From: Vescimonas coprocola
Lineage (GTDB): Bacteria > Bacillota_I > Bacilli_A > RF39 > UBA660
Assembly: GCA_963660615.1 (NCBI GenBank)
Contig: CAVKYE010000001.1
Coordinates: 69,954-133,953, forward strand
DNA length: 64,000 bases
Direction: 5' to 3'
In this document: positions 1 through 64,000 of the stretch, in pieces
Layout: each line of letters starts with the position of its first letter
Numbering within the stretch: position 1 is the stretch's first letter
Position numbers and translations under genes: made by a program
Notes under the pieces: model-generated
Told to the model about the DNA's origin: nothing
Database searches by the model: none
Seen by the model: the letters and a program-made list of their open reading frames with translations, nothing else

Positions 1-152
1 ACACCTGCTAGAGCAATACCAACTCTTAAACACCAATCAGTTAAAGTTTTAATGGCTTTTAATATTGTATCAATATTGTAATTACCACCATCTAATTTTG
101 TTATTGCTAATGTACTTATAGTATTCCCTATATTGTATAGAGAACTTCCTAT
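1..152 (-). CDS. partial ORF (5' end only, continues beyond window start); small protein of unknown function
   Basis: Open minus-strand frame from TTG at ~152 (AGGTG SD-like 8 nt upstream) running off the window edge: MFKLIGSSLYNIGNTISTLAITKLDGGNYNIDTILKAIKTLTDWCLRVGIALAGV... Not in the ORF track because it is truncated by the window. Confidence 0.25.
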   Translation of the reverse strand, partial: MGSSLYNIGNTISTLAITKLDGGNYNIDTILKAIKTLTDWCLRVGIALAG

Positions 153-327
153 AAGTTTAAACAATAAACAACACCTCGAAATTTATATTTTTATTCATCT
201 TATTATCATCCTCCTTAACAAAATAAGAAAAAGAGCAAAATAGTGATATAATAAGTTCGTTATCTATTTTTAATAACACTAGAGTTAGCCCTAACTAGCT
301 CTTTTATTTTGCTCTAATTTCATTTGA

Positions 328-675
328 CTAAATTTCTATTTCATCATTATTTTTTTCTTTGGATTTTGCTAAAAATGTAACTCTTTCAGCAATAACTTCT
401 TGAATAGTTTGTTTTGAATTATCTTTATCAATAACTCTTGTTTGAATACGACCTTTAATACCAATTAAATCTCCTTGTTTACAATATTCACTTGTATTTT
501 CAGCAATACCAGACCACATTGTACATTTAATAAAATCAGTATCATATTCGCCATTTTCATTTTTATAACTTCTAGGTACGGCAACAGTTATATTACATAC
601 TTTTTTACCGTTCTCTAATTCAGTTACTTTTGGATCTTGGGTAATCCTACCAACCAATACTGTTTCATTCACCAT
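328..675 (-). CDS. ssb: single-stranded DNA-binding protein (SSB, OB-fold)
   Basis: Translation has the typical SSB N-terminus (MVNETVLVGRITQDPKV...GKKVCNITVAV) and an acidic C-terminal tail (NNDEIEI). Internal ATG at 675 is preceded by AAAGGAGGTGG, so the true start is probably there rather than the TTG at 693. Confidence 0.8.
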   Translation of the reverse strand: MVNETVLVGRITQDPKVTELENGKKVCNITVAVPRSYKNENGEYDTDFIKCTMWSGIAENTSEYCKQGDLIGIKGRIQTRVIDKDNSKQTIQEVIAERVTFLAKSKEKNNDEIEI

Positions 676-696
676 TAAACCACCTCCTTTCAAGTA

Positions 697-1071
697 TTAA
701 TAACACAAATCATCATTAAAGATTTTTTGTGCTTTTTCCGTTGCTTTTTCAATAGATTCTTTACCAAAGTATTCAGAATATTTTTCTATTTGCTCATCGG
801 TTAAAGAACGATCCTCACCAAGTTCTGGATCATCACCAACAATAAAAAAATTACCACATATAACATCATGACCAATATCACGATTTGGTGGTAATCCTAA
901 AATTTTTCCTTCTTCATTACAAACTATTGCAATATCATTTGAACCACTTAAATAAGTGCATTCAATTAATCCATTAACAAGTTTTTGTTTGTCCTCTAAG
1001 GTGTTTTTTATTGTTCTTTTTTCTGGCAATTTGTTTGGCTCAACATAAAGAACACTTAATTTTCTTTGCAA
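697..1071 (-). CDS. DUF3846-like protein (common in phage/ICE replication modules)
   Basis: 124-aa ORF directly upstream of and almost abutting ssb. Sequence pattern (EPNKLPE...LGLPPNR) resembles the DUF3846 family seen in mobile elements; assignment by memory only. Confidence 0.4.
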   Translation of the reverse strand: MQRKLSVLYVEPNKLPEKRTIKNTLEDKQKLVNGLIECTYLSGSNDIAIVCNEEGKILGLPPNRDIGHDVICGNFFIVGDDPELGEDRSLTDEQIEKYSEYFGKESIEKATEKAQKIFNDDLCY

Positions 1072-1086
1072 TTTATCACAACCTTT

Positions 1087-1524
1087 CTAACTATATTCAC
1101 TAAGTAATTTTTCCATTTCTTTCTTTTCATCTTCGGTCGGAGGTATTGTTTCACATCTTTTACCATTCCAAACCATAACACCATCTTCATCATACCTAAT
1201 ATGTGGAGATGATGTTCCATTAATTAATTCGTTTGGTTTATCAGTAATCTTAGTAACCATAATATAAGATTGAATATTATTATTCTTATCAGAGTAGGTT
1301 TTTAAATATCCTTTAATAAATACTTTTTTATCTTTAATAAAAAAATCTTTATATTTGTAATAAAGATTATTGTGGATTCTTAAATTAAGATAACAATTAT
1401 TATTTGAATAATCATTACAAGTTAGACCAAACAGACAATAATTATTAGTATTATAAATATTATTGATTTTACCAGATAACATAACTTCATTATAATTTAT
1501 ATCTTCATACATAAAAGCCTCCAA
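1087..1524 (-). CDS. hypothetical protein with C-terminal motif DEDGVMVWNGKRCETIPPTEDEKKEMEKLLSEY shared with 60665..61183
   Basis: The C-terminal ~35 aa are clearly homologous to the C-terminus of the 172-aa HTH protein at 60665..61183 (DTDGVMLWDGKRCESVEPTEEERKEMEDLLSEF). Confidence 0.5.
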   Translation of the reverse strand: MEAFMYEDINYNEVMLSGKINNIYNTNNYCLFGLTCNDYSNNNCYLNLRIHNNLYYKYKDFFIKDKKVFIKGYLKTYSDKNNNIQSYIMVTKITDKPNELINGTSSPHIRYDEDGVMVWNGKRCETIPPTEDEKKEMEKLLSEYS

Positions 1525-1631
1525 TCTAATTTAAAGTTTATATTAGTATTACTAATAATATTATTAGAATTATTTTATTTATTAATTTATTTATTCTTTT
1601 ATTTATTTGTAGGAAGTATATCTCCTGTCGG

Positions 1632-1877
1632 TTAGGAAGTGTCTTGCCACTCTGACGGGAGAGTTGGATCCTTACTATCATCTATATAAATTTTTCTTCT
1701 ACTGTTATTTTTTTCTTTTCTATCAATTATTACCTTGATATAACCCTTACTATGTAAATTACTTATACAAGTTCTAATTGTTCTTTCACTAACATTATTT
1801 ACTTTACTTAAATAATGATTAGTAGCATAACAGTAGCCTTTATTATTACATAGTGCTGATATTTCTCCATAAATCAA
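1632..1877 (-). CDS. HTH domain protein (phage/ICE replication-associated), paralog of the N-terminal half of 60665..61183
   Basis: MIYGEISALCNNKGYCYATNHYLSKVNNVSERTIRTCISNLHSKGYIKVI aligns with LDKLIYIRIVGFCRNDKYNNTCFASNGYFANLFGVKPKAISVTIKKLKDLDLINV of the 60665 protein. Confidence 0.5.
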   Translation of the reverse strand: MIYGEISALCNNKGYCYATNHYLSKVNNVSERTIRTCISNLHSKGYIKVIIDRKEKNNSRRKIYIDDSKDPTLPSEWQDTS

Positions 1878-1970
1878 CTTTTCTAAATGTGTTAAAGAAA
1901 AATCTAAGATGACAAAACTAGGAGTAATACATGAATTAAATATTTTGGGTATTCAATATCACTCCTAATA

Positions 1971-2609
1971 TTAATAAGCCACCTTATTTGTTAAATAACC
2001 AATATAAACTGTTTGAGTATCTTTTGTATTTTTCTTGCAAGTAATTAAAGTTATAGTAGTTTTTTGATTATCTCTATAAACTTCAATATGACCATCTTTA
2101 CTGGTATCATATATTTTACTTATAGAATATTCATATTTATAACCATTATAATAAACATAAACTTTATCATCATTATTTAGTTTATATAAATTTTTAAAGA
2201 AAGAAATATAACTAGCTCCATTATGACTAGCAAGAACTAAGTTACCATTAACAACATCTGGCATAGAAGATTTGTCTATAATTTGAATATTATAATTAAC
2301 ATTATTATATTTACTACTAGGATCTACTAAACCTCGTTTTAAATTTATAGATGGAATATCTAAAACAGCAATGTAGTTATAATTAGTAATTTTGGAAGTA
2401 GTAGTATTTTCTTGCTTATCTTCTTTTGATTCTTCTACTTGTGAAGTATTATCATCATCAAAAAATTCTTCTATTTTAGTATCATTATTTTCATCTAATT
2501 TTACTTTAGTAGAATAATTATAAACAATCATAAACATACCACAAGCAAAAAGTAGTAAGCCAATTAATTTAATAAGATTAAACTTCTTATTTTCTTTTCT
2601 TCGTACCAT
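1971..2609 (-). CDS. sortase (transpeptidase), N-terminal membrane anchor
   Basis: N-terminal TM segment; catalytic-site motif TLITC near the C-terminus (TITLITCKKNT). Overlaps by 23 nt the upstream VPNTG-protein gene, so probably co-transcribed. Confidence 0.8.
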   Translation of the reverse strand: MVRRKENKKFNLIKLIGLLLFACGMFMIVYNYSTKVKLDENNDTKIEEFFDDDNTSQVEESKEDKQENTTTSKITNYNYIAVLDIPSINLKRGLVDPSSKYNNVNYNIQIIDKSSMPDVVNGNLVLASHNGASYISFFKNLYKLNNDDKVYVYYNGYKYEYSISKIYDTSKDGHIEVYRDNQKTTITLITCKKNTKDTQTVYIGYLTNKVAY

Positions 2610-5040
2610 ATAAGAATAATCCTAGTCCAGATACAATTAAAACTATACTTCCAATTAGTTCATAATTAATATTACTTAAACCAGTATTTGGAACTTCGTA
2701 TGCTTCATCTAACATATTACATTTAACAACTTGTCCATCTTCAGTAATTTCAAAATACATTTTTTCATCATTTATTTTGTATCCCTCTGGTGCTTCTTTT
2801 TCTAAAATGTAGTATTTACCAACTGGTAATTTATCAATAATGATTTTACCATTCTCATCAGTACGACCAGAATAAACTAACTCATCATTTTCATTGTAAA
2901 TTTCAATTAATGTGTTAGGTAAAGTCTTACTGTTTGAATAATCAGATTTAGTAAATTCTAAAGTACCTTTTGGCAAATGATTTTCTAAAGTAGTTTTGTA
3001 ATTAATTACTTCTGTATATTGATCTTTATATTCAAGATCGAAATTATATTTAGTTTTATCCAACACATGGTTATTTACTGTTTCAATTTCTTGTAAATAG
3101 TATTTTCCTAAATATAAATCATCTACCTTAACATAACCATTTTCATCAGTAATTAATTCTTTTACTAGTGTACCTTTTTTGTATTTTAAATTACCAAGAG
3201 CATCATATATATTTTCTCTAGCATATAAACCAATTTTAACGCCTTTTAAATTAACTTTAGTATAAATATACCCATTATCAGTTAATTCTACTTCTTCGCC
3301 AGTTTTAGTTAGTTCTAGGCTACCTTTAACTGCTTTATTTTCAAACTTAACTTCAAATAAGATTCCAAATTCTTCATCATTAATTAATTTAGAATCTTCA
3401 CCAATTTTAAATTCTACAGAATTTTTATTCCATAAATAACCATCGATTTTTTGATCTACTTCCTCTAGATAGTAAGTACCTGCCTTTAATGGATAAGGTG
3501 TGATTAAAATACCATTAGAATCAGTCTCAAAAACATCAATAGTTTTAGCAGTTGGATAAGTTATTGTTTGTTTAACATATTCTTTAGTATCAACATTATA
3601 GATTCTAAACTTAATATTTTTTCTAGCAATAATTTGTTTAGTGTCTTTATCAATTTTAACAACTTTTAATTTAGCTGTTATTTCAGCATTGGAGATAGTG
3701 TAGTAAATTTTATCTCCCATTTCATAAACATTAATTGTAAAATCATCTACCTTAGTAGTATCTTTAGAAGTAGTTAATTGTTTTACTGTATAAGTTCCAT
3801 ATACTAGATTAATATTTAATTTTCCATTTTTATCAGTTTTTCCAGTCTTATAAAGTTCACCTTTACTATTATAAAAACCAAACTCTACATTAGGCTCTGG
3901 TGTCATTATTTCAGATTTACTAGTAGCATAAACTTTTGTAAGTTCAACATCACGATTTATTATTTTTTCTTTTACAATAACATAGTTATCAATATTATCT
4001 AGAGAACTAGTAAAATAATATTTAGTAGTGTCTAATTGATAACCTTTACTAGGACTTATTTCTCGTAAATAGAAATCCCCAAAATAAGGTAAATGTTCTA
4101 TTTTTGCATAGCCATTACTATCAGTAGTTGTTTTTCCAACTAGGGCATCTGTTTTTTTATCATAAATTCCATAAATTGCACCACTTAAAGTTGCTTCACC
4201 TTGTGGTTTAGCAGAATTATTGTCTTTATCATATTTAGTAAAGTCAATTTTTCCTCCCTCAGATTTGATATTTAAAGATGCATAAACTGGATCAACTGCT
4301 CCAGAAGATAACATTGTTTGAATACCATTACCATAATATACAAGATATTGTCTTGTAGTATACATTTTTTTCTTGAATTGCATAGTAATATTACCAACAT
4401 TAGTAGCACGAATAGTAATAGTATTGCCATTAACTTGATATTCAGCATTATTACTCATTATTACATCGTAATTTGATAATACATTGTTAGTATCAGTTAG
4501 TGTTATTTTATCACCAACTTTCATAGTAACTGTTTGACCATTAAAAGATGGTTTTACATAATGACTATTAACTAGATTCATAATTTCGTTTCTTTCAGCA
4601 GATACATCTATATTTGTTCCTGCTCCCCATCTTTGAGTGGAGTAAGAAATACTATAGTTTCCTGCCTGTTCCCATAAAAGGGCTTGAGTTGCTAATCTAT
4701 AATTTAATGTTTGATGATTTGGATAATCATAACCGTAATAAGCAATTAGTAACATTTTTAGTTTTTGTTCATTAGAATAATTGGTATTAGACATATCTCC
4801 AACTGTATAATTATTAGTTCCTTCTGGAACACCTGGCTCTATACAATAGGCAACACGATCTCCAAAATAATAATCTTGAGTGTACCAACTATGAGTAGAT
4901 TCATTTGGACTAGTTCTCATCCAAAAATAACCAGACTTATTCATTGTTAAAGTAGCTCCTTGAGCATATACCGATGTAGTAGAGACACATCCAATTATGA
5001 CACCAAGTAGCAACAAGAAATTTCTAATTTTATTTTTCAT
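2587..5040 (-). CDS. cell-wall-anchored surface adhesin: signal peptide, thioester-type domain, repeated Cna-B/isopeptide-like domains, VPNTG sorting signal
   Basis: N-terminal signal peptide (MKNKIRNFLLLLGVIIGCVSTTSVYA). YCIEPGVP and TQALLWE motifs match the Cys/Gln pair of thioester domains. C-terminus is VPNTG followed by a hydrophobic stretch and KKRK. Repeated beta-rich YGxY/T-rich segments typical of CnaB/pilin-like domains. Confidence 0.75.
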   Translation of the reverse strand: MKNKIRNFLLLLGVIIGCVSTTSVYAQGATLTMNKSGYFWMRTSPNESTHSWYTQDYYFGDRVAYCIEPGVPEGTNNYTVGDMSNTNYSNEQKLKMLLIAYYGYDYPNHQTLNYRLATQALLWEQAGNYSISYSTQRWGAGTNIDVSAERNEIMNLVNSHYVKPSFNGQTVTMKVGDKITLTDTNNVLSNYDVIMSNNAEYQVNGNTITIRATNVGNITMQFKKKMYTTRQYLVYYGNGIQTMLSSGAVDPVYASLNIKSEGGKIDFTKYDKDNNSAKPQGEATLSGAIYGIYDKKTDALVGKTTTDSNGYAKIEHLPYFGDFYLREISPSKGYQLDTTKYYFTSSLDNIDNYVIVKEKIINRDVELTKVYATSKSEIMTPEPNVEFGFYNSKGELYKTGKTDKNGKLNINLVYGTYTVKQLTTSKDTTKVDDFTINVYEMGDKIYYTISNAEITAKLKVVKIDKDTKQIIARKNIKFRIYNVDTKEYVKQTITYPTAKTIDVFETDSNGILITPYPLKAGTYYLEEVDQKIDGYLWNKNSVEFKIGEDSKLINDEEFGILFEVKFENKAVKGSLELTKTGEEVELTDNGYIYTKVNLKGVKIGLYARENIYDALGNLKYKKGTLVKELITDENGYVKVDDLYLGKYYLQEIETVNNHVLDKTKYNFDLEYKDQYTEVINYKTTLENHLPKGTLEFTKSDYSNSKTLPNTLIEIYNENDELVYSGRTDENGKIIIDKLPVGKYYILEKEAPEGYKINDEKMYFEITEDGQVVKCNMLDEAYEVPNTGLSNINYELIGSIVLIVSGLGLFLYGTKKRK

Positions 5041-5184
5041 TTTCTATCATTTCCTCCTCTCGTGAAAATTTACTTGATAAGGCACAAGCAGACCATAAAA
5101 AAAGCACTAATAAAATTAATAGTGCAATTCCGATAAATAATAATATTTTCATTTTTTCCTCCAAAATAAAAAAGACTAGAATAT

Positions 5185-5799
5185 CTAATCTTTATACTTA
5201 TTACAATTTCCAGATGAACAATTAATATATAAATATTCACCTAAAACTGTACCTTGACCATCAACAACATCCATACACCAACTATTAATAATATCAACAG
5301 TATCTTTCAAAGAAATTCTTTCACTAGCAGAAAGACAAGCATCCATAGAACTATATTCAATTTTACCTTTATGAAAAGAATAATTAAAATCATTTGGATT
5401 AGGAATACCTATATAAGAATTATTATTTTCTTTTGTTGGTTCTTCTTTAATTTGATTATTATTAGATTGTGATTGATTTTGTTGATTATTATTTTGATTT
5501 ATTTCATTTGAATTATTTGATGTAGTAGAAGTAGTAGAAAATACTTTATTTTCTTTTACCTCTTCCTTAGGGCTTTCTACAACATCAACATTTTCATTTT
5601 TTTCTTTTGGTAATTCCTTTTGATTTTCTGTTTTCTCTTGAATATCTTTTTGTTTTACTTTTTCTTTTGATTCTGTATTGCTAGTAAAATTTTTTGATAA
5701 GTTATTCTTATTAGAATTGGTTTTACCAATAAAGATAAAAGTAGTAATTAATATCATTATCATAATAATACCAACAAATTTAAAGATTTTCGATTTCAT
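5185..5799 (-). CDS. membrane-anchored low-complexity protein (N/Q/S/E/K-rich) with Cys-containing C-terminal domain; unknown function
   Basis: N-terminal TM helix (IIMIMILITTFIFIG), long compositionally biased region, C-terminal ~80 aa with 5 Cys. Confidence 0.4.
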   Translation of the reverse strand: MKSKIFKFVGIIMIMILITTFIFIGKTNSNKNNLSKNFTSNTESKEKVKQKDIQEKTENQKELPKEKNENVDVVESPKEEVKENKVFSTTSTTSNNSNEINQNNNQQNQSQSNNNQIKEEPTKENNNSYIGIPNPNDFNYSFHKGKIEYSSMDACLSASERISLKDTVDIINSWCMDVVDGQGTVLGEYLYINCSSGNCNKYKD

Positions 5800-5915
5800 A
5801 ATATCACCTTTGCCTGAATGATATACTACTTAAAAACTTTTGTCAAATCATTAAGAATTACCATTTACACAATCATAAAACCACCTCCTTTAAGTCAAGA
5901 AAAAAAGTTGCATTT

Positions 5916-6452
5916 CTACAACTTGAATTCTTTCATAAATTTTTTAAACTTTTCTTCTTCATTGGGATCAGCAAATCCATCATCATCATTATATACTTCT
6001 ATATCTAAGGCACAAGCAAATTTCACAATACAACTGTTTTTTATAGGAACAAGACCTTTATTAGAACAACCAATTTCTTTAAATGCACGAGTTTCGGATT
6101 CTTGTCTATATAAACATATAGTGTAGTAGACTAATTCTTCTTGACTAAAATGTTTAGTTATAAAACAAATCTTTTTAGACAAAGTTTGATATTCTGTATC
6201 ATTATCAATAAAATTATCTAACCTAGTATAGTCATTAATACCTTTAGTTTTTTCATCAACAAAAATATATTTATATGTACTAGTAATTTTAATAGGCATT
6301 TCACAATAATTTTTGCTTTTTAATCTTCTATATTTTTTCATAAACATACAGACACGGTAGAAAGTTCTTTCTATATCATAATCTGCTAAATCAAATTTAG
6401 ATAATAATTCATTATCAAATACATCTTCTTTTTCTTGTATTGTGTTATTCAT
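5916..6452 (-). CDS. hypothetical protein
   Basis: 178-aa ORF with plausible codon usage; no motif recognised. Confidence 0.35.
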   Translation of the reverse strand: MNNTIQEKEDVFDNELLSKFDLADYDIERTFYRVCMFMKKYRRLKSKNYCEMPIKITSTYKYIFVDEKTKGINDYTRLDNFIDNDTEYQTLSKKICFITKHFSQEELVYYTICLYRQESETRAFKEIGCSNKGLVPIKNSCIVKFACALDIEVYNDDDGFADPNEEEKFKKFMKEFKL

Positions 6453-6487
6453 TTTAACCCTCCAACTTGAATATAGCCAATAGAAAA

Positions 6488-6539
6488 GGAGATGCTTATA
6501 AGGGGAATTTAACCCTGTATAAGTATCTCCTTGTTTTTT
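6488..6539. terminator. strong hairpin (13-bp stem, 17-nt loop) followed by T-run; bidirectional-looking terminator/attenuator
   Basis: GGAGATGCTTATA-aggggaatttaaccctg-TATAAGTATCTCC followed by TTGTTTTTT. An A-rich run precedes it, giving a T-run on the minus strand. Confidence 0.5.
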
Positions 6540-6824
6540 AGAGAAACTAAATTTAAGTTATAAACACTAAAATAAGATTTATGATTTTGCATAGTTAATC
6601 ACCTTACCTTAAGGTGAAGTCATCAAATACTACCACAATCACTTCACACATAACAAAAATTTTCTTTTTCCAAATATTGGCTACTATTCTAATATTTTTA
6701 TTTATTATTGTCAATGGCTTTTTCAAAAAAATTAACAACAAAAAAACGATGATTGTTTCTTTCGATACAATTCATCGATTTTACTATATTTTACCACTTG
6801 ACTTTACTAAGTCAAGAACTAAAC

Positions 6825-6860
6825 AATGCTTTTCAATGCTTTTCGATGCTTTTTGATGCC
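6825..6860. repeat. short tandem repeat (~10-11 bp x3: AATGCTTTTC / AATGCTTTTC / GATGCTTTTTG)
   Basis: caATGCTTTTCaATGCTTTTCgATGCTTTTTgATGCC read directly from sequence, in the intergenic region just downstream of the 6863..7216 gene. Confidence 0.6.
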
Positions 6861-6862
6861 AA

Positions 6863-7216
6863 CTATAAATCGCAAACTAAATCATCAATTTGCTCTTTAG
6901 AAAAAGTGGAGGCTTCAATTATTAGACTATTATAATAAGCATTGGCTTCCTGTTCGTTGAAAAATATTTTTAAGTCAAATTTACCATATAAATCATCTGT
7001 CTTTTTATTTTGAATAAGCATATATACGACATATTCATCTTTATTAAGATTACTAGCATTAGAAGTAGTAATTATCATAACAATACTTACTATATAAGAA
7101 TCTAATTCTATTTCTTTATGTTTATTAGTTGAATTAACACTAATATTTTTTAATTCACTTATGATATCCCTTTTTGATTCTACATTTTTATTAACTACTC
7201 TCATAATGCACCTCAA
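6863..7216 (-). CDS. hypothetical protein
   Basis: 117-aa ORF; no recognisable motif. Confidence 0.35.
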   Translation of the reverse strand: MRCIMRVVNKNVESKRDIISELKNISVNSTNKHKEIELDSYIVSIVMIITTSNASNLNKDEYVVYMLIQNKKTDDLYGKFDLKIFFNEQEANAYYNSLIIEASTFSKEQIDDLVCDL

Positions 7217-7289
7217 AATTTAATTTACTATTATTATACACAATTATTAAAAGAAAGAAATACTTTCATAAAATATTTCTTAGTAATTT

Positions 7290-7538
7290 TTAATTAACAT
7301 TGATTTTGTTGCTGAAACGATTGATAACTTTGTCGCATAATTCTTCTATCATTACATATACTAAAAAAGGTAAAAACATAACTGATAATAATGCTTCGAC
7401 GAACAATGGGCATCCTGTCATTGAAAAAGGGGATGCTTCTAAAGTATATCCTAAATTCGTATCAAAATAAAAAACTTTAATTAGAAATACTAAAAATACA
7501 AATGTTCCAAATATACTTAGTGCTTTTTTTATACTCAT
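7290..7538 (-). CDS. small membrane protein (two predicted TM helices)
   Basis: 82-aa ORF with two hydrophobic segments (IFGTFVFLVFLIKVFYF; MFLPFLVYVMI). Confidence 0.35.
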   Translation of the reverse strand: MSIKKALSIFGTFVFLVFLIKVFYFDTNLGYTLEASPFSMTGCPLFVEALLSVMFLPFLVYVMIEELCDKVINRFSNKINVN

Positions 7539-7693
7539 TTTATCTCACCACCATAACTATTTAAGATTTACTACATACTTAATATGATAACCGATTTTTA
7601 TAAAAAATCAACACTTTTACCTTAAACAGTTGTGCAAAAGACAATTATTTAACACTTGTATAAAATAAATTGTAGGAAGTGAGGTAAGATTTT

Positions 7694-7972
7694 ATGAATA
7701 ATAGCCGTGAAATACTATCAATGAATTTAAAATATTATAGACAGAAATATAACTTATCTCAAGAAAAGTTTGCTGAGAAAGTTGGTAGCAATCTAGTATA
7801 TATAAATGAATTAGAAAATTGTAAAAGAAAACCTACGATTGAAATGCTTGATAAGATAGCAGAAGGCATGAATAAGAACATTGATCGTAAATTAAAAATG
7901 ACTGCATCAGAATTATTAAAATATGATAGAAGTCATAAAACAACATTTAATAGAATAGATGAAAAGAAGTAA
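7694..7972 (+). CDS. XRE-family helix-turn-helix transcriptional regulator
   Basis: LKYYRQKYNLSQEKFAEKVGSNLVYINELENCKRKPTIEMLDKIAEGM is a canonical HTH_XRE domain. Divergent from the minus-strand genes, sitting immediately beside the RM genes (a controller-protein-like position). Confidence 0.75.
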   Translation: MNNSREILSMNLKYYRQKYNLSQEKFAEKVGSNLVYINELENCKRKPTIEMLDKIAEGMNKNIDRKLKMTASELLKYDRSHKTTFNRIDEKK

Positions 7973-7979
7973 TTTTTAA

Positions 7980-9500
7980 TTAAACTACTTCTTTTTGCTT
8001 TAAGTTAAAATTTTCTTCTCTTTTAGATAAAAATACTTTAGTTCTATTTGTTAAAACTTCGGCTGGTAACTGATTACTTGTGGTTATTAAATCAAAAAAC
8101 ATTTTACTTTCTGGAGTAGCATTTAATTTAACCAATACTTTTCCGTTTGAACTATCAAAACAATAATAATTACTATCAAATAACCCATGATGATTACTAC
8201 ACAACCAAATTCCATTGTCTCCTGAATTTGCCAACATATATTTCTTATAAAATTGTTCATTGCAATGTTCATTACTAGTATCAAGTAATTTTTTCATATC
8301 TGTATTCATATATACTTCATTAATACTTTCTGATGATGCTTTTGATATTTCAGCAACTCCCCACAAATGAGCTGCTTCTAGTATATTTTCTATTTCACAA
8401 CCACATAAATAACATTTTGTTAGTAAGCCTTTTTCACGCATATTATTTTTAAATAATTCTTGATTTCTTAAATCCTTATTTGCTTTTGCTGTTTCATATT
8501 GATTTTTTTCTCTTTCAAATTGATGCAATATTTCATCAGATGTCTCATAATTTATTTCTAAGTGTGCTTTGTCAATCAAATTTAATATAGGTCCTGTAAA
8601 ACCTGTTGATTGCTTGATATTTTCTTTACCATCATTCAAGTGGTATAATTGTGAGCCAAATAAGAATTCTAAATTTTTATTTTCTTTTTTTGCAAGAATT
8701 ATTAAAGTCCACATAGTGAAAAAACTGTCATATCCCTCAGCAGATAAAGTTTTAAAAGTATAGATATATTTATGTTTTGAAAGATCAATGTATTCTTGAT
8801 TTTCGTAAACATCATTTTTTGAAATATCATATTCTTCATCAATACATTTCAAGTATGATGGAACATTTCCCATATTTCTTTTAGATAAATATAAAATATC
8901 ATTTGCAAACTTATTAAATGAAATATATTTAATATCTTCATGTGATTCTTCTAAACTAAAACCTAAAGGTTCATATTCTTTAAAAGAAATTTCATCTAGA
9001 TTTAATATTTCAAAACCTATAGTAGCAAGTTTACGATAATTCATTAAATTTGATAAATTTTTTGCATAAGATTCATTTGTATCTAATAAATATATGTATA
9101 ATTTTACATTTTCCCCATTATTAAGAGAATCATAATAATACTCAAATACTTTATTTAATCCTTGAAATAAATAGGTGTTAGAATGATAATCTTTTCTTCC
9201 ATAAACATATTTTCCACCAAATTTTTCAACTTCTAATTTTTTATCTTCATCATAATTTGTATTTGAAAAACCAATAATATATTTTAAATTATTGCTTTCA
9301 TATACGGAAATAGTTCTAGTATGTACTTTTTGGGATCTTTGGGCTTGAATAGTATCACCATCTAAACTTACTATTTCTATATTTATACTATTTTCATTAA
9401 TATCTATTCCATCTTTAGCATAAGCTCTTTTTATAGCATCCTTATAAACCTTTTTATATGTTTCATAATTACAATTATAAATTTTTGCTGTTATATTCAT
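7980..9500 (-). CDS. putative restriction endonuclease with C-terminal HNH nuclease motif
   Basis: C-terminal CYLCGCEIENILEAAHLWGVAEI...NGIWLCSNHHGLFD is an HNH (His-Asn-His, Cys-ligand) motif. Gene immediately downstream of a DNA methyltransferase, as in an RM operon. Confidence 0.6.
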   Translation of the reverse strand: MNITAKIYNCNYETYKKVYKDAIKRAYAKDGIDINENSINIEIVSLDGDTIQAQRSQKVHTRTISVYESNNLKYIIGFSNTNYDEDKKLEVEKFGGKYVYGRKDYHSNTYLFQGLNKVFEYYYDSLNNGENVKLYIYLLDTNESYAKNLSNLMNYRKLATIGFEILNLDEISFKEYEPLGFSLEESHEDIKYISFNKFANDILYLSKRNMGNVPSYLKCIDEEYDISKNDVYENQEYIDLSKHKYIYTFKTLSAEGYDSFFTMWTLIILAKKENKNLEFLFGSQLYHLNDGKENIKQSTGFTGPILNLIDKAHLEINYETSDEILHQFEREKNQYETAKANKDLRNQELFKNNMREKGLLTKCYLCGCEIENILEAAHLWGVAEISKASSESINEVYMNTDMKKLLDTSNEHCNEQFYKKYMLANSGDNGIWLCSNHHGLFDSNYYCFDSSNGKVLVKLNATPESKMFFDLITTSNQLPAEVLTNRTKVFLSKREENFNLKQKEVV

Positions 9501-9511
9501 TTTTGCCTCCT

Positions 9512-11392
9512 TTAATAATTAATTATTATAATTTCTTGTCTATCCTGTCTGTTTCTCTTAGTTATTTTTTCATTGACTATCATTTTAAAATTATTTTCTT
9601 TTATCCAAGTGGCTAATGGAGTATTTTCTTTACCATTTCTATCAATCATATTAGAAAGCATAAATTTTATTCCTTTTTTATCTAATTTAGTCAAAAATTG
9701 TAACAATTCTTTTTCTTGATTTTCATCCCAACCATTAAAACCTCTTTTGCCATCGTTATATGCACCACACGAAATTAAATAAGGTGGATCACAATAAACA
9801 AAATCCTGCTTTTCTATAGTTTTTTCATATTTTTTGTAATCCATTGATTTGAATACAATATTTTTATTTTTAGTTATGTAGGAAAATGAACAAAGTTTTT
9901 CTAACATATCCTCATTATATCCAGAATTTCCACATGGATTATTAAATTCTAGTTTACTATTAAATCTAATTTGGTGTTCAAAGCCAAAACATATAAGCAA
10001 ATATAAATCAAGAGGATTTCTACTTCCTATATCCTTACTATTGTATAAGGTTCTAAAGTTGATATATGTTTCCTTATTTTTTTTCTCTAAATTATATTTT
10101 TTTATAGTTTTTTCAATATATTGATATGTTCTAACAAAATCTTGATGACATATTTTTTCTAATAAATCTCTAACCATCCAGTTTATGTCATTATAAACAA
10201 TTTTACTCGCATTTGCATTTATGCAAACTGTACCACCACCACCAAACAAATCATAAAATGTATTTATTTGTTTTGGCATATATTTTGTTAAAAATGGTAA
10301 AACATCCCACTTTCCACCAATATAGTTTAACGGTGAAATATAAAGAGGCTTTTCTTCTTTTTCTATATAAAATAACCATTCATAATGTTTTTTATCTTTT
10401 GTATTTTCTTTTATTTCTTTATTAACAGCACGTGTGCTTTTATATTTTACAAAATCGATTTTCTTGAAAGTATATGTTCCTTCCTTAGCATATCTTTTCA
10501 TTACTTTTTCGATATATTCTTTACTCATTATACCAGCATCACTATAACTAAAAATAATGTGCTTAAATTTAGCATTTGCAATAAGTTTTTCAAATTCTTC
10601 ATGAACATGTCCTTTTCTACACCACATTGAAATTTGATCTCCATTATCACGGTGAGCTCCAACGCCGTGTATTTCTGGATTATCATTTTTTGCAATAGTT
10701 TCAAGCACATGATATTGACTGATGTATTGTGTAGGAGTATATGGGGGATCTAAATATAAAATATCACCACTTATTTTTTCTATTAAGTCATTTGCATTTA
10801 ACATATAAACTTCATTTTTATATTTTACATCTCCAAAGGTTTCTAATGGAATAAATTCCATTTTTTTTGTTGCTCTTGAATCCCAAATTTTTAAATATGC
10901 AGAATATACTCCAGCAACATTTGACACTTTACTAATACTTTCTAATAAACTACCAATAAGATAATATTTTTCATTTTCATCTATTTTCTTTTCATCAAAC
11001 CATATATCAATAGTATTTCTAATAAAATCAATTTTTTTTGCATTTTCATCCGAAAAATATTGTCTTCCAGATACTTCTGGAGCAAAATTATTATAACAAA
11101 ACCCTTTTTTATAATTATCTGAATCATAATTATTAAAGTATTCAAAAGGGTCGAATCCTAAATTTTTAAAAAATGTTTTAGAATTATACTTTAGTTTACC
11201 ATTACAAATTGCGTATGAAAAATATAAATTATCATTTGCAATTATTTCAAATCTATTTTTGAAATAATCCCCAACCGTACAAGTTCCAGCAAAAAGATCA
11301 CAAAAAGTCTGACCTTTTTTATCTAATTTTTTCTCTTTTATAAATTTATCTAATGTTTCCAGCAATTTAGCCTTGTTTCCTATATATCTCAT
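9512..11392 (-). CDS. fused double N6-adenine DNA methyltransferase (two Dam/D12-class domains, two DPPY motifs)
   Basis: N-terminus RYIGNKAKLL (Dam-family SAM-binding motif). Two catalytic DPPY motifs (LYLDPPYTPTQY and VYCDPPYLISCGAYNDG), and a second GGKW-like motif (NYIGGKWDVLPFL) starting the second domain. Probable start is the ATG at 11392 (GGAG 8 nt upstream) rather than 11437. Confidence 0.8.
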   Translation of the reverse strand: MRYIGNKAKLLETLDKFIKEKKLDKKGQTFCDLFAGTCTVGDYFKNRFEIIANDNLYFSYAICNGKLKYNSKTFFKNLGFDPFEYFNNYDSDNYKKGFCYNNFAPEVSGRQYFSDENAKKIDFIRNTIDIWFDEKKIDENEKYYLIGSLLESISKVSNVAGVYSAYLKIWDSRATKKMEFIPLETFGDVKYKNEVYMLNANDLIEKISGDILYLDPPYTPTQYISQYHVLETIAKNDNPEIHGVGAHRDNGDQISMWCRKGHVHEEFEKLIANAKFKHIIFSYSDAGIMSKEYIEKVMKRYAKEGTYTFKKIDFVKYKSTRAVNKEIKENTKDKKHYEWLFYIEKEEKPLYISPLNYIGGKWDVLPFLTKYMPKQINTFYDLFGGGGTVCINANASKIVYNDINWMVRDLLEKICHQDFVRTYQYIEKTIKKYNLEKKNKETYINFRTLYNSKDIGSRNPLDLYLLICFGFEHQIRFNSKLEFNNPCGNSGYNEDMLEKLCSFSYITKNKNIVFKSMDYKKYEKTIEKQDFVYCDPPYLISCGAYNDGKRGFNGWDENQEKELLQFLTKLDKKGIKFMLSNMIDRNGKENTPLATWIKENNFKMIVNEKITKRNRQDRQEIIIINY

Positions 11393-11488
11393 TTTATCAA
11401 CTCCAAATAAATAACCATTATATATTATAACATACAAATCATGTTTTTTCTTAAATGAGTGTATAAAAAAACTAGAATTTAAATCCAG

Positions 11489-12193
11489 TTAATCCAAAGT
11501 TACAGATATATCATAGGTGTATTTATATTTTCTTCGTTTATATTTTTTTCTGGCAAATACATGACCAACTAAATGTTTATGTTCTTCTTTATTAAATGGA
11601 TGTCCAGCATCGAAACTTGGTATTACGTTTTCAATAATATCAATAATTTCCCATGAATCATCAAAATATTCTCTCATTTCTAATCTTCTGAAATATTGCT
11701 CTTTTGGATAGTTAATATAATCATGTTCGTTTTCTGCTAAATGATAGAATATATAAATTAAACCATTTTCTTTAACAGAAGATAACAATTTTCTCATTTT
11801 TCTTTCTTTAGGTATGTGTTTATTACAATTTAAGTGCAGTGATTTATAACAAAACACAAAGTCGTATTCTTTTTCAACTTTTTGCTCAAAAAAATTTCTT
11901 TCAAACAAATTTACTTTATCCTCATAATGAAAATACTTTAATTTTTCTTTTAAACCAACTATATTAAAATCATCTATAATACCACCGTTTATAAATTCTT
12001 CTTGTTGTTCATAACAATCCAATTTAAAGCCTCTTCTAACAGTACATAGTATATGTAAACCATCCAAAGCATTTGGTATTAATATTTTTATATTTTTATC
12101 ATTATTAAAGTGATTATCAACATATTTAATTATATGTTTGGTATATTGCTGGTAATCTTCTCCAAAGCAACTACCATATCCTTTTTTTCCCAT
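11489..12193 (-). CDS. hypothetical protein (possible SAM-dependent methyltransferase-like fold; uncertain)
   Basis: 234-aa ORF, last gene of the element before the junction with spoVE; no firm motif. Confidence 0.3.
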   Translation of the reverse strand: MGKKGYGSCFGEDYQQYTKHIIKYVDNHFNNDKNIKILIPNALDGLHILCTVRRGFKLDCYEQQEEFINGGIIDDFNIVGLKEKLKYFHYEDKVNLFERNFFEQKVEKEYDFVFCYKSLHLNCNKHIPKERKMRKLLSSVKENGLIYIFYHLAENEHDYINYPKEQYFRRLEMREYFDDSWEIIDIIENVIPSFDAGHPFNKEEHKHLVGHVFARKKYKRRKYKYTYDISVTLD

Positions 12194-12411
12194 AATCTAA
12201 TTCCTTTCAAAATTAGATATAATAGACCCCTAAATTTGTATGTTATCATCGTAAGGCAACCTATCAAAAAAGTTGCAATTTTTTTGCTTTTTTTTGCAAT
12301 TTTCATAAATTTTTAGTTTTTTTCTAAATAAGGTTAAATTATCAAATTCGGTTTTTTCCCTTATTATAAGGGCTAAAAAGTGTCTGTAGTTATAGGATAC
12401 CACGAAGTATA

Positions 12412-13397
12412 ACCCCAGTTACTGGTATAAGGCCAACTACTACCATAAGATTAAGTAAAGCTTGAAAGCCTAAAGAAAATATAATTCCAAAAGCTAGATA
12501 TTTTCCAAATAAATTCTCACATTTTAAAGCTATTTTTATTCCTATGGCAATTATGCTGATGAATAATAATGCGACGATTAAAATTCCAACGAATCCAAAT
12601 TCTTCGCTAATGATTGAGAAAATGAAGTCTGTTTGAGGTTCGGGTAAGTAAAAATGTTTTTGTCTAGAGCCTCCAAGCCCAAAGCCAAATAATCCTCCTG
12701 GCCCGATTGCATAAAGTGATTGTATAATTTGAAAACCACTACCTAACGGATCTTCCCAAGGGTTTAAAAATGATAGTATTCTTTTTAATCTATAGGGGGC
12801 GGCTATAATTAAGGCTATGACTCCTAAAAGGCCAATTACTAAGGTTTTTAAGAAGAATTTTATTGAAACTCCTCCGGCAAATAAAAGTCCTATAACACCC
12901 ATGACTAAAATCATGCCTGTTCCAAAGTCAGGTTGTAACATAATAAGGCCAAAGACTATTAAAGTAAGGCCAAGGATTGGAATAACACCTTTTTTTATAT
13001 TACCCAAATCTTTACGGTTATTATATAGATATTTGCTTGTAAAAATAATCATTGCTAGTTTCATAAATTCACTAGGCTGCACGCCAAAAGAACCGATACC
13101 AAACCAACTTTTACTGCCATTTTTCTCAGTTCCAAATATTAAGACTAAAACTAGTAGGATAAAACAGATAATAAAAATTTTATTAGAATATTTATAATAG
13201 TTTTCAAAGTTAAATTTGCTGACTAAATACATAAGTATAATTCCTAGGATTAAAAACATTCCTTGGTTTTTTACGTATTTAAAGGTGTCATTAAATTTAT
13301 AATCTGCCCAAACGTATGAGGCTGAATAAATCATAATTAGGCCAAATAACGATAAAAGTATTATTAATATAAACAAGGAAATATTTATTTTTTTCAT
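12412..13397 (-). CDS. spoVE: SEDS-family peptidoglycan glycosyltransferase (SpoVE/FtsW/RodA), 5' segment only: reading frame leaves the family consensus right after the conserved GLIPVTG motif (split or truncated gene)
   Basis: Contains GSKSWFGIGSFGVQPSEFMKLAMIIF and the rest of the SEDS fold. Ends ...GLIPVTGVILRGIL*, lacking the conserved PLPFISYGGSS... C-terminus (~35-40 aa). Downstream DNA (12194..12411) is non-homologous AT-rich element DNA. Start at 13397 (MKKINISLF) overlaps the mraY stop. Confidence 0.75.
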
Positions 13398-14377
13398 AAA
13401 ACCACCCCATAATAAAGGGCAATTAAAGATGTCAAAATACCAATTACCCAAAATAATAAGACTGTTTTTCTTTCCCCTATTTTCATCTCAAAGGTATGAT
13501 GAATGGGGGTCATTGGGAAAAATCTTTTAGATGTAAGTTTGTAATAAATAATTTGAATGATACAGCTAAAGGTTTCGATGGCGAATACAAAACAAATCAA
13601 AATAAGTAATAGTTCATGTCTTGTCATAATTGCATAAGCTCCTAATGTTGCTCCCAAAGCAAGTGAACCTGTATCTCCCATAAATATCTTAGCAGGATTC
13701 ATATTAAAGACTAAAAATCCAAAAAGAGAACCTACTAGGAGAAAACAAAATACTGCAATATCTTCATATCCTAAAAGCCAGCCAGTATGCCAAGAGATGA
13801 TTCCAAAACAAACAAAGCTAATAATGGAAAGACCTGATGCGAGTCCATCAAGACCATCAGCTAAATTAACTGCATTACTGCAAGCTACCAAAACAAACAA
13901 AATAAATAAGCCATAAAGAAACCCAATATCAAGTTTAAAATGAAGAAGATGAATCCACAAAAGAGGTTCGTTTCCACTCTTCATGAAAAAATAAAAGAAA
14001 ACGACTGCAATAATTACTTGCAAAAATAATTTAGAGGAAGGACTAAGTCCGTTATTATTGTGTCTTTTTATAATAAGAAAATCATCAATAAATCCAATAA
14101 GCATATAACTAAAGAAGGTAAAAACAATAATAAATAATGTATAACTGAAATGAATTTTACCTAAATAAAGCAGAATAATAAGTAAAATTATAGATGAAAA
14201 GACAAATATAAGACCGCCCATAGTAGGTGTACCATCCTTAGTCTTATGACTTCTTCTTAAATAAATACTAATACTTTGTGAAACGTGAAATTTTTTTAAA
14301 ATGGGAATTAAAATGCAGGCTAGAATCATAGAAAAAACAAAACCTAAAAGCATTGCGATAACTGATTTTTCTATCAT
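13394..14377 (-). CDS. mraY: phospho-N-acetylmuramoyl-pentapeptide transferase
   Basis: Conserved MraY motifs (GTPTMGG, NAVNLADGLDGLASG, FMGDTGSLALG, PIHHTFE). ATG at 14377 preceded by AGGAGG. Confidence 0.9.
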   Translation of the reverse strand: MIEKSVIAMLLGFVFSMILACILIPILKKFHVSQSISIYLRRSHKTKDGTPTMGGLIFVFSSIILLIILLYLGKIHFSYTLFIIVFTFFSYMLIGFIDDFLIIKRHNNNGLSPSSKLFLQVIIAVVFFYFFMKSGNEPLLWIHLLHFKLDIGFLYGLFILFVLVACSNAVNLADGLDGLASGLSIISFVCFGIISWHTGWLLGYEDIAVFCFLLVGSLFGFLVFNMNPAKIFMGDTGSLALGATLGAYAIMTRHELLLILICFVFAIETFSCIIQIIYYKLTSKRFFPMTPIHHTFEMKIGERKTVLLFWVIGILTSLIALYYGVVL

Positions 14378-14387
14378 AAAATGCCTC

Positions 14388-15248
14388 CTATCCCATAAAA
14401 AGTCTAACAGTCTCCCCTTCATAAATTCTTTCGCCTGCTGAAGGTGACTGATAAGTTACTTTATCACCCGAACCACTTATCTCAACTTTAAATGAAGATA
14501 AGTTTTTAACGGCTTCTTCTTTACTTTTACCAACAACATTACTAACTTCTTTATACTTTTTGTCAGTATACTGATACTCTTTCTCCATTCCACCAGAAGG
14601 TTTTTTAATATTAAGGGCTTTTATACAATCCAATAAAATCTCCCGAGCTGGTGGGCCGGCAATAAGGCCTCCAAATTGATTAACGCCTTTTGGATTATCA
14701 ATTGCGACATAAACTACTACTTTTGGATTATTGGCAGGAAGAAAGCCAATAAAAGACAAAATGTAATTGTTAACTAAATATTTGCCATTTGAAACCTTTT
14801 GGGCGGTTCCTGTTTTTCCTCCTACTCGGTATCCGTCAATATATGCTGTTCTACCAGTACCATTTGAAACGACACTTTCTAAGGCATGCCTAACTTCTTT
14901 ACTAGTTTTTTCACTAATAACTTTACGGATAACGGTTTTTTTATTTTCTTTTATAACGCTATTAGTTTCTGGTTCATTTATACTTTTAACAATATATGGT
15001 TTATATAAAATACCACCATTTATGGCTGCACTAACTGCGGTTACTTGTTGAATGGGAGTAACTGATACACCTTGACCGAAGGCGGTTGTTGCAAGTTCTA
15101 CAGGGCCTACTTTATTCATTTTAAATAAAATACCAGAGCTTTCGCCATTTAAATCAATACCAGTTTTACTACCAAATCCAAACTTTCTTATATATTCAAA
15201 TAGTTTTTCTTTTCCAAGCTTTTGGCCTAAAATTACAAAGCCTGGGTT
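14388..15248 (-). CDS. spoVD: class B penicillin-binding protein (SpoVD/FtsI-like), 3' segment (transpeptidase C-terminal part plus PASTA-like domain)
   Basis: Begins ...SNPGFVILGQKLGKEKLFEYIRKFGFG and contains KTGTA (the KTG motif). No N-terminal domain or start codon; in-frame TAA stop 5 codons upstream of the segment. Joins in frame with 19251..19419 (ENSCN + PGF). Confidence 0.8.
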   Translation of the reverse strand, partial: NPGFVILGQKLGKEKLFEYIRKFGFGSKTGIDLNGESSGILFKMNKVGPVELATTAFGQGVSVTPIQQVTAVSAAINGGILYKPYIVKSINEPETNSVIKENKKTVIRKVISEKTSKEVRHALESVVSNGTGRTAYIDGYRVGGKTGTAQKVSNGKYLVNNYILSFIGFLPANNPKVVVYVAIDNPKGVNQFGGLIAGPPAREILLDCIKALNIKKPSGGMEKEYQYTDKKYKEVSNVVGKSKEEAVKNLSSFKVEISGSGDKVTYQSPSAGERIYEGETVRLFMG

Positions 15249-16950
15249 GCTTTGTGTCAATACACGAACACTTTAAGACAGGAGTTTGCCTTCTACAAGC
15301 AAGTGTTTGTAACGATCTTGACTTAAGTTCGTTTTTTGTATTCATATCTAAATCTATATCAATATCTGGTGTATTAAAATCAAAATAAATAGATAATTTT
15401 ATATGCTTTCTATCACCATTTACTTTTTCAACTATAACCTTATCAACTAGTAAATTTACTAAATAAGGTAAGTTTTCTTTAATATCCAATTTTGCACTTA
15501 AGCAAGATTCAATATCACTTAATTTTTTACGCATTTTTTCTTCCTCTAAGTTTTGACTTTCCAAACAGTCTATTTGCTTTTGTAAATTAAAAATTTGCGT
15601 ATTAAATTTATCATTTCGTTTTTTAAATTCAAAGTCATCAATCATACCTTTTAAACTTAAATCTAACAATTTATCTTTTTGTTTATCAATTTGTTCTATC
15701 TTTCTTTTTATTTCTTCTGTATCTAATTCATCAGTAAAATTTTTAACAATATTTTTATATTCTGATAAAACTTGTCCCAAATAATCTTTTTTATGTTTAA
15801 TGAAATCACTAAATAGATTAACAAATATTTTATCAAGATAACTTTCTTTTATAATTGGAGATTCACATTTTGATACTCCCTCAGTTTTATAAGTTTTACA
15901 AGCCCATGTTGGATTTAAAGAACGATTTGATCCACCGTTACGAATAAATATACCATTACAATCTTTACAATATAACTTAGCCGAATATTTATATTTTTTT
16001 ATGTGTTCTTCAGAATTAAGTACGTGCCTAGATGGTAATTTTTTTCTTCTCTCATGCAAAGCATTTGCTTTGTCCCAAAGTTCTTCTGATACAATAGCTG
16101 GAATTCTATCATCTTTTTCTATAATTTGTTCTTCTTTAGGTATTTTTTTCTTTTTATGAGTTTTATAATCTTCAACCTCAGTAAGTTTAGCAGTATAAAA
16201 TCCCTTATATCTAGGATTGGAAAGCATTTTTGCAAGTGCTGTCCCTGAATATGGTTTTCCTTTGGAATTTAAATATCCCATTTGTGCTAGTTCTTCGCCA
16301 ATTTTTTTTAAACCAAGACTACCACTTGCATAAGTAGTAAATAAATACTTTATGATTGGTGCTTCATTTGGATTAATTTCATATATTCCATTTTTCTTAT
16401 AGTATCCTGTTAAATTACCACCAATTAATTTTCTATCTTTAATCATTCTATTAATACCAAATTTAACTCTTTCTGATAATTTACGAACTTCATCTTGTGC
16501 CATACTAGACATGATAGTAAGCCTAAACTCAGAATCTTCTTGAATTGTATTTAGATTATCAGATAAAAAATATACTATAACACCTTGTTTCAATAAATAT
16601 TCTGTATATTTGATACTATCAACCGTATTTCTGGAAAATCTAGAAATTTCTTTTGTTAAGATTAAATCAATTTTTCCTAAAGTTGCATCTTCAATCATTT
16701 TTAAGAAAGAATCACGATTTTTAACAGCTGTTCCACTGATTCCCTCATCAATATATCCACGAGTAAAAATCCAATTAGAATTTTCTTTTATCATATCTTC
16801 AAAATAATTTTGTTGATTTTCTAACGAATTTAACTGTTCATCTTTATCCGTTGAAACACGACCATAATATGCAACTTTTAAATTCATATCATAAATTGTT
16901 TTACCTTTTCTTAATTCTTCTCTTGCTTTTTTTATTTCCATAAATAGCAC
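15196..16950 (-). CDS. large serine recombinase (resolvase/invertase N-terminal catalytic domain + recombinase + zinc-ribbon/coiled-coil C-terminal domains)
   Basis: N-terminus VAYYGRVSTDKDEQLNSLENQQNYF with catalytic Ser in the RVST context. 584 aa. The last ~17 codons read across the element/spoVD junction (~15248) into spoVD DNA in another frame, so the true C-terminus is uncertain. Confidence 0.85.
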   Translation of the reverse strand: MLFMEIKKAREELRKGKTIYDMNLKVAYYGRVSTDKDEQLNSLENQQNYFEDMIKENSNWIFTRGYIDEGISGTAVKNRDSFLKMIEDATLGKIDLILTKEISRFSRNTVDSIKYTEYLLKQGVIVYFLSDNLNTIQEDSEFRLTIMSSMAQDEVRKLSERVKFGINRMIKDRKLIGGNLTGYYKKNGIYEINPNEAPIIKYLFTTYASGSLGLKKIGEELAQMGYLNSKGKPYSGTALAKMLSNPRYKGFYTAKLTEVEDYKTHKKKKIPKEEQIIEKDDRIPAIVSEELWDKANALHERRKKLPSRHVLNSEEHIKKYKYSAKLYCKDCNGIFIRNGGSNRSLNPTWACKTYKTEGVSKCESPIIKESYLDKIFVNLFSDFIKHKKDYLGQVLSEYKNIVKNFTDELDTEEIKRKIEQIDKQKDKLLDLSLKGMIDDFEFKKRNDKFNTQIFNLQKQIDCLESQNLEEEKMRKKLSDIESCLSAKLDIKENLPYLVNLLVDKVIVEKVNGDRKHIKLSIYFDFNTPDIDIDLDMNTKNELKSRSLQTLACRRQTPVLKCSCIDTKQPRLCNFRPKAWKRKTI

Positions 16951-16982
16951 TTCCTTTCATGTGTTCCTAAAATTCAAGATAA

Positions 16983-17228
16983 CTAGGATGCTTGCATGGT
17001 AGCTCCATAATCAACATTTGTCAAATCATCTTTTTCATTTAATAAGTATTCGTTTCTTATTTTTTTTAGTCTTCCCATAATAGAATTTTCCATTTCATTA
17101 TATGTTCTTAAATCAATAACTTTTTCATCGTATAATTCTTTATTAACAATTAGTCTATATTCCAACAACTTATATTCAAAAGGTAATTGTTTTGTACTAA
17201 ATCTAACTTCTATATCTTTTTCTAGCAT
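16983..17228 (-). CDS. small conserved protein immediately upstream of recombinase 1; candidate recombination directionality factor/regulator
   Basis: 81 aa; the LEYRLIVNKELYDEKVIDLRTYNEMENSIMGRLKKIRNE segment is paralogous to the 52-aa ORF 21232..21390 upstream of recombinase 2 (LEYELIINKKLYDQGVITERQYDEVCKIIYEKINR). Confidence 0.5.
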   Translation of the reverse strand: MLEKDIEVRFSTKQLPFEYKLLEYRLIVNKELYDEKVIDLRTYNEMENSIMGRLKKIRNEYLLNEKDDLTNVDYGATMQAS

Positions 17229-17448
17229 TTAGATTTACCTCCAACTAATTTTATTCAAGGCGAAATAAAATTATACAAAAAAACCAACAACTTGGTTTTT
17301 TAGAAAATGCTATTTAAATTTTTATTCTGTTTTATTTATTACTAATACTTATCTTTATTTTTTCTCTAATAAATTTCATTAATTCTTAAAGAATATCAAT
17401 TATTTAAAACCATTGATAATTTAAATTGAATTCACTTATTTTTACAGA

Positions 17449-18300
17449 CTACGCTCCAACTAATTCAGACTCTAGTAATTCAATTACTTGTTTTATAGCA
17501 TTAATTGTATCTTCAAATTCTACATTTTTTGCATAAGTAAGTTTCTTACTATAATTATTAAATAATTCTTTTAATACAACACTATCTTTTATAATTTCAA
17601 ATATATCATTTAAATATTCTATATTAAAATTCGTATTTCTATGTTTAAATGTTCTTTTTATTGCTTTAATAAGTATATTCTTATCTATTTTATCTATATG
17701 ATTATTTACTATTACATACATATCGTAAAAGTCCTTTGCTCTTGTAGTAGTTATATTTTTACTAATAATACTTTCAAATTTTTCAGCAATTATAGTTTCA
17801 ATTGTATATGCCATAATATTAATAGTTTTATCTTCAAAAATAGAATTATATTTATACTTTATTTCTCTTGGTGTAATTATATCTCCTGTTGTTACTTCTA
17901 TAAAGAAATGTGTTTTTAATTTATCAAATTCTCCATAAACATTTATTCTATATCCACCGTATTCATCTTCTAATCTAATGTCCTTAATATTTTCGATTTT
18001 AAAAATAAAACTATCATTTATATCAATTGATAATATTTCTTCAAAAATATTTCTAATAGATTCTTCATTTAGTGAAATGCTTTTTAAGGTAGCGTCTATA
18101 TCTTTTGTAGTTCTCATATCACTTCCAATAATTGAAGAAAGTAATACTCCACCTTTTAGAATAATGTTATCTTTATACTTACTTTTTTCTAATCTCATTA
18201 ATACATGTTCAAAGAAAAACATTTGATGAAGATGTAGTGATACATCATTACTTTTTTTAGCACGATTTTTAATAAGTGCATTAATTTTATCACTATTCAT
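17449..18300 (-). CDS. abiEii: AbiEii/AbiGii-family nucleotidyltransferase toxin (type IV TA / abortive infection)
   Basis: 283 aa; N-terminal ...SLHLHQMFFFEHVLMRLEKSKYKDNIILKGGVLL...TKDIDAT matches the AbiEii/DUF1814 nucleotidyltransferase pattern. Overlaps by 1 nt the upstream AbiEi-like gene. Confidence 0.65.
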   Translation of the reverse strand: MNSDKINALIKNRAKKSNDVSLHLHQMFFFEHVLMRLEKSKYKDNIILKGGVLLSSIIGSDMRTTKDIDATLKSISLNEESIRNIFEEILSIDINDSFIFKIENIKDIRLEDEYGGYRINVYGEFDKLKTHFFIEVTTGDIITPREIKYKYNSIFEDKTINIMAYTIETIIAEKFESIISKNITTTRAKDFYDMYVIVNNHIDKIDKNILIKAIKRTFKHRNTNFNIEYLNDIFEIIKDSVVLKELFNNYSKKLTYAKNVEFEDTINAIKQVIELLESELVGA

Positions 18301-18902
18301 TATAAAATCACCTGCATAATTTCTGCCACTTCTTTTTCAATGTTTAATTTTTTTGAATATTTAGCAAGTTTTAACATATCCTTTTCTTTTCTTTCAGCAT
18401 ACCATTTTAAAGCTTTAGTATAGATTTCTTTATCCATGTGATTTTTGTCTTTAATAATATCACAAATAGTCCTTTCAACGTCATAACATTTAATATCCAT
18501 ACCAAATGGAGATTTAATGGTTTCCATTCCTAAGTTCAAAAGATTATTATCAACATAATGAAGTGATACAACATCTATATTTTGTAATGGTCCACCATAA
18601 CCACGAGGTACAGTGATATCAAAATACAGTGGTGTTCTATCTGATAATTCATGTAAGAATAAAGATGTAGTATAAGAAAATACAGCATTTTTGCTTTTAG
18701 AAATAATCTTATAATAATCATCATTAATCACATCAGGTAATGAATAATATCCGGTCGATACTCTTTCTAGTAATCCACCATCAACTAACCTTTTTAATGC
18801 CATTTTATTTAGTTTATTATCTACTACTTCTTTTGTAGTAATATATCCATCATTTTTTTTCACTAATTGCAAAATTTTTTCTAAATCACTCATGTGCAAC
18901 AC
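18300..18902 (-). CDS. abiEi: AbiEi-family antitoxin/transcriptional regulator
   Basis: 200 aa; N-terminal winged-helix (LEKILQLVKKNDGYITTKEVVDNKLNKMALKRLVDGGLLERVSTGYYSL) typical of AbiEi. Genetic pairing with an AbiEii-like gene. Confidence 0.65.
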   Translation of the reverse strand: MLHMSDLEKILQLVKKNDGYITTKEVVDNKLNKMALKRLVDGGLLERVSTGYYSLPDVINDDYYKIISKSKNAVFSYTTSLFLHELSDRTPLYFDITVPRGYGGPLQNIDVVSLHYVDNNLLNLGMETIKSPFGMDIKCYDVERTICDIIKDKNHMDKEIYTKALKWYAERKEKDMLKLAKYSKKLNIEKEVAEIMQVIL

Positions 18903-19250
18903 CTCTTGTGTTAATTATACAACAGTTAATTATAAAAGAGAATAGTCTTTGTTACTTTTTTAATTATTTTTTTAATATTTTAATTGCAAAAGTAACATAT
19001 TTTATACAAAGTAGTATAATTCTATAAACTAATTTTTTATTTACTGGGGTGTACTTAGATATTTCATAACTTTTAATTATATAATTTTAATATTCTCTTC
19101 ACTATACAATTTATTGTATCTACACAACAGTTCATAATTAATTCTACCAACAACAAACGATGTAGAACAAACATCAATCTTGGCACTATATTTTATACTA
19201 TTTGCAAGGGTTTCTGCAAATTCAAAAGTGTTCCTGTATTTACTCCAAGA

Positions 19251-19419
19251 TTACAAGAATTTTCTACAACTTCTAGAAATGTTTCGTGACCATGTCCTCC
19301 ATGTTTCCAGCAGTGTAAGGTTGCATTTTCTACTTTTATACTACCTGAATCATTGTAGGTATCTTTATTTAAATCAACTTTTCCTTCTTCTAAAGCTGCT
19401 GCAAGTGTAATTATTTTGA
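19251..19419 (-). CDS. spoVD: class B PBP (SpoVD-like) middle segment (~56 codons, carries the K of the SxxK context through to SCN)
   Basis: Minus-strand translation ...SFSGVTFKIITLAAALEEGKVDLNKDTYNDSGSIKVENATLHCWKHGGHGHETFLEVVENSCN then diverges. Bridges exactly between the N segment (...YEPGSTF) and the C segment (NPGFVILG...). Too short to appear in the ORF track. Confidence 0.75.
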
Positions 19420-19489
19420 AAGTAACCCCCGAAAACGATACCTGAATAAAACAAAAAAAGACTAGATTACCATATAAATATATGATAAC

Positions 19490-29522: not shown

Positions 29523-29559
29523 AAACATTTTAGTTTTTGACTAAAATGTTTATTTTTTT
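29523..29559. terminator. bidirectional rho-independent terminator between convergent XRE gene (+) and pnp (-)
   Basis: AAACATTTTAG-tttttga-CTAAAATGTTT (11-bp perfect stem) with T-run 29552..29559 on the plus strand and A-run 29519..29525 (T-run on minus). Confidence 0.7.
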
Positions 29560-31679
29560 AGGGTTTCTTTTCTTGATAGGTTTATTCTTCCTTTTTTGTC
29601 ATAGTCTAGGAATTTGACGTCTATTTCATCACCAACTTTGACAATATCTTCGGTTTTTTCTACTCTTTTGGTGTCTAGTTGTGAGATGTGTACTAATCCT
29701 TCACAGCCTGGCCATAGTTCTACGAAACATCCAAATTCTTCTACTTTAATTACTTTTCCTTTGTATATTTTGTTTTTTTCTGGAACTCTTACGACGTTTT
29801 TGATTTTTTCGGCGGTTTCTTCAATTATTTGTTTGTCGGTGTGGTAGATTATTACAGTTCCATCGTCTTCTAGGTCTACTTTAACGGCGTTTATGTCGTT
29901 TACGGTTTTGACGTTGCTTGTTTCTAGGATAATTTTGGTTATCATTTCTCCGCCTTTTCCGATGACGTCTTTTATTTTGTCTGGGTCTATTTTAAATGTT
30001 AGGGTTTTTGGAGCATATTTACTTACTTCTTTTCTTGGCTCTTTTATTGTATCTGTTATGACTTTTAAAACTTTTAGTCTAGCTTTTTTGGCATTTTCTA
30101 AAGCTTCTTTTAAAATGTCTTTGGTTACTCCTTTTATTTTTATATCCATTTGAAGGGCACAGATTCCGTCTTTGGTTCCGGCTACTTTAAAGTCCATGTC
30201 TCCTAGGTGATCTTCTAGTCCTTGGATATCAGTTAGGATGGTGTAGTCTTTTCCTTCGGTTATTAATCCCATGGCTATTCCGGCTACTGGGGCTTTTATT
30301 GGAACTCCGGCAGCCATTAGGCTCATGCAGCCGGCACATATGCTGGCTTGTGATGATGAACCATTACTTTCTAGTATTTCTGATACTACTCTGATTGTGT
30401 ATGGGAATTCTTCTTCTTCTGGGATTACTTGAAGTAAGGCTTTTTCGCCTAGGGCACCATGTCCTACTTCTCTTCTTCCTGGAGCACCATATCTTCCGGT
30501 TTCTCCGACTGAAAATTGCGGAAAGTTGTAGTGAAGCATAAATCTTTTTGAATCTTCTAGTCCAAGTCCATCTAGTATTTGGTGTTCACCTAAAGCACCT
30601 AGAGTGGTTACTGAAAGACTTTGGGTTTGTCCTCTTGTAAATAGAGCTGACCCGTGGGTTCTTGGAAGCAGGTCGATGCTTGCTGATAGTGGCCTTATTT
30701 CGTCCATTTTTCTACCATCTGGTCTTTTGTGTTCTTTTACGACTATTTTTCTAAATTCTTCATATTCAATTTTTTCTAGAATTAGTTTTATTTTGATTAC
30801 TAATTCGTTTAGTTCATCTTTTTCTAGGGGGTTTTGCTCTTTTATTTGTTCTATTACACTTTCTTTTACTTTATCAATTGCTTCTTTTGATTCTAGTTTA
30901 CCTTTTACTTTTAGGCCTTCATATATTCCTTTGGTGGCAAGTTTTCTTACTTTTTCTTCTAATTCTTTTGGTATTTCTAAGGTTTCATATTCCATTTTTT
31001 CTGTACCAATTTCTTTTATTATTTGGTTTTGAAATTTGGTTAGTTCTTTTATGGCTTCGTGACCGAACATTAAGGCTTCTAGCATGTCATCTTCTTTTAC
31101 TTGTTTGGCACTTGATTCTACCATGTTTATGGAATCTATGGTTCCAGCTACTGTTAGGTCGATGTCTGATTTTTCTAGTTCTGTGGTACTAGGATTTATT
31201 ATTAGTTTTCCGTCTACTCTTCCAACTTTTACTCCGGCTACTGGTCCATTAAATGGGATTTTTGATATTGAGGTGGCTAGAGATGATCCGAATAAGGCGG
31301 CTAGTTCTGGAGAGTTGTCTTGATCGACTGAAAGAATGGTGTTTACTATTTGTACTTCATTTTTAAAGTCTTCATTAAATAGTGGTCTTAGGGGTCTATC
31401 TATCATTCTGGCAGCCAATGTGGCGTTTTCGGTTGGTCTTCCTTCTCTTTTTATGAATCCTCCGGGTATTTTACCTACTGAGTATAGTTTTTCTTGGTAT
31501 AAAACCATTAATGGGAAAAAGTCTGATAAGATGTTTACGTTTTTTGAGACTACGACGGTTGATAGGACTACGGTGTCGCCATATCTTACGAGTACTGCAC
31601 CATCTGCTTGTTTGGCGAGTTCTCCTGTTTCTACTATTAGTTTTTTTCCTCTAAAGTCTAATTCAAATGTTTTTTTCAT
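29550..31679 (-). CDS. pnp: polyribonucleotide nucleotidyltransferase (PNPase)
   Basis: Full-length PNPase: two RNase PH domains, KH ([11 protein letters not shown]) and S1 ([15 protein letters not shown]) domains. ATG at 31679 preceded by AGGAGGAAA; the ORF-track extension to 31757 overlaps rpsO and is unlikely. Confidence 0.9.
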
Positions 31680-31722
31680 ATTTCCTCCTATATAAAAGGC
31701 ACTCAAAAAGGAGTGCCTATTA

Positions 31723-31992
31723 TTATTTTCTAAGTCCAAGTTCTTTGATAAGTTCACGATATCTTGTTATATCTTTTTCTTTTAGATATTTTTGTAAACT
31801 TTTACGGTGTCCTACTTTTTTTAGTAGTCCTCTTCTTGAATGATGATCGTGTTTATGAGTTTTTAAATGTTCGTTTAACTCATTGATTTCTTCTGTAAGG
31901 ATTGCGATTTGTACTTCGGCTGAACCGGTATCGCCTTCTTTACGAGAAAACTTTTTTACGATTTCTTCTTTTTTAGCTTTTGTTAATGCCAT
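31723..31992 (-). CDS. rpsO: 30S ribosomal protein S15
   Basis: [70 protein letters not shown] is unmistakably S15. Confidence 0.95.
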
Positions 31993-32120
31993 TTTGTTTC
32001 CTCCTTTTCTTTTTTTTACGGCTTAGTCCTAGATTAGAAGATGGAGTTCTTTTAATCCAAGATTAAGTTCATTTAATAATATACACTAATTTGGTTTAAA
32101 ATTCAAGTGGTTTGCTATTT

Positions 32121-32807
32121 TTATAGTAACATTTTATAAATAGCTACTACATCGTCTTTGGTATTTAGACGTGGTAGTTCCTTTTTTTGTTTATCTTTTT
32201 CTTCGATTCTTTTGAGATGATTATAGCAGTTTTTTACGCCGTTTCTTTCGACTATTTTATAAAAGTCGTTTGGTTTTAGCTCTAGGTATTTGTTATAGTT
32301 ATAAAATCCTTCGTTGCATAGTATTATAGAAATTATTTTGTCATATGGTTTCTCTATGTATAGTGTTTCTTTTTTTTGATAGAGTTCTATTAAGTCTTTT
32401 TTATCTTTGGTTTTGATTATTTTATCTTTTGTTATTTGATAATTTGTTTGTAATAATGTACTTTCTTTTTCTTTGATGTAGCATTTAGCTCCGTTTGTTA
32501 GGAATATTTGCAGATGATTATTTTCCTTTTTATAGATTGCGATATCTAGTTTAGGCAATGTTTTGAAGTAGTTTTTATATTTATTTTCTATTTGTTTTGT
32601 TGCTTTTTCTAGGGCCATTTTTGGGTTATTTAAGAATAGATGTTTTTTTAGGGCCCATTTTAGGTCTGATATGTACCATTTTAATTTTGCGTCTTGATTA
32701 TTTAACGGGATGCTTCCATCTATTATGAATGCATAATTTTTACTATTTGATACTGCGGTTATGCGGTAGTCTTTTGATTTTTTATTTATTTTGTCTAGAG
32801 TTATCAT
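32121..32807 (-). CDS. hypothetical protein occupying the position where ribF usually sits between truB and rpsO
   Basis: 228 aa; lacks the FAD-synthetase/riboflavin-kinase motifs; function unknown. Confidence 0.4.
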   Translation of the reverse strand: MITLDKINKKSKDYRITAVSNSKNYAFIIDGSIPLNNQDAKLKWYISDLKWALKKHLFLNNPKMALEKATKQIENKYKNYFKTLPKLDIAIYKKENNHLQIFLTNGAKCYIKEKESTLLQTNYQITKDKIIKTKDKKDLIELYQKKETLYIEKPYDKIISIILCNEGFYNYNKYLELKPNDFYKIVERNGVKNCYNHLKRIEEKDKQKKELPRLNTKDDVVAIYKMLL

Positions 32808-33648
32808 ATAATATTTTCCACATCCTTAATTCACCATTTATTTTGTGGTAAATGGCAAGAGGTTTTTCTTCTTTGTCTATGTATAATACTTTGTCTAGGT
32901 TATCTTTTTGTTTGACACCATTTATTATTTGAAATTTTCTTTTGTCATCTACTTTTATTTGTTTTATTTCTAAGGCATCTTTTATAGTTATTATTTTAGC
33001 GTTTTCTATTTCTTCTAGGCTACAAGAATCTTTTATTTGGAATTTTCCTTGGGATATTCTTTCTAGATTATTCATGGTGCCTATGGTATTTAGATATTCA
33101 CATATATCTCTAATTAAACTTCTTATGTACGTTCCTTTGCTTACTTTGCAATAGAATTTGAAGGTGTTTTTATTTTTGTCTAATAGTTTTATGTCGTAAA
33201 TGGTTACTTTTCTTTTTGGAAGGATAATTTCTTCATTGTTTCTGGCATATTCATATAATTTTTTACCGTTTATTTTTACGGCTGAGTATTTGGGAACTTC
33301 TTGCATGTAGCTTGTTTTAAAGTAATTTAGGGCGTCTTTTAATTCTTTTTCGGTTATGTCTTTTGATTCTTTTTTCAATATTTTTCCTTCTACATCTAGG
33401 GTGTCTGTTTGAATTCCTAGTAATACTTCGGCTATATATTCTTTTGTTTCATGGGTTATTATTTCTGATAGTTTGGTAGCTTTGCCTAAACATATTACTA
33501 ATACTCCCCTAGCTAGAGGGTCTAGGGTTCCTGTGTGTCCTGCTTTGGTGTTTAGTTTTTTTTGAACGATGTTTACGGCGTCTCTGCTGGTTATACCTTT
33601 TGGTTTATTTACTATTATGATTCCGTTTTTATTATTTGCGTATTTCAT
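32782..33648 (-). CDS. truB: tRNA pseudouridine(55) synthase
   Basis: GIIIVNKPKGITSRDAVNIVQKKLNTKAGHTGTLDPLARGVLVICLGKATK (TruB catalytic Asp motif HTGTLD). Confidence 0.9.
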   Translation of the reverse strand: MKYANNKNGIIIVNKPKGITSRDAVNIVQKKLNTKAGHTGTLDPLARGVLVICLGKATKLSEIITHETKEYIAEVLLGIQTDTLDVEGKILKKESKDITEKELKDALNYFKTSYMQEVPKYSAVKINGKKLYEYARNNEEIILPKRKVTIYDIKLLDKNKNTFKFYCKVSKGTYIRSLIRDICEYLNTIGTMNNLERISQGKFQIKDSCSLEEIENAKIITIKDALEIKQIKVDDKRKFQIINGVKQKDNLDKVLYIDKEEKPLAIYHKINGELRMWKILYDNSRQNK

Positions 33649-35020
33649 AGATAGTTCCTTCTTTTGTATCTTTTATGTATATTCCTTTTTGTTTTAGGTT
33701 TTCTCTTATTTCGTCGGCTTTTTGATAATCTTTGTTTTCTTTGGCTTTTTGTCTTAGGGCTATTTGGTTTTCTATGTAGTTTTTTTCTTCTTCTTTTATT
33801 TTTTCTTTTTTTAATAAATCTAGGCCTAAAACCTTATCTATGTCTTCGATGATTTGTATCTTTGTTTTTGGGGTGATGTCTGCTTTTAGAACGTCATATA
33901 TAACGGTTATAGCATCCGCGGTATTTAGGTCATTTTCTAGAGCTTGTTTAAATTTTTCTTTATATATGTTTCCTTTTTCTTCTAGAGATCCTTCTTCTTT
34001 TAGAGCTTGAACTTTTTGTTTTAGTTTATTATAAGCTTCTTTGGCGTTATCTAGGTTTTCATATGAAAATAGTAATTGTTTTCTATAGTGTGAGTTTAAG
34101 CACATGTATCTAAAAATTAATGGGTTGTATCCTTTTTCTTCTAAGGTTTTTACGGTTATGAATTCTCCTTTTGATTTACTCATTTTTCCTGTTTTTAAGT
34201 TTAGGTGCTCGGTATGGAACCAATAGTTACACCATTTATGTCCTAAATAACTTTCTGACTGAGCTATTTCATTTGTATGGTGCGGGAATATATTATCTAC
34301 GCCGCCACAATGGATGTCTAGATATTCTCCTAGGTGCTTTATGGAAATTCCGGTACATTCTATATGCCAGCCTGGGTATCCTTTACCAAATGGGCTATCC
34401 CATTTTAGTTCTTGGTCTTCAAATTTTGATTTTGTAAACCATAGGACGAAATCTGATTGATTTTTTTTGTTCTCGTCTTTTTCGACGCCTTCTCTTACTC
34501 CTACTACCATTTCGTCTTCTTTATGTCCTGTTAAGGCGTAATAGTCTTTTAGTTTTGTTACATCGAAGTATATATTACCATTTGATTTATAGGCGTAATT
34601 TTTTTCTAATAATTTTTGAATTATTTTTATATATTCGTTTATTTCTTTTGTGGCAGGTACGACAATATCTGGCCATTTTATATTTAGTTTTTCACAGTCT
34701 TGTTTAAATGCTTGTGTATATCTTTGGGCGATGTCTAAGACGGATGTGTGTTCTCTTTTGGCACCTTTTAGCATTTTATCGTCTCCACTATCGGAATCGC
34801 TTGTTAAATGACCAACGTCGGTTATGTTCATGCATCTTTTTACATTATAGCCTAGATATTTTAAGGTTTTTTCTAATATATCTTCTGAGATATAGTTTCG
34901 CATGTTTCCTATATGAGCAAAGTGGTAGACGGTAGGTCCGCAAGTATATAAGGTTATTTCGTTTTTGTTATGAGGAATAAAGGGTTCTATTTTATGAGTT
35001 AAAGTGTTGTATATTTTCAT
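33632..35020 (-). CDS. cysS: cysteine--tRNA ligase
   Basis: Class I aaRS signatures HIGN (HFAHIGNMRNY) and KMSKS; Cys-binding CGPTVY; 462 aa. Confidence 0.9.
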   Translation of the reverse strand: MKIYNTLTHKIEPFIPHNKNEITLYTCGPTVYHFAHIGNMRNYISEDILEKTLKYLGYNVKRCMNITDVGHLTSDSDSGDDKMLKGAKREHTSVLDIAQRYTQAFKQDCEKLNIKWPDIVVPATKEINEYIKIIQKLLEKNYAYKSNGNIYFDVTKLKDYYALTGHKEDEMVVGVREGVEKDENKKNQSDFVLWFTKSKFEDQELKWDSPFGKGYPGWHIECTGISIKHLGEYLDIHCGGVDNIFPHHTNEIAQSESYLGHKWCNYWFHTEHLNLKTGKMSKSKGEFITVKTLEEKGYNPLIFRYMCLNSHYRKQLLFSYENLDNAKEAYNKLKQKVQALKEEGSLEEKGNIYKEKFKQALENDLNTADAITVIYDVLKADITPKTKIQIIEDIDKVLGLDLLKKEKIKEEEKNYIENQIALRQKAKENKDYQKADEIRENLKQKGIYIKDTKEGTIYEIRK

Positions 35021-35206
35021 ATGTTTCTTCCTTTCTTCTGTTTTTTATTATAGCACATTACTTGTTAATATTCTATTCTTATGCTATAATTATATTGCTT
35101 TTTTTAGTGTTTTTCTTTGACTTCTTTAAAATATTTTTAGAATTTTTGGCTTTTTGCTTGCATATTATTTATTAATGTGTTATTATATAGAAGTCATCTG
35201 AGTTGC

Positions 35207-35283
35207 GGACCCTTAGCTCAGTTGGTTAGAGCATCCGGCTCATAACCGGACGGTCGATGGTTCGAGTCCATCAGGGTCCACCA
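35207..35283 (+). tRNA. tRNA with anticodon CAT (sequence closely resembles tRNA-Ile2 (lysidine) / Met family), CCA encoded
   Basis: GGACCCTTAGCTCAGTTGGTTAGAGCATCCGGCTCATAACCGGACGGTCGATGGTTCGAGTCCATCAGGGTCCACCA: 7-bp acceptor stem GGACCCT/AGGGTCC, anticodon loop CTCATAA, T-loop GGTTCGAGTCC. Confidence 0.85.
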
Positions 35284-35293
35284 TCTTTTATAT

Positions 35294-35378
35294 GCGGGTG
35301 TGGCGAAATTGGTAGACGCACTAGACTTAGGATCTAGCGCCTTACGGCATGGGGGTTCAAGTCCCTTCACCCGCACCA
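35294..35378 (+). tRNA. tRNA-Leu (anticodon TAG), long variable arm, CCA encoded
   Basis: GCGGGTGTGGCGAAATTGGTAGACGCACTAGACTTAGGATCTAGCGCCTTACGGCATGGGGGTTCAAGTCCCTTCACCCGCACCA; acceptor GCGGGTG/CACCCGC. Confidence 0.85.
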
Positions 35379-35390
35379 ATATGTTTATTA

Positions 35391-35414
35391 AAGCCCTTAG
35401 GGCTTTTTCTTTTA
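35391..35414 (+). terminator. rho-independent terminator after the tRNA pair
   Basis: AAGCCC-TTA-GGGCTT followed by TTTCTTTT. Confidence 0.6.
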
Positions 35415-35421
35415 TATTTAT

Positions 35422-36186
35422 TTGGAGGTTTTTATGGTCAATTTTAGTATGCTTTCTTTAGATAAAAAGCTTGCTTTGAAAGATGATACTCATAATAATA
35501 ATGGGAATATGTTTCTTTCTGGTAATCTTTTATATAAAATTTTTGATGGGGTTATTTTATTTGAAGATGAAATTATAAGAAATATTAATTATTTGATTAA
35601 TAATCCTATTTCAAATATGCCTAAAATATATGATACTATTTTTGATGGTGAGATGTTTAAAGGGTATGTTATGGAGTATATAAAGGGTTCTAAAACGTTT
35701 AGAGACGGTTCTTCTTTTTCTTTTTTGGATAAGGTATGCGCTATTAAGGATGTTTATTTAGGACTTAAGGATTTACACAGTAGGGGTATTTTTTTGGGTG
35801 ATATTCATTCTGATAATTTTTTAATTTGTGGAAATAAGGGCTATATTATTGATTTTGATTATATGAGGTTTAAGGGTGATGAGTTTAAGTTTTTTGAGTG
35901 TTATTTGGTTAAGCCCAGAAATTCTTTTAATGTTAATGTTAGTTCCAGGTATACGGATAATGTTAAGACAATGATTTCCTCTTTATCACTTCTTTTAGAC
36001 TATGATTTAGAGATGTTTATTGATGATAGTTGTCTTGATTTGGAAAAGTTATATAATGATGTTATTTTAAAACTTGATAATCCTTTGCTTAATGATTATT
36101 TTTTGAAGATTATGGATGGCGATGATGAGTATTTTGATAATTTTTTGGATAGGGCTTTGGGTAAAAAAATAAACACCAGAAGGTAA
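35422..36186 (+). CDS. small protein-kinase-like fold protein (atypical kinase/APH-like)
   Basis: Catalytic-loop-like LHSRGIFLGDIHSDNFLI and DFD (IIDFDYM), resembling the HxD...N / DFG of protein-kinase-like phosphotransferases. 254 aa; real start may be the ATG at 35434. Confidence 0.45.
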   Translation: MEVFMVNFSMLSLDKKLALKDDTHNNNGNMFLSGNLLYKIFDGVILFEDEIIRNINYLINNPISNMPKIYDTIFDGEMFKGYVMEYIKGSKTFRDGSSFSFLDKVCAIKDVYLGLKDLHSRGIFLGDIHSDNFLICGNKGYIIDFDYMRFKGDEFKFFECYLVKPRNSFNVNVSSRYTDNVKTMISSLSLLLDYDLEMFIDDSCLDLEKLYNDVILKLDNPLLNDYFLKIMDGDDEYFDNFLDRALGKKINTRR

Positions 36187-36198
36187 TTTCTGATGTTT

Positions 36199-37971
36199 TT
36201 ATTTTCTATCTATAAACCAATTTCCACTAACGTCACAGCTGCTTGATGATGGTGGTGGGGTTGGTTTATCTTGTTTTAGTAAGACAGGTACGTGAAAGGC
36301 ACTTCCAAAGGCTATGCATATTCCTGGTTGCAATACTCTTAGCTGTTTTACTACTTCGTTTGTGATGTTTGGTACCATTTGTCTTATATATTCGACATCT
36401 TTTGGGTGAAGTATTTTATAAATAAGAAAGTTTGAACACTGTGAAATACTTGTTTCTGATAGGTCTGATGGTCTTTGGGAAATAAGGCCTAGTACGACGC
36501 CATATTTTCTTCCTTCTTTGGTTATTCTATCAAAGATATTGTACCCTATTAAATTAATGTCATTATCGTTTTGAACATATCTATGTGCTTCTTCTAGGAT
36601 TATATGAAATGGTAGACTTGCTCTTTTGTCTAGATTTTTGGCGTATTCAAATAATAGTTTTGAATATATTTTGGTGATGGTTTTGGCAAATCTATCATCA
36701 ACATAGTTTATGTTGAAATTTATTATTTGAGCTTTTCTACCATTTCCAGCCGATAATAGTTCTTTTATGTAATCGTCTATACTGATATATTCTTTACAAT
36801 TAAAGTATTCGGCGTAATCACTATTTACTAATTCATGTAGTCTTACTTTTAATACGTTGGCTTCATCATAGATTTTTTCGCTGTTTAGTGATCCTTCACT
36901 AATTAGGGCGAAGTCTAGAGCGTCTGATAGGTCTTTTAAACTATATTTGAAAGAACCATCTGGAGTTACTAGTTCGATTGAATCATCTAAAAATGATTGC
37001 ATATATTTTGTTAATAACTCCATTTCTCTTATTTTCCCTGAAGCATCTATAACTAGGCATTGTTTTAAACTTCTTACATATCCTGGTTGATAAATTGTTG
37101 ATTCTAGGTTTAAATCTTTTGTTTTGTAGTTTGAAAGGACGGAAAATACTTGGTCACGTATTTGTGATGATGGTTTGCCACTTGCTAATATATCTAATAT
37201 TGCTCTTGCAATGATATCGTTTTTTTGTTTTATTACGTCTTTTTCTTCTCTGGCAAAGACTGATACTAATTTTAAAGCTTTTTCGATTATTGGAAGTTGT
37301 GTTGGTTTTTCGGCATTTAATAGTAGGGCAAAATCATCAATGCTTAAAAGCCATAATGGTATTTTTAATACTTCACTATCTGAAAACTTTGTGTTTGTTG
37401 TGTAAGCTTTGAATGAAATTTCTGGGGTTATTTTATTTATTTCTTTAAAGGCACTATGATATTCTCCATAAGCATCAAATATAAATATGCTGGCTCTATA
37501 GGCTACGGTGTTTTGTTTTCTGAAGATACTTTGGATTAGGTTGGCTGTTCCCCATGATTTACCACTTCCTGTTGAACCTAAAACGGCAAAGTGGTTGGCA
37601 AAAAAGTCATTTATGTTGAATCCTATTCTTACCCCTTCATATATTGGGCTTTCACCAATATATATGTCCTTTTTTTCATCATAGTTATCAACACTTATAA
37701 TCATTGGAATTTTTTCTTTGGATATAAGTTTTACTGAGCTTGAGAAGGCTGGCTTGGTGATTACACCATAGATGAATTTATTATTTATTATTTGACCTAG
37801 TAATTTTACTGATGCTACTCCATCTTTTAGGCCAATTATTTCTCCTACGAGCATTTTTTCATTATCTTCCATTACGACATGAAGGTTAACTAAGTTTTGA
37901 AATTTATCTACTTCGATGTTTAGTTTTACTGAGACTATATCCTCTTCTATTCCGATGATGGTTCCTAACAT
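36199..37971 (-). CDS. P-loop NTPase of the HerA/FtsK-like (DUF87) class
   Basis: Walker A FAVLGSTGSGKSW, Walker B-like hhhhLEEAH (FHIILEEAHRY); 590 aa. Confidence 0.5.
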   Translation of the reverse strand: MLGTIIGIEEDIVSVKLNIEVDKFQNLVNLHVVMEDNEKMLVGEIIGLKDGVASVKLLGQIINNKFIYGVITKPAFSSSVKLISKEKIPMIISVDNYDEKKDIYIGESPIYEGVRIGFNINDFFANHFAVLGSTGSGKSWGTANLIQSIFRKQNTVAYRASIFIFDAYGEYHSAFKEINKITPEISFKAYTTNTKFSDSEVLKIPLWLLSIDDFALLLNAEKPTQLPIIEKALKLVSVFAREEKDVIKQKNDIIARAILDILASGKPSSQIRDQVFSVLSNYKTKDLNLESTIYQPGYVRSLKQCLVIDASGKIREMELLTKYMQSFLDDSIELVTPDGSFKYSLKDLSDALDFALISEGSLNSEKIYDEANVLKVRLHELVNSDYAEYFNCKEYISIDDYIKELLSAGNGRKAQIINFNINYVDDRFAKTITKIYSKLLFEYAKNLDKRASLPFHIILEEAHRYVQNDNDINLIGYNIFDRITKEGRKYGVVLGLISQRPSDLSETSISQCSNFLIYKILHPKDVEYIRQMVPNITNEVVKQLRVLQPGICIAFGSAFHVPVLLKQDKPTPPPSSSSCDVSGNWFIDRK

Positions 37972-38133
37972 ATAATCACTCTCCTATTATATTAATAATA
38001 TCACAAAGAAAAAGAACTGTAAAGTGTGGGGCTTTAAAGCTTTAGTTTTTTCATATTAAGGTGCTTATTTTTTTGTTTTAGTTAATATATTTTTTTATTC
38101 AAAAAAGTTATAATGAAGTTCACTATAACTCTT

Positions 38134-39093
38134 TTATATTATGGATTTTCTTATATTATAATCTACTTCTTTTGGTAAGTATAGGGTTATTTGGCTATCG
38201 TGTGTAAATTTTATAAATCCGACGCCTTTTATGACTAAGTCATGCTCTTTTTTTATTTCTAGATTTTTATGGTTTAGGTTTGATAGTTTGTTTGTTTTTT
38301 TGTAAATTCTATCTATTTTTATGTTATTTGACATGTAGAATATTAGATTTGTGTTTTTGTGTATGTCGATTCTAAATAGTGATGATATGATGGTTTGGGG
38401 GATTTTGGCTTGTATTACTACTGGTTTTATTTCTTTTTTTGGCATTATTTGGTTTAGGATGCCTTTTGATTTGTTTAAGATGTAGCTTCCTTTATCAAGA
38501 AGGCCTGGGGTGTCTATTATGTTTAAGGTTTCATTTATTTTTATGGTTACTTTATCTAGGGTTGTTGAGGGTAATATGCTTGTGGTTAGGTTTGAGCCTT
38601 CTCCGTAGTTTTGGGCAAGTTTATTGATTAGGGTACTTTTGCCTGCGGATGTGAAACCGATTATGTATACGTTTTGACTTTTTTTATGTTTGTTTATTTT
38701 TTGATAAAGTGAATCTAGATTGTAGTTATTTTTACTGCAAATGGTTATTTTATCTACGATGTTTAAGTTAGGGGTTATTTTGTTTATTAGTTTTGTTTCA
38801 TCTAGGTTTCGTGGAATAATGTCTCTTTTTGCTAGTACTAGTAGGATTGGATTTTCTATTTTTAATTTTGAAAAGTCGGTGTTTAAAAAGTCACATAGTA
38901 ATATGACTAGATCTTTTGTTTTGTTTATTTCTTTTAGGTAGTTACTTCCGTCTTTATCTTTGAAACTATATTCGTTGTAATGGTTTATTCTAAAACATCT
39001 TTCGCAATATTTTTTTGTTATGTCTTTTATGTATCCTTCTTTTTTATTATCAACATTTTGAAGGTGTGCACCACAGCCTATGCATTTACTCAT
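38134..39093 (-). CDS. yqeH: ribosome biogenesis GTPase YqeH (circularly permuted GTPase with N-terminal zinc ribbon)
   Basis: N-terminal CIGCGAHLQ...CERCFRINHY zinc ribbon; G motifs (GFTSAGKSTLINKL, DTPGL). Conserved yqeG-yqeH gene order. Confidence 0.8.
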   Translation of the reverse strand: MSKCIGCGAHLQNVDNKKEGYIKDITKKYCERCFRINHYNEYSFKDKDGSNYLKEINKTKDLVILLCDFLNTDFSKLKIENPILLVLAKRDIIPRNLDETKLINKITPNLNIVDKITICSKNNYNLDSLYQKINKHKKSQNVYIIGFTSAGKSTLINKLAQNYGEGSNLTTSILPSTTLDKVTIKINETLNIIDTPGLLDKGSYILNKSKGILNQIMPKKEIKPVVIQAKIPQTIISSLFRIDIHKNTNLIFYMSNNIKIDRIYKKTNKLSNLNHKNLEIKKEHDLVIKGVGFIKFTHDSQITLYLPKEVDYNIRKSII

Positions 39094-39607
39094 AATATCT
39101 ATCCTTACTAAATAAGTTTTTTTCATGTAGTTTGTCCATTATGTTTTTTTCGATTTTTCTATTTATAAAGGTTGGGAATGTGTCTTTTATATTTATAGGG
39201 TTAACTAGGATGGTTGTTATCCCAAATTTATTGCCTCCTACTATATCGGTAAGTAGTTGGTCACCTATTATGGCGATTTCGTTTGTTTTTAAGTTGTAGT
39301 TTGTAGTAACTTTTTTAAAGTTTTTTTGAAATGGTTTTAATGCGAAATGAATGCTGTCAATATCAAAAAATTCTTTATATTTTTTTACTCTTTTTTTGGG
39401 ACTATTGGAGAAGATGATAACTTTAAAGCCTTTTTGTTTTAAGCTGATGATTAAATCTTTGGCTTTGTTTGGTATATCTAAAGAGTGCGGAGAAACTAGG
39501 GTGTTATCGAGGTCGAATAGTATGCATCTAATGCCTTTTGTGTATAATTTAGAGTAATCTATTGTATATATACTTTTTTGATATATATCTGGTACGTAAA
39601 TATCCAT
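39086..39607 (-). CDS. yqeG: YqeG-family HAD-IIIA phosphatase
   Basis: ILFDLDNTLV (HAD motif I), IIFSNS (motif II), GDQLLTD (motif III). Confidence 0.8.
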   Translation of the reverse strand: MDIYVPDIYQKSIYTIDYSKLYTKGIRCILFDLDNTLVSPHSLDIPNKAKDLIISLKQKGFKVIIFSNSPKKRVKKYKEFFDIDSIHFALKPFQKNFKKVTTNYNLKTNEIAIIGDQLLTDIVGGNKFGITTILVNPINIKDTFPTFINRKIEKNIMDKLHEKNLFSKDRYYE

Positions 39608-39740
39608 ATTTTCCCTCCTTAATACTATTATAATACCATAGTTTTTATGTTTGTTTCAATGTTTTTTTACTAATCCTTTTATAGTCTATAGTTATATCAT
39701 AATAGCAATTATTTTAGTAAAACTGAGAGTTTATCTCAGT

Positions 39741-40559
39741 TTATTTGTTATAGTCATCTAAGAAACTTTTATATTCTCCGTCTTTTTTGGTTCCAAGAAC
39801 GCAGTTTAGGTTTATGTTGTTTGTGCTTTTAAATATGTTTAGATCAATATCTTTGTAATTGTTTTTTAAGGTTTTGATTAATTCTTTTACTTCGGCTCTT
39901 TTTCCTTTATTTTCTCTATTTTTTTCAGTTACTTTACAAGCACAGTTAATGAAATTAAGATGATTATAATTTTTCCATGAGATTATTGATTCTTCTTTTA
40001 CCATGTAAAGCGGTCTTATTAGTTCTAAGCCTTCATAGTTTTCTGAATGTAGTTTTGGCATCATGGTTTTTATCTCAGCTCCATATAGCATCGAAAGGAG
40101 TGTTGTTTCGATTACGTCGTTGAAGTGATGACCTAGGGCGATTTTGTTACACCCTAATTCTTTAGCTTTATTATATAAGTGTCCCCTTCTCATTCTTGCA
40201 CATAAATAACATGGGCTTTTTGCATCTATATAATCTACTATGTCAAATATATTACTTTCAAACATTTCTATGTTTACGTTTAAGGTTTTAGCATTATCTA
40301 ATATTTGTTTTTTATTTTTTTCATTATACCCAGGGTTCATGACAACATAATGGGCATTAAATTTTATTTTACTATGTTTTTGGAGTTCTTCTATGCATTT
40401 GGCTAGAAGAAATGAATCTTTTCCTCCGCTTATGCATACCATGATGTTGTCGTTTTCTTCTATTAATTCATATGTCTTTATAGCCTTTACAAATTTACTC
40501 CATATTTCTTTGCGATATGTTTTTATAATGCTTTTTTCTATTTCTTTATATTTTTCCAT
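39741..40559 (-). CDS. PP-loop family ATPase (TtcA/TilS-like tRNA-modifying enzyme)
   Basis: SGGKDS PP-loop (MVCISGGKDSFLLAK), CxxC pairs downstream. ATG at 40559 preceded by AAGGAG. Confidence 0.6.
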   Translation of the reverse strand: MEKYKEIEKSIIKTYRKEIWSKFVKAIKTYELIEENDNIMVCISGGKDSFLLAKCIEELQKHSKIKFNAHYVVMNPGYNEKNKKQILDNAKTLNVNIEMFESNIFDIVDYIDAKSPCYLCARMRRGHLYNKAKELGCNKIALGHHFNDVIETTLLSMLYGAEIKTMMPKLHSENYEGLELIRPLYMVKEESIISWKNYNHLNFINCACKVTEKNRENKGKRAEVKELIKTLKNNYKDIDLNIFKSTNNINLNCVLGTKKDGEYKSFLDDYNK

Positions 40560-40570
40560 GTTTATACTCC

Positions 40571-41254
40571 TTATTGACAATCATCTTTGTTTATTTTTAG
40601 TGGTATTTTGTAGGTGATTGTTTTTTTATTATTGTCTTTGGCGTTTATTTCTATATACATTTTTGATGAGGTAAACATTTTACAACTTTCTGAATAATGA
40701 TCCATTTTAATTTTTACCTTTTCTAGATATTCTTTTAGAGTTTTGTTTTTTCCGTTTTCACATGAGCTTATTTCTTTTTTTGTGTTTCCTTTTTCTTCGT
40801 ATAGTTTACATGATAAGTTCTTATATGTTGTTTCATCTTCTGTTTCGTTATAATAAACTTTATTTATAATTAGCGATGTTCTATTATTTAGTTGGGCGAC
40901 TGAGCCTGATATTGAAAAAGTATGGCTGGTAGTGCTTAGTTCATTAAATTCAAAGTTTTCGCTTTTGGTATTTAAAATTATAATTATTATGATTATTACT
41001 AATAATAGTGGGATGATTAGTAGTAATTTCTTTTTTTTCTTTTGTTTTAATTCCCCGTTTATTATTTCTTCGATATTTACGTCAAATGTTTTGCTTATTT
41101 GTTTCATAGTAGCCATATCTGGAAGATTTTTACCATTTTCCCATTTACTTACTGCTTGATAGGTTACTCCTAAGATATCGGCTAACTGTGATTGAGATAG
41201 ATTATTCTTTTTTCTAAGTTCTCTTATAAATTTTCCTGTTTTTTCTTGGTTCAT
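40571..41254 (-). CDS. membrane-anchored XRE-family HTH protein (HTH - TM - extracytoplasmic domain)
   Basis: FIRELRKKNNLSQSQLADILGVTYQAVSKWENGKNLP, then a K-rich stretch, then a TM segment LLLIIPLLLVIIIIIIIL. Confidence 0.65.
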   Translation of the reverse strand: MNQEKTGKFIRELRKKNNLSQSQLADILGVTYQAVSKWENGKNLPDMATMKQISKTFDVNIEEIINGELKQKKKKKLLLIIPLLLVIIIIIIILNTKSENFEFNELSTTSHTFSISGSVAQLNNRTSLIINKVYYNETEDETTYKNLSCKLYEEKGNTKKEISSCENGKNKTLKEYLEKVKIKMDHYSESCKMFTSSKMYIEINAKDNNKKTITYKIPLKINKDDCQ

Positions 41255-41377
41255 AATTATCTATCACTTCCTTTAAAATACAATATCATATTAATTTGAA
41301 CAAATCAATATTAGAAAAGAAAAAATAGTGTAAAATGTTACCTATAATGTGTACAAAAAAACCTACTTTATAGGTTT

Positions 41378-41911
41378 TTAAATGGTAATAGCCCCTGTAA
41401 ATATTTCTTTAAGATATCTTATATATAACTGAAATATATTTGCTTTTTGAATATTTTTACTGGTAGTTAGGTTTATTGTTCTAATTGTTTTTCCGTTTTC
41501 TTTAATGTTTAGTTTTCCTATATTATCACCTTTTTTTATTGGAGCTTTTAGTTCATTTAGTTTTACTTCGTATACAGCATTACCGCTTTTTTCGCTTTTT
41601 TTCCTTAATATTGTGACATCTTCTTTAGGAACTACTTTTATGTATTTTTCTTTGGATTTTGTAACTTCGTATTTTCCTAAAGATGAATTCTCATTTAGTA
41701 GATTATCTATTTTGTACTGGGCAAAGGCATAATCTAACATTTCGCTTACTTCTTTGTTTCTTGTTTTGCTGTCGGGTTCTCCCATTACTACGGCAATTAT
41801 TCTCATGTTTTCCTTTTTAGCAGTGGCGGTTAGGCAATATCCTGCTTCTTTGGTGTATCCTGTTTTAAGCCCATCTACTCCGTCGTAAAATCTTACTAGT
41901 TTATTTGTATG
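41378..41911 (-). CDS. dacB: D-alanyl-D-alanine carboxypeptidase (DacB/DacF-like) 3' segment: KTG motif region plus C-terminal beta-sandwich domain
   Basis: Extending the ORF upstream of its internal Met gives ...HTNKLVRFYDGVDGLKTGYTKEAGYCLTATAKKENMRIIAVVMGEPDSKTRNKEVSEMLDYAFAQY..., with a stop 4 codons further upstream and no start. Joins in frame with the 5' segment at 63020..63664 (...LVNTNK). Confidence 0.8.
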   Translation of the reverse strand, partial: HTNKLVRFYDGVDGLKTGYTKEAGYCLTATAKKENMRIIAVVMGEPDSKTRNKEVSEMLDYAFAQYKIDNLLNENSSLGKYEVTKSKEKYIKVVPKEDVTILRKKSEKSGNAVYEVKLNELKAPIKKGDNIGKLNIKENGKTIRTINLTTSKNIQKANIFQLYIRYLKEIFTGAITI

Positions 41912-42078
41912 TGAATAATACTATAGTAAAAAGATATCACTTCTTGATGAAATGATACCATGAAATTATATAATTAACAATAGTTATAACTTTTTTTGAT
42001 TTTACTTTTAAATAAAGCTATAAAATTATTTGATTTTGGAGCGTAATTGTTTTATAATAATTAACCAAAGGTGAGAAA

Positions 42079-43044
42079 ATGTATAAATTATATGTTGGAA
42101 ATTTTAGTTCAAATAGTGGGTTTCACATTATTACATTAAACAATAATTTTGGTATAATTAATGATAAAAGCAATATTGCATCAAATTACAACTCATATTT
42201 GTATTGTGATAGCAATAATTTAGTTTTATCAACAGTAGAAACAAAAGGAACAAAAAACAATCCTAATGGAAAGATTGTTGTTTTTAGATTAGATAACAAA
42301 GATAATCCAAACATCATTACTAGTTTTAATTCATTTGGATTAAATCCTTGCCACATTACTTATAATGAGAAAAAAAGAATAGTTTCAGCAAGTAATTATG
42401 ATTCTGGAAACTTATCACTGTTTTCTTTGGATAAAACAGATAATCTGTCCTTAAAGCAAGTCCTTACCTTCTATAGAAATTCTTTGATTCATTGTTCTTT
42501 GTTTAGCGAAGATAATCTTCATATTGTGGATAAGGGTGCTAGTAAAATTTACACATTAAATTTAGAAGAAAAAAAGAGATTAATCACTTCTATAGCTTTT
42601 AAAAATGACGTACAGCCAAGACACTTAATCAATCGGGATAATAAATATTTTTATCTAATAAGTGAATCTAAACCGCTAATTATAACATTGGAGTACAGTG
42701 ATAACTTGTTTAAAGTAATTGATGTACAAAGACTATCAAATAATGAATGTACTGGGTGTGCAATAAAATATGATAAATCTTCAGAAATGCTATATGCAAC
42801 AGTTAGAGGTTCAAATGAAATAAAAATATTTTCAACATCGCAAATCGTGCCTAAATTTATTCAAACAATTCCTTCATTTGGATTAAATCCCAGAGATATA
42901 GATATAAGTGAAGATTTAGCTGTTGTAACAAATCTTGAAAGTAATTGTTTAAGTTTATATAAAAAATATGCTGATGGAACGTTAGGGCATTTAAACAATT
43001 TATCAACAACATCTCCTGCTTTTGTCAAAATAAAAAAATGTTGA
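42079..43044 (+). CDS. 7-bladed beta-propeller lactonase family protein (6-phosphogluconolactonase-like)
   Basis: Repeated ...G.NP.HI... / SNYDSGNLSLFSL blade-like motifs. 321 aa. Only plus-strand gene in the cargo region. Confidence 0.5.
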   Translation: MYKLYVGNFSSNSGFHIITLNNNFGIINDKSNIASNYNSYLYCDSNNLVLSTVETKGTKNNPNGKIVVFRLDNKDNPNIITSFNSFGLNPCHITYNEKKRIVSASNYDSGNLSLFSLDKTDNLSLKQVLTFYRNSLIHCSLFSEDNLHIVDKGASKIYTLNLEEKKRLITSIAFKNDVQPRHLINRDNKYFYLISESKPLIITLEYSDNLFKVIDVQRLSNNECTGCAIKYDKSSEMLYATVRGSNEIKIFSTSQIVPKFIQTIPSFGLNPRDIDISEDLAVVTNLESNCLSLYKKYADGTLGHLNNLSTTSPAFVKIKKC

Positions 43045-43049
43045 ACATA

Positions 43050-43976
43050 TCATTTATTCAACATTTTTTTTAATGAAATCATTATTTCAATAACTATTTT
43101 TTTTAAATCATTATTTTCTGAAAATCTTGGTAACAATCTTAAATTTGCTTCTAAATTATAGATTTCATGTCTGATTTCAAAGTTATCAACATTATATATT
43201 TCAGGATAAAATTCTTTAAAGTATTTTTCTATATTTTGATAATCTTCTATTTTGACCAAATTCTCAGCTTCTTCACTAGCATACTTTAAAGGATTATTAC
43301 ACATTCTTAAAAATATATCTAATTCATAGTCAATTGGAGCATATAATGATGTTTCAAAATCAATTATTTTTATTTGACCATCGTTACAATAAATAATATT
43401 ATCAAAATGAATATCAGAATGAACTAATCTAAAATCACTACTCTTCAAATAATCACTTATATTTTTTAATATTTGTTCAGCCATATCTTTTTCAGTTTGC
43501 GAAAATAGATTAAGATCAAAACATTTATTGAAGTTTCGTTCTAATTTTTCTTTTATATACAATGCCCAATCATAAGATTCACCCTTTATAGAATGAAATG
43601 ATTTCATCATATTTACTATTTCTTTTACTATTTCTTTTCTTTTATCTTCATCAAGCTCATGCCAAACAAAATATAGTGATTTACCATTAATTTTTTCTAT
43701 TATCTCATAAGAAAAATCATCATTAGAAGTTGAAATATAAAACGAATACATTTTTGGAATATATTTATTACCAGCATTACTTTTATAAAACTCAATTTCG
43801 TTTTCAAAATTTGCTTCATTTTCTTTATTGTTACAGATCTTAATAATATATTTATCATCAGCAGAATATACAGAGTTTGTAAATCCAACGTTTATTTTAG
43901 ATATATTTTTAATATCATTGAAAATTTTATCATTATCATCTACTATTTTTTTTAAATATGTGTCCATAAGTGTCAC
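43050..43976 (-). CDS. APH/choline-kinase-family phosphotransferase
   Basis: Brenner motif HSDIHFDNII and IIDFE; 308 aa. Confidence 0.6.
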   Translation of the reverse strand: MTLMDTYLKKIVDDNDKIFNDIKNISKINVGFTNSVYSADDKYIIKICNNKENEANFENEIEFYKSNAGNKYIPKMYSFYISTSNDDFSYEIIEKINGKSLYFVWHELDEDKRKEIVKEIVNMMKSFHSIKGESYDWALYIKEKLERNFNKCFDLNLFSQTEKDMAEQILKNISDYLKSSDFRLVHSDIHFDNIIYCNDGQIKIIDFETSLYAPIDYELDIFLRMCNNPLKYASEEAENLVKIEDYQNIEKYFKEFYPEIYNVDNFEIRHEIYNLEANLRLLPRFSENNDLKKIVIEIMISLKKMLNK

Positions 43977-44005
43977 CTATCTTTCTATTAAATTATATCA
44001 TATTT

Positions 44006-45151
44006 TTATTTTAAATGTAATATTACAAAAAAAGTTTTAAAAATAATTTTAATATCCAACAGCAAAGAATAATTAGAAATGTAATATAAATCATATAAGT
44101 ATCTATACTTTGGTTCTGTATAATAATTACCATATACATGTGATAATCCAGTTATTCCAGCTTTAACATTGTGTCGCAAATTATATAATTGATACTCCTT
44201 TTTATATTTATCAATAAAATAGGTTCTTTCAGGTCTTGGTCCAACGATTGACATCTCACCTTTTAATACATTATAAAGTTGTGGTATTTCGTCAATTTTG
44301 AACTTTCTAATAAATCTACCAACTTTTGTTATTCTAGTATCGTTAGGAGATGCAACTAATGGAATGCCATCTTTTTCTGCATTTACATACATACTTCTAA
44401 ATTTATATAATTTAAACTGTTTGTTATAAATAGTTTCTCTTTCTTGTGAATAAAATATTGGACCGTATGAATCGATTTTTACCAATATTGAAACCAACAA
44501 AATTATTGGAAATAAAATAACCATTGCTATAATTGAAAAAAATATGTCAAACACTCTTTTCAGCAACTTATTTAAACCATCAATTTGCAATTTATTAATT
44601 TTAACAAATGGTATATCTTTTAAAACAATGATTTTATTATTTGAAATAGGTATAATTTCATCTGTTAATTTTAAATATACTTCAACATCTGATGCTAAGA
44701 TTGATAGATCAAGCAAAAATTTTTGATGTGCATCTGAATTAATAATTAGAATATCATATTTTTTTAAACTTTTTACGTCGATAAGTTTATTATACTTTTT
44801 TATAGATTCTATTTTTATATGATAATTATTACAAAAATCTATAATATCAGCATCTTCAATATTACTTTTACACAATGATATATAACAAATACTTTTACTA
44901 GGTAACTTATTGTAATATATTTTTCTAGCAATAAATTCAATTAAATTTAAAATAACAAAAACAATCGATAGTAGTATTACATCATTAAAATCAATTAATT
45001 TAAATATTAGAAAAAATAAAAAACAAATGCTGAAAATTAAAACTCTTTTAATAATTTCTATTAAGTTGTATTTCTTAGGTTGAAAAATATCCATTGTAAT
45101 TAATATAAAATATATTATAAAAAATAGTATAAGAATATTGAATTTATTCAT
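44006..45151 (-). CDS. polyprenyl-phosphate sugar phosphotransferase (bacterial sugar transferase, WbaP/CpsE-like C-terminal domain)
   Basis: Several N-terminal TM helices; C-terminal catalytic domain with GPRPE, DEIPQL and a conserved RxxxxY.DxxY tail. Confidence 0.7.
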   Translation of the reverse strand: MNKFNILILFFIIYFILITMDIFQPKKYNLIEIIKRVLIFSICFLFFLIFKLIDFNDVILLSIVFVILNLIEFIARKIYYNKLPSKSICYISLCKSNIEDADIIDFCNNYHIKIESIKKYNKLIDVKSLKKYDILIINSDAHQKFLLDLSILASDVEVYLKLTDEIIPISNNKIIVLKDIPFVKINKLQIDGLNKLLKRVFDIFFSIIAMVILFPIILLVSILVKIDSYGPIFYSQERETIYNKQFKLYKFRSMYVNAEKDGIPLVASPNDTRITKVGRFIRKFKIDEIPQLYNVLKGEMSIVGPRPERTYFIDKYKKEYQLYNLRHNVKAGITGLSHVYGNYYTEPKYRYLYDLYYISNYSLLLDIKIIFKTFFVILHLK

Positions 45152-45833
45152 AATTTATTACCTTTTTTATTAGTTCATAATCTTCAGGGATACCAATATC
45201 AATAAAAACATCATGATAAAAATAAGGCATAAAATTCATTACTTTAACATATTTCGTAAAGAAATCGTTTTCTATTGAAAAATTTGTATTTTTTTTAAAA
45301 TCAGCTAAAACATTACGATTAAATACATAGCATCCAACACTCATGTAGCCTTTAGAAACAAATTTCTTTTCATTAAAATCGGTTATTCTATTGTTGTTCA
45401 ATGTAACCGATCCATATCTTTCGAAATTTTCCATCATTTTTAAAGATAAAGTAACATCAGCACCACTGTTTAAATGACTTTTATATAAATCAGCAAAGTT
45501 AAGTTTCGTATAAATATCACCATTCATTATGATAACATTATTATTTGTAACTTTTGTTAATGCTTTTAATATTGCTCCTCCTGTACCTAAAGGTTGTTCT
45601 TCCTCTGAATACTCAATTATAATATTTTTATATTTATTTCCAAAATAATCTTTGATATATTCCTTTTTATAACCAGTAGCAAGAATAACTTTGTTTACTT
45701 TTTGTTCGTTTAAATCATTTAATACATATTCTAAAAATGGTTTATCATTAATAGGTGCCATTACTTTAGGGATGTTTTTTATTACACCATTCAATCTAGT
45801 ACCCAAACCACCTGATAAAATTATAACTTCCAT
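45144..45833 (-). CDS. nucleotidyltransferase (LicC-like / sugar-phosphate or phospho-alcohol cytidylyl/guanylyl-transferase)
   Basis: N-terminal ILSGGLGTRL (G-x-G-T-R nucleotide-binding loop). 229 aa, the size of LicC-type enzymes. Confidence 0.6.
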   Translation of the reverse strand: MEVIILSGGLGTRLNGVIKNIPKVMAPINDKPFLEYVLNDLNEQKVNKVILATGYKKEYIKDYFGNKYKNIIIEYSEEEQPLGTGGAILKALTKVTNNNVIIMNGDIYTKLNFADLYKSHLNSGADVTLSLKMMENFERYGSVTLNNNRITDFNEKKFVSKGYMSVGCYVFNRNVLADFKKNTNFSIENDFFTKYVKVMNFMPYFYHDVFIDIGIPEDYELIKKVINYE

Positions 45834-45844
45834 ATACTCACCTC

Positions 45845-46591
45845 TTATAAACTTAGTTTTTTAACTGGAGAACTATAAGGCTCATTCTCAGTTGCTACAA
45901 TATCAAAATCACTTGTAAAATCTTTAAGATAAGTATCATATTCGCAATCTAAAAATCCTACAGATATTTTGTTCAAATCTAATGGGAGCATACTTAAATC
46001 AGTTAAAGAATCTCCTAATAAAACAAAGTTCTTATAATTATTTATATATTTTATATATTCAGTATTATATTTTCTATATGGATCAATCATTTTAGAAAAA
46101 TCTATCATACCATTTTGAATAAAATTTGAAAAAACAACAAGGTTATCAAAATGGCATCCTTCCTTTTTCAATAATTCTATAATCAAATTACCAAAACCAG
46201 ACGAATTTATAATAACTTGGTATTTTCTTTGAAGATAATTTATAGTTTCTATTGCATCATCTCTAAAAATAAACTGATTAGATGATACTATATCATTAAT
46301 AACTTTATAGTTGTTTAAAAATTCTTTTAATAGTTTTAATTTTTTAATCCAAATAGAATGAAGCAATTGCTCTTTTTGCACATTGAAAATATCATTTGAT
46401 AAAAATATTTTTTCTTCTTGTTCCATAATTTTTGACTTTTCCTCTGCATACTGCTTTGGAAAGAAATTTGAAAAAACACCAATTGAACTAACACTATCAT
46501 TGCTAGTAATTGTTTTATCAAAATCTGTTACTATACACAAATTTTCTTTAGGAAAATTATGTACTCTTTGATGATCTTTCATTATTATCAT
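45845..46591 (-). CDS. HAD-superfamily hydrolase/phosphatase
   Basis: DxDxT motif (CIVTDFDKTIT), later GDSLTD. Confidence 0.55.
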   Translation of the reverse strand: MIIMKDHQRVHNFPKENLCIVTDFDKTITSNDSVSSIGVFSNFFPKQYAEEKSKIMEQEEKIFLSNDIFNVQKEQLLHSIWIKKLKLLKEFLNNYKVINDIVSSNQFIFRDDAIETINYLQRKYQVIINSSGFGNLIIELLKKEGCHFDNLVVFSNFIQNGMIDFSKMIDPYRKYNTEYIKYINNYKNFVLLGDSLTDLSMLPLDLNKISVGFLDCEYDTYLKDFTSDFDIVATENEPYSSPVKKLSL

Positions 46592-46640
46592 TGTATCACC
46601 TATTTTCTAGTTTTTCTTAAAATGGGAGATGTTTCCTCTA

Positions 46641-48263
46641 TTACTGCGTTTTTTTTCTATCTATATATTCGTCGTAATTTCCAGAAAAAACTTCCATTTG
46701 TTTATTTTCTAAATTCCAAATTTTATTTGTCATTTTTTCTAAGAAATATCTATCATGTGATACAAATAATAAAGTTCCTGAATAATTCATTAAGTTTTCT
46801 TCTAAAACTTCTCTGGAATTTAAATCCAAATGATTTGTTGGCTCATCTAAAACAAGTAAATTAAGGTTTTGATTCATCAAAATACATAGTTTTAGCCTTA
46901 TTTTTTCACCACCTGATAATACTTTTATTTTTTTATAAACATCATCACTAGTGAACAACATTGATGCTAATTTATTTCGTGCTTCACCTTGATTCATACT
47001 ATCGAATGACTGAATAAATGTTTCTAATATCGTTTTTTCTTCATCTTCAAAAGATGTATCTTGTGTCAAATATCCAATTTTTGCAGTTGATGAAATTTCA
47101 ATTATTCCATCATCAGGCATTTCTTGACCTAATAAAATTTTTAATAACATAGTCTTACCAGAACCATTTTCTCCAATTATTCCAATTCTGTCTCCCTTTT
47201 CAATAGTTAAATCTATATCAGAAAATAATTCTTTTTGTTCAAAAGATTTTGCAATTCCAACAGCTTCTAAAAGTGTTGCTCCTGAACGACTTCCAGAAAA
47301 TTCATTCATTCTCATACTTTTTTTCTCAAAAATTGGTTTGTCTATTTTTTCCATTTTATTTAATCTGTTTTCAATTTTATTTGCAACACCTCTCAAAATT
47401 TGTGAATTCATTGATTTTAAACGTCTTACTTGCATTTCCATTCTGTGTGTTATGTATTGATTATTTTCATAAGCTTTATATCTTTCTAAAAACCTTTGCT
47501 CTTTATCTTGTATATACTTAGAATAGTTACCATCATATTCTTCTATTCCATCCGTATCTAATTCAAGCACTCTGCCTATTACATGATCCAAGAAGTATCT
47601 ATCGTGTGATACAACTAACACACTTCCTTTATACTGTTTTATATAATCTTCTAACCATTCCAATGTTTTAATATCTAAGTTATTAGTAGGTTCGTCCAAC
47701 AATAATATTTCTGGTTCTTCTAACAACATTTTTGCAACAAGCACTCTAGTCTTTTCGCCACCACTACATTTATCAAAGATAGAATTTGACAAATCTTCAG
47801 TTATATTCAAACCATTTTTTATCTTTTCAACTTTACTGCTAATTGAATAGCCATTATTTTTATCAAACGCTTCCTGTAATCTTCCATACTTTTCCAATAG
47901 TTTATTCATATCATTTTCATTTAATGAGGTTGCTAATAGTCCTTCTATTGCTCTCATATCTTTTTCAATTGACATAACTTTTTCAAATGGTAAATACAAA
48001 ACATCTTGAACAGTCATATTAGGATATTCAGGAATTTGTTCCAAATAGCCCATTGAACATTTTTTAAAAAATTGAATATTTCCAGAATCTGGTGTTTCTA
48101 ATCCTTTTAATATTTTTAATAAAGTAGATTTGCCTGTCCCATTTCTGCCTAAAAGTCCAACAACTTCTCCTTCTTTTAAATCAAAACTTACATTATCAAA
48201 TATTACATCAGCACCATAAGACTTTTTTAAATTATTAGCTTTAAAAATCACCATATAAATCAC
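46641..48263 (-). CDS. ABC-F family ATPase (two tandem ABC nucleotide-binding domains, no transmembrane domain)
   Basis: Two Walker A motifs (GRNGTGKST; GENGSGKT), two ABC signatures (LSGGEKTRVLVA; LSGGEKIRLKLC), two Walker B motifs, ~80-aa inter-domain linker. Confidence 0.8.
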   Translation of the reverse strand: MIYMVIFKANNLKKSYGADVIFDNVSFDLKEGEVVGLLGRNGTGKSTLLKILKGLETPDSGNIQFFKKCSMGYLEQIPEYPNMTVQDVLYLPFEKVMSIEKDMRAIEGLLATSLNENDMNKLLEKYGRLQEAFDKNNGYSISSKVEKIKNGLNITEDLSNSIFDKCSGGEKTRVLVAKMLLEEPEILLLDEPTNNLDIKTLEWLEDYIKQYKGSVLVVSHDRYFLDHVIGRVLELDTDGIEEYDGNYSKYIQDKEQRFLERYKAYENNQYITHRMEMQVRRLKSMNSQILRGVANKIENRLNKMEKIDKPIFEKKSMRMNEFSGSRSGATLLEAVGIAKSFEQKELFSDIDLTIEKGDRIGIIGENGSGKTMLLKILLGQEMPDDGIIEISSTAKIGYLTQDTSFEDEEKTILETFIQSFDSMNQGEARNKLASMLFTSDDVYKKIKVLSGGEKIRLKLCILMNQNLNLLVLDEPTNHLDLNSREVLEENLMNYSGTLLFVSHDRYFLEKMTNKIWNLENKQMEVFSGNYDEYIDRKKTQ

Positions 48264-48305
48264 TCCTTTTTCGTTGATATATTATACCACAAGTTTGTGT
48301 TTTTT

Positions 48306-49592
48306 TTATTTTTCTTCTAAAATATAACAACCATATACATTTATTTTTGATTTTTCTCTGATATTAATGATTTTTTTAGTACATTTTATCAAATCGTATA
48401 CATAAAATCTCTTATTTAACAATAGATTTTTTAAATCAATAATACATTCTTCGTTACATTCAATATAAAAAATTTTTTTAGATTTTGACCAAATTTTATA
48501 AACCTTCAAACTTTTTTCTTTTTTTAATTTTCTAGATAAAAATTTCCTTATGTTTTTTAGTTCATTAAATATAAATAGTGGATGCTTTAATAAATTTATT
48601 ATTCTTTCAATTATTTTATTGATTTCGTGAGTATGCTTATTTGTACTATTGTTGTTATATTCTATACCTAATTCTTCTGTTGACATTTCTTCAAACCCAT
48701 CAAATTGAAAGTTAAGATTATTTCTGTTGTAAAAATCAATAATTCTTTCGTAATCAGAATTTATAATTATATCATCCCACCACCAACTCATTGCTGAATA
48801 AGTCAGTTTTAAAAAGTATGAACCCCATAATCCTGAAGTAAAATATAATTTGCTACCATAATCATCTATATATGAATAATCAGAGTTTTTTGCATATTCA
48901 CCAAAATATAAAATTTCTTTATAAGCTTTCATTGCGTATTGTAAATTTTTAAATGCACTTTCGCTTGGAAAACTATAAAAATGAAGATCCACGTAACAAT
49001 TTAACTTTTTTCTATACAAATCATATTTTTGGTAGTTTGAAATACTACATGTAAAAATATATTTCTGATATTTTTTTGATAATATGTTAATTAACTTATT
49101 ACACCAATTTATTAAAACTTTATCATTACAATTAACCTGATCTATTTCATTCATTATTTCAATAAACTTTATATTATTATATTCAATAATACTATCTAGC
49201 ACATAATTTATATCTTCAACTAGAACATTATTAATTTTTTTAAAAAATGATGATACTTTTTTATCAATGGGTTGATATTTATTAAAATTCCATGAAAAGT
49301 TTTTATCATTAATATCTAAATAATTGATTTTATTAAAATCAGTGAAATTTAGCAAAGATATTATTATATTAATATTTTTTGTTGAGGCATAATGAACAAT
49401 ATGTTTTAGTGTTATTACATCTTTTTTATTATAAATACAATTTAATCCCCATTTACTAAAAATAATTCTTATAATTTTTATCTTGTGTTTATCACACCAA
49501 TCTATATAATCAACATATTTTTCTAAAGCATTGGAATCTGATGGATTCCAGCAAAAATTCATGCCGATGGTTGTATTCTTCATATTCTTCAC
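48306..49592 (-). CDS. hypothetical protein, possibly TIM-barrel glycoside-hydrolase-like
   Basis: 428 aa; weak resemblance to GH5/GH26-type cellulase-family patterns; low certainty. Confidence 0.3.
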   Translation of the reverse strand: MKNMKNTTIGMNFCWNPSDSNALEKYVDYIDWCDKHKIKIIRIIFSKWGLNCIYNKKDVITLKHIVHYASTKNINIIISLLNFTDFNKINYLDINDKNFSWNFNKYQPIDKKVSSFFKKINNVLVEDINYVLDSIIEYNNIKFIEIMNEIDQVNCNDKVLINWCNKLINILSKKYQKYIFTCSISNYQKYDLYRKKLNCYVDLHFYSFPSESAFKNLQYAMKAYKEILYFGEYAKNSDYSYIDDYGSKLYFTSGLWGSYFLKLTYSAMSWWWDDIIINSDYERIIDFYNRNNLNFQFDGFEEMSTEELGIEYNNNSTNKHTHEINKIIERIINLLKHPLFIFNELKNIRKFLSRKLKKEKSLKVYKIWSKSKKIFYIECNEECIIDLKNLLLNKRFYVYDLIKCTKKIINIREKSKINVYGCYILEEK

Positions 49593-50890
49593 CTTTTTAA
49601 AGATAATACTCTGTTTTTTATCAATTGTTTATCTTCATCTAACATATCAACAGCTGTTTTCAAAAGTTCATCTAAATAAAATCTCTCTTTACAACAGGTA
49701 TTTTCGTTATATATATACTTTTGCCCAATGCATCCAGATAAACACATTGGATACAATTTGCATTTTTGACATTTGTCAAAATATAATGTATTACACCAAA
49801 TATTATAATTTTTACTAGAAAAGTCAATTCCACTATAAATATCTCCAATTTTATTTAATTCATCATCTGGACACATTTGACATTTTGTAATTATACCAGC
49901 AGGTCCAATTACAAGTGAATCATCATTAGAAGCATAACAATTGTTCTTTTTATATGTTAAAGGGAGTCCATTAACACCTTGAATATGATTATATTTCTTT
50001 AATAATTTGAAAAATTCAATTGAATAATTTCCTATTTGTCGCATTTCTATAAGTTCTTCTTTTGTTAAATTTTGATTTTTAGGTGTTTTAAAAACAACTC
50101 CTAAATATAATAGAAGATTTTTATTACCATGATGTTTTTTTAGTATTTCTTGAACTAACAACATTGCATCATTAAAATTTTCCTTTGTTATATTAAATCT
50201 TATTTGCACGATTATATTTTTATTTAACAAGCAATCAATCATATCCAAATTATGCTGAAAGGCATCAAAATTCTTTATTTTATAGTCCTTACTTTTATTG
50301 TGTTGTTCTTTATTACCATCAAAAGCAAACTCTATTTTATTTAAATGCCAATTTTCTATTGCATACTCAATGTCATCTTTATCAAGCAGTGACAAATTAG
50401 TTGCTATACTTGCTTGATAACTTATGCCATTCTCATTACTGAACTCAATCAAACTTTTAGATATTTTATCAATAATATCTCTACGAACTAATGGTTCTCC
50501 TCCAAACCAATATACTCTTATTTTCTTTTTTTCTTGGCTTTCTTGCTTAATGAAATTTATTGTTTGTTCAACAACCTCATCACTCATATCATATCTTGGT
50601 GAATCATTTTCATAACAAAAAGAGCAATTAGCATTACATTTAGTAGTTGGTAAAATAGTAAAACGTTTATAATCTTTTTCTTTTGATAAATATTCACTTC
50701 GTTTATTAACAACTTCTTCAAATTCATTAAAATCATCAGCAACAAGAAAACCATTTGATACCAAGTCAGAATAATGATTAGCAAACAAATTATCATAGTT
50801 GTCAAATGTAATTAGTTTCGAATTCTTAGTATTGTATATAAAATTCAAACCATTGTGTTGGAATTTTATATTATAAAATGATTCTTTCAT
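49589..50890 (-). CDS. radical SAM enzyme with C-terminal SPASM/twitch Cys-rich domain
   Basis: CNANCSFC (CxxxCxxC) near the N-terminus; C-terminal cluster C..C..C (KCQMCPDDE...CQKCKLYPMCLSGC). Confidence 0.8.
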   Translation of the reverse strand: MKESFYNIKFQHNGLNFIYNTKNSKLITFDNYDNLFANHYSDLVSNGFLVADDFNEFEEVVNKRSEYLSKEKDYKRFTILPTTKCNANCSFCYENDSPRYDMSDEVVEQTINFIKQESQEKKKIRVYWFGGEPLVRRDIIDKISKSLIEFSNENGISYQASIATNLSLLDKDDIEYAIENWHLNKIEFAFDGNKEQHNKSKDYKIKNFDAFQHNLDMIDCLLNKNIIVQIRFNITKENFNDAMLLVQEILKKHHGNKNLLLYLGVVFKTPKNQNLTKEELIEMRQIGNYSIEFFKLLKKYNHIQGVNGLPLTYKKNNCYASNDDSLVIGPAGIITKCQMCPDDELNKIGDIYSGIDFSSKNYNIWCNTLYFDKCQKCKLYPMCLSGCIGQKYIYNENTCCKERFYLDELLKTAVDMLDEDKQLIKNRVLSLKR

Positions 50891-50899
50891 ATTGTCCTC

Positions 50900-51628
50900 C
50901 TATATTATAAGTGATAATCCACCATCAATCACTATACTCTCACCAGTAATATATTTTGCATGATCAGATATTAAAAATAGTATCAAATCAGCAACTTCAT
51001 CTGGTTTTCCATGTCTTTTCATGGGAATATTCATTGCAGCTTCATTTATCAATTCATTATTATTTAAATCTTTTCTTAGTAAAGGTGTATCAATAGAACC
51101 AGGTTCAACACAATTGACCCTTATATTACAAGATGCTAATTGATAAGCCAATTCCTTTGAAATCATTTTAATGGCTGATTTTGATGAAGAATAATGAACT
51201 ATATCTCTAATTATTTCAGTATGAATTGAGGTAACATTAACAATTGACTGATTATTTATTGGAGTTAATTTCATTAATTTAATTATTTCTCTTTCTATAA
51301 AAAATATCGACTTCACAGTAGCATTATACATCTTATCCCATTGCATATAATCAATATTATCAATAGTAACATTTTCTTGATATCCTATTGTATTAATAAT
51401 AAATTTAACCACCAATTTTTGATTATTAATTTTTAACTTAATAAACTTTTTTGCATTTTCAAAATCACTTAAATCTAACTGATAAAATTCATCTTTTTTA
51501 TTCAATAAATCAACTGGTGATTTATCCAATATTATTAACTTTAATTCAGGATAAGTATTCCTTATCTTTTGGTATGTTGCTTTGCCTATACCCGAAGCAG
51601 CCCCAAATAAAAATCCTATTTCTTGCAT
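50900..51628 (-). CDS. short-chain dehydrogenase/reductase (SDR)
   Basis: N-terminal GAASGIGKAT Rossmann motif; YxxxK-like (YSSSK). Confidence 0.7.
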   Translation of the reverse strand: MQEIGFLFGAASGIGKATYQKIRNTYPELKLIILDKSPVDLLNKKDEFYQLDLSDFENAKKFIKLKINNQKLVVKFIINTIGYQENVTIDNIDYMQWDKMYNATVKSIFFIEREIIKLMKLTPINNQSIVNVTSIHTEIIRDIVHYSSSKSAIKMISKELAYQLASCNIRVNCVEPGSIDTPLLRKDLNNNELINEAAMNIPMKRHGKPDEVADLILFLISDHAKYITGESIVIDGGLSLII

Positions 51629-51646
51629 ATTGTCATCTCCTTACTA

Positions 51647-52738
51647 TTATCTTATATAATCATTTGGTGATATTTCTTTTGGCGTTGATTTCCACTTGAA
51701 TGATACTGGATTTGAATCTCCAGAGCAATATTTACACAACTCAACAGGTCTATCTATATATTTAAGAACTAATTTTCTGCTTTTAAAAGATGTTATTTCT
51801 TTATTTGTTTCTGGATAATTGTATTGAAATTTATTATTAAAAATATTAATAAAGATTGATGGTGCACATCTACTTATAACACCATTATATATAATAATAC
51901 ATTTTTCACATTCCTTTGCCACATCTTCAAAGTCTGTTGATTCATTCTCATTTAAAATTTTATTAAATCTATCACCTAGTCTAAATATTTCATAACTTAC
52001 ACCATTTTTCATAAGTCTTGATTCAACCTCATTTCTTCTCTTCATCATTGGTGGATATAATGAAATTGAAATTGAAATATTTAACCTTGATAACTCTTTT
52101 AAAAATTCTTCTGATTTTGATAATAATAATATTCCATTTGTTATTATTTTCATGTTTGAATATGGATATATTTGTTTTGTATATTTAATATAGTCTAAAA
52201 TGTCATCACACAACAAAGGTTCTCCACCTAAAAATCTAAACTCAAATATTTTAAAACCTAATTTATTAATATTATTAATATCTTTTTTGTATTGTTCTAA
52301 ATCATAAAATTTTTCTTCGGCTTGTAGGTTTGAAAAATGATAACATCTATTACATTTTAAATTACAATGTATTGCAATTGGTATTTGAATTTTATCGATC
52401 CAATAATAGGCTAAATATTTTGATATAACGCCATCAATATTATCAACTTTGTTGGTATATATATAACTAAGCTTATTTATGTCATATATATATACATTTG
52501 TTTTATCAAAATTTAGTGAAGTAATTATCAATTCTCTCTTTTTTTCATTTAGTGATGATGGTAACACCAAAATTGAATTGTCAAATTCTTTATTTGTGAT
52601 ATTTAAATCTTCATAATTATTAAAGTATATTTTAGTATACATATCATATACTTTTGTAAAAGTAAGATTTAAAAAGTCACTAAATTCATCTTTCTCATTA
52701 TCTATCATTATTATTGCATTTTGCATGATTACCTCCAT
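51647..52738 (-). CDS. radical SAM enzyme with C-terminal SPASM/twitch domain
   Basis: CNLKCNRCYH (CxxxCxxC); C-terminal CEKC...C...CKYCSG. Confidence 0.75.
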   Translation of the reverse strand: MEVIMQNAIIMIDNEKDEFSDFLNLTFTKVYDMYTKIYFNNYEDLNITNKEFDNSILVLPSSLNEKKRELIITSLNFDKTNVYIYDINKLSYIYTNKVDNIDGVISKYLAYYWIDKIQIPIAIHCNLKCNRCYHFSNLQAEEKFYDLEQYKKDINNINKLGFKIFEFRFLGGEPLLCDDILDYIKYTKQIYPYSNMKIITNGILLLSKSEEFLKELSRLNISISISLYPPMMKRRNEVESRLMKNGVSYEIFRLGDRFNKILNENESTDFEDVAKECEKCIIIYNGVISRCAPSIFINIFNNKFQYNYPETNKEITSFKSRKLVLKYIDRPVELCKYCSGDSNPVSFKWKSTPKEISPNDYIR

Positions 52739-53756
52739 TATTACGTTTAATTATTATACATAGAAATTTTTTTACAAGTTGTTTTGCTTGTTTTACTAAT
52801 CCTCTAAACGATAATTTTATTTTTACAAAAACATTTGGGTTTATATAAATATTGTAATTTTTTGAATTTTCTATGCTAAAATGTTTTTTTAATAAACTAT
52901 TTCCTCTTGAAAAATCAAAAACATTATATTCTTTATCCTTCAAATAATTTAACAAATGATATATTACCAATTTACCTGGCTGAAAGCGACTATATTCCTT
53001 ATCAAATGCCATATGATATGCCATAAAATTACTAGGAGTGGCTATCAATCCAATCATGTGAGCTATTGGAATATTATTATAGTATAAAATACAAAGCATA
53101 CTATAATCAGTTTTAGAAATATTTCTAAATAATTCTCTTGCCTTCTCATCAACAAATAAAGCTTTACTCTTTTTTATTTTATTGCTTCTACTTTCTATGT
53201 CAAAAATTATATCTATGTAATCTTGTACATCCTTTCCAGATATAATTTTAAATGATAAGTTGTTATTTTTTCTCAATATACTTTCAATATATCTTTTTTC
53301 TTTTCTTTTAATAACAGAATCTAAATCCTGGTTTAAGGAAACAAATGGATTATCTGAAGCAAATTCTGTAATACACTTTTGCTCTTTTATACTATTTATA
53401 TTAAAATTGCATTCTAATAAAGTAATTGTTTTTTTACTTTCTATGCAATATTTCTCTAAAGTTTTAATAATTTCTCTTATATCACCATCATATAGAAAAG
53501 AAACTTTATCTAAATATCTTCCACCTATAACTACCAAATTTTTAAAGGGCATTTTTATTAAAGGTAAAATAAATTGTATTGAATTATTATTATAACCTTT
53601 TAATATAGTATATTGATGACTTTGATAAACTGAAATATAATTTTGAAACCACCATAAAGAATTGAAATAATTTCGAGTAGCATTTTGTTGCCATAGTTTT
53701 TTCCATTCCTCTTTTGTTTTAGCATCAAGTTTATCTATTTCTTTTATAATTAACAT
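52698..53756 (-). CDS. FemAB/GNAT-like acyl/aminoacyl-transferase family protein (uncertain)
   Basis: 352 aa; architecture reminiscent of BioF2-like/FemAB acetyltransferase-fold proteins found in glycan clusters; by memory. Confidence 0.3.
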   Translation of the reverse strand: MLIIKEIDKLDAKTKEEWKKLWQQNATRNYFNSLWWFQNYISVYQSHQYTILKGYNNNSIQFILPLIKMPFKNLVVIGGRYLDKVSFLYDGDIREIIKTLEKYCIESKKTITLLECNFNINSIKEQKCITEFASDNPFVSLNQDLDSVIKRKEKRYIESILRKNNNLSFKIISGKDVQDYIDIIFDIESRSNKIKKSKALFVDEKARELFRNISKTDYSMLCILYYNNIPIAHMIGLIATPSNFMAYHMAFDKEYSRFQPGKLVIYHLLNYLKDKEYNVFDFSRGNSLLKKHFSIENSKNYNIYINPNVFVKIKLSFRGLVKQAKQLVKKFLCIIIKRNNGGNHAKCNNNDR

Positions 53757-54561
53757 AGCTCTTATACCTCACAATATCATAAATATCCGTCAAATCATTG
53801 CTTTTTTTCTTCAACACTATAAATAATTTATACTTAATAAGTTTTAAGAAAAGTCTTATCTTGTGATATTTTTTATCTAATAGATAATCACTCTTTCCTT
53901 GAATTTCTATTCTTTTTATAGCAACTTCATAATTACCAGTCCAGTAATGAATAACATATAATTTAGGATCATATATCATATTAATACCATTTTTTCGTGC
54001 TATATCCTGTATTAAAACATCTTCATTAGCACCTAATTTACTACCGTCATGACCGAAATTATTATTGAATCCATTTACTTTGTTGAAAGTTTCTTTTGTC
54101 ATAACTAATAGACATCCACCCAAATATTTATATTTTGGTAATATTTTTTTATCATCACCAAAATCTTTCATTCCAGCAATATATTGATATTTGATAGGTA
54201 AAAACTTAGGAATTTCCTTTGGAATTATTTTACCACCAACTATTGCTTTCAATGATTTATTGTTAGCGTAGCTATTTAAAGCTCCGAAAAACGAAGATTT
54301 GGGTATTATATCATCATCTAAAAACACTAATAACTCATTAGAAGCTTCCTTCGCACCTCTGTTTCTTGCATTACTTAATCCTGTTTTTTCTTCATGATAA
54401 TAATGAATTGCTTTATTCTTCTTATATTGCTGCAATGCTTTATTTTCACTATTATCAATAAGAATTATTTCATTTTCATTAAGATGTTTTATTAAAGAAT
54501 TTAGTAATTCATTCAATTTTCTTGATTTTCCTATTGAAGAAATTATATATGATACTTTCAT
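53731..54561 (-). CDS. family 2 glycosyltransferase
   Basis: IILIDNSEN...VFLDDDIIP (GT-A fold DxD). Confidence 0.7.
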   Translation of the reverse strand: MKVSYIISSIGKSRKLNELLNSLIKHLNENEIILIDNSENKALQQYKKNKAIHYYHEEKTGLSNARNRGAKEASNELLVFLDDDIIPKSSFFGALNSYANNKSLKAIVGGKIIPKEIPKFLPIKYQYIAGMKDFGDDKKILPKYKYLGGCLLVMTKETFNKVNGFNNNFGHDGSKLGANEDVLIQDIARKNGINMIYDPKLYVIHYWTGNYEVAIKRIEIQGKSDYLLDKKYHKIRLFLKLIKYKLFIVLKKKSNDLTDIYDIVRYKSYVNYKRNR

Positions 54562-54572
54562 ATTGATTTCAC

Positions 54573-55610
54573 CTAACCTTTATGATTTTCAACACACTTT
54601 TCGCAGTATTTCGTTACTACAGGATCATTAATAAATCTTTTTCGCATTTGTTGCATATAAACATTATTCCAAATGTCTTCCTTATCATTTATATTTCCAT
54701 ATTCACTAGATGGATTAATAACTCTTCCACAACTTCCCATGTTTCCATAAGCATCAAATGATAAATTTTTAAAATACCAGTCACAATTTTTACAATAATT
54801 ACTTTTGGTGATTTTGTGTGGTAAATTTGTCTTTGTACGAATATTTGATTTTGCATAATTATATAACTCATCTATCTTATCATTAAAATCATCTAAATCT
54901 GTTAATGCGTCTTTAATATCAAAATCTATGTATCTATGTAAATCAATTCTATCTACATTCAAATTATCACAAAACTTTAAAAATTCATAACTACTGTTCA
55001 TAAACTCATGACTACAAACACCACTAACTACAATTTCTGCTTTTGATTTATACTTCTTTTTAGCTTCAACAAGTTTTTTTATGTTTGATACTGTTTTATC
55101 AAATATAACATTTTTAACCTTACATATTGAACTATATTCTTCTGAGTTTGATGCATTTAAACTTATAGATATTTGATTTAACATTTTTTCTTTCATTAAA
55201 AATTCAATTAAATCATCATTTAATAAAGTTCCATTTGTAATAATATTTATTTTCTTTTTGTTTTTAGATGTTAATTTTATTATTTCTTTAAATTGTGGAT
55301 GAAGTAGTGACTCACCTACACCACCCAACATTACAAAAACTGATTCTGGGAACTTCTTATATATTTTTTCAAGCATATCTAAGCTTATAAATTTTTTGCT
55401 AAGTTGTTTTTGATACTCAAAGTCATTATTTTTTCCAGAATGATGAGGACACATTTCGCATCTTAAATTGCATAAATCTGATACATAAATAAGCAACCAA
55501 ATAGGTCTATAATTTAAAATTGTATCCTTTTTATTACTCTTTTTGTATAAGTAATAATTGTAAATTTGTTTAATACTAAATCCATACTTCAAGTTTTTTA
55601 AATTCACCAT
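54573..55610 (-). CDS. radical SAM enzyme with C-terminal SPASM/twitch domain
   Basis: CNLRCEMCPHH (CxxxCxxC); C-terminal CKNCDWY...CGRV...CEKCVENH. Confidence 0.75.
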   Translation of the reverse strand: MVNLKNLKYGFSIKQIYNYYLYKKSNKKDTILNYRPIWLLIYVSDLCNLRCEMCPHHSGKNNDFEYQKQLSKKFISLDMLEKIYKKFPESVFVMLGGVGESLLHPQFKEIIKLTSKNKKKINIITNGTLLNDDLIEFLMKEKMLNQISISLNASNSEEYSSICKVKNVIFDKTVSNIKKLVEAKKKYKSKAEIVVSGVCSHEFMNSSYEFLKFCDNLNVDRIDLHRYIDFDIKDALTDLDDFNDKIDELYNYAKSNIRTKTNLPHKITKSNYCKNCDWYFKNLSFDAYGNMGSCGRVINPSSEYGNINDKEDIWNNVYMQQMRKRFINDPVVTKYCEKCVENHKG

Positions 55611-55618
55611 TTTTTCAC

Positions 55619-56293
55619 CTACCTATCCAAATAGTTCTGATTCAAAATTTTTCTTTTTATAAAAGCTAAATGTAAATAAATATTTCCTAATTTTGAAACG
55701 AATAATTTATATTTATTAAAATTTAAATAACCATTAATACATATTCTAGGAATTTCCTGTTTGTTAAATGATTTGTTAACATGAAAAGGTAATACTGTCA
55801 TTCCATAATCAAAACCAGAATTTGACATTTCATCTTTCACAGTATTATTATATTTTCCCATTGGATAAACCAAAATTTTCTTTGATATATAAGATTTAGT
55901 AACAGTCAATTCCTTTTTTAATACCAAAGTTGATAAAGTCGATAGATCCAAATGACTTTTTGTATGAAAGTAGAACTGTGCATACTTTAATCTTTTTAGT
56001 TCTGGCTCTGTCAAAAATCCTTTTTTACCAATATTGTCTTCTATGATAGCTAAAGAATATTTTATAGAATTTTGTTCTAAATATTCTATAGCAGGTTTTA
56101 TTGATTTTAAACCGTCATCAAACATAATCATAATATTATTTCCAGTTGTAGCATTTATAAATTCGTCAAAATGGCAAAAGTTGAATTTTTTTCTTTTTAA
56201 ATACTTTAATTGCATTAAGAACATATTCATTGGAACTTCCATAAATTTATCTGAATTGCCAATTCCGTGATATACAGTAATAATTCTCTTCAT
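55619..56293 (-). CDS. polysaccharide deacetylase family protein (NodB-like)
   Basis: ITVYHGIGNS...MFDDGLKS resembles the NodB motif 1 (TFDDG). Confidence 0.55.
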   Translation of the reverse strand: MKRIITVYHGIGNSDKFMEVPMNMFLMQLKYLKRKKFNFCHFDEFINATTGNNIMIMFDDGLKSIKPAIEYLEQNSIKYSLAIIEDNIGKKGFLTEPELKRLKYAQFYFHTKSHLDLSTLSTLVLKKELTVTKSYISKKILVYPMGKYNNTVKDEMSNSGFDYGMTVLPFHVNKSFNKQEIPRICINGYLNFNKYKLFVSKLGNIYLHLAFIKRKILNQNYLDR

Positions 56294-57450
56294 TATTTTT
56301 TCACCAACTTTTCTATAGCTACATTTATGTCGTATTTTTCTATAATGAATTTTTGTTGATTCATAATTATATTTTTTAATGAATGTGTATCTAATTTATT
56401 TATTTGTTCTATTTGCCTAGCCAGTTCCTCAGGAGTATTTCCTAAGAATACAAACTTCTTTATGTCTTCTTCTACACCTTCAATTCCTAAGCTATTTGAT
56501 ACAATTGGTAATCCTACACTTGCTGCCTGTAAAATTTTATTTTTAACACCTGAACCTGCTATAATAGGACATATATACATATCATATTTTTGAAGTTCTT
56601 TTTTCATGTCGTCAACATAACCAACGAAATGAACATTATTTGATTCTAAACTTTTTAGTTCTTCTGAACAGTTTTTTCCTACAAAAGACACACTATAATT
56701 AAAACCAAGTAATGGCATTATTTTCTCAACGATATAGTGGACTGCAAGAATATTTGGTTCATAATCCATCATTCCCGAAAAAACAATTTTAGTTCTCTTA
56801 TTTTTTGCCTTAGGTGATACATTTTCATTTATCCATTTTTCAGTATCTATTGAATTATTTATTACTACCATATTATTCAAATCAATATTCCATTTATCTA
56901 TAAGATATTTTTTATCTTCTTCTGAACAAATAATTGTATTATATTTCTTAATAATTGAGGTTTCATAAATTTTGTGTTTTATATATTCCTCTTCACTTAT
57001 TATCTTTTTTATGCCTTTACTTTGCTTTCTTATCCTATCATAATACTTTGTTAGACTATCAGTAATATCAATATATACTTTAGATTTATCAAAGTATTTA
57101 CCATACTGTGCCATTCTTAATCTTTTAACATAAATCATATCATAATCTGTTTTTGATTTTTTTAAATATTTATGCAATTTTTTATTGTACACATATAGGG
57201 TTCTTAAAGTATACGGAGAAAGTATTCCAATAAAGCAATTTATTAAAGAAATAATCTTTGTTTGCTTAAATAAAATAACTTTGTCCACCATTTGTTTTGT
57301 TTCTTCTAAATATACCAAGTCTTTTTTAGACGAGTATAATGATATCAAAGTAATATTACATCCCTTATTTTTTAAAGCTTTAATAATATTTTTACTTCTT
57401 ACTCTTGAAAAATCATTTGGTAAAGACGGTGCTATATAAAGTATCTCCAT
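56293..57450 (-). CDS. family 4 (GT-B) glycosyltransferase
   Basis: C-terminal GT4 signature (CPIIAGSGVKNKILQAASVGLPIVS). Likely start MEILYIAPS at 57450. Confidence 0.7.
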   Translation of the reverse strand: MEILYIAPSLPNDFSRVRSKNIIKALKNKGCNITLISLYSSKKDLVYLEETKQMVDKVILFKQTKIISLINCFIGILSPYTLRTLYVYNKKLHKYLKKSKTDYDMIYVKRLRMAQYGKYFDKSKVYIDITDSLTKYYDRIRKQSKGIKKIISEEEYIKHKIYETSIIKKYNTIICSEEDKKYLIDKWNIDLNNMVVINNSIDTEKWINENVSPKAKNKRTKIVFSGMMDYEPNILAVHYIVEKIMPLLGFNYSVSFVGKNCSEELKSLESNNVHFVGYVDDMKKELQKYDMYICPIIAGSGVKNKILQAASVGLPIVSNSLGIEGVEEDIKKFVFLGNTPEELARQIEQINKLDTHSLKNIIMNQQKFIIEKYDINVAIEKLVKK

Positions 57451-58603
57451 AAACATTTTCCTCCTCGTATTTTTCTTTGAAAATTTGATAGTTACGCTCA
57501 CCAAGTTTTTTTAATCTTGGTGGATTTGATAATAACTTTTGTATTGAATTTATTATTTCTGCATCATCATCAACTATAAAAGTCCCTTTAACACTTGGTA
57601 ATCCTTCAGCACCTAATTTGGTACTAACAACCGTTTTACTATGTGACCAATATTCCAATATTTTAATTCTTGTTCCACTACCAAAATATACAGGAACTAC
57701 ACAAATCCAAGATTCATCAATAAGTTTATTTTTTAATTTTTCCTCTGCATTTTCATATATTTTAATATTCATTTTACCGTCGTATTCTTTTATATCAGAA
57801 TTTATAGCTGATCCCACAATGTTAAATTTAATAGATGGGTTGTTTAAATATAATTTTGTATAAATATTCTTAATAAAGTGTATTAGTCCATGTTTATTTG
57901 GTTTCCAAGATAAACTACCAACGAATATTAAAGTAGGACTATTACTATATTTAGCTAAATCATTTCTCATATTTGCATAGGTATTATTTACAACAAATGA
58001 TTTTTTCTTTATTTTTTTTGAACAAGAAAAAGCTTTCAAATCTCGTTCACTGACAAAGAAATTGCTTTTAGATTCACTTAAAGCTTGAATTTCTACATTT
58101 TTCATAAGTCTTGATTCTCTTTTCAACATTATGTTCATTGGAAATGTTTCGTACTCTGATGTTCTTTTAATTAATTCATATTCAACATTGTGATCATCAA
58201 AATAGAATGGAATATTATTAATATGCTTTTTGTATTGTACTGTTGCAATTTCGGCAAAGAAAACAAAATCATATTGATTATCTGTACATAATTGATTTAT
58301 TTTATTTGCAATTTCCTTATTATAGTATTGCAGATTTATAATTGGTTCTTTACTTATAAAACTATCTAGTGTATTTTTCATAAGAGTTTTCTTTGTTCGA
58401 ACAAAAGGATATCCATATATATTATTTGTATATTTTTTTAATTCTTTAATTTTACTATTTCCAAAATCTTTATTCCAATATCCAATAACATCAACTTTAT
58501 AATACTTTGACAAAAATTTTATCCAAGCAGAATTTCTTTTTAATCCACCTCCATAAGCAGGTGCAGGTACAAACTTTGTTATAAATAATATTTTCTTTTT
58601 CAT
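57413..58603 (-). CDS. family 4 (GT-B) glycosyltransferase
   Basis: VPVYFGSGTRIKILEYWSHSKTVVSTKLGAEGL (EX7E-like GT4 region). Confidence 0.7.
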   Translation of the reverse strand: MKKKILFITKFVPAPAYGGGLKRNSAWIKFLSKYYKVDVIGYWNKDFGNSKIKELKKYTNNIYGYPFVRTKKTLMKNTLDSFISKEPIINLQYYNKEIANKINQLCTDNQYDFVFFAEIATVQYKKHINNIPFYFDDHNVEYELIKRTSEYETFPMNIMLKRESRLMKNVEIQALSESKSNFFVSERDLKAFSCSKKIKKKSFVVNNTYANMRNDLAKYSNSPTLIFVGSLSWKPNKHGLIHFIKNIYTKLYLNNPSIKFNIVGSAINSDIKEYDGKMNIKIYENAEEKLKNKLIDESWICVVPVYFGSGTRIKILEYWSHSKTVVSTKLGAEGLPSVKGTFIVDDDAEIINSIQKLLSNPPRLKKLGERNYQIFKEKYEEENVYGDTLYSTVFTK

Positions 58604-58617
58604 AAAAACCTCCTAAA

Positions 58618-59454
58618 TTAGAAAATTATCAATATATCTAAATTACCAAAAATTGTATAGTCAGAGTATGGTAATATAAAATATGTTTCGTCTTTTTTTA
58701 CCTTTAAAGATTTATTTGCTATATTTATAGTCCCATTACCGTTCAATACTAGCACTATTTGACAACAATTTTTTTTACCGAAATACTTTTCTCCTTTTAG
58801 ACAAACTTTGTTTATTTTGAAATTTGAGCTTTTAAATCTTTTAAAATTATGGTATATATTTTTTCTCATTTTGAACTTGCTAAAACGTGCGTTTTCAACA
58901 AACTCTTTTTGAGTTAATTCCCTATTATTATCCCAATCAAAATATCTATAAGTTACGTCATAATTATTTTGAACCTCACATACAACATTATTTTCTAATA
59001 TCGAATGTATAGTACCTGGATTAACAACTGCAAAATCATATTTATTACAAGTAATTATATTAGAGTTAGATAATATAGTATCTAAATTTAAATTCCTTTT
59101 CTTAATACTTTTATTTAAACCTAATAATATTTTAGAATTATGTTTTAAAAATAGCCATGTTTCTTTTTTACTTTTAGGATGAACCTGTAATGAAAGTTTT
59201 TTTGAAGAATATATATATTTAATTAAGAAAGAAAATTGCTTTCTTCTTAAATATTTTTTCCCAAAAAACTCTTCTTTTTGAGGACCAATATATAGTTGAT
59301 ATAAACTATAAATGTTTTTATTATCATCTTCAATATAGTTTGACTGTTGATTATTTACTTCAAATTTAATTACCTCACCTATTACTTTTTTATTTATTTT
59401 TTTAGCACCCCATATTTTTTCTACATCAATACTAATGACTTTATAAATTTTCAT
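58618..59454 (-). CDS. type I phosphomannose isomerase-like protein
   Basis: LSLQVHPKSKKE matches the class I PMI LSxQVHP motif. ATG at 59454 (MKIYKV) with GGTTGAGGTG upstream. Confidence 0.55.
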   Translation of the reverse strand: MKIYKVISIDVEKIWGAKKINKKVIGEVIKFEVNNQQSNYIEDDNKNIYSLYQLYIGPQKEEFFGKKYLRRKQFSFLIKYIYSSKKLSLQVHPKSKKETWLFLKHNSKILLGLNKSIKKRNLNLDTILSNSNIITCNKYDFAVVNPGTIHSILENNVVCEVQNNYDVTYRYFDWDNNRELTQKEFVENARFSKFKMRKNIYHNFKRFKSSNFKINKVCLKGEKYFGKKNCCQIVLVLNGNGTINIANKSLKVKKDETYFILPYSDYTIFGNLDILIIF

Positions 59455-59461
59455 ATACACC

Positions 59462-59550
59462 TCAACCAAAAAAGGGGACAAAAAGCAATCGATTGCCTTT
59501 TATCCCTATTCTCATACTGTACTCTCCTAAGTTTGTTGGCAATCGCCACC
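59462..59550 (-). promoter_or_regulatory. structured, relatively GC-rich 5' leader with alternative hairpins and a terminator-like element (possible attenuator/riboswitch-like control) in front of the glycan cluster
   Basis: Minus-strand RNA: ...GGGGUGGCGAUUGCCAAC...AAAGGCAAUCGAUUGCUUUUUGUCCCCUUUUUUGG. CGAUUGCC in the first element can pair with GGCAAUCG of the second, which otherwise forms GCAAUCGAUUGC + U-run. Confidence 0.35.
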
Positions 59551-59565
59551 CCAAATTTGCTCTTT

Positions 59566-59644
59566 ATTCTACATTATTTTATTAAAATAGTCAATAATTT
59601 ACTTTAATTTTGATAGTATTGTACTTTAATTTTGATAGTATTGT
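59566..59644 (-). promoter_or_regulatory. promoter of the glycan cluster: -35 TTGACT / 17 nt / -10 TAGAAT, preceded by a perfect 22-bp tandem duplication
   Basis: Minus strand: TTGACT(59594..59589)-17 nt-TAGAAT(59571..59566). Directly upstream, ACAATACTATCAAAATTAAAGT x2 (forward coordinates 59601..59622 and 59623..59644). Confidence 0.5.
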
Positions 59645-59664
59645 ATAATTAAAAGAATCTGATT

Positions 59665-64000: not shown

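Follow-up and report, generated by a model that had tools for sequence, protein, structure and literature searches.

A predicted conjugative integrative element splits a SpoVE-like SEDS gene beside mraY into two intact parts

The window analyzed here, a stretch of DNA of 64,000 nucleotides, holds a SEDS peptidoglycan polymerase gene that follows mraY and stops short of the usual end of its family. The question is whether this gene is a short variant, a decaying remnant, or one part of a gene that a mobile element has divided and could give back, and what such a division would mean for the cell.

The split SEDS gene and its two ends

The ORF at 12390..13397 on the minus strand starts with ATG, encodes 335 aa, and has the C terminus ...GLIPVTGVILRGIL before its stop codon, the last residues reading ...PVTGVILRGIL. 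Pfam PF01098 (FTSW_RODA_SPOVE) matches it with an E value of 6.6e-103, over profile positions 4–327 of 356 only. An intact allele (P0001, 358 aa) occurs in other samples and is 100% identical across the first 329 residues. Profile coverage and intact allele together confirm the preliminary description, which had the SEDS gene next to mraY truncated after its PVTG motif; the truncation itself stands, and its size relative to P0001 is 29 residues, not the 35–40 proposed. P0001 aligns end to end with the solved FtsW and RodA, and the 29 absent residues align with the last transmembrane helix and the conserved C-terminal motif of the solved FtsW. That helix and the motif, LPF(L/I)SYGGSS, are missing from the window ORF and are encoded by a 3′ fragment that lies apart, at the element's other end. 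Having lost this helix along with the motif that is most conserved, the truncated protein is presumably inactive. The junction between gene and element, previously put at 12411, is real and lies at 12415/12414, where DNA identity with the intact locus breaks off. The features at this end are as follows.

13394..14422, minus strand: mraY, immediately upstream of the SEDS gene (NCBIfam TIGR00445, 296.9 bits; cutoff, 192)
12415..13397, minus strand: host-derived 5′ part of the SEDS (SpoVE/FtsW-like) gene, codons 1–327 and the first two bases of Gly328 (PF01098; 100% identity to P0001)
12415..12416, minus strand: GG crossover dinucleotide, the attL core and the only sequence common to both species-B junctions
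12390..12414, minus strand: element-encoded ORF tail, consisting of the third base of Gly328, then V-ILRGIL and the stop codon TAA (12392..12390)

The tail VILRGIL followed by a stop recurs in SEDS genes of three other species. The junction is not an assembly chimera of the window, because the independent assembly L002 (SRR13434623) has the same SEDS/element junction and a Logan contig from SRR13434598 reproduces window 1..5351, the left part of the element, without a difference. As the preliminary description held, a large mobile element splits the gene and runs off the left end of the window; contig L001 extends it past position 1 by at least 7,051 bp, and the element is at least 21.7 kb long overall.

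A six-frame motif search found no 3′ SEDS fragment anywhere within the window. A large serine recombinase (LSR) and a matching 3′ fragment had been predicted beyond its left end, and both were found in assemblies of the same samples. The order there is a 537-aa LSR, the 3′ SEDS fragment (29 codons, intact), and the downstream host gene; this arrangement is present in GCA_963652445.1, SRR13434623, and SRR13434598 (far end carried on L084, L085, and L083), and the DNA of the fragment matches the intact allele at 100% identity. A repeat at the junction had also been foreseen, and a copy of the junction core precedes the 3′ fragment. A natural short variant or a pseudogene decaying without a partner is thereby refuted and may be dismissed as next to impossible: the absence of the fragment from the window itself speaks for it, whereas the DNA-identical fragment sits behind an LSR in the same samples, the 5′ part does not differ from the intact allele by a single substitution, and almost all of the 120 closest homologs retain the C-terminal motif at a length of 357–361 aa, or more where another start was called.

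The two junctions were found on different contigs of the same samples; among the contigs listed for the truncated SEDS gene, for the LSR, and for the downstream gene, the longest is in each case 134,855 bp, which points to one contig that bears all of these markers. We infer that the two ends belong to one element from their co-occurrence in the same samples and from the homology of both arms to one sister element. That sister, a 7.3-kb element of a second species (species B), has both ends on a single contig at ten loci, with the 3′ fragment intact in all of them.

In the window species, the core common to both junctions is AACTGG. In species B, attL runs from host sequence (AACAGG|GGTT) and attR from element sequence (AACTGG|AGTA), and GG is the only stretch that they share; attB and the reconstructed attP of species B are likewise dissimilar apart from GG. 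Recombination of attL with attR at this dinucleotide would recreate exactly the intact allele of other strains. Searches for the excised-circle (attP) junction gave 0 matches in JGI metagenomes, and no intact-allele contig was present in the two samples that carry the element. Judged from these sequences, it is almost certain that an element divides the SEDS gene at GG and that both gene parts are intact and could be rejoined.

Gene content and the portable recombination unit

The window contains the attL side of the element, with the following features.

1..12414, minus strand (all genes but one): attL-side 12.4 kb of a predicted integrated conjugative element
11757..12414, minus strand: conserved attL arm of the recombination unit (blastn versus species B and a third species, C)
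11489..12193, minus strand: 234-aa ORF in the attL arm, no family match; two ORFs in species B
9512..11437, minus strand: predicted fused double D12-class N6-adenine DNA methyltransferase, type II (Pfam PF02086, E = 9.6e-67, two stretches)
7980..9500, minus strand: HNH_2-domain protein, 506 aa (Pfam PF13391, E = 1.2e-7)
7694..7972, plus strand: HTH_3 protein (Pfam; PADLOC RM Control_protein, E = 8.4e-12)
2587..5040, minus strand: predicted surface adhesin, 817 aa (Pfam SpaA, E = 3.5e-56; TED, E = 2.8e-7)
1971..2609, minus strand: predicted sortase (Pfam PF04203, E = 1.9e-19)
1632..1877, minus strand: HTH_36 regulator (Pfam)
697..1071, minus strand: DUF3846 protein (Pfam, E = 1e-29), at the same position in the related conjugative elements L100–L102
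328..693, minus strand: single-strand DNA-binding protein (SSB; Pfam, E = 7.2e-29), the last element gene in the window

In blastn comparisons, the attL arm matches that of the species-B 7.3-kb element at 89% identity (~660 bp) and the species-C element at 98.8% identity (~215 bp). The methyltransferase also matches PADLOC MTase_II PDLC03287 over its full length (E = 3.9e-186), and the HNH_2 protein, which has no PADLOC match, is by its position probably the restriction endonuclease partner. The adhesin has a thioester domain, five SpaA-type repeats, and a C terminus resembling a sorting signal, and it is syntenic in related conjugative elements. The restriction–modification (RM) system and the adhesin/sortase pair of the preliminary description are thus upheld, the former by the PADLOC matches of methyltransferase and control protein and the latter by Pfam (SpaA, TED, and PF04203).

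Its "phage-like replication genes" did not hold up, since none matches a PHROG family and they belong to a predicted conjugation module (T4SS pilin, VirB4-like ATPase, M23 hydrolase, SSB, and DUF3846). Beyond the SSB gene, L001 encodes a T4SS pilin (T4SS_pilin), a VirB6-like membrane protein (DUF8208), a VirB4-like ATPase, and an M23 peptidase. The ATPase (786 aa; P-loop_TraG, DUF87, and AAA_10 domains) is closest to a Spiroplasma "ICE conjugal transfer ATPase," and its matches include 1105 plasmids, 609 of them conjugative. No relaxase or coupling protein gene lies in the 21.7 kb of the element recovered; in syntenic relatives whose VirB4 is 92% identical, genes for a MobL-like relaxase and a TraG/VirD4 coupling protein follow shortly after the point at which L001 ends. 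From the T4SS-type genes, we classify the element as a conjugative integrative element. A prophage or defective prophage, like skin and SPbeta, is very improbable: SSB, HTH regulators, and an RM system do occur in phages too, but 0 of 10 element proteins match a PHROG family, and Pfam finds no capsid, terminase, portal, or tail domain in the 21.7 kb. A T4SS pilin, a VirB4-like ATPase, an M23 hydrolase, and a thioester adhesin with its sortase are present instead, and the relatives with relaxase and coupling protein point the same way.

The LSR contains the Pfam domains PF00239 (Resolvase), PF07508 (Recombinase), and PF13408 (Zn ribbon), and its active-site motif YLRLS (R14/S16) is invariant in an alignment with three other LSRs. 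Its best solved match is the catalytic domain of TnpX (E = 1.7e-24), and it aligns over its full length with SprA (E = 4.8e-20). The top NCBIfam match is XisF, with a score far below the XisF cutoff. Immediately upstream of the LSR gene is an 80-aa ORF that is conserved between two elements and has no Pfam or PHROG match. Homology identified no recombination directionality factor (RDF) on the element, and by position and conservation the 80-aa ORF is the sole candidate for this role.

The attL arm, the 80-aa ORF, the LSR gene, and attR form a recombination unit, and the same unit splits the same SEDS codon in at least five species with three different cargos: the ICE-like element, the 7.3-kb element without transfer genes, and an element with a polysaccharide/ABC-F cargo. 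In elements with a closely related ICE backbone, a tyrosine integrase takes the place of the LSR. All eight true attL arms in JGI metagenomes abut ...VVGLIPVTG, as does that of species C. Between two elements, dN/dS is 0.09 for the LSR and 0.076 for the 80-aa ORF, and the ten species-B LSR copies differ by synonymous changes only; these sequence comparisons indicate that the unit is under purifying selection. The dS of the element (0.39) is lower than that of the host SEDS gene (1.7), and the unit has therefore moved horizontally.

Neighboring genes and the consequence of the split

In a related species (L096), the three-gene unit PBP–mraY–SEDS is intact. In the window, as described earlier, further LSR elements, each a separate one, interrupt the class B PBP (two elements) and a DD-carboxypeptidase, and every piece is an intact, colinear reading frame. 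Four independent LSR elements thus lie in three peptidoglycan-synthesis genes of one genome. The B. subtilis counterparts of the split PBP, SEDS, and carboxypeptidase genes are mother-cell cortex genes. Rejoined from its three window pieces, the PBP has 634 aa and passes the SpoVD model (NCBIfam TIGR02214, 741.8 bits; cutoff, 688) over profile positions 8–635 of 636. For the intact SEDS allele of the window species, SpoVE (TIGR02615) is the best model at 439.2 bits, and it also passes the FtsW model (TIGR02614; 405 versus 337.5); the SpoVE score is ~10 bits below the cutoff of 448.8, and we therefore call the gene SpoVE-like as a borderline case and do not file it as SpoVE. On the same model, the SEDS protein of species B scores 459.5 and passes, and P0013 and P0062 score 446.4 and 442.1, respectively.

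We propose the following mechanism based on these sequences. The conjugative integrative element inserted into the SEDS gene after mraY by site-specific recombination of its serine recombinase, with the crossover at the GG dinucleotide within the codons of the conserved SEDS motif. The gene, the putative partner of the upstream SpoVD-type PBP, was left as a 5′ part (329 identical residues and a 6-residue element tail) and an intact 29-codon 3′ part. Loss of SEDS would be tolerated if the SEDS/bPBP pair is not needed for vegetative growth, as is suggested by the PBP being split too in all three strains of this species seen. The LSR and a directionality factor would later excise the element and restore the gene, either ahead of conjugative transfer or in the mother cell during sporulation, or on both occasions, as in skin, SPbeta, and gin. 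Taken whole, with its inferred steps, this explanation has about even chances of being right, and excision timed to sporulation by itself is somewhat more doubtful. SEDS/bPBP genes of the dcw type show a correlation with sporulation, and C. difficile can grow without them (PMC10693644). In that organism, SpoVD and SpoVE have a further role in asymmetric division, prior to compartment separation, and excision strictly in the mother cell would therefore fit poorly (PMC10693644).

The strongest competitor, to which we give nearly as much credence as to the whole mechanism, is a plain knock-out by a selfish element, for which the DNA of the SEDS motif is a widely available landing site. The host would be non-sporulating, or its carriers would have lost cortex synthesis, excision would not be programmed by the host, and the gene would return only when the element leaves for transfer. 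The insertion is a strain polymorphism that is not fixed in the species, with intact alleles common in both well-sampled species; polymorphism is expected of any active mobile element, and LSR elements commonly disrupt conserved genes (PMC10083194). No sporulation-specific genes (spo0A, sigE/K, spoIVA, etc.) were seen in the ~25 kb of host backbone covered, and the failure to find an attP junction in JGI metagenomes also agrees with a knock-out. The candidate orders of the host (RF39, RFN20, and ML615J-28) are a mix of predicted sporulators and non-sporulators, and genes for sporulation and peptidoglycan are being lost from these lineages of Bacilli (PMC10868615). Against a plain knock-out, four independent LSR elements sit in three cortex-type genes with all fragments intact and colinear, and the PBP, split in three of three strains, still rebuilds a protein that passes the SpoVD model. 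Moreover, the 7.3-kb sister without transfer genes keeps its LSR under strong purifying selection, the same reasoning by which intervening elements have been taken to be maintained by the host (PMC6957869).

A stronger version of the proposed mechanism would have the cortex-type machinery (SpoVD-type PBP, SpoVE-type SEDS, and DD-carboxypeptidase) kept off in the germ-line chromosome of a lineage of uncultured gut Bacilli by the four LSR elements, with coordinated excision in the mother cell gating sporulation. Here, the PBP would be split twice, at the SxxK and SxN motifs, one of the four elements would be a transferable ICE, and a dedicated portable recombination unit would be specialized on the SEDS motif across species. 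We regard this version as tentative and rather unlikely.

More improbable still is that the SEDS/bPBP pair is the main division machinery (FtsW/FtsI) of a small-genome, non-sporulating lineage, in which the elements would toggle vegetative wall synthesis, e.g., between walled and wall-reduced states. NCBI names the orthologs "putative lipid II flippase FtsW," in line with the FtsW model being passed; a relative on a 1.54-Mb contig suggests a small genome; mraY, usually a single-copy gene, is part of the three-gene unit; and the predicted loss of most PBPs in the ancestor of these orders (PMC10868615) would agree. However, the best family matches are SpoVE and SpoVD, not FtsW and FtsI. Integrated states dominate whole metagenome assemblies, and ~40% of the contigs among the listed species-B cluster members are interrupted, which speaks against the loss being lethal or strongly deleterious.

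Relation to known elements and implications

The SEDS element resembles skin in sigK of B. subtilis and C. difficile (recombinases SpoIVCA and CD1231): an LSR element splits a coding gene, both parts stay intact, precise excision rebuilds the gene (here prospectively), and sizes and cargos vary widely around a conserved recombinase. The target differs (a SEDS peptidoglycan polymerase here, a sigma factor in skin), as does the carrier, apparently conjugative here and a defective prophage in skin, and among solved chains the present LSR is closer to TnpX and SprA. Whereas skin is excised in the mother cell of a sporulating host, both the timing of excision and host sporulation are putative for the SEDS element. 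SPbeta in spsM (integrase SprA, RDF SprB) is likewise an active transferable element in a gene dispensable for growth, its integrase aligns over its full length with the LSR, and excision could serve transfer as well as the rebuilding of the gene; the difference is that SPbeta is a phage and the SEDS element a T4SS element, on which no SprB homolog was detectable. The gin element in gerE of B. cereus ATCC10987 (PMC5595907) is also a non-prophage with serine recombinase genes that splits a small conserved region of a sporulation gene, but it has three recombinase genes, no conjugation module, and another target and host lineage.

Units of the type attL–int–rdf–attR have been swapped experimentally between phage, skin, and ICE (Suzuki et al. 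2019, PMC6957869); such units are exchangeable between phages and ICEs, and the sporulation genes stay rejoinable (PMC6957869). The exchange seen for the SEDS unit, in contrast, is natural and cross-species, and its function is putative. Tn4451 and Tn5397 of Clostridia (TnpX and TndX) are comparable as conjugative or mobilizable elements of low-GC Gram-positive bacteria that are moved by an LSR with a 2-bp crossover; their targets are relaxed (a GA dinucleotide, many sites), whereas the SEDS LSR was found at only one site. Reversible interruption is also known from the A118-like prophage in Listeria comK ("active lysogeny") and, with developmental excision, from the cyanobacterial fdxN, nifD, and hupL elements (XisF), although hosts, targets, and triggers differ. 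The SEDS element would thus fall into a known class, the sporulation-gene intervening elements with regulated gene integrity, in which the SEDS target and the conjugative carrier are new.

The LSR is a candidate broad-host integration tool, because its attB, a short sequence in a near-universal bacterial gene motif, is highly conserved and there is natural evidence of activity in at least five species. Split spoVD, spoVE, and dac genes would be missed or called pseudogenes in surveys of metagenome-assembled genomes, and such miscalls could bias predictions of sporulation and cell-wall phenotypes in RF39/RFN20-like lineages. To our knowledge, the genes of spore formers that are rebuilt by programmed DNA rearrangement are sigK, spsM, spoVFB, spoVR, gerE, and kamA. 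If excision of the SEDS element is developmental, the core cortex synthases would join this list with a carrier that is conjugative rather than a prophage remnant, and several elements would act on one pathway in one genome.

Truncation of the SEDS gene and the junctions of the element

The SEDS gene (SpoVE/FtsW-like) that adjoins mraY is cut short within the coding sequence for its C-terminal motif.

Features at the SEDS locus
13394..14422, minus strand: mraY (NCBIfam TIGR00445, 296.9 bits)
12390..13397, minus strand: SEDS open reading frame, directly after mraY (Pfam PF01098, FTSW_RODA_SPOVE, E 6.6e-103)
12416..12415: GG crossover dinucleotide, the first two bases of the Gly328 codon
1..12414: integrated element, the part lying in the window

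The PF01098 match covers only profile positions 4–327 of 356, and the encoded protein ends in ...GLIPVTGVILRGIL before the stop codon. A search of 5.8 billion proteins found an intact allele (P0001, 358 aa) with 100% identity to the window protein across the common region, 329 residues being common and 29 missing. Among the 120 best SEDS matches listed, most measure 357–361 aa; a few are shorter, and a few reach 375–377 aa with a start called further upstream. In an alignment with solved FtsW, the missing part corresponds to the C-terminal motif and the last transmembrane helix. A six-frame reading of the window gave no "SYGG"-type fragment. The truncation announced in the preliminary description is real, with a position off by 3–5 bp from the 12411 proposed there; the C-terminal loss was also borne out, but its size is 29 residues rather than 35–40.

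The junctions were located by comparison with an intact locus (L003, from SRR19415678). In the DNA alignment, the window is identical to this locus up to ...CCAGTAACTGG and diverges after it. The gene downstream of intact SEDS encodes an HI0933-like flavoprotein (P0121), and the exact protein occurs on five contigs. Intact SEDS lies upstream of it in two of the five (L003 and L082); in the other three (L084, from GCA_963652445.1; L085, from SRR13434623; and L083, from SRR13434598), intact SEDS is replaced by a gene for a 537-aa large serine recombinase (LSR), separated from the flavoprotein gene by ~290 bp. The ~290-bp stretch starts with ...TATAAAGGGCAACTGG/AGTAACCCTTCCATTTCTATCATATGGAGGC, and the sequence right of the slash is identical to the intact allele through the stop codon and the intergenic region. 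As had been predicted for the region leftward of the window, these three contigs carry a recombinase and a 3' fragment with a copy of the junction sequence in front of it. SRR13434623 also holds the window-side junction (attL, on L002), and SRR13434598 holds an element body identical to window positions 1..5351. In an exact-sequence index, a longest contig of 134,855 bp is listed for each of three proteins, namely, truncated SEDS, LSR, and flavoprotein; this contig is probably the source of the window and seems to carry both ends of the element. A flavoprotein scan of genome contigs for the right junction gave only matches of ≤35% identity. A natural short variant or a pseudogene was rejected because a 3' fragment identical to the intact allele lies behind the LSR, and an assembly chimera was rejected because the attL junction is also present in L002.

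AACTGG is common to attL, the far junction (attR), and attB in the window species. In a second species (species B, loci L086–L095), attL has AACAGG on its host side and attR has AACTGG on its element side, which leaves GG as the sole sequence that the two junctions share. Recombination of dissimilar attP and attB sites at a 2-bp non-palindromic core is the hallmark of large serine recombinases. The arms of the reconstructed attP, CCACACTATAAAGGGCAACT-GG-GGTTATACTTCGTGGTATCC, form an imperfect inverted repeat as judged by eye. The junction sequences predicted for excision are ...CCAGTAACTGGAGTAACCCTTCC... for attB and ...TATAAAGGGCAACTGGGGTTATACTTCG... for attP, and the attP junction of the excised circle had 0 matches in JGI metagenomes.

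For the window species, at least five assemblies have an intact SEDS allele, as against three or four with an interrupted one; the interrupted ones probably stem from one study. In species B, ~76 contigs with the intact 361-aa form stand against ~51 interrupted ones (15 members listed of a 679-member cluster). Since intact and interrupted alleles coexist, the insertion is a frequent polymorphism and is not fixed.

Element content and the recombination unit at the SEDS site

Element genes, in the direction of the SEDS gene, starting from the attL end
11489..12193: 234-aa ORF, no family match
Type II N6-adenine methyltransferase, fused double (PADLOC E 3.9e-186)
HNH_2-domain protein, 506 aa
C-protein-like HTH regulator, divergent
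Several ORFs of unknown function, between the HTH regulator and the adhesin
Thioester/SpaA adhesin, 817 aa
Sortase, after the adhesin
HTH_36 regulator, after the sortase
DUF3846 protein, after the HTH_36 regulator
SSB, last element gene listed in the window
Beyond the window, on contig L001: T4SS pilin, VirB6-like membrane protein, 786-aa VirB4-like ATPase, and M23 peptidoglycan hydrolase

The closest annotated relatives of the VirB4-like ATPase are Spiroplasma "ICE conjugal transfer ATPases," and 609 of the 1105 plasmids matching it are typed conjugative. Metagenomic relatives with a 92% identical VirB4 conserve the gene order, and further downstream they also encode a MobL-type relaxase and a TraG/VirD4 coupling protein. 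Phage content was not found with Pfam or PHROGs, and none of ten element proteins matched a PHROG family. Judging from the T4SS genes, the syntenic relatives, and the PHROG result, the element that splits SEDS is an ICE-like conjugative element; a prophage was rejected because conjugation genes are present and 0/10 proteins have a PHROG match. Two of the relatives carry a tyrosine integrase in place of the LSR, after the MobL relaxase (L101:10313-11293 and L102:12829-13809), and the integration module has therefore been swapped in this ICE family.

The recovered sequence of the element adds up to at least 21.7 kb, with 19,465 bp reaching in from attL and ~2,260 bp from attR. L001 and L084 share no overlap, and the middle of the element is missing; by synteny, a relaxase and a coupling protein should lie there. 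Two independent attR-side assemblies stop at the identical base (L084:1 and L085:1), which lies upstream of the LSR gene by 580 bp. This common end points to an internal repeat that halts assemblers, which may be why the middle was not recovered. The 234-aa ORF, intact in the window, looks SAM-methyltransferase-like by eye, and its species B counterpart (L086:4540-5075) is broken into 85-aa and 103-aa ORFs.

The LSR cluster at 90% identity has 1,088 members, one of which (P0249) occurs in ten human-gut metagenome contigs. The host order there is a PBP, a 291-aa protein, mraY, and the 5' part of SEDS (337 aa, tail VILRGIL), followed by a 7.3-kb element, the SEDS 3' fragment, and host genes. The cargo of the 7.3-kb element comprises an HTH regulator, Fur, rubrerythrin, rubredoxin-oxidoreductase, three small ORFs, and the LSR. 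The window element and the 7.3-kb element are alike only at their two ends, namely, ~660 bp at attL (89% identity) and ~2.25 kb at attR (89.5% identity), the latter holding an 80-aa ORF and the LSR. In species C (L103), the attL arm is 98.8% identical to that of the window element over ~215 bp, and the cargo consists of UDP-glucose dehydrogenase, radical SAM, ABC-F, APH, and LysR genes. An attL arm scan of JGI metagenomes gave 11 matches, three of them unrelated chance matches in high-GC DNA; the remaining arms (8/8) border ...VVGLIPVTG of a SEDS gene, and two come from further species.

Comparison of the unit on the ICE with that on the 7.3-kb element gives a dN/dS of 0.09 for the LSR (dS 0.39) and of 0.076 for the 80-aa ORF. 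The host SEDS genes of the window species and species B have a dS of 1.7, as against 0.39 for the LSR, indicating that the unit moved between species after their divergence. The ten species-B LSR copies show synonymous differences only. Selection thus maintains the function of the recombination unit, including on a carrier that lacks transfer genes. Different foreign tails follow the same SEDS codon in P0271 (...PVTGFALLLLSKLRS..., PVTGFALLLL...), P0050 (...PVTGYVLLGN), and P0014 (...PVTPQ, alternatively a contig-end cut); therefore, other element families probably target this site as well. In some strains of species B, a 44-bp tandem duplication of the last SEDS codons (GTAGTATGGGTATTTTATTAAATATTAGTAGCCAAAATAAATAA) lies right after the stop (L086:11760-11850), and it is absent in others (compare L087).

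Split PBP and carboxypeptidase genes

Features of the split genes
14388..23861, minus strand: SpoVD-type PBP in three intact colinear pieces
22941..23861: PBP N piece, ending inside the SxxK active-site motif (...GSTF/K)
About 19200..19400: PBP middle piece, ending at the SxN motif (...ENSCN)
14388..15260: PBP C piece
15196..16950: 584-aa LSR of PBP element A
17449..18902: AbiEii/AbiEi of element A
19490..21220: 576-aa LSR of PBP element B, which also carries a 192-aa ORF
21479..22228: Fic protein of element B
63017..63664: DD-carboxypeptidase, N part
41378..41806: DD-carboxypeptidase, PBP5_C part
61287..62717: 476-aa LSR of the ~21-kb carboxypeptidase insert
59665..60195: sigma-70-family factor of the same insert
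Other cargo of this insert: glycosyltransferases, several radical-SAM enzymes, ABC-F protein, and APH-like kinase

The PBP gene is cut by two unrelated LSR elements, one with the AbiE pair and the other with the Fic protein. When the pieces are rejoined in silico, the resulting 634-aa PBP exceeds the cutoff of the SpoVD equivalog model (741.8 versus 688 bits). In related species, PBP, mraY, and SEDS form an intact three-gene unit, and a related genome (L082) appears to have element B only. The four LSRs of this genome share only ~26% identity with one another. The LSR of the carboxypeptidase element adjoins the 5' fragment, unlike those of the other three.

The cargo of the species C SEDS element (L103:4270-14269), in which a DegT gene is also found, resembles that of the carboxypeptidase element. 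The ABC-F genes of L103 and the window (46649..46918 and about 47637..47762) have 69–71% DNA identity. Such likeness suggests that cargo modules are shuffled between LSR elements with different targets.

Proposed mechanism and the sporulation question

We consider the structural account of the SEDS interruption nearly certain. An LSR-type integration has taken place at the GG inside the motif-coding SEDS DNA, and the encoded protein has lost its last helix and the motif. The untouched 3' fragment is so placed that recombination between attL and attR would restore the exact wild-type gene. The truncated protein is probably inactive. Its loss would be tolerated by the cell because the SEDS/bPBP pair is presumably unused in growth, the PBP partner being already split. 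In published work, dcw-type SEDS/bPBP genes correlate with sporulation, and in Clostridioides difficile the pair is dispensable for vegetative division (PMC10693644). Excision would require a recombination directionality factor (RDF), for which the 80-aa ORF is a candidate by position; no RDF was found by homology in Pfam and PHROGs. The element may excise to transfer by conjugation, in the mother cell during sporulation, or on both occasions.

The architecture matches that of the intervening elements of sporulation genes, namely, skin, SPbeta, vfbin, vrin, and gin, and the wider class of "regulated gene integrity" elements (PMC7192596). Exchangeable "SSR units" were demonstrated experimentally in Bacillus subtilis (PMC6957869), and the unit at the SEDS site is their natural counterpart. 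The interrupted genes found in the literature are sigK, spsM, spoVFB, spoVR, gerE, and kamA; neither a split spoVE/ftsW-type SEDS nor a split spoVD turned up in the literature searched. Four features are new: the target is a core peptidoglycan polymerase, interrupted at the motif that is most conserved in it; the carrier is a conjugative element; a single recombination unit serves three cargos in at least five species; and four LSR elements have gathered in genes of one functional set.

Developmental excision timed to sporulation is a tentative reading, somewhat short of an even chance. The best NCBIfam model of the intact SEDS allele is SpoVE (439.2 bits, below the cutoff of 448.8), and the allele passes the FtsW model (405 versus a cutoff of 337.5). 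The SEDS orthologues score 442–460 bits on the SpoVE model, the species-B protein being above the cutoff. Counting against a sporulation gene, Pfam and NCBIfam scans of ~45 host and element proteins, which took in the host backbone available (~25 kb), gave no sporulation-specific family. No convincing match to σE/σK-type promoters was seen by eye in the PBP upstream regions, a reading judged unreliable because the DNA has 25% GC. A plain knock-out of SEDS that the cell tolerates is also plausible, at a little under one chance in two, and the rest of the probability is spread over minor rivals.

The candidate uncultured orders of the host are predicted to be a mix of sporulators and non-sporulators (PMC10868615). 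Just upstream of the PBP gene lie a class B sortase gene (26162..26872) and a gene for a 686-aa protein with no family match (24105..26165). According to the same survey, srtA/B are absent from RFN20 and ML615J-28; provided that the two genes are not themselves element-borne, the sortase weakly favors a host like RF39 or the Erysipelotrichales. The survey also predicts that the ancestor of these orders lost most PBPs. If split PBPs like the present one are common in the surveyed lineages, part of this apparent absence of PBPs could be an annotation artefact.

Follow-up and report, generated by a model that had tools for sequence, protein, structure and literature searches.

A conserved, predicted attenuator at the head of a glycan gene cluster, and a lineage-specific tandem duplication beside it

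Introduction

How is a long glycan operon controlled when it is carried as the cargo of a mobile element that has a sigma-like gene of its own? The question is raised by a short piece of minus-strand DNA within a 64-kb stretch (referred to below as the window, by which is meant the whole stretch that was analysed), where a 22-bp tandem duplication, a promoter and a GC-rich leader follow one another ahead of the first gene of a glycan cluster. An earlier reading made from the letters alone (the sequence-only reading) had taken this arrangement to be a duplicated operator in front of a switchable leader, in other words two layers of control which are separate from the element's sigma factor. Comparison with related loci leads to a picture in which the two features are treated apart. 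It is probable, if well short of certain, that what is seen here is a portable attenuator belonging to the cluster and, side by side with it, an unrelated and recent slippage duplication.

The glycan cluster and its leader

The cluster comprises about 16 co-directional genes, which run from the first gene to 43050 and encode glycosyltransferases, a deacetylase, a GNAT protein, an SDR, a nucleotidase, a nucleotidyltransferase, an initiating sugar transferase and a kinase. It also holds an ABC-F ATPase of the ribosome-associated type and three or four radical-SAM enzymes, one of them with a SPASM domain; these genes (46641..48263 and 49589..55610) are unusual for a plain polysaccharide locus. 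On the other side of the leader lie a sigma-like gene (59665..60195, Sigma70_r2), the gene of an HTH_36 protein, that of a Ccr/XisF-like large serine recombinase and the N-terminal part of dac. The features on which the argument depends, all on the minus strand, are as follows.

58618..59454, minus strand: first cluster gene, encoding a 278-aa cupin of the class I mannose-6-phosphate-isomerase-like type and preceded by the ribosome-binding site GAGGUG
59462..59515, minus strand: 17-codon ORF, MRIGIKGNRLLFVPFFG, with AGGAGAG upstream, reading through the terminator hairpin
59468..59506, minus strand: intrinsic terminator of the leader, with a 14-bp stem and loop UCGA, then C and U6
59498..59537, minus strand: variable central segment of the leader, purine-rich, with AGGAG-like motifs and no conserved structure
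59538..59552, minus strand: predicted 5' strand of the anti-terminator, GGGG (59552..59549) and CGAUUGCC (59545..59538)
59566..59594, minus strand: putative sigma-70-class (housekeeping-type) promoter of the glycan cluster, TTGACT, 17 nt, TAGAAT
59601..59644, minus strand: two exact tandem copies of ACAATACTATCAAAATTAAAGT (59644..59623 and 59622..59601), a lineage-specific duplication
59651..59680, minus strand: terminator of the sigma gene, GAGUCUGA, a 10-nt loop and UCAGAUUC, then UUUU (-7.2 kcal/mol)

The leader is about 105 nt in length and reaches the ATG of the first gene at 59454. Its GC content is 41.5%, against a regional mean of 24.7%. The sequence-only reading had named it the most GC-rich spot of the region; it does have the top value between 55 and 64 kb, although the rank is shared, at 0.42, with one 100-nt interval inside the dac gene. 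Within the leader, the last 9 nt of the central segment (59506..59498) already belong to the 5' arm of the terminator, and the segment as a whole forms the loop which is closed by the anti-terminator helix. Nearly all of the polymorphism within the clade of the window falls in this segment, the one exception being a U-to-C change in the 3' arm of the L025 terminator.

The promoter

The -35 hexamer, TTGACT (59594..59589), is separated by 17 nt from the -10 hexamer, TAGAAT (59571..59566). It had been described as following the repeat immediately; the hexamers and their spacing are as described, but 6 nt (AAATTA) intervene between repeat and -35. In terms of its consensus the promoter is not distinguished from chance, since there are 25 such sites against 33.5 in shuffled sequence, and the assignment is therefore made from its conservation. 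Four leader clades could be compared, with first-gene identities of 94-99%, 79-80% and 63%. When they are aligned, TTGA and TA.A.T are the same throughout, and the hexamers are always separated by 17 nt, although the sequence of these 17 nt differs. The promoter call of the earlier reading is upheld on these grounds. Transcription would be expected to start near G59560 or A59558, as judged from the position of the hexamers. A weak TATACA-18-TACAAT in the repeat region, whose -10 spans the junction of the two copies (59647..59618), was considered as a further promoter and set aside, its 9 of 12 matching positions being at chance level.

The leader terminator

Transcripts from TTGACT-17-TAGAAT would meet a strong intrinsic terminator about 55 nt downstream. 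Its stem is made by 59506..59493 with 59488..59475, giving the hairpin GGGAUAAAAGGCAA-UCGA-UUGCUUUUUGUCCC at 59506..59475, after which come C and U6 (59474..59468) as CUUUUUUGG. The two leader elements that had been picked out previously, GGCGAUUGCC and GCAAUCGAUUGC, are both present. The palindrome then described, however, is only the top of the 14-bp hairpin, such that the full stem with its U6 was missed and the real terminator is larger. The hairpin has a folding energy of -17.7 kcal/mol in the window and of -12 to -22 kcal/mol across all clades. When the terminator is aligned, 93% of the cells at its 15 pairs are paired, compared with 47-62% in slid controls, and two pairs show a compensatory change (G-C to A-U, at the base). 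In short, a GC-containing hairpin directly followed by a U-tract is kept among the relatives, and it stands downstream of a same-strand promoter and ahead of the first gene, as in an intrinsic attenuator. A weak local hairpin within GGCGAUUGCC, UGGC-GAUU-GCCA, was tried as a further conserved element and rejected, being broken in L018/L020.

The anti-terminator pairing

Outside the terminator, the best-conserved part of the leader is the predicted 5' strand of the anti-terminator. Its partners are GGCAAUCG (59497..59490), in the 5' arm and loop of the terminator, and CCCC (59477..59474), at the base of the 3' arm. CGAUUGCC and GGCAAUCG are exact complements over 8 nt; for the window alone, when the upstream 54 nt are shuffled with their dinucleotides preserved, a complement of at least 8 nt turns up in 0.37% of cases. 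The 8 core pairs are 100% paired in 10 sequences, one of them having changed from C-G to U-A in three sequences and two others passing through G-U. When GGGG:CCCC is added to the core, the resulting 12 pairs are 96% paired, against 31-57% in slid controls, and their score is reached by none of 500 shuffles. GGGG:CCCC by itself is 88.9% paired and is the weaker of the two anti-terminator helices. The leader therefore has an alternative helix which takes up part of the terminator and which is both conserved and covarying (C-G to U-A, G-C to A-U). Support from covariation is nevertheless modest, because the set holds four independent leader lineages, five of the eight core pairs never vary and the structure tested was itself derived from one of the aligned sequences. 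It should also be said that the anti-terminator core and the lower terminator stem cross one another, and in principle the two could coexist as a pseudoknot; mutual exclusion of the two folds therefore rests on the weaker GGGG:CCCC helix.

Folding and the predicted switch

The energies of the two folds differ with the length of the RNA. For the full window leader the terminator fold comes to -27.5 kcal/mol, compared with -21.3 kcal/mol when the anti-terminator is enforced, and across the loci folded the gap in favour of the terminator is 6-17 kcal/mol. RNA truncated ahead of the terminator 3' arm adopts the anti-terminator fold in the window, L035, L028 and L021. In the nascent window RNA, the anti-terminator is the minimum-energy structure up to 83 nt, and the terminator takes its place from 85 of 95 nt. 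Stable and mutually exclusive structures are thus obtained by calculation, in keeping with the anti-terminator/terminator layout that had been proposed from the letters.

What would be expected of such a leader is that the upstream GGGG...CGAUUGCC pairs with the 5' arm and loop of the terminator (GGCAAUCG) and with the base of its 3' arm (CCCC), that this anti-terminator forms first, and that it stays the best fold until the 3' arm of the terminator is almost complete. Since the alternative structure would form first and be displaced late, the outcome would be decided kinetically, within the last ~10 nt of synthesis. Overall, the comparative and folding evidence supports the leader as a conserved terminator/anti-terminator attenuator, with regulation itself predicted from sequence and modelled structure.

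The most durable of the competing explanations is that the terminator acts as a constitutive partial block, i.e. as an insulator which damps expression of the cluster, with the upstream complementarity being a by-product that has no switching role. The terminator fold is, as given above, considerably more stable than its alternative (by 6-17 kcal/mol), no sensor, aptamer or conserved leader peptide was found at the leader, and a related clade with an unrelated leader (L030-L032) also ends in a hairpin followed by U7, all of which would be in accord with a simple block. Such a block does not account for a 5' strand that is the best-conserved sequence outside the terminator, nor for a pairing which survives a C-G to U-A double change and G-U transitions; moreover, the complementarity has a chance probability of 0.0037, and the anti-terminator is the minimum of the nascent RNA until the last moment. 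Taken together, these points make a constitutive block unlikely, and the attenuator remains the preferred reading of the leader.

The 22-bp tandem duplication

The tandem duplication is as perfect as had been read, with two exact copies of the 22-mer on the minus strand at 59644..59601. Tandem Repeats Finder (TRF) places it at 59600..59645, with period 22, 2.1 copies, 100% match and a score of 92, the highest of the 101 rows for the window. The same two exact copies are present in L025, L026 and L027, and the repeat is therefore not an assembly artefact; together with the window, these make four independent assemblies of the lineage.

The repeat lies in a fast-changing seam, rich in AT, from the sigma-gene terminator to the promoter of the cargo; here AATTAT separates the UUUU of the terminator from the first copy. 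The most informative comparison in this regard is L035, another copy of this element, which aligns collinearly with 63396..56677 (94.7% identity). Between the sigma terminator and the -35 it has a spacer of related sequence (...TATCAAAAATAAAATAAATTAAAGTTAATTATTGAAT) and similar length, with small AT-rich insertions. This spacer has no period-22 repeat, and its divergence is far greater than that of the sigma gene and the leader on either side of it. The duplication is likewise absent from L014-L021, L028, L036 and L042-L053, and the 22-bp unit was not found in any of 24 other loci. The duplicated segment corresponds to nearly the whole of the seam-specific spacer and has TA microhomology at its bounds. 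The repeat is, accordingly to these comparisons of sequence, most likely a recent slippage duplication of a short AT-rich spacer and not a conserved control site. Replication slippage would have occurred in unconstrained AT-rich DNA, at the place where the element core joins the captured cargo; at most the duplication would shift the upstream DNA by two helical turns, and it is probably neutral.

That the tandem 22-mers are instead a duplicated operator or activator site, at which a regulator of the element (the HTH_36 protein or the sigma factor) would exert promoter-level control on top of the leader, is quite improbable. This proposal draws on the position of two exact copies directly upstream of the -35, on the regulator genes just upstream, on a 22-bp period that puts both copies on one face of the helix, and on the stability of the duplication, which is fixed in four independent samples. 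It is opposed by the missing repeat and the far-diverged spacer of L035, which is otherwise the same element, and by the absence of the duplication from all other promoter copies and from 12 other members of the sigma-element family. Furthermore, a search for ACAATACTATCAAAATTAAAGT with up to three mismatches gave no further match in the 64-kb window (0.03 being expected by chance), for example near the regulators' own promoters. The sequence-only reading had made the "duplicated operator" one half of a two-layer control, and this half has to be given up, as no other copy of the promoter is accompanied by the repeat. At most a lineage-specific gain of function by duplication might be envisaged, for which the comparison of sequences provides no support.

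Two other suggestions about the repeat can be set aside. Replication-initiator-like PHROG matches of the HTH_36 protein might bring to mind iterons and an origin, a reading that is rejected because there are only two copies, which are missing in L035 and in the rest of the family; the unit has no further copy in the window or in the 24 loci, and L035 has no period-22 repeat, whereas operators or iterons would be expected to recur. The 22-mer also resembles the repeats with ACTATAGT that lie close to the start of the recombinase (74% complementarity over 27 nt), but many other AT-rich pairs resemble one another to this degree, and the match is put down to chance. To read the repeat as a seam duplication avoids a false operator annotation, and it has a use of its own, in that the repeat marks the junction of the cargo with the core of a dac-targeting recombinase element family.

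What might set the switch

To return to the leader and its attenuator, the signal or factor which would choose between the two folds was looked for at the locus as an Rfam match, a conserved ORF or an adjacent RNA-binding protein, and none of the three was found there. In Rfam, the whole window gave only tRNAs at the gathering threshold, and the interval 59300..59800 gave nothing relevant at E values up to 10, the best hit (E = 0.37) being a CRISPR repeat model inside the sigma gene. The search of Rfam suggested by the earlier reading hence places the leader in no family.

A riboswitch of a kind not yet recognised, in which one or the other fold would be stabilised through an aptamer for a small molecule within the leader, is very improbable. 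The layout does resemble an expression platform, the leader is GC-rich, and for a glycan cluster one would logically look to a sugar-nucleotide, or a metabolite related to it, as the ligand. Against this, there is no Rfam match at the gathering score or at E up to 10, the conserved stretch 5' of the switch amounts to only ~15 nt, too little for the known aptamer classes, and a covariance model gives a single copy per locus. Moreover, the ~40 nt between the anti-terminator strands vary freely between clades, in sequence and in predicted structure, and a ligand aptamer is therefore unlikely.

Least credible of all is attenuation by the ribosome, in which translation of the 17-codon ORF would melt the terminator and so couple cluster expression to a translation or stalling signal: the ORF does have a good AGGAGAG site, a 6-nt spacer and an ATG, it covers the whole hairpin with a stop codon overlapping the ribosome-binding site of the next gene, and it is retained in most copies of the window clade, but it has been lost in four lineages (L035, with the ATG deleted and the ribosome-binding site changed; L028, with AGG for ATG; L018/L020, where L018 lacks the ATG and L020 has ATG followed by an immediate stop codon; and L021, with the same ATG and stop) and its ribosome-binding site is weakened in L047, while terminator and anti-terminator persist in all of these loci. 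Since it is not conserved, the ORF is probably not a leader peptide.

Processive antitermination of the LoaP/UpxY/RfaH type was also considered. No NusG/KOW domain was found by Pfam in the 16 cluster ORFs and the element genes, and there is no internal terminator-like site on the minus strand in 43000..59475; LoaP-type antitermination is therefore neither needed nor indicated.

For the attenuator, then, it may be supposed that a trans-acting factor modulates the switch. This could be a protein or an RNA which acts on the conserved 5' strand or on a weak hairpin, or else the speed of the polymerase through the U-rich arm could play this part; neither a small-molecule aptamer nor a leader peptide would be involved. 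As for its role, a pathway of 16 genes for a surface glycan or glycoconjugate would have its main checkpoint at this attenuator.

Portability of the promoter and leader

Promoter, leader, terminator and the CGAUUGCC:GGCAAUCG pairing are all kept in four sequence clades of the glycan cluster, with at least five different kinds of upstream neighbour. The neighbours 5' of the cluster are as follows.

HTH_19 gene: L014-16 and L044-53, the commonest context
NUDIX gene: L017
PNP_UDP_1 gene: L018
Methyltransferase gene: L021
Lactamase_B_2-like ORF: L028
Sigma gene: window and L035

In the loci of other context, homology to the window starts ~10 nt 5' of the -35. The differing neighbours imply that promoter and leader, as a unit, are part of the cluster rather than of the mobile element or of its sigma gene. 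The leader was not found 3' of the sigma homologues in 13 genomes, where the cargo differs at every locus. Given that the promoter is of housekeeping type and occurs in the absence of a sigma gene, it is independent of the sigma factor of the element. This part of the sequence-only reading stands, as the whole unit recurs in genomes without a nearby sigma gene.

With the covariance model R1, no second copy of the leader was found in the window or in the other loci, there being one per locus. A pattern scan of metagenomes returned ten loci, four with true leaders (L035, L036, L042 and L043) and six that are chance matches. In a phage collection, blastn with 58500..61500 gave no match; scans of viral contigs with the terminator sequence gave zero matches and then a single chance match within a coding region.

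Homologues of the first gene are abundant, the protein family being present on hundreds of contigs, from which it follows that the pathway is common in small-genome uncultured human-gut Bacilli. Carriers of the cluster are human-gut assemblies labelled 'Mycoplasma sp. CAG:611', 'Clostridium sp. CAG:914' and 'Tenericutes'. Distant first-gene homologues (51-58% identity) lie within a housekeeping operon without any leader, and a clade at 60-64% identity carries a different one. That clade heads a different operon, with PHP-domain genes (L030 1240..1420; L032 2840..3000), and its leader is unrelated in sequence yet ends in a G-rich hairpin and U7, after a TTGACA-17-TAATAT promoter.

A gene for a 71-aa HTH_19 protein stands upstream of the cluster both in the commonest context and in the 63% clade (L014 3509..4000; L021 2672..4000), and the proteins of the two clades are 65% identical. 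In the HTH_19 contexts an inverted repeat and a T-run lie directly 5' of the -35. The window has distant HTH_19 paralogues only, at other places (29268..29468 and 7706..7873). The protein is a candidate for an ancestral regulator, whose loss would date from the joining of cluster and element.

The practical consequence of a regulatory RNA leader which travels with its cluster is that it shows what to mutate and to fuse to reporters.

The dac-targeting element

The two halves of the DD-carboxypeptidase (dac) gene, a Peptidase_S11 part at 63017..63664 and a PBP5_C part at 41378..41806, are separated, such that an element of ~21 kb (about 41807..63016) splits the gene. The order of dac N-part, recombinase, HTH_36, sigma, cargo and dac C-part recurs in genomes of uncultured gut Bacilli and 'Tenericutes', and the same core is seen in the same gene of diverged gut Bacilli (L001, L003, L006, L007, L008, L010 and L035). 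Among these elements the recombinases are more alike (75-97% identity) than are the dac parts of the hosts (55-74%), a pattern suggestive of horizontal spread.

The stop codon of the sigma gene (59667..59665) is within the loop of its terminator. Homology among 13 sigma loci stops at ...CAGATTCTTTT, beyond which each one differs. In other words, conservation of the element core ends with the sigma-gene terminator; the cargo begins directly after it, extending over 0.75 kb to 5.4 kb in other genomes and up to 17.9 kb overall. Most related loci have a hairpin and U-run at the end of the sigma gene, with a different stem sequence in some (e.g. L001). This family of dac-targeting elements, with a cargo slot after the sigma terminator, is more unusual than the attenuator.

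Several further observations were made on the element. In L012 (4804..6294) and L013 (4877..6276) the dac halves are 87 nt apart and the gene is not split by the element; a truncated sigma remnant (residues ~77-176) comes directly after dac, in what could be a decayed or rearranged copy. In L023 (3896..5161) a second kind of insertion at the dac target is present, where the dac gene, which stands beside a housekeeping copy of the isomerase-like gene, is also truncated and is followed by an HTH_36 gene. The HTH_36 protein resembles phage replication initiators (PHROG 270, 678 and 428). The ~470 nt between the HTH_36 and sigma genes (60196..60664) contain no ORF of at least 50 aa and have a counterpart of the same size in L001; this gap could house an origin or a regulatory RNA. 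Finally, direct and inverted repeats with the palindrome ACTATAGT (AAAACACTATAGTAATATT, AAAATACTATAGTAATTTT) occupy 62905..63010, with the start of the recombinase on one side and the end of the dac N-part on the other. These repeats may represent an attachment site, or else a region that controls the recombinase.

Comparison with known systems

The attenuator is an unnamed addition to a well-known kind. A bolder claim, which we put forward tentatively and regard as doubtful, would be that it is an undescribed, compact and glycan-cluster-specific class, in which the anti-terminator engages both arms of the terminator, and that the promoter, attenuator and cluster form a portable cassette which was captured here by the dac-targeting Ccr/XisF-like serine-recombinase element. 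If this were true, the switch would be set by a trans factor on the conserved 5' strand or else by how fast the polymerase passes through the U-rich 3' arm; under the second alternative, a pathway that consumes UDP-sugars would be coupled to the supply of UTP.

In Tn916, the cargo gene tet(M) of a mobile element has its own promoter and a terminator-containing leader with a short ORF. The plan here is similar, although the short ORF is not conserved and the cargo is a 16-gene glycan cluster. Firmicutes attenuators of the types bound by PyrR, TRAP, LicT/SacY, HutP and ANTAR proteins have a promoter-proximal terminator whose 5' arm overlaps an alternative helix. The present leader shares the PyrR/TRAP/LicT-type plan, in that the 5' arm of its terminator overlaps a helix with upstream RNA. 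Unlike in those protein-bound attenuators, the anti-terminator strands are ~40 nt apart, and inspection of the leader for known protein-recognition motifs found none of them: regularly spaced (G/U)AG repeats, UAG triplets at intervals of 4 nt, paired hexaloop hairpins and a compact RAT hairpin are all absent.

LoaP, UpxY and RfaH bring about processive antitermination of polysaccharide and secondary-metabolite operons (PMC12691694, PMC11685472). As in these operons, a 5' leader with an intrinsic terminator stands ahead of a long biosynthetic operon; the conserved feature is here a competing RNA helix, whereas there it is a small recruiting hairpin.

The nearest published analogue in layout is the zipper-type attenuator, cATT, of the pLS20-family conjugation operons, in which an upstream stem-loop, weak and well conserved, is followed by a central segment and then, downstream, by an intrinsic terminator (PMC13401043). 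The upstream strand of cATT complements the terminator's 5' stem together with its loop, with the resulting extended hairpin as anti-terminator; this forms by default, and the controlling factor is unknown (PMC13401043). The likeness is one of design and not of sequence or gene content. The present leader has ~105 nt against 456 nt in the pLS20 cATT (about 4-fold shorter) and no sequence relationship to it. Its central hairpins are short and not conserved, in place of the long conserved central stem by which the pLS20 type zippers, and it is followed by an isomerase-like cupin in place of conAn1/conAn2. Having neither the long central stem-loop nor conAn1 downstream, it is compared with cATT by analogy and not as a member. 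Both leaders precede a long operon on a mobile element, but the attenuator described here is part of the glycan-cluster cargo, whereas cATT belongs to its element.
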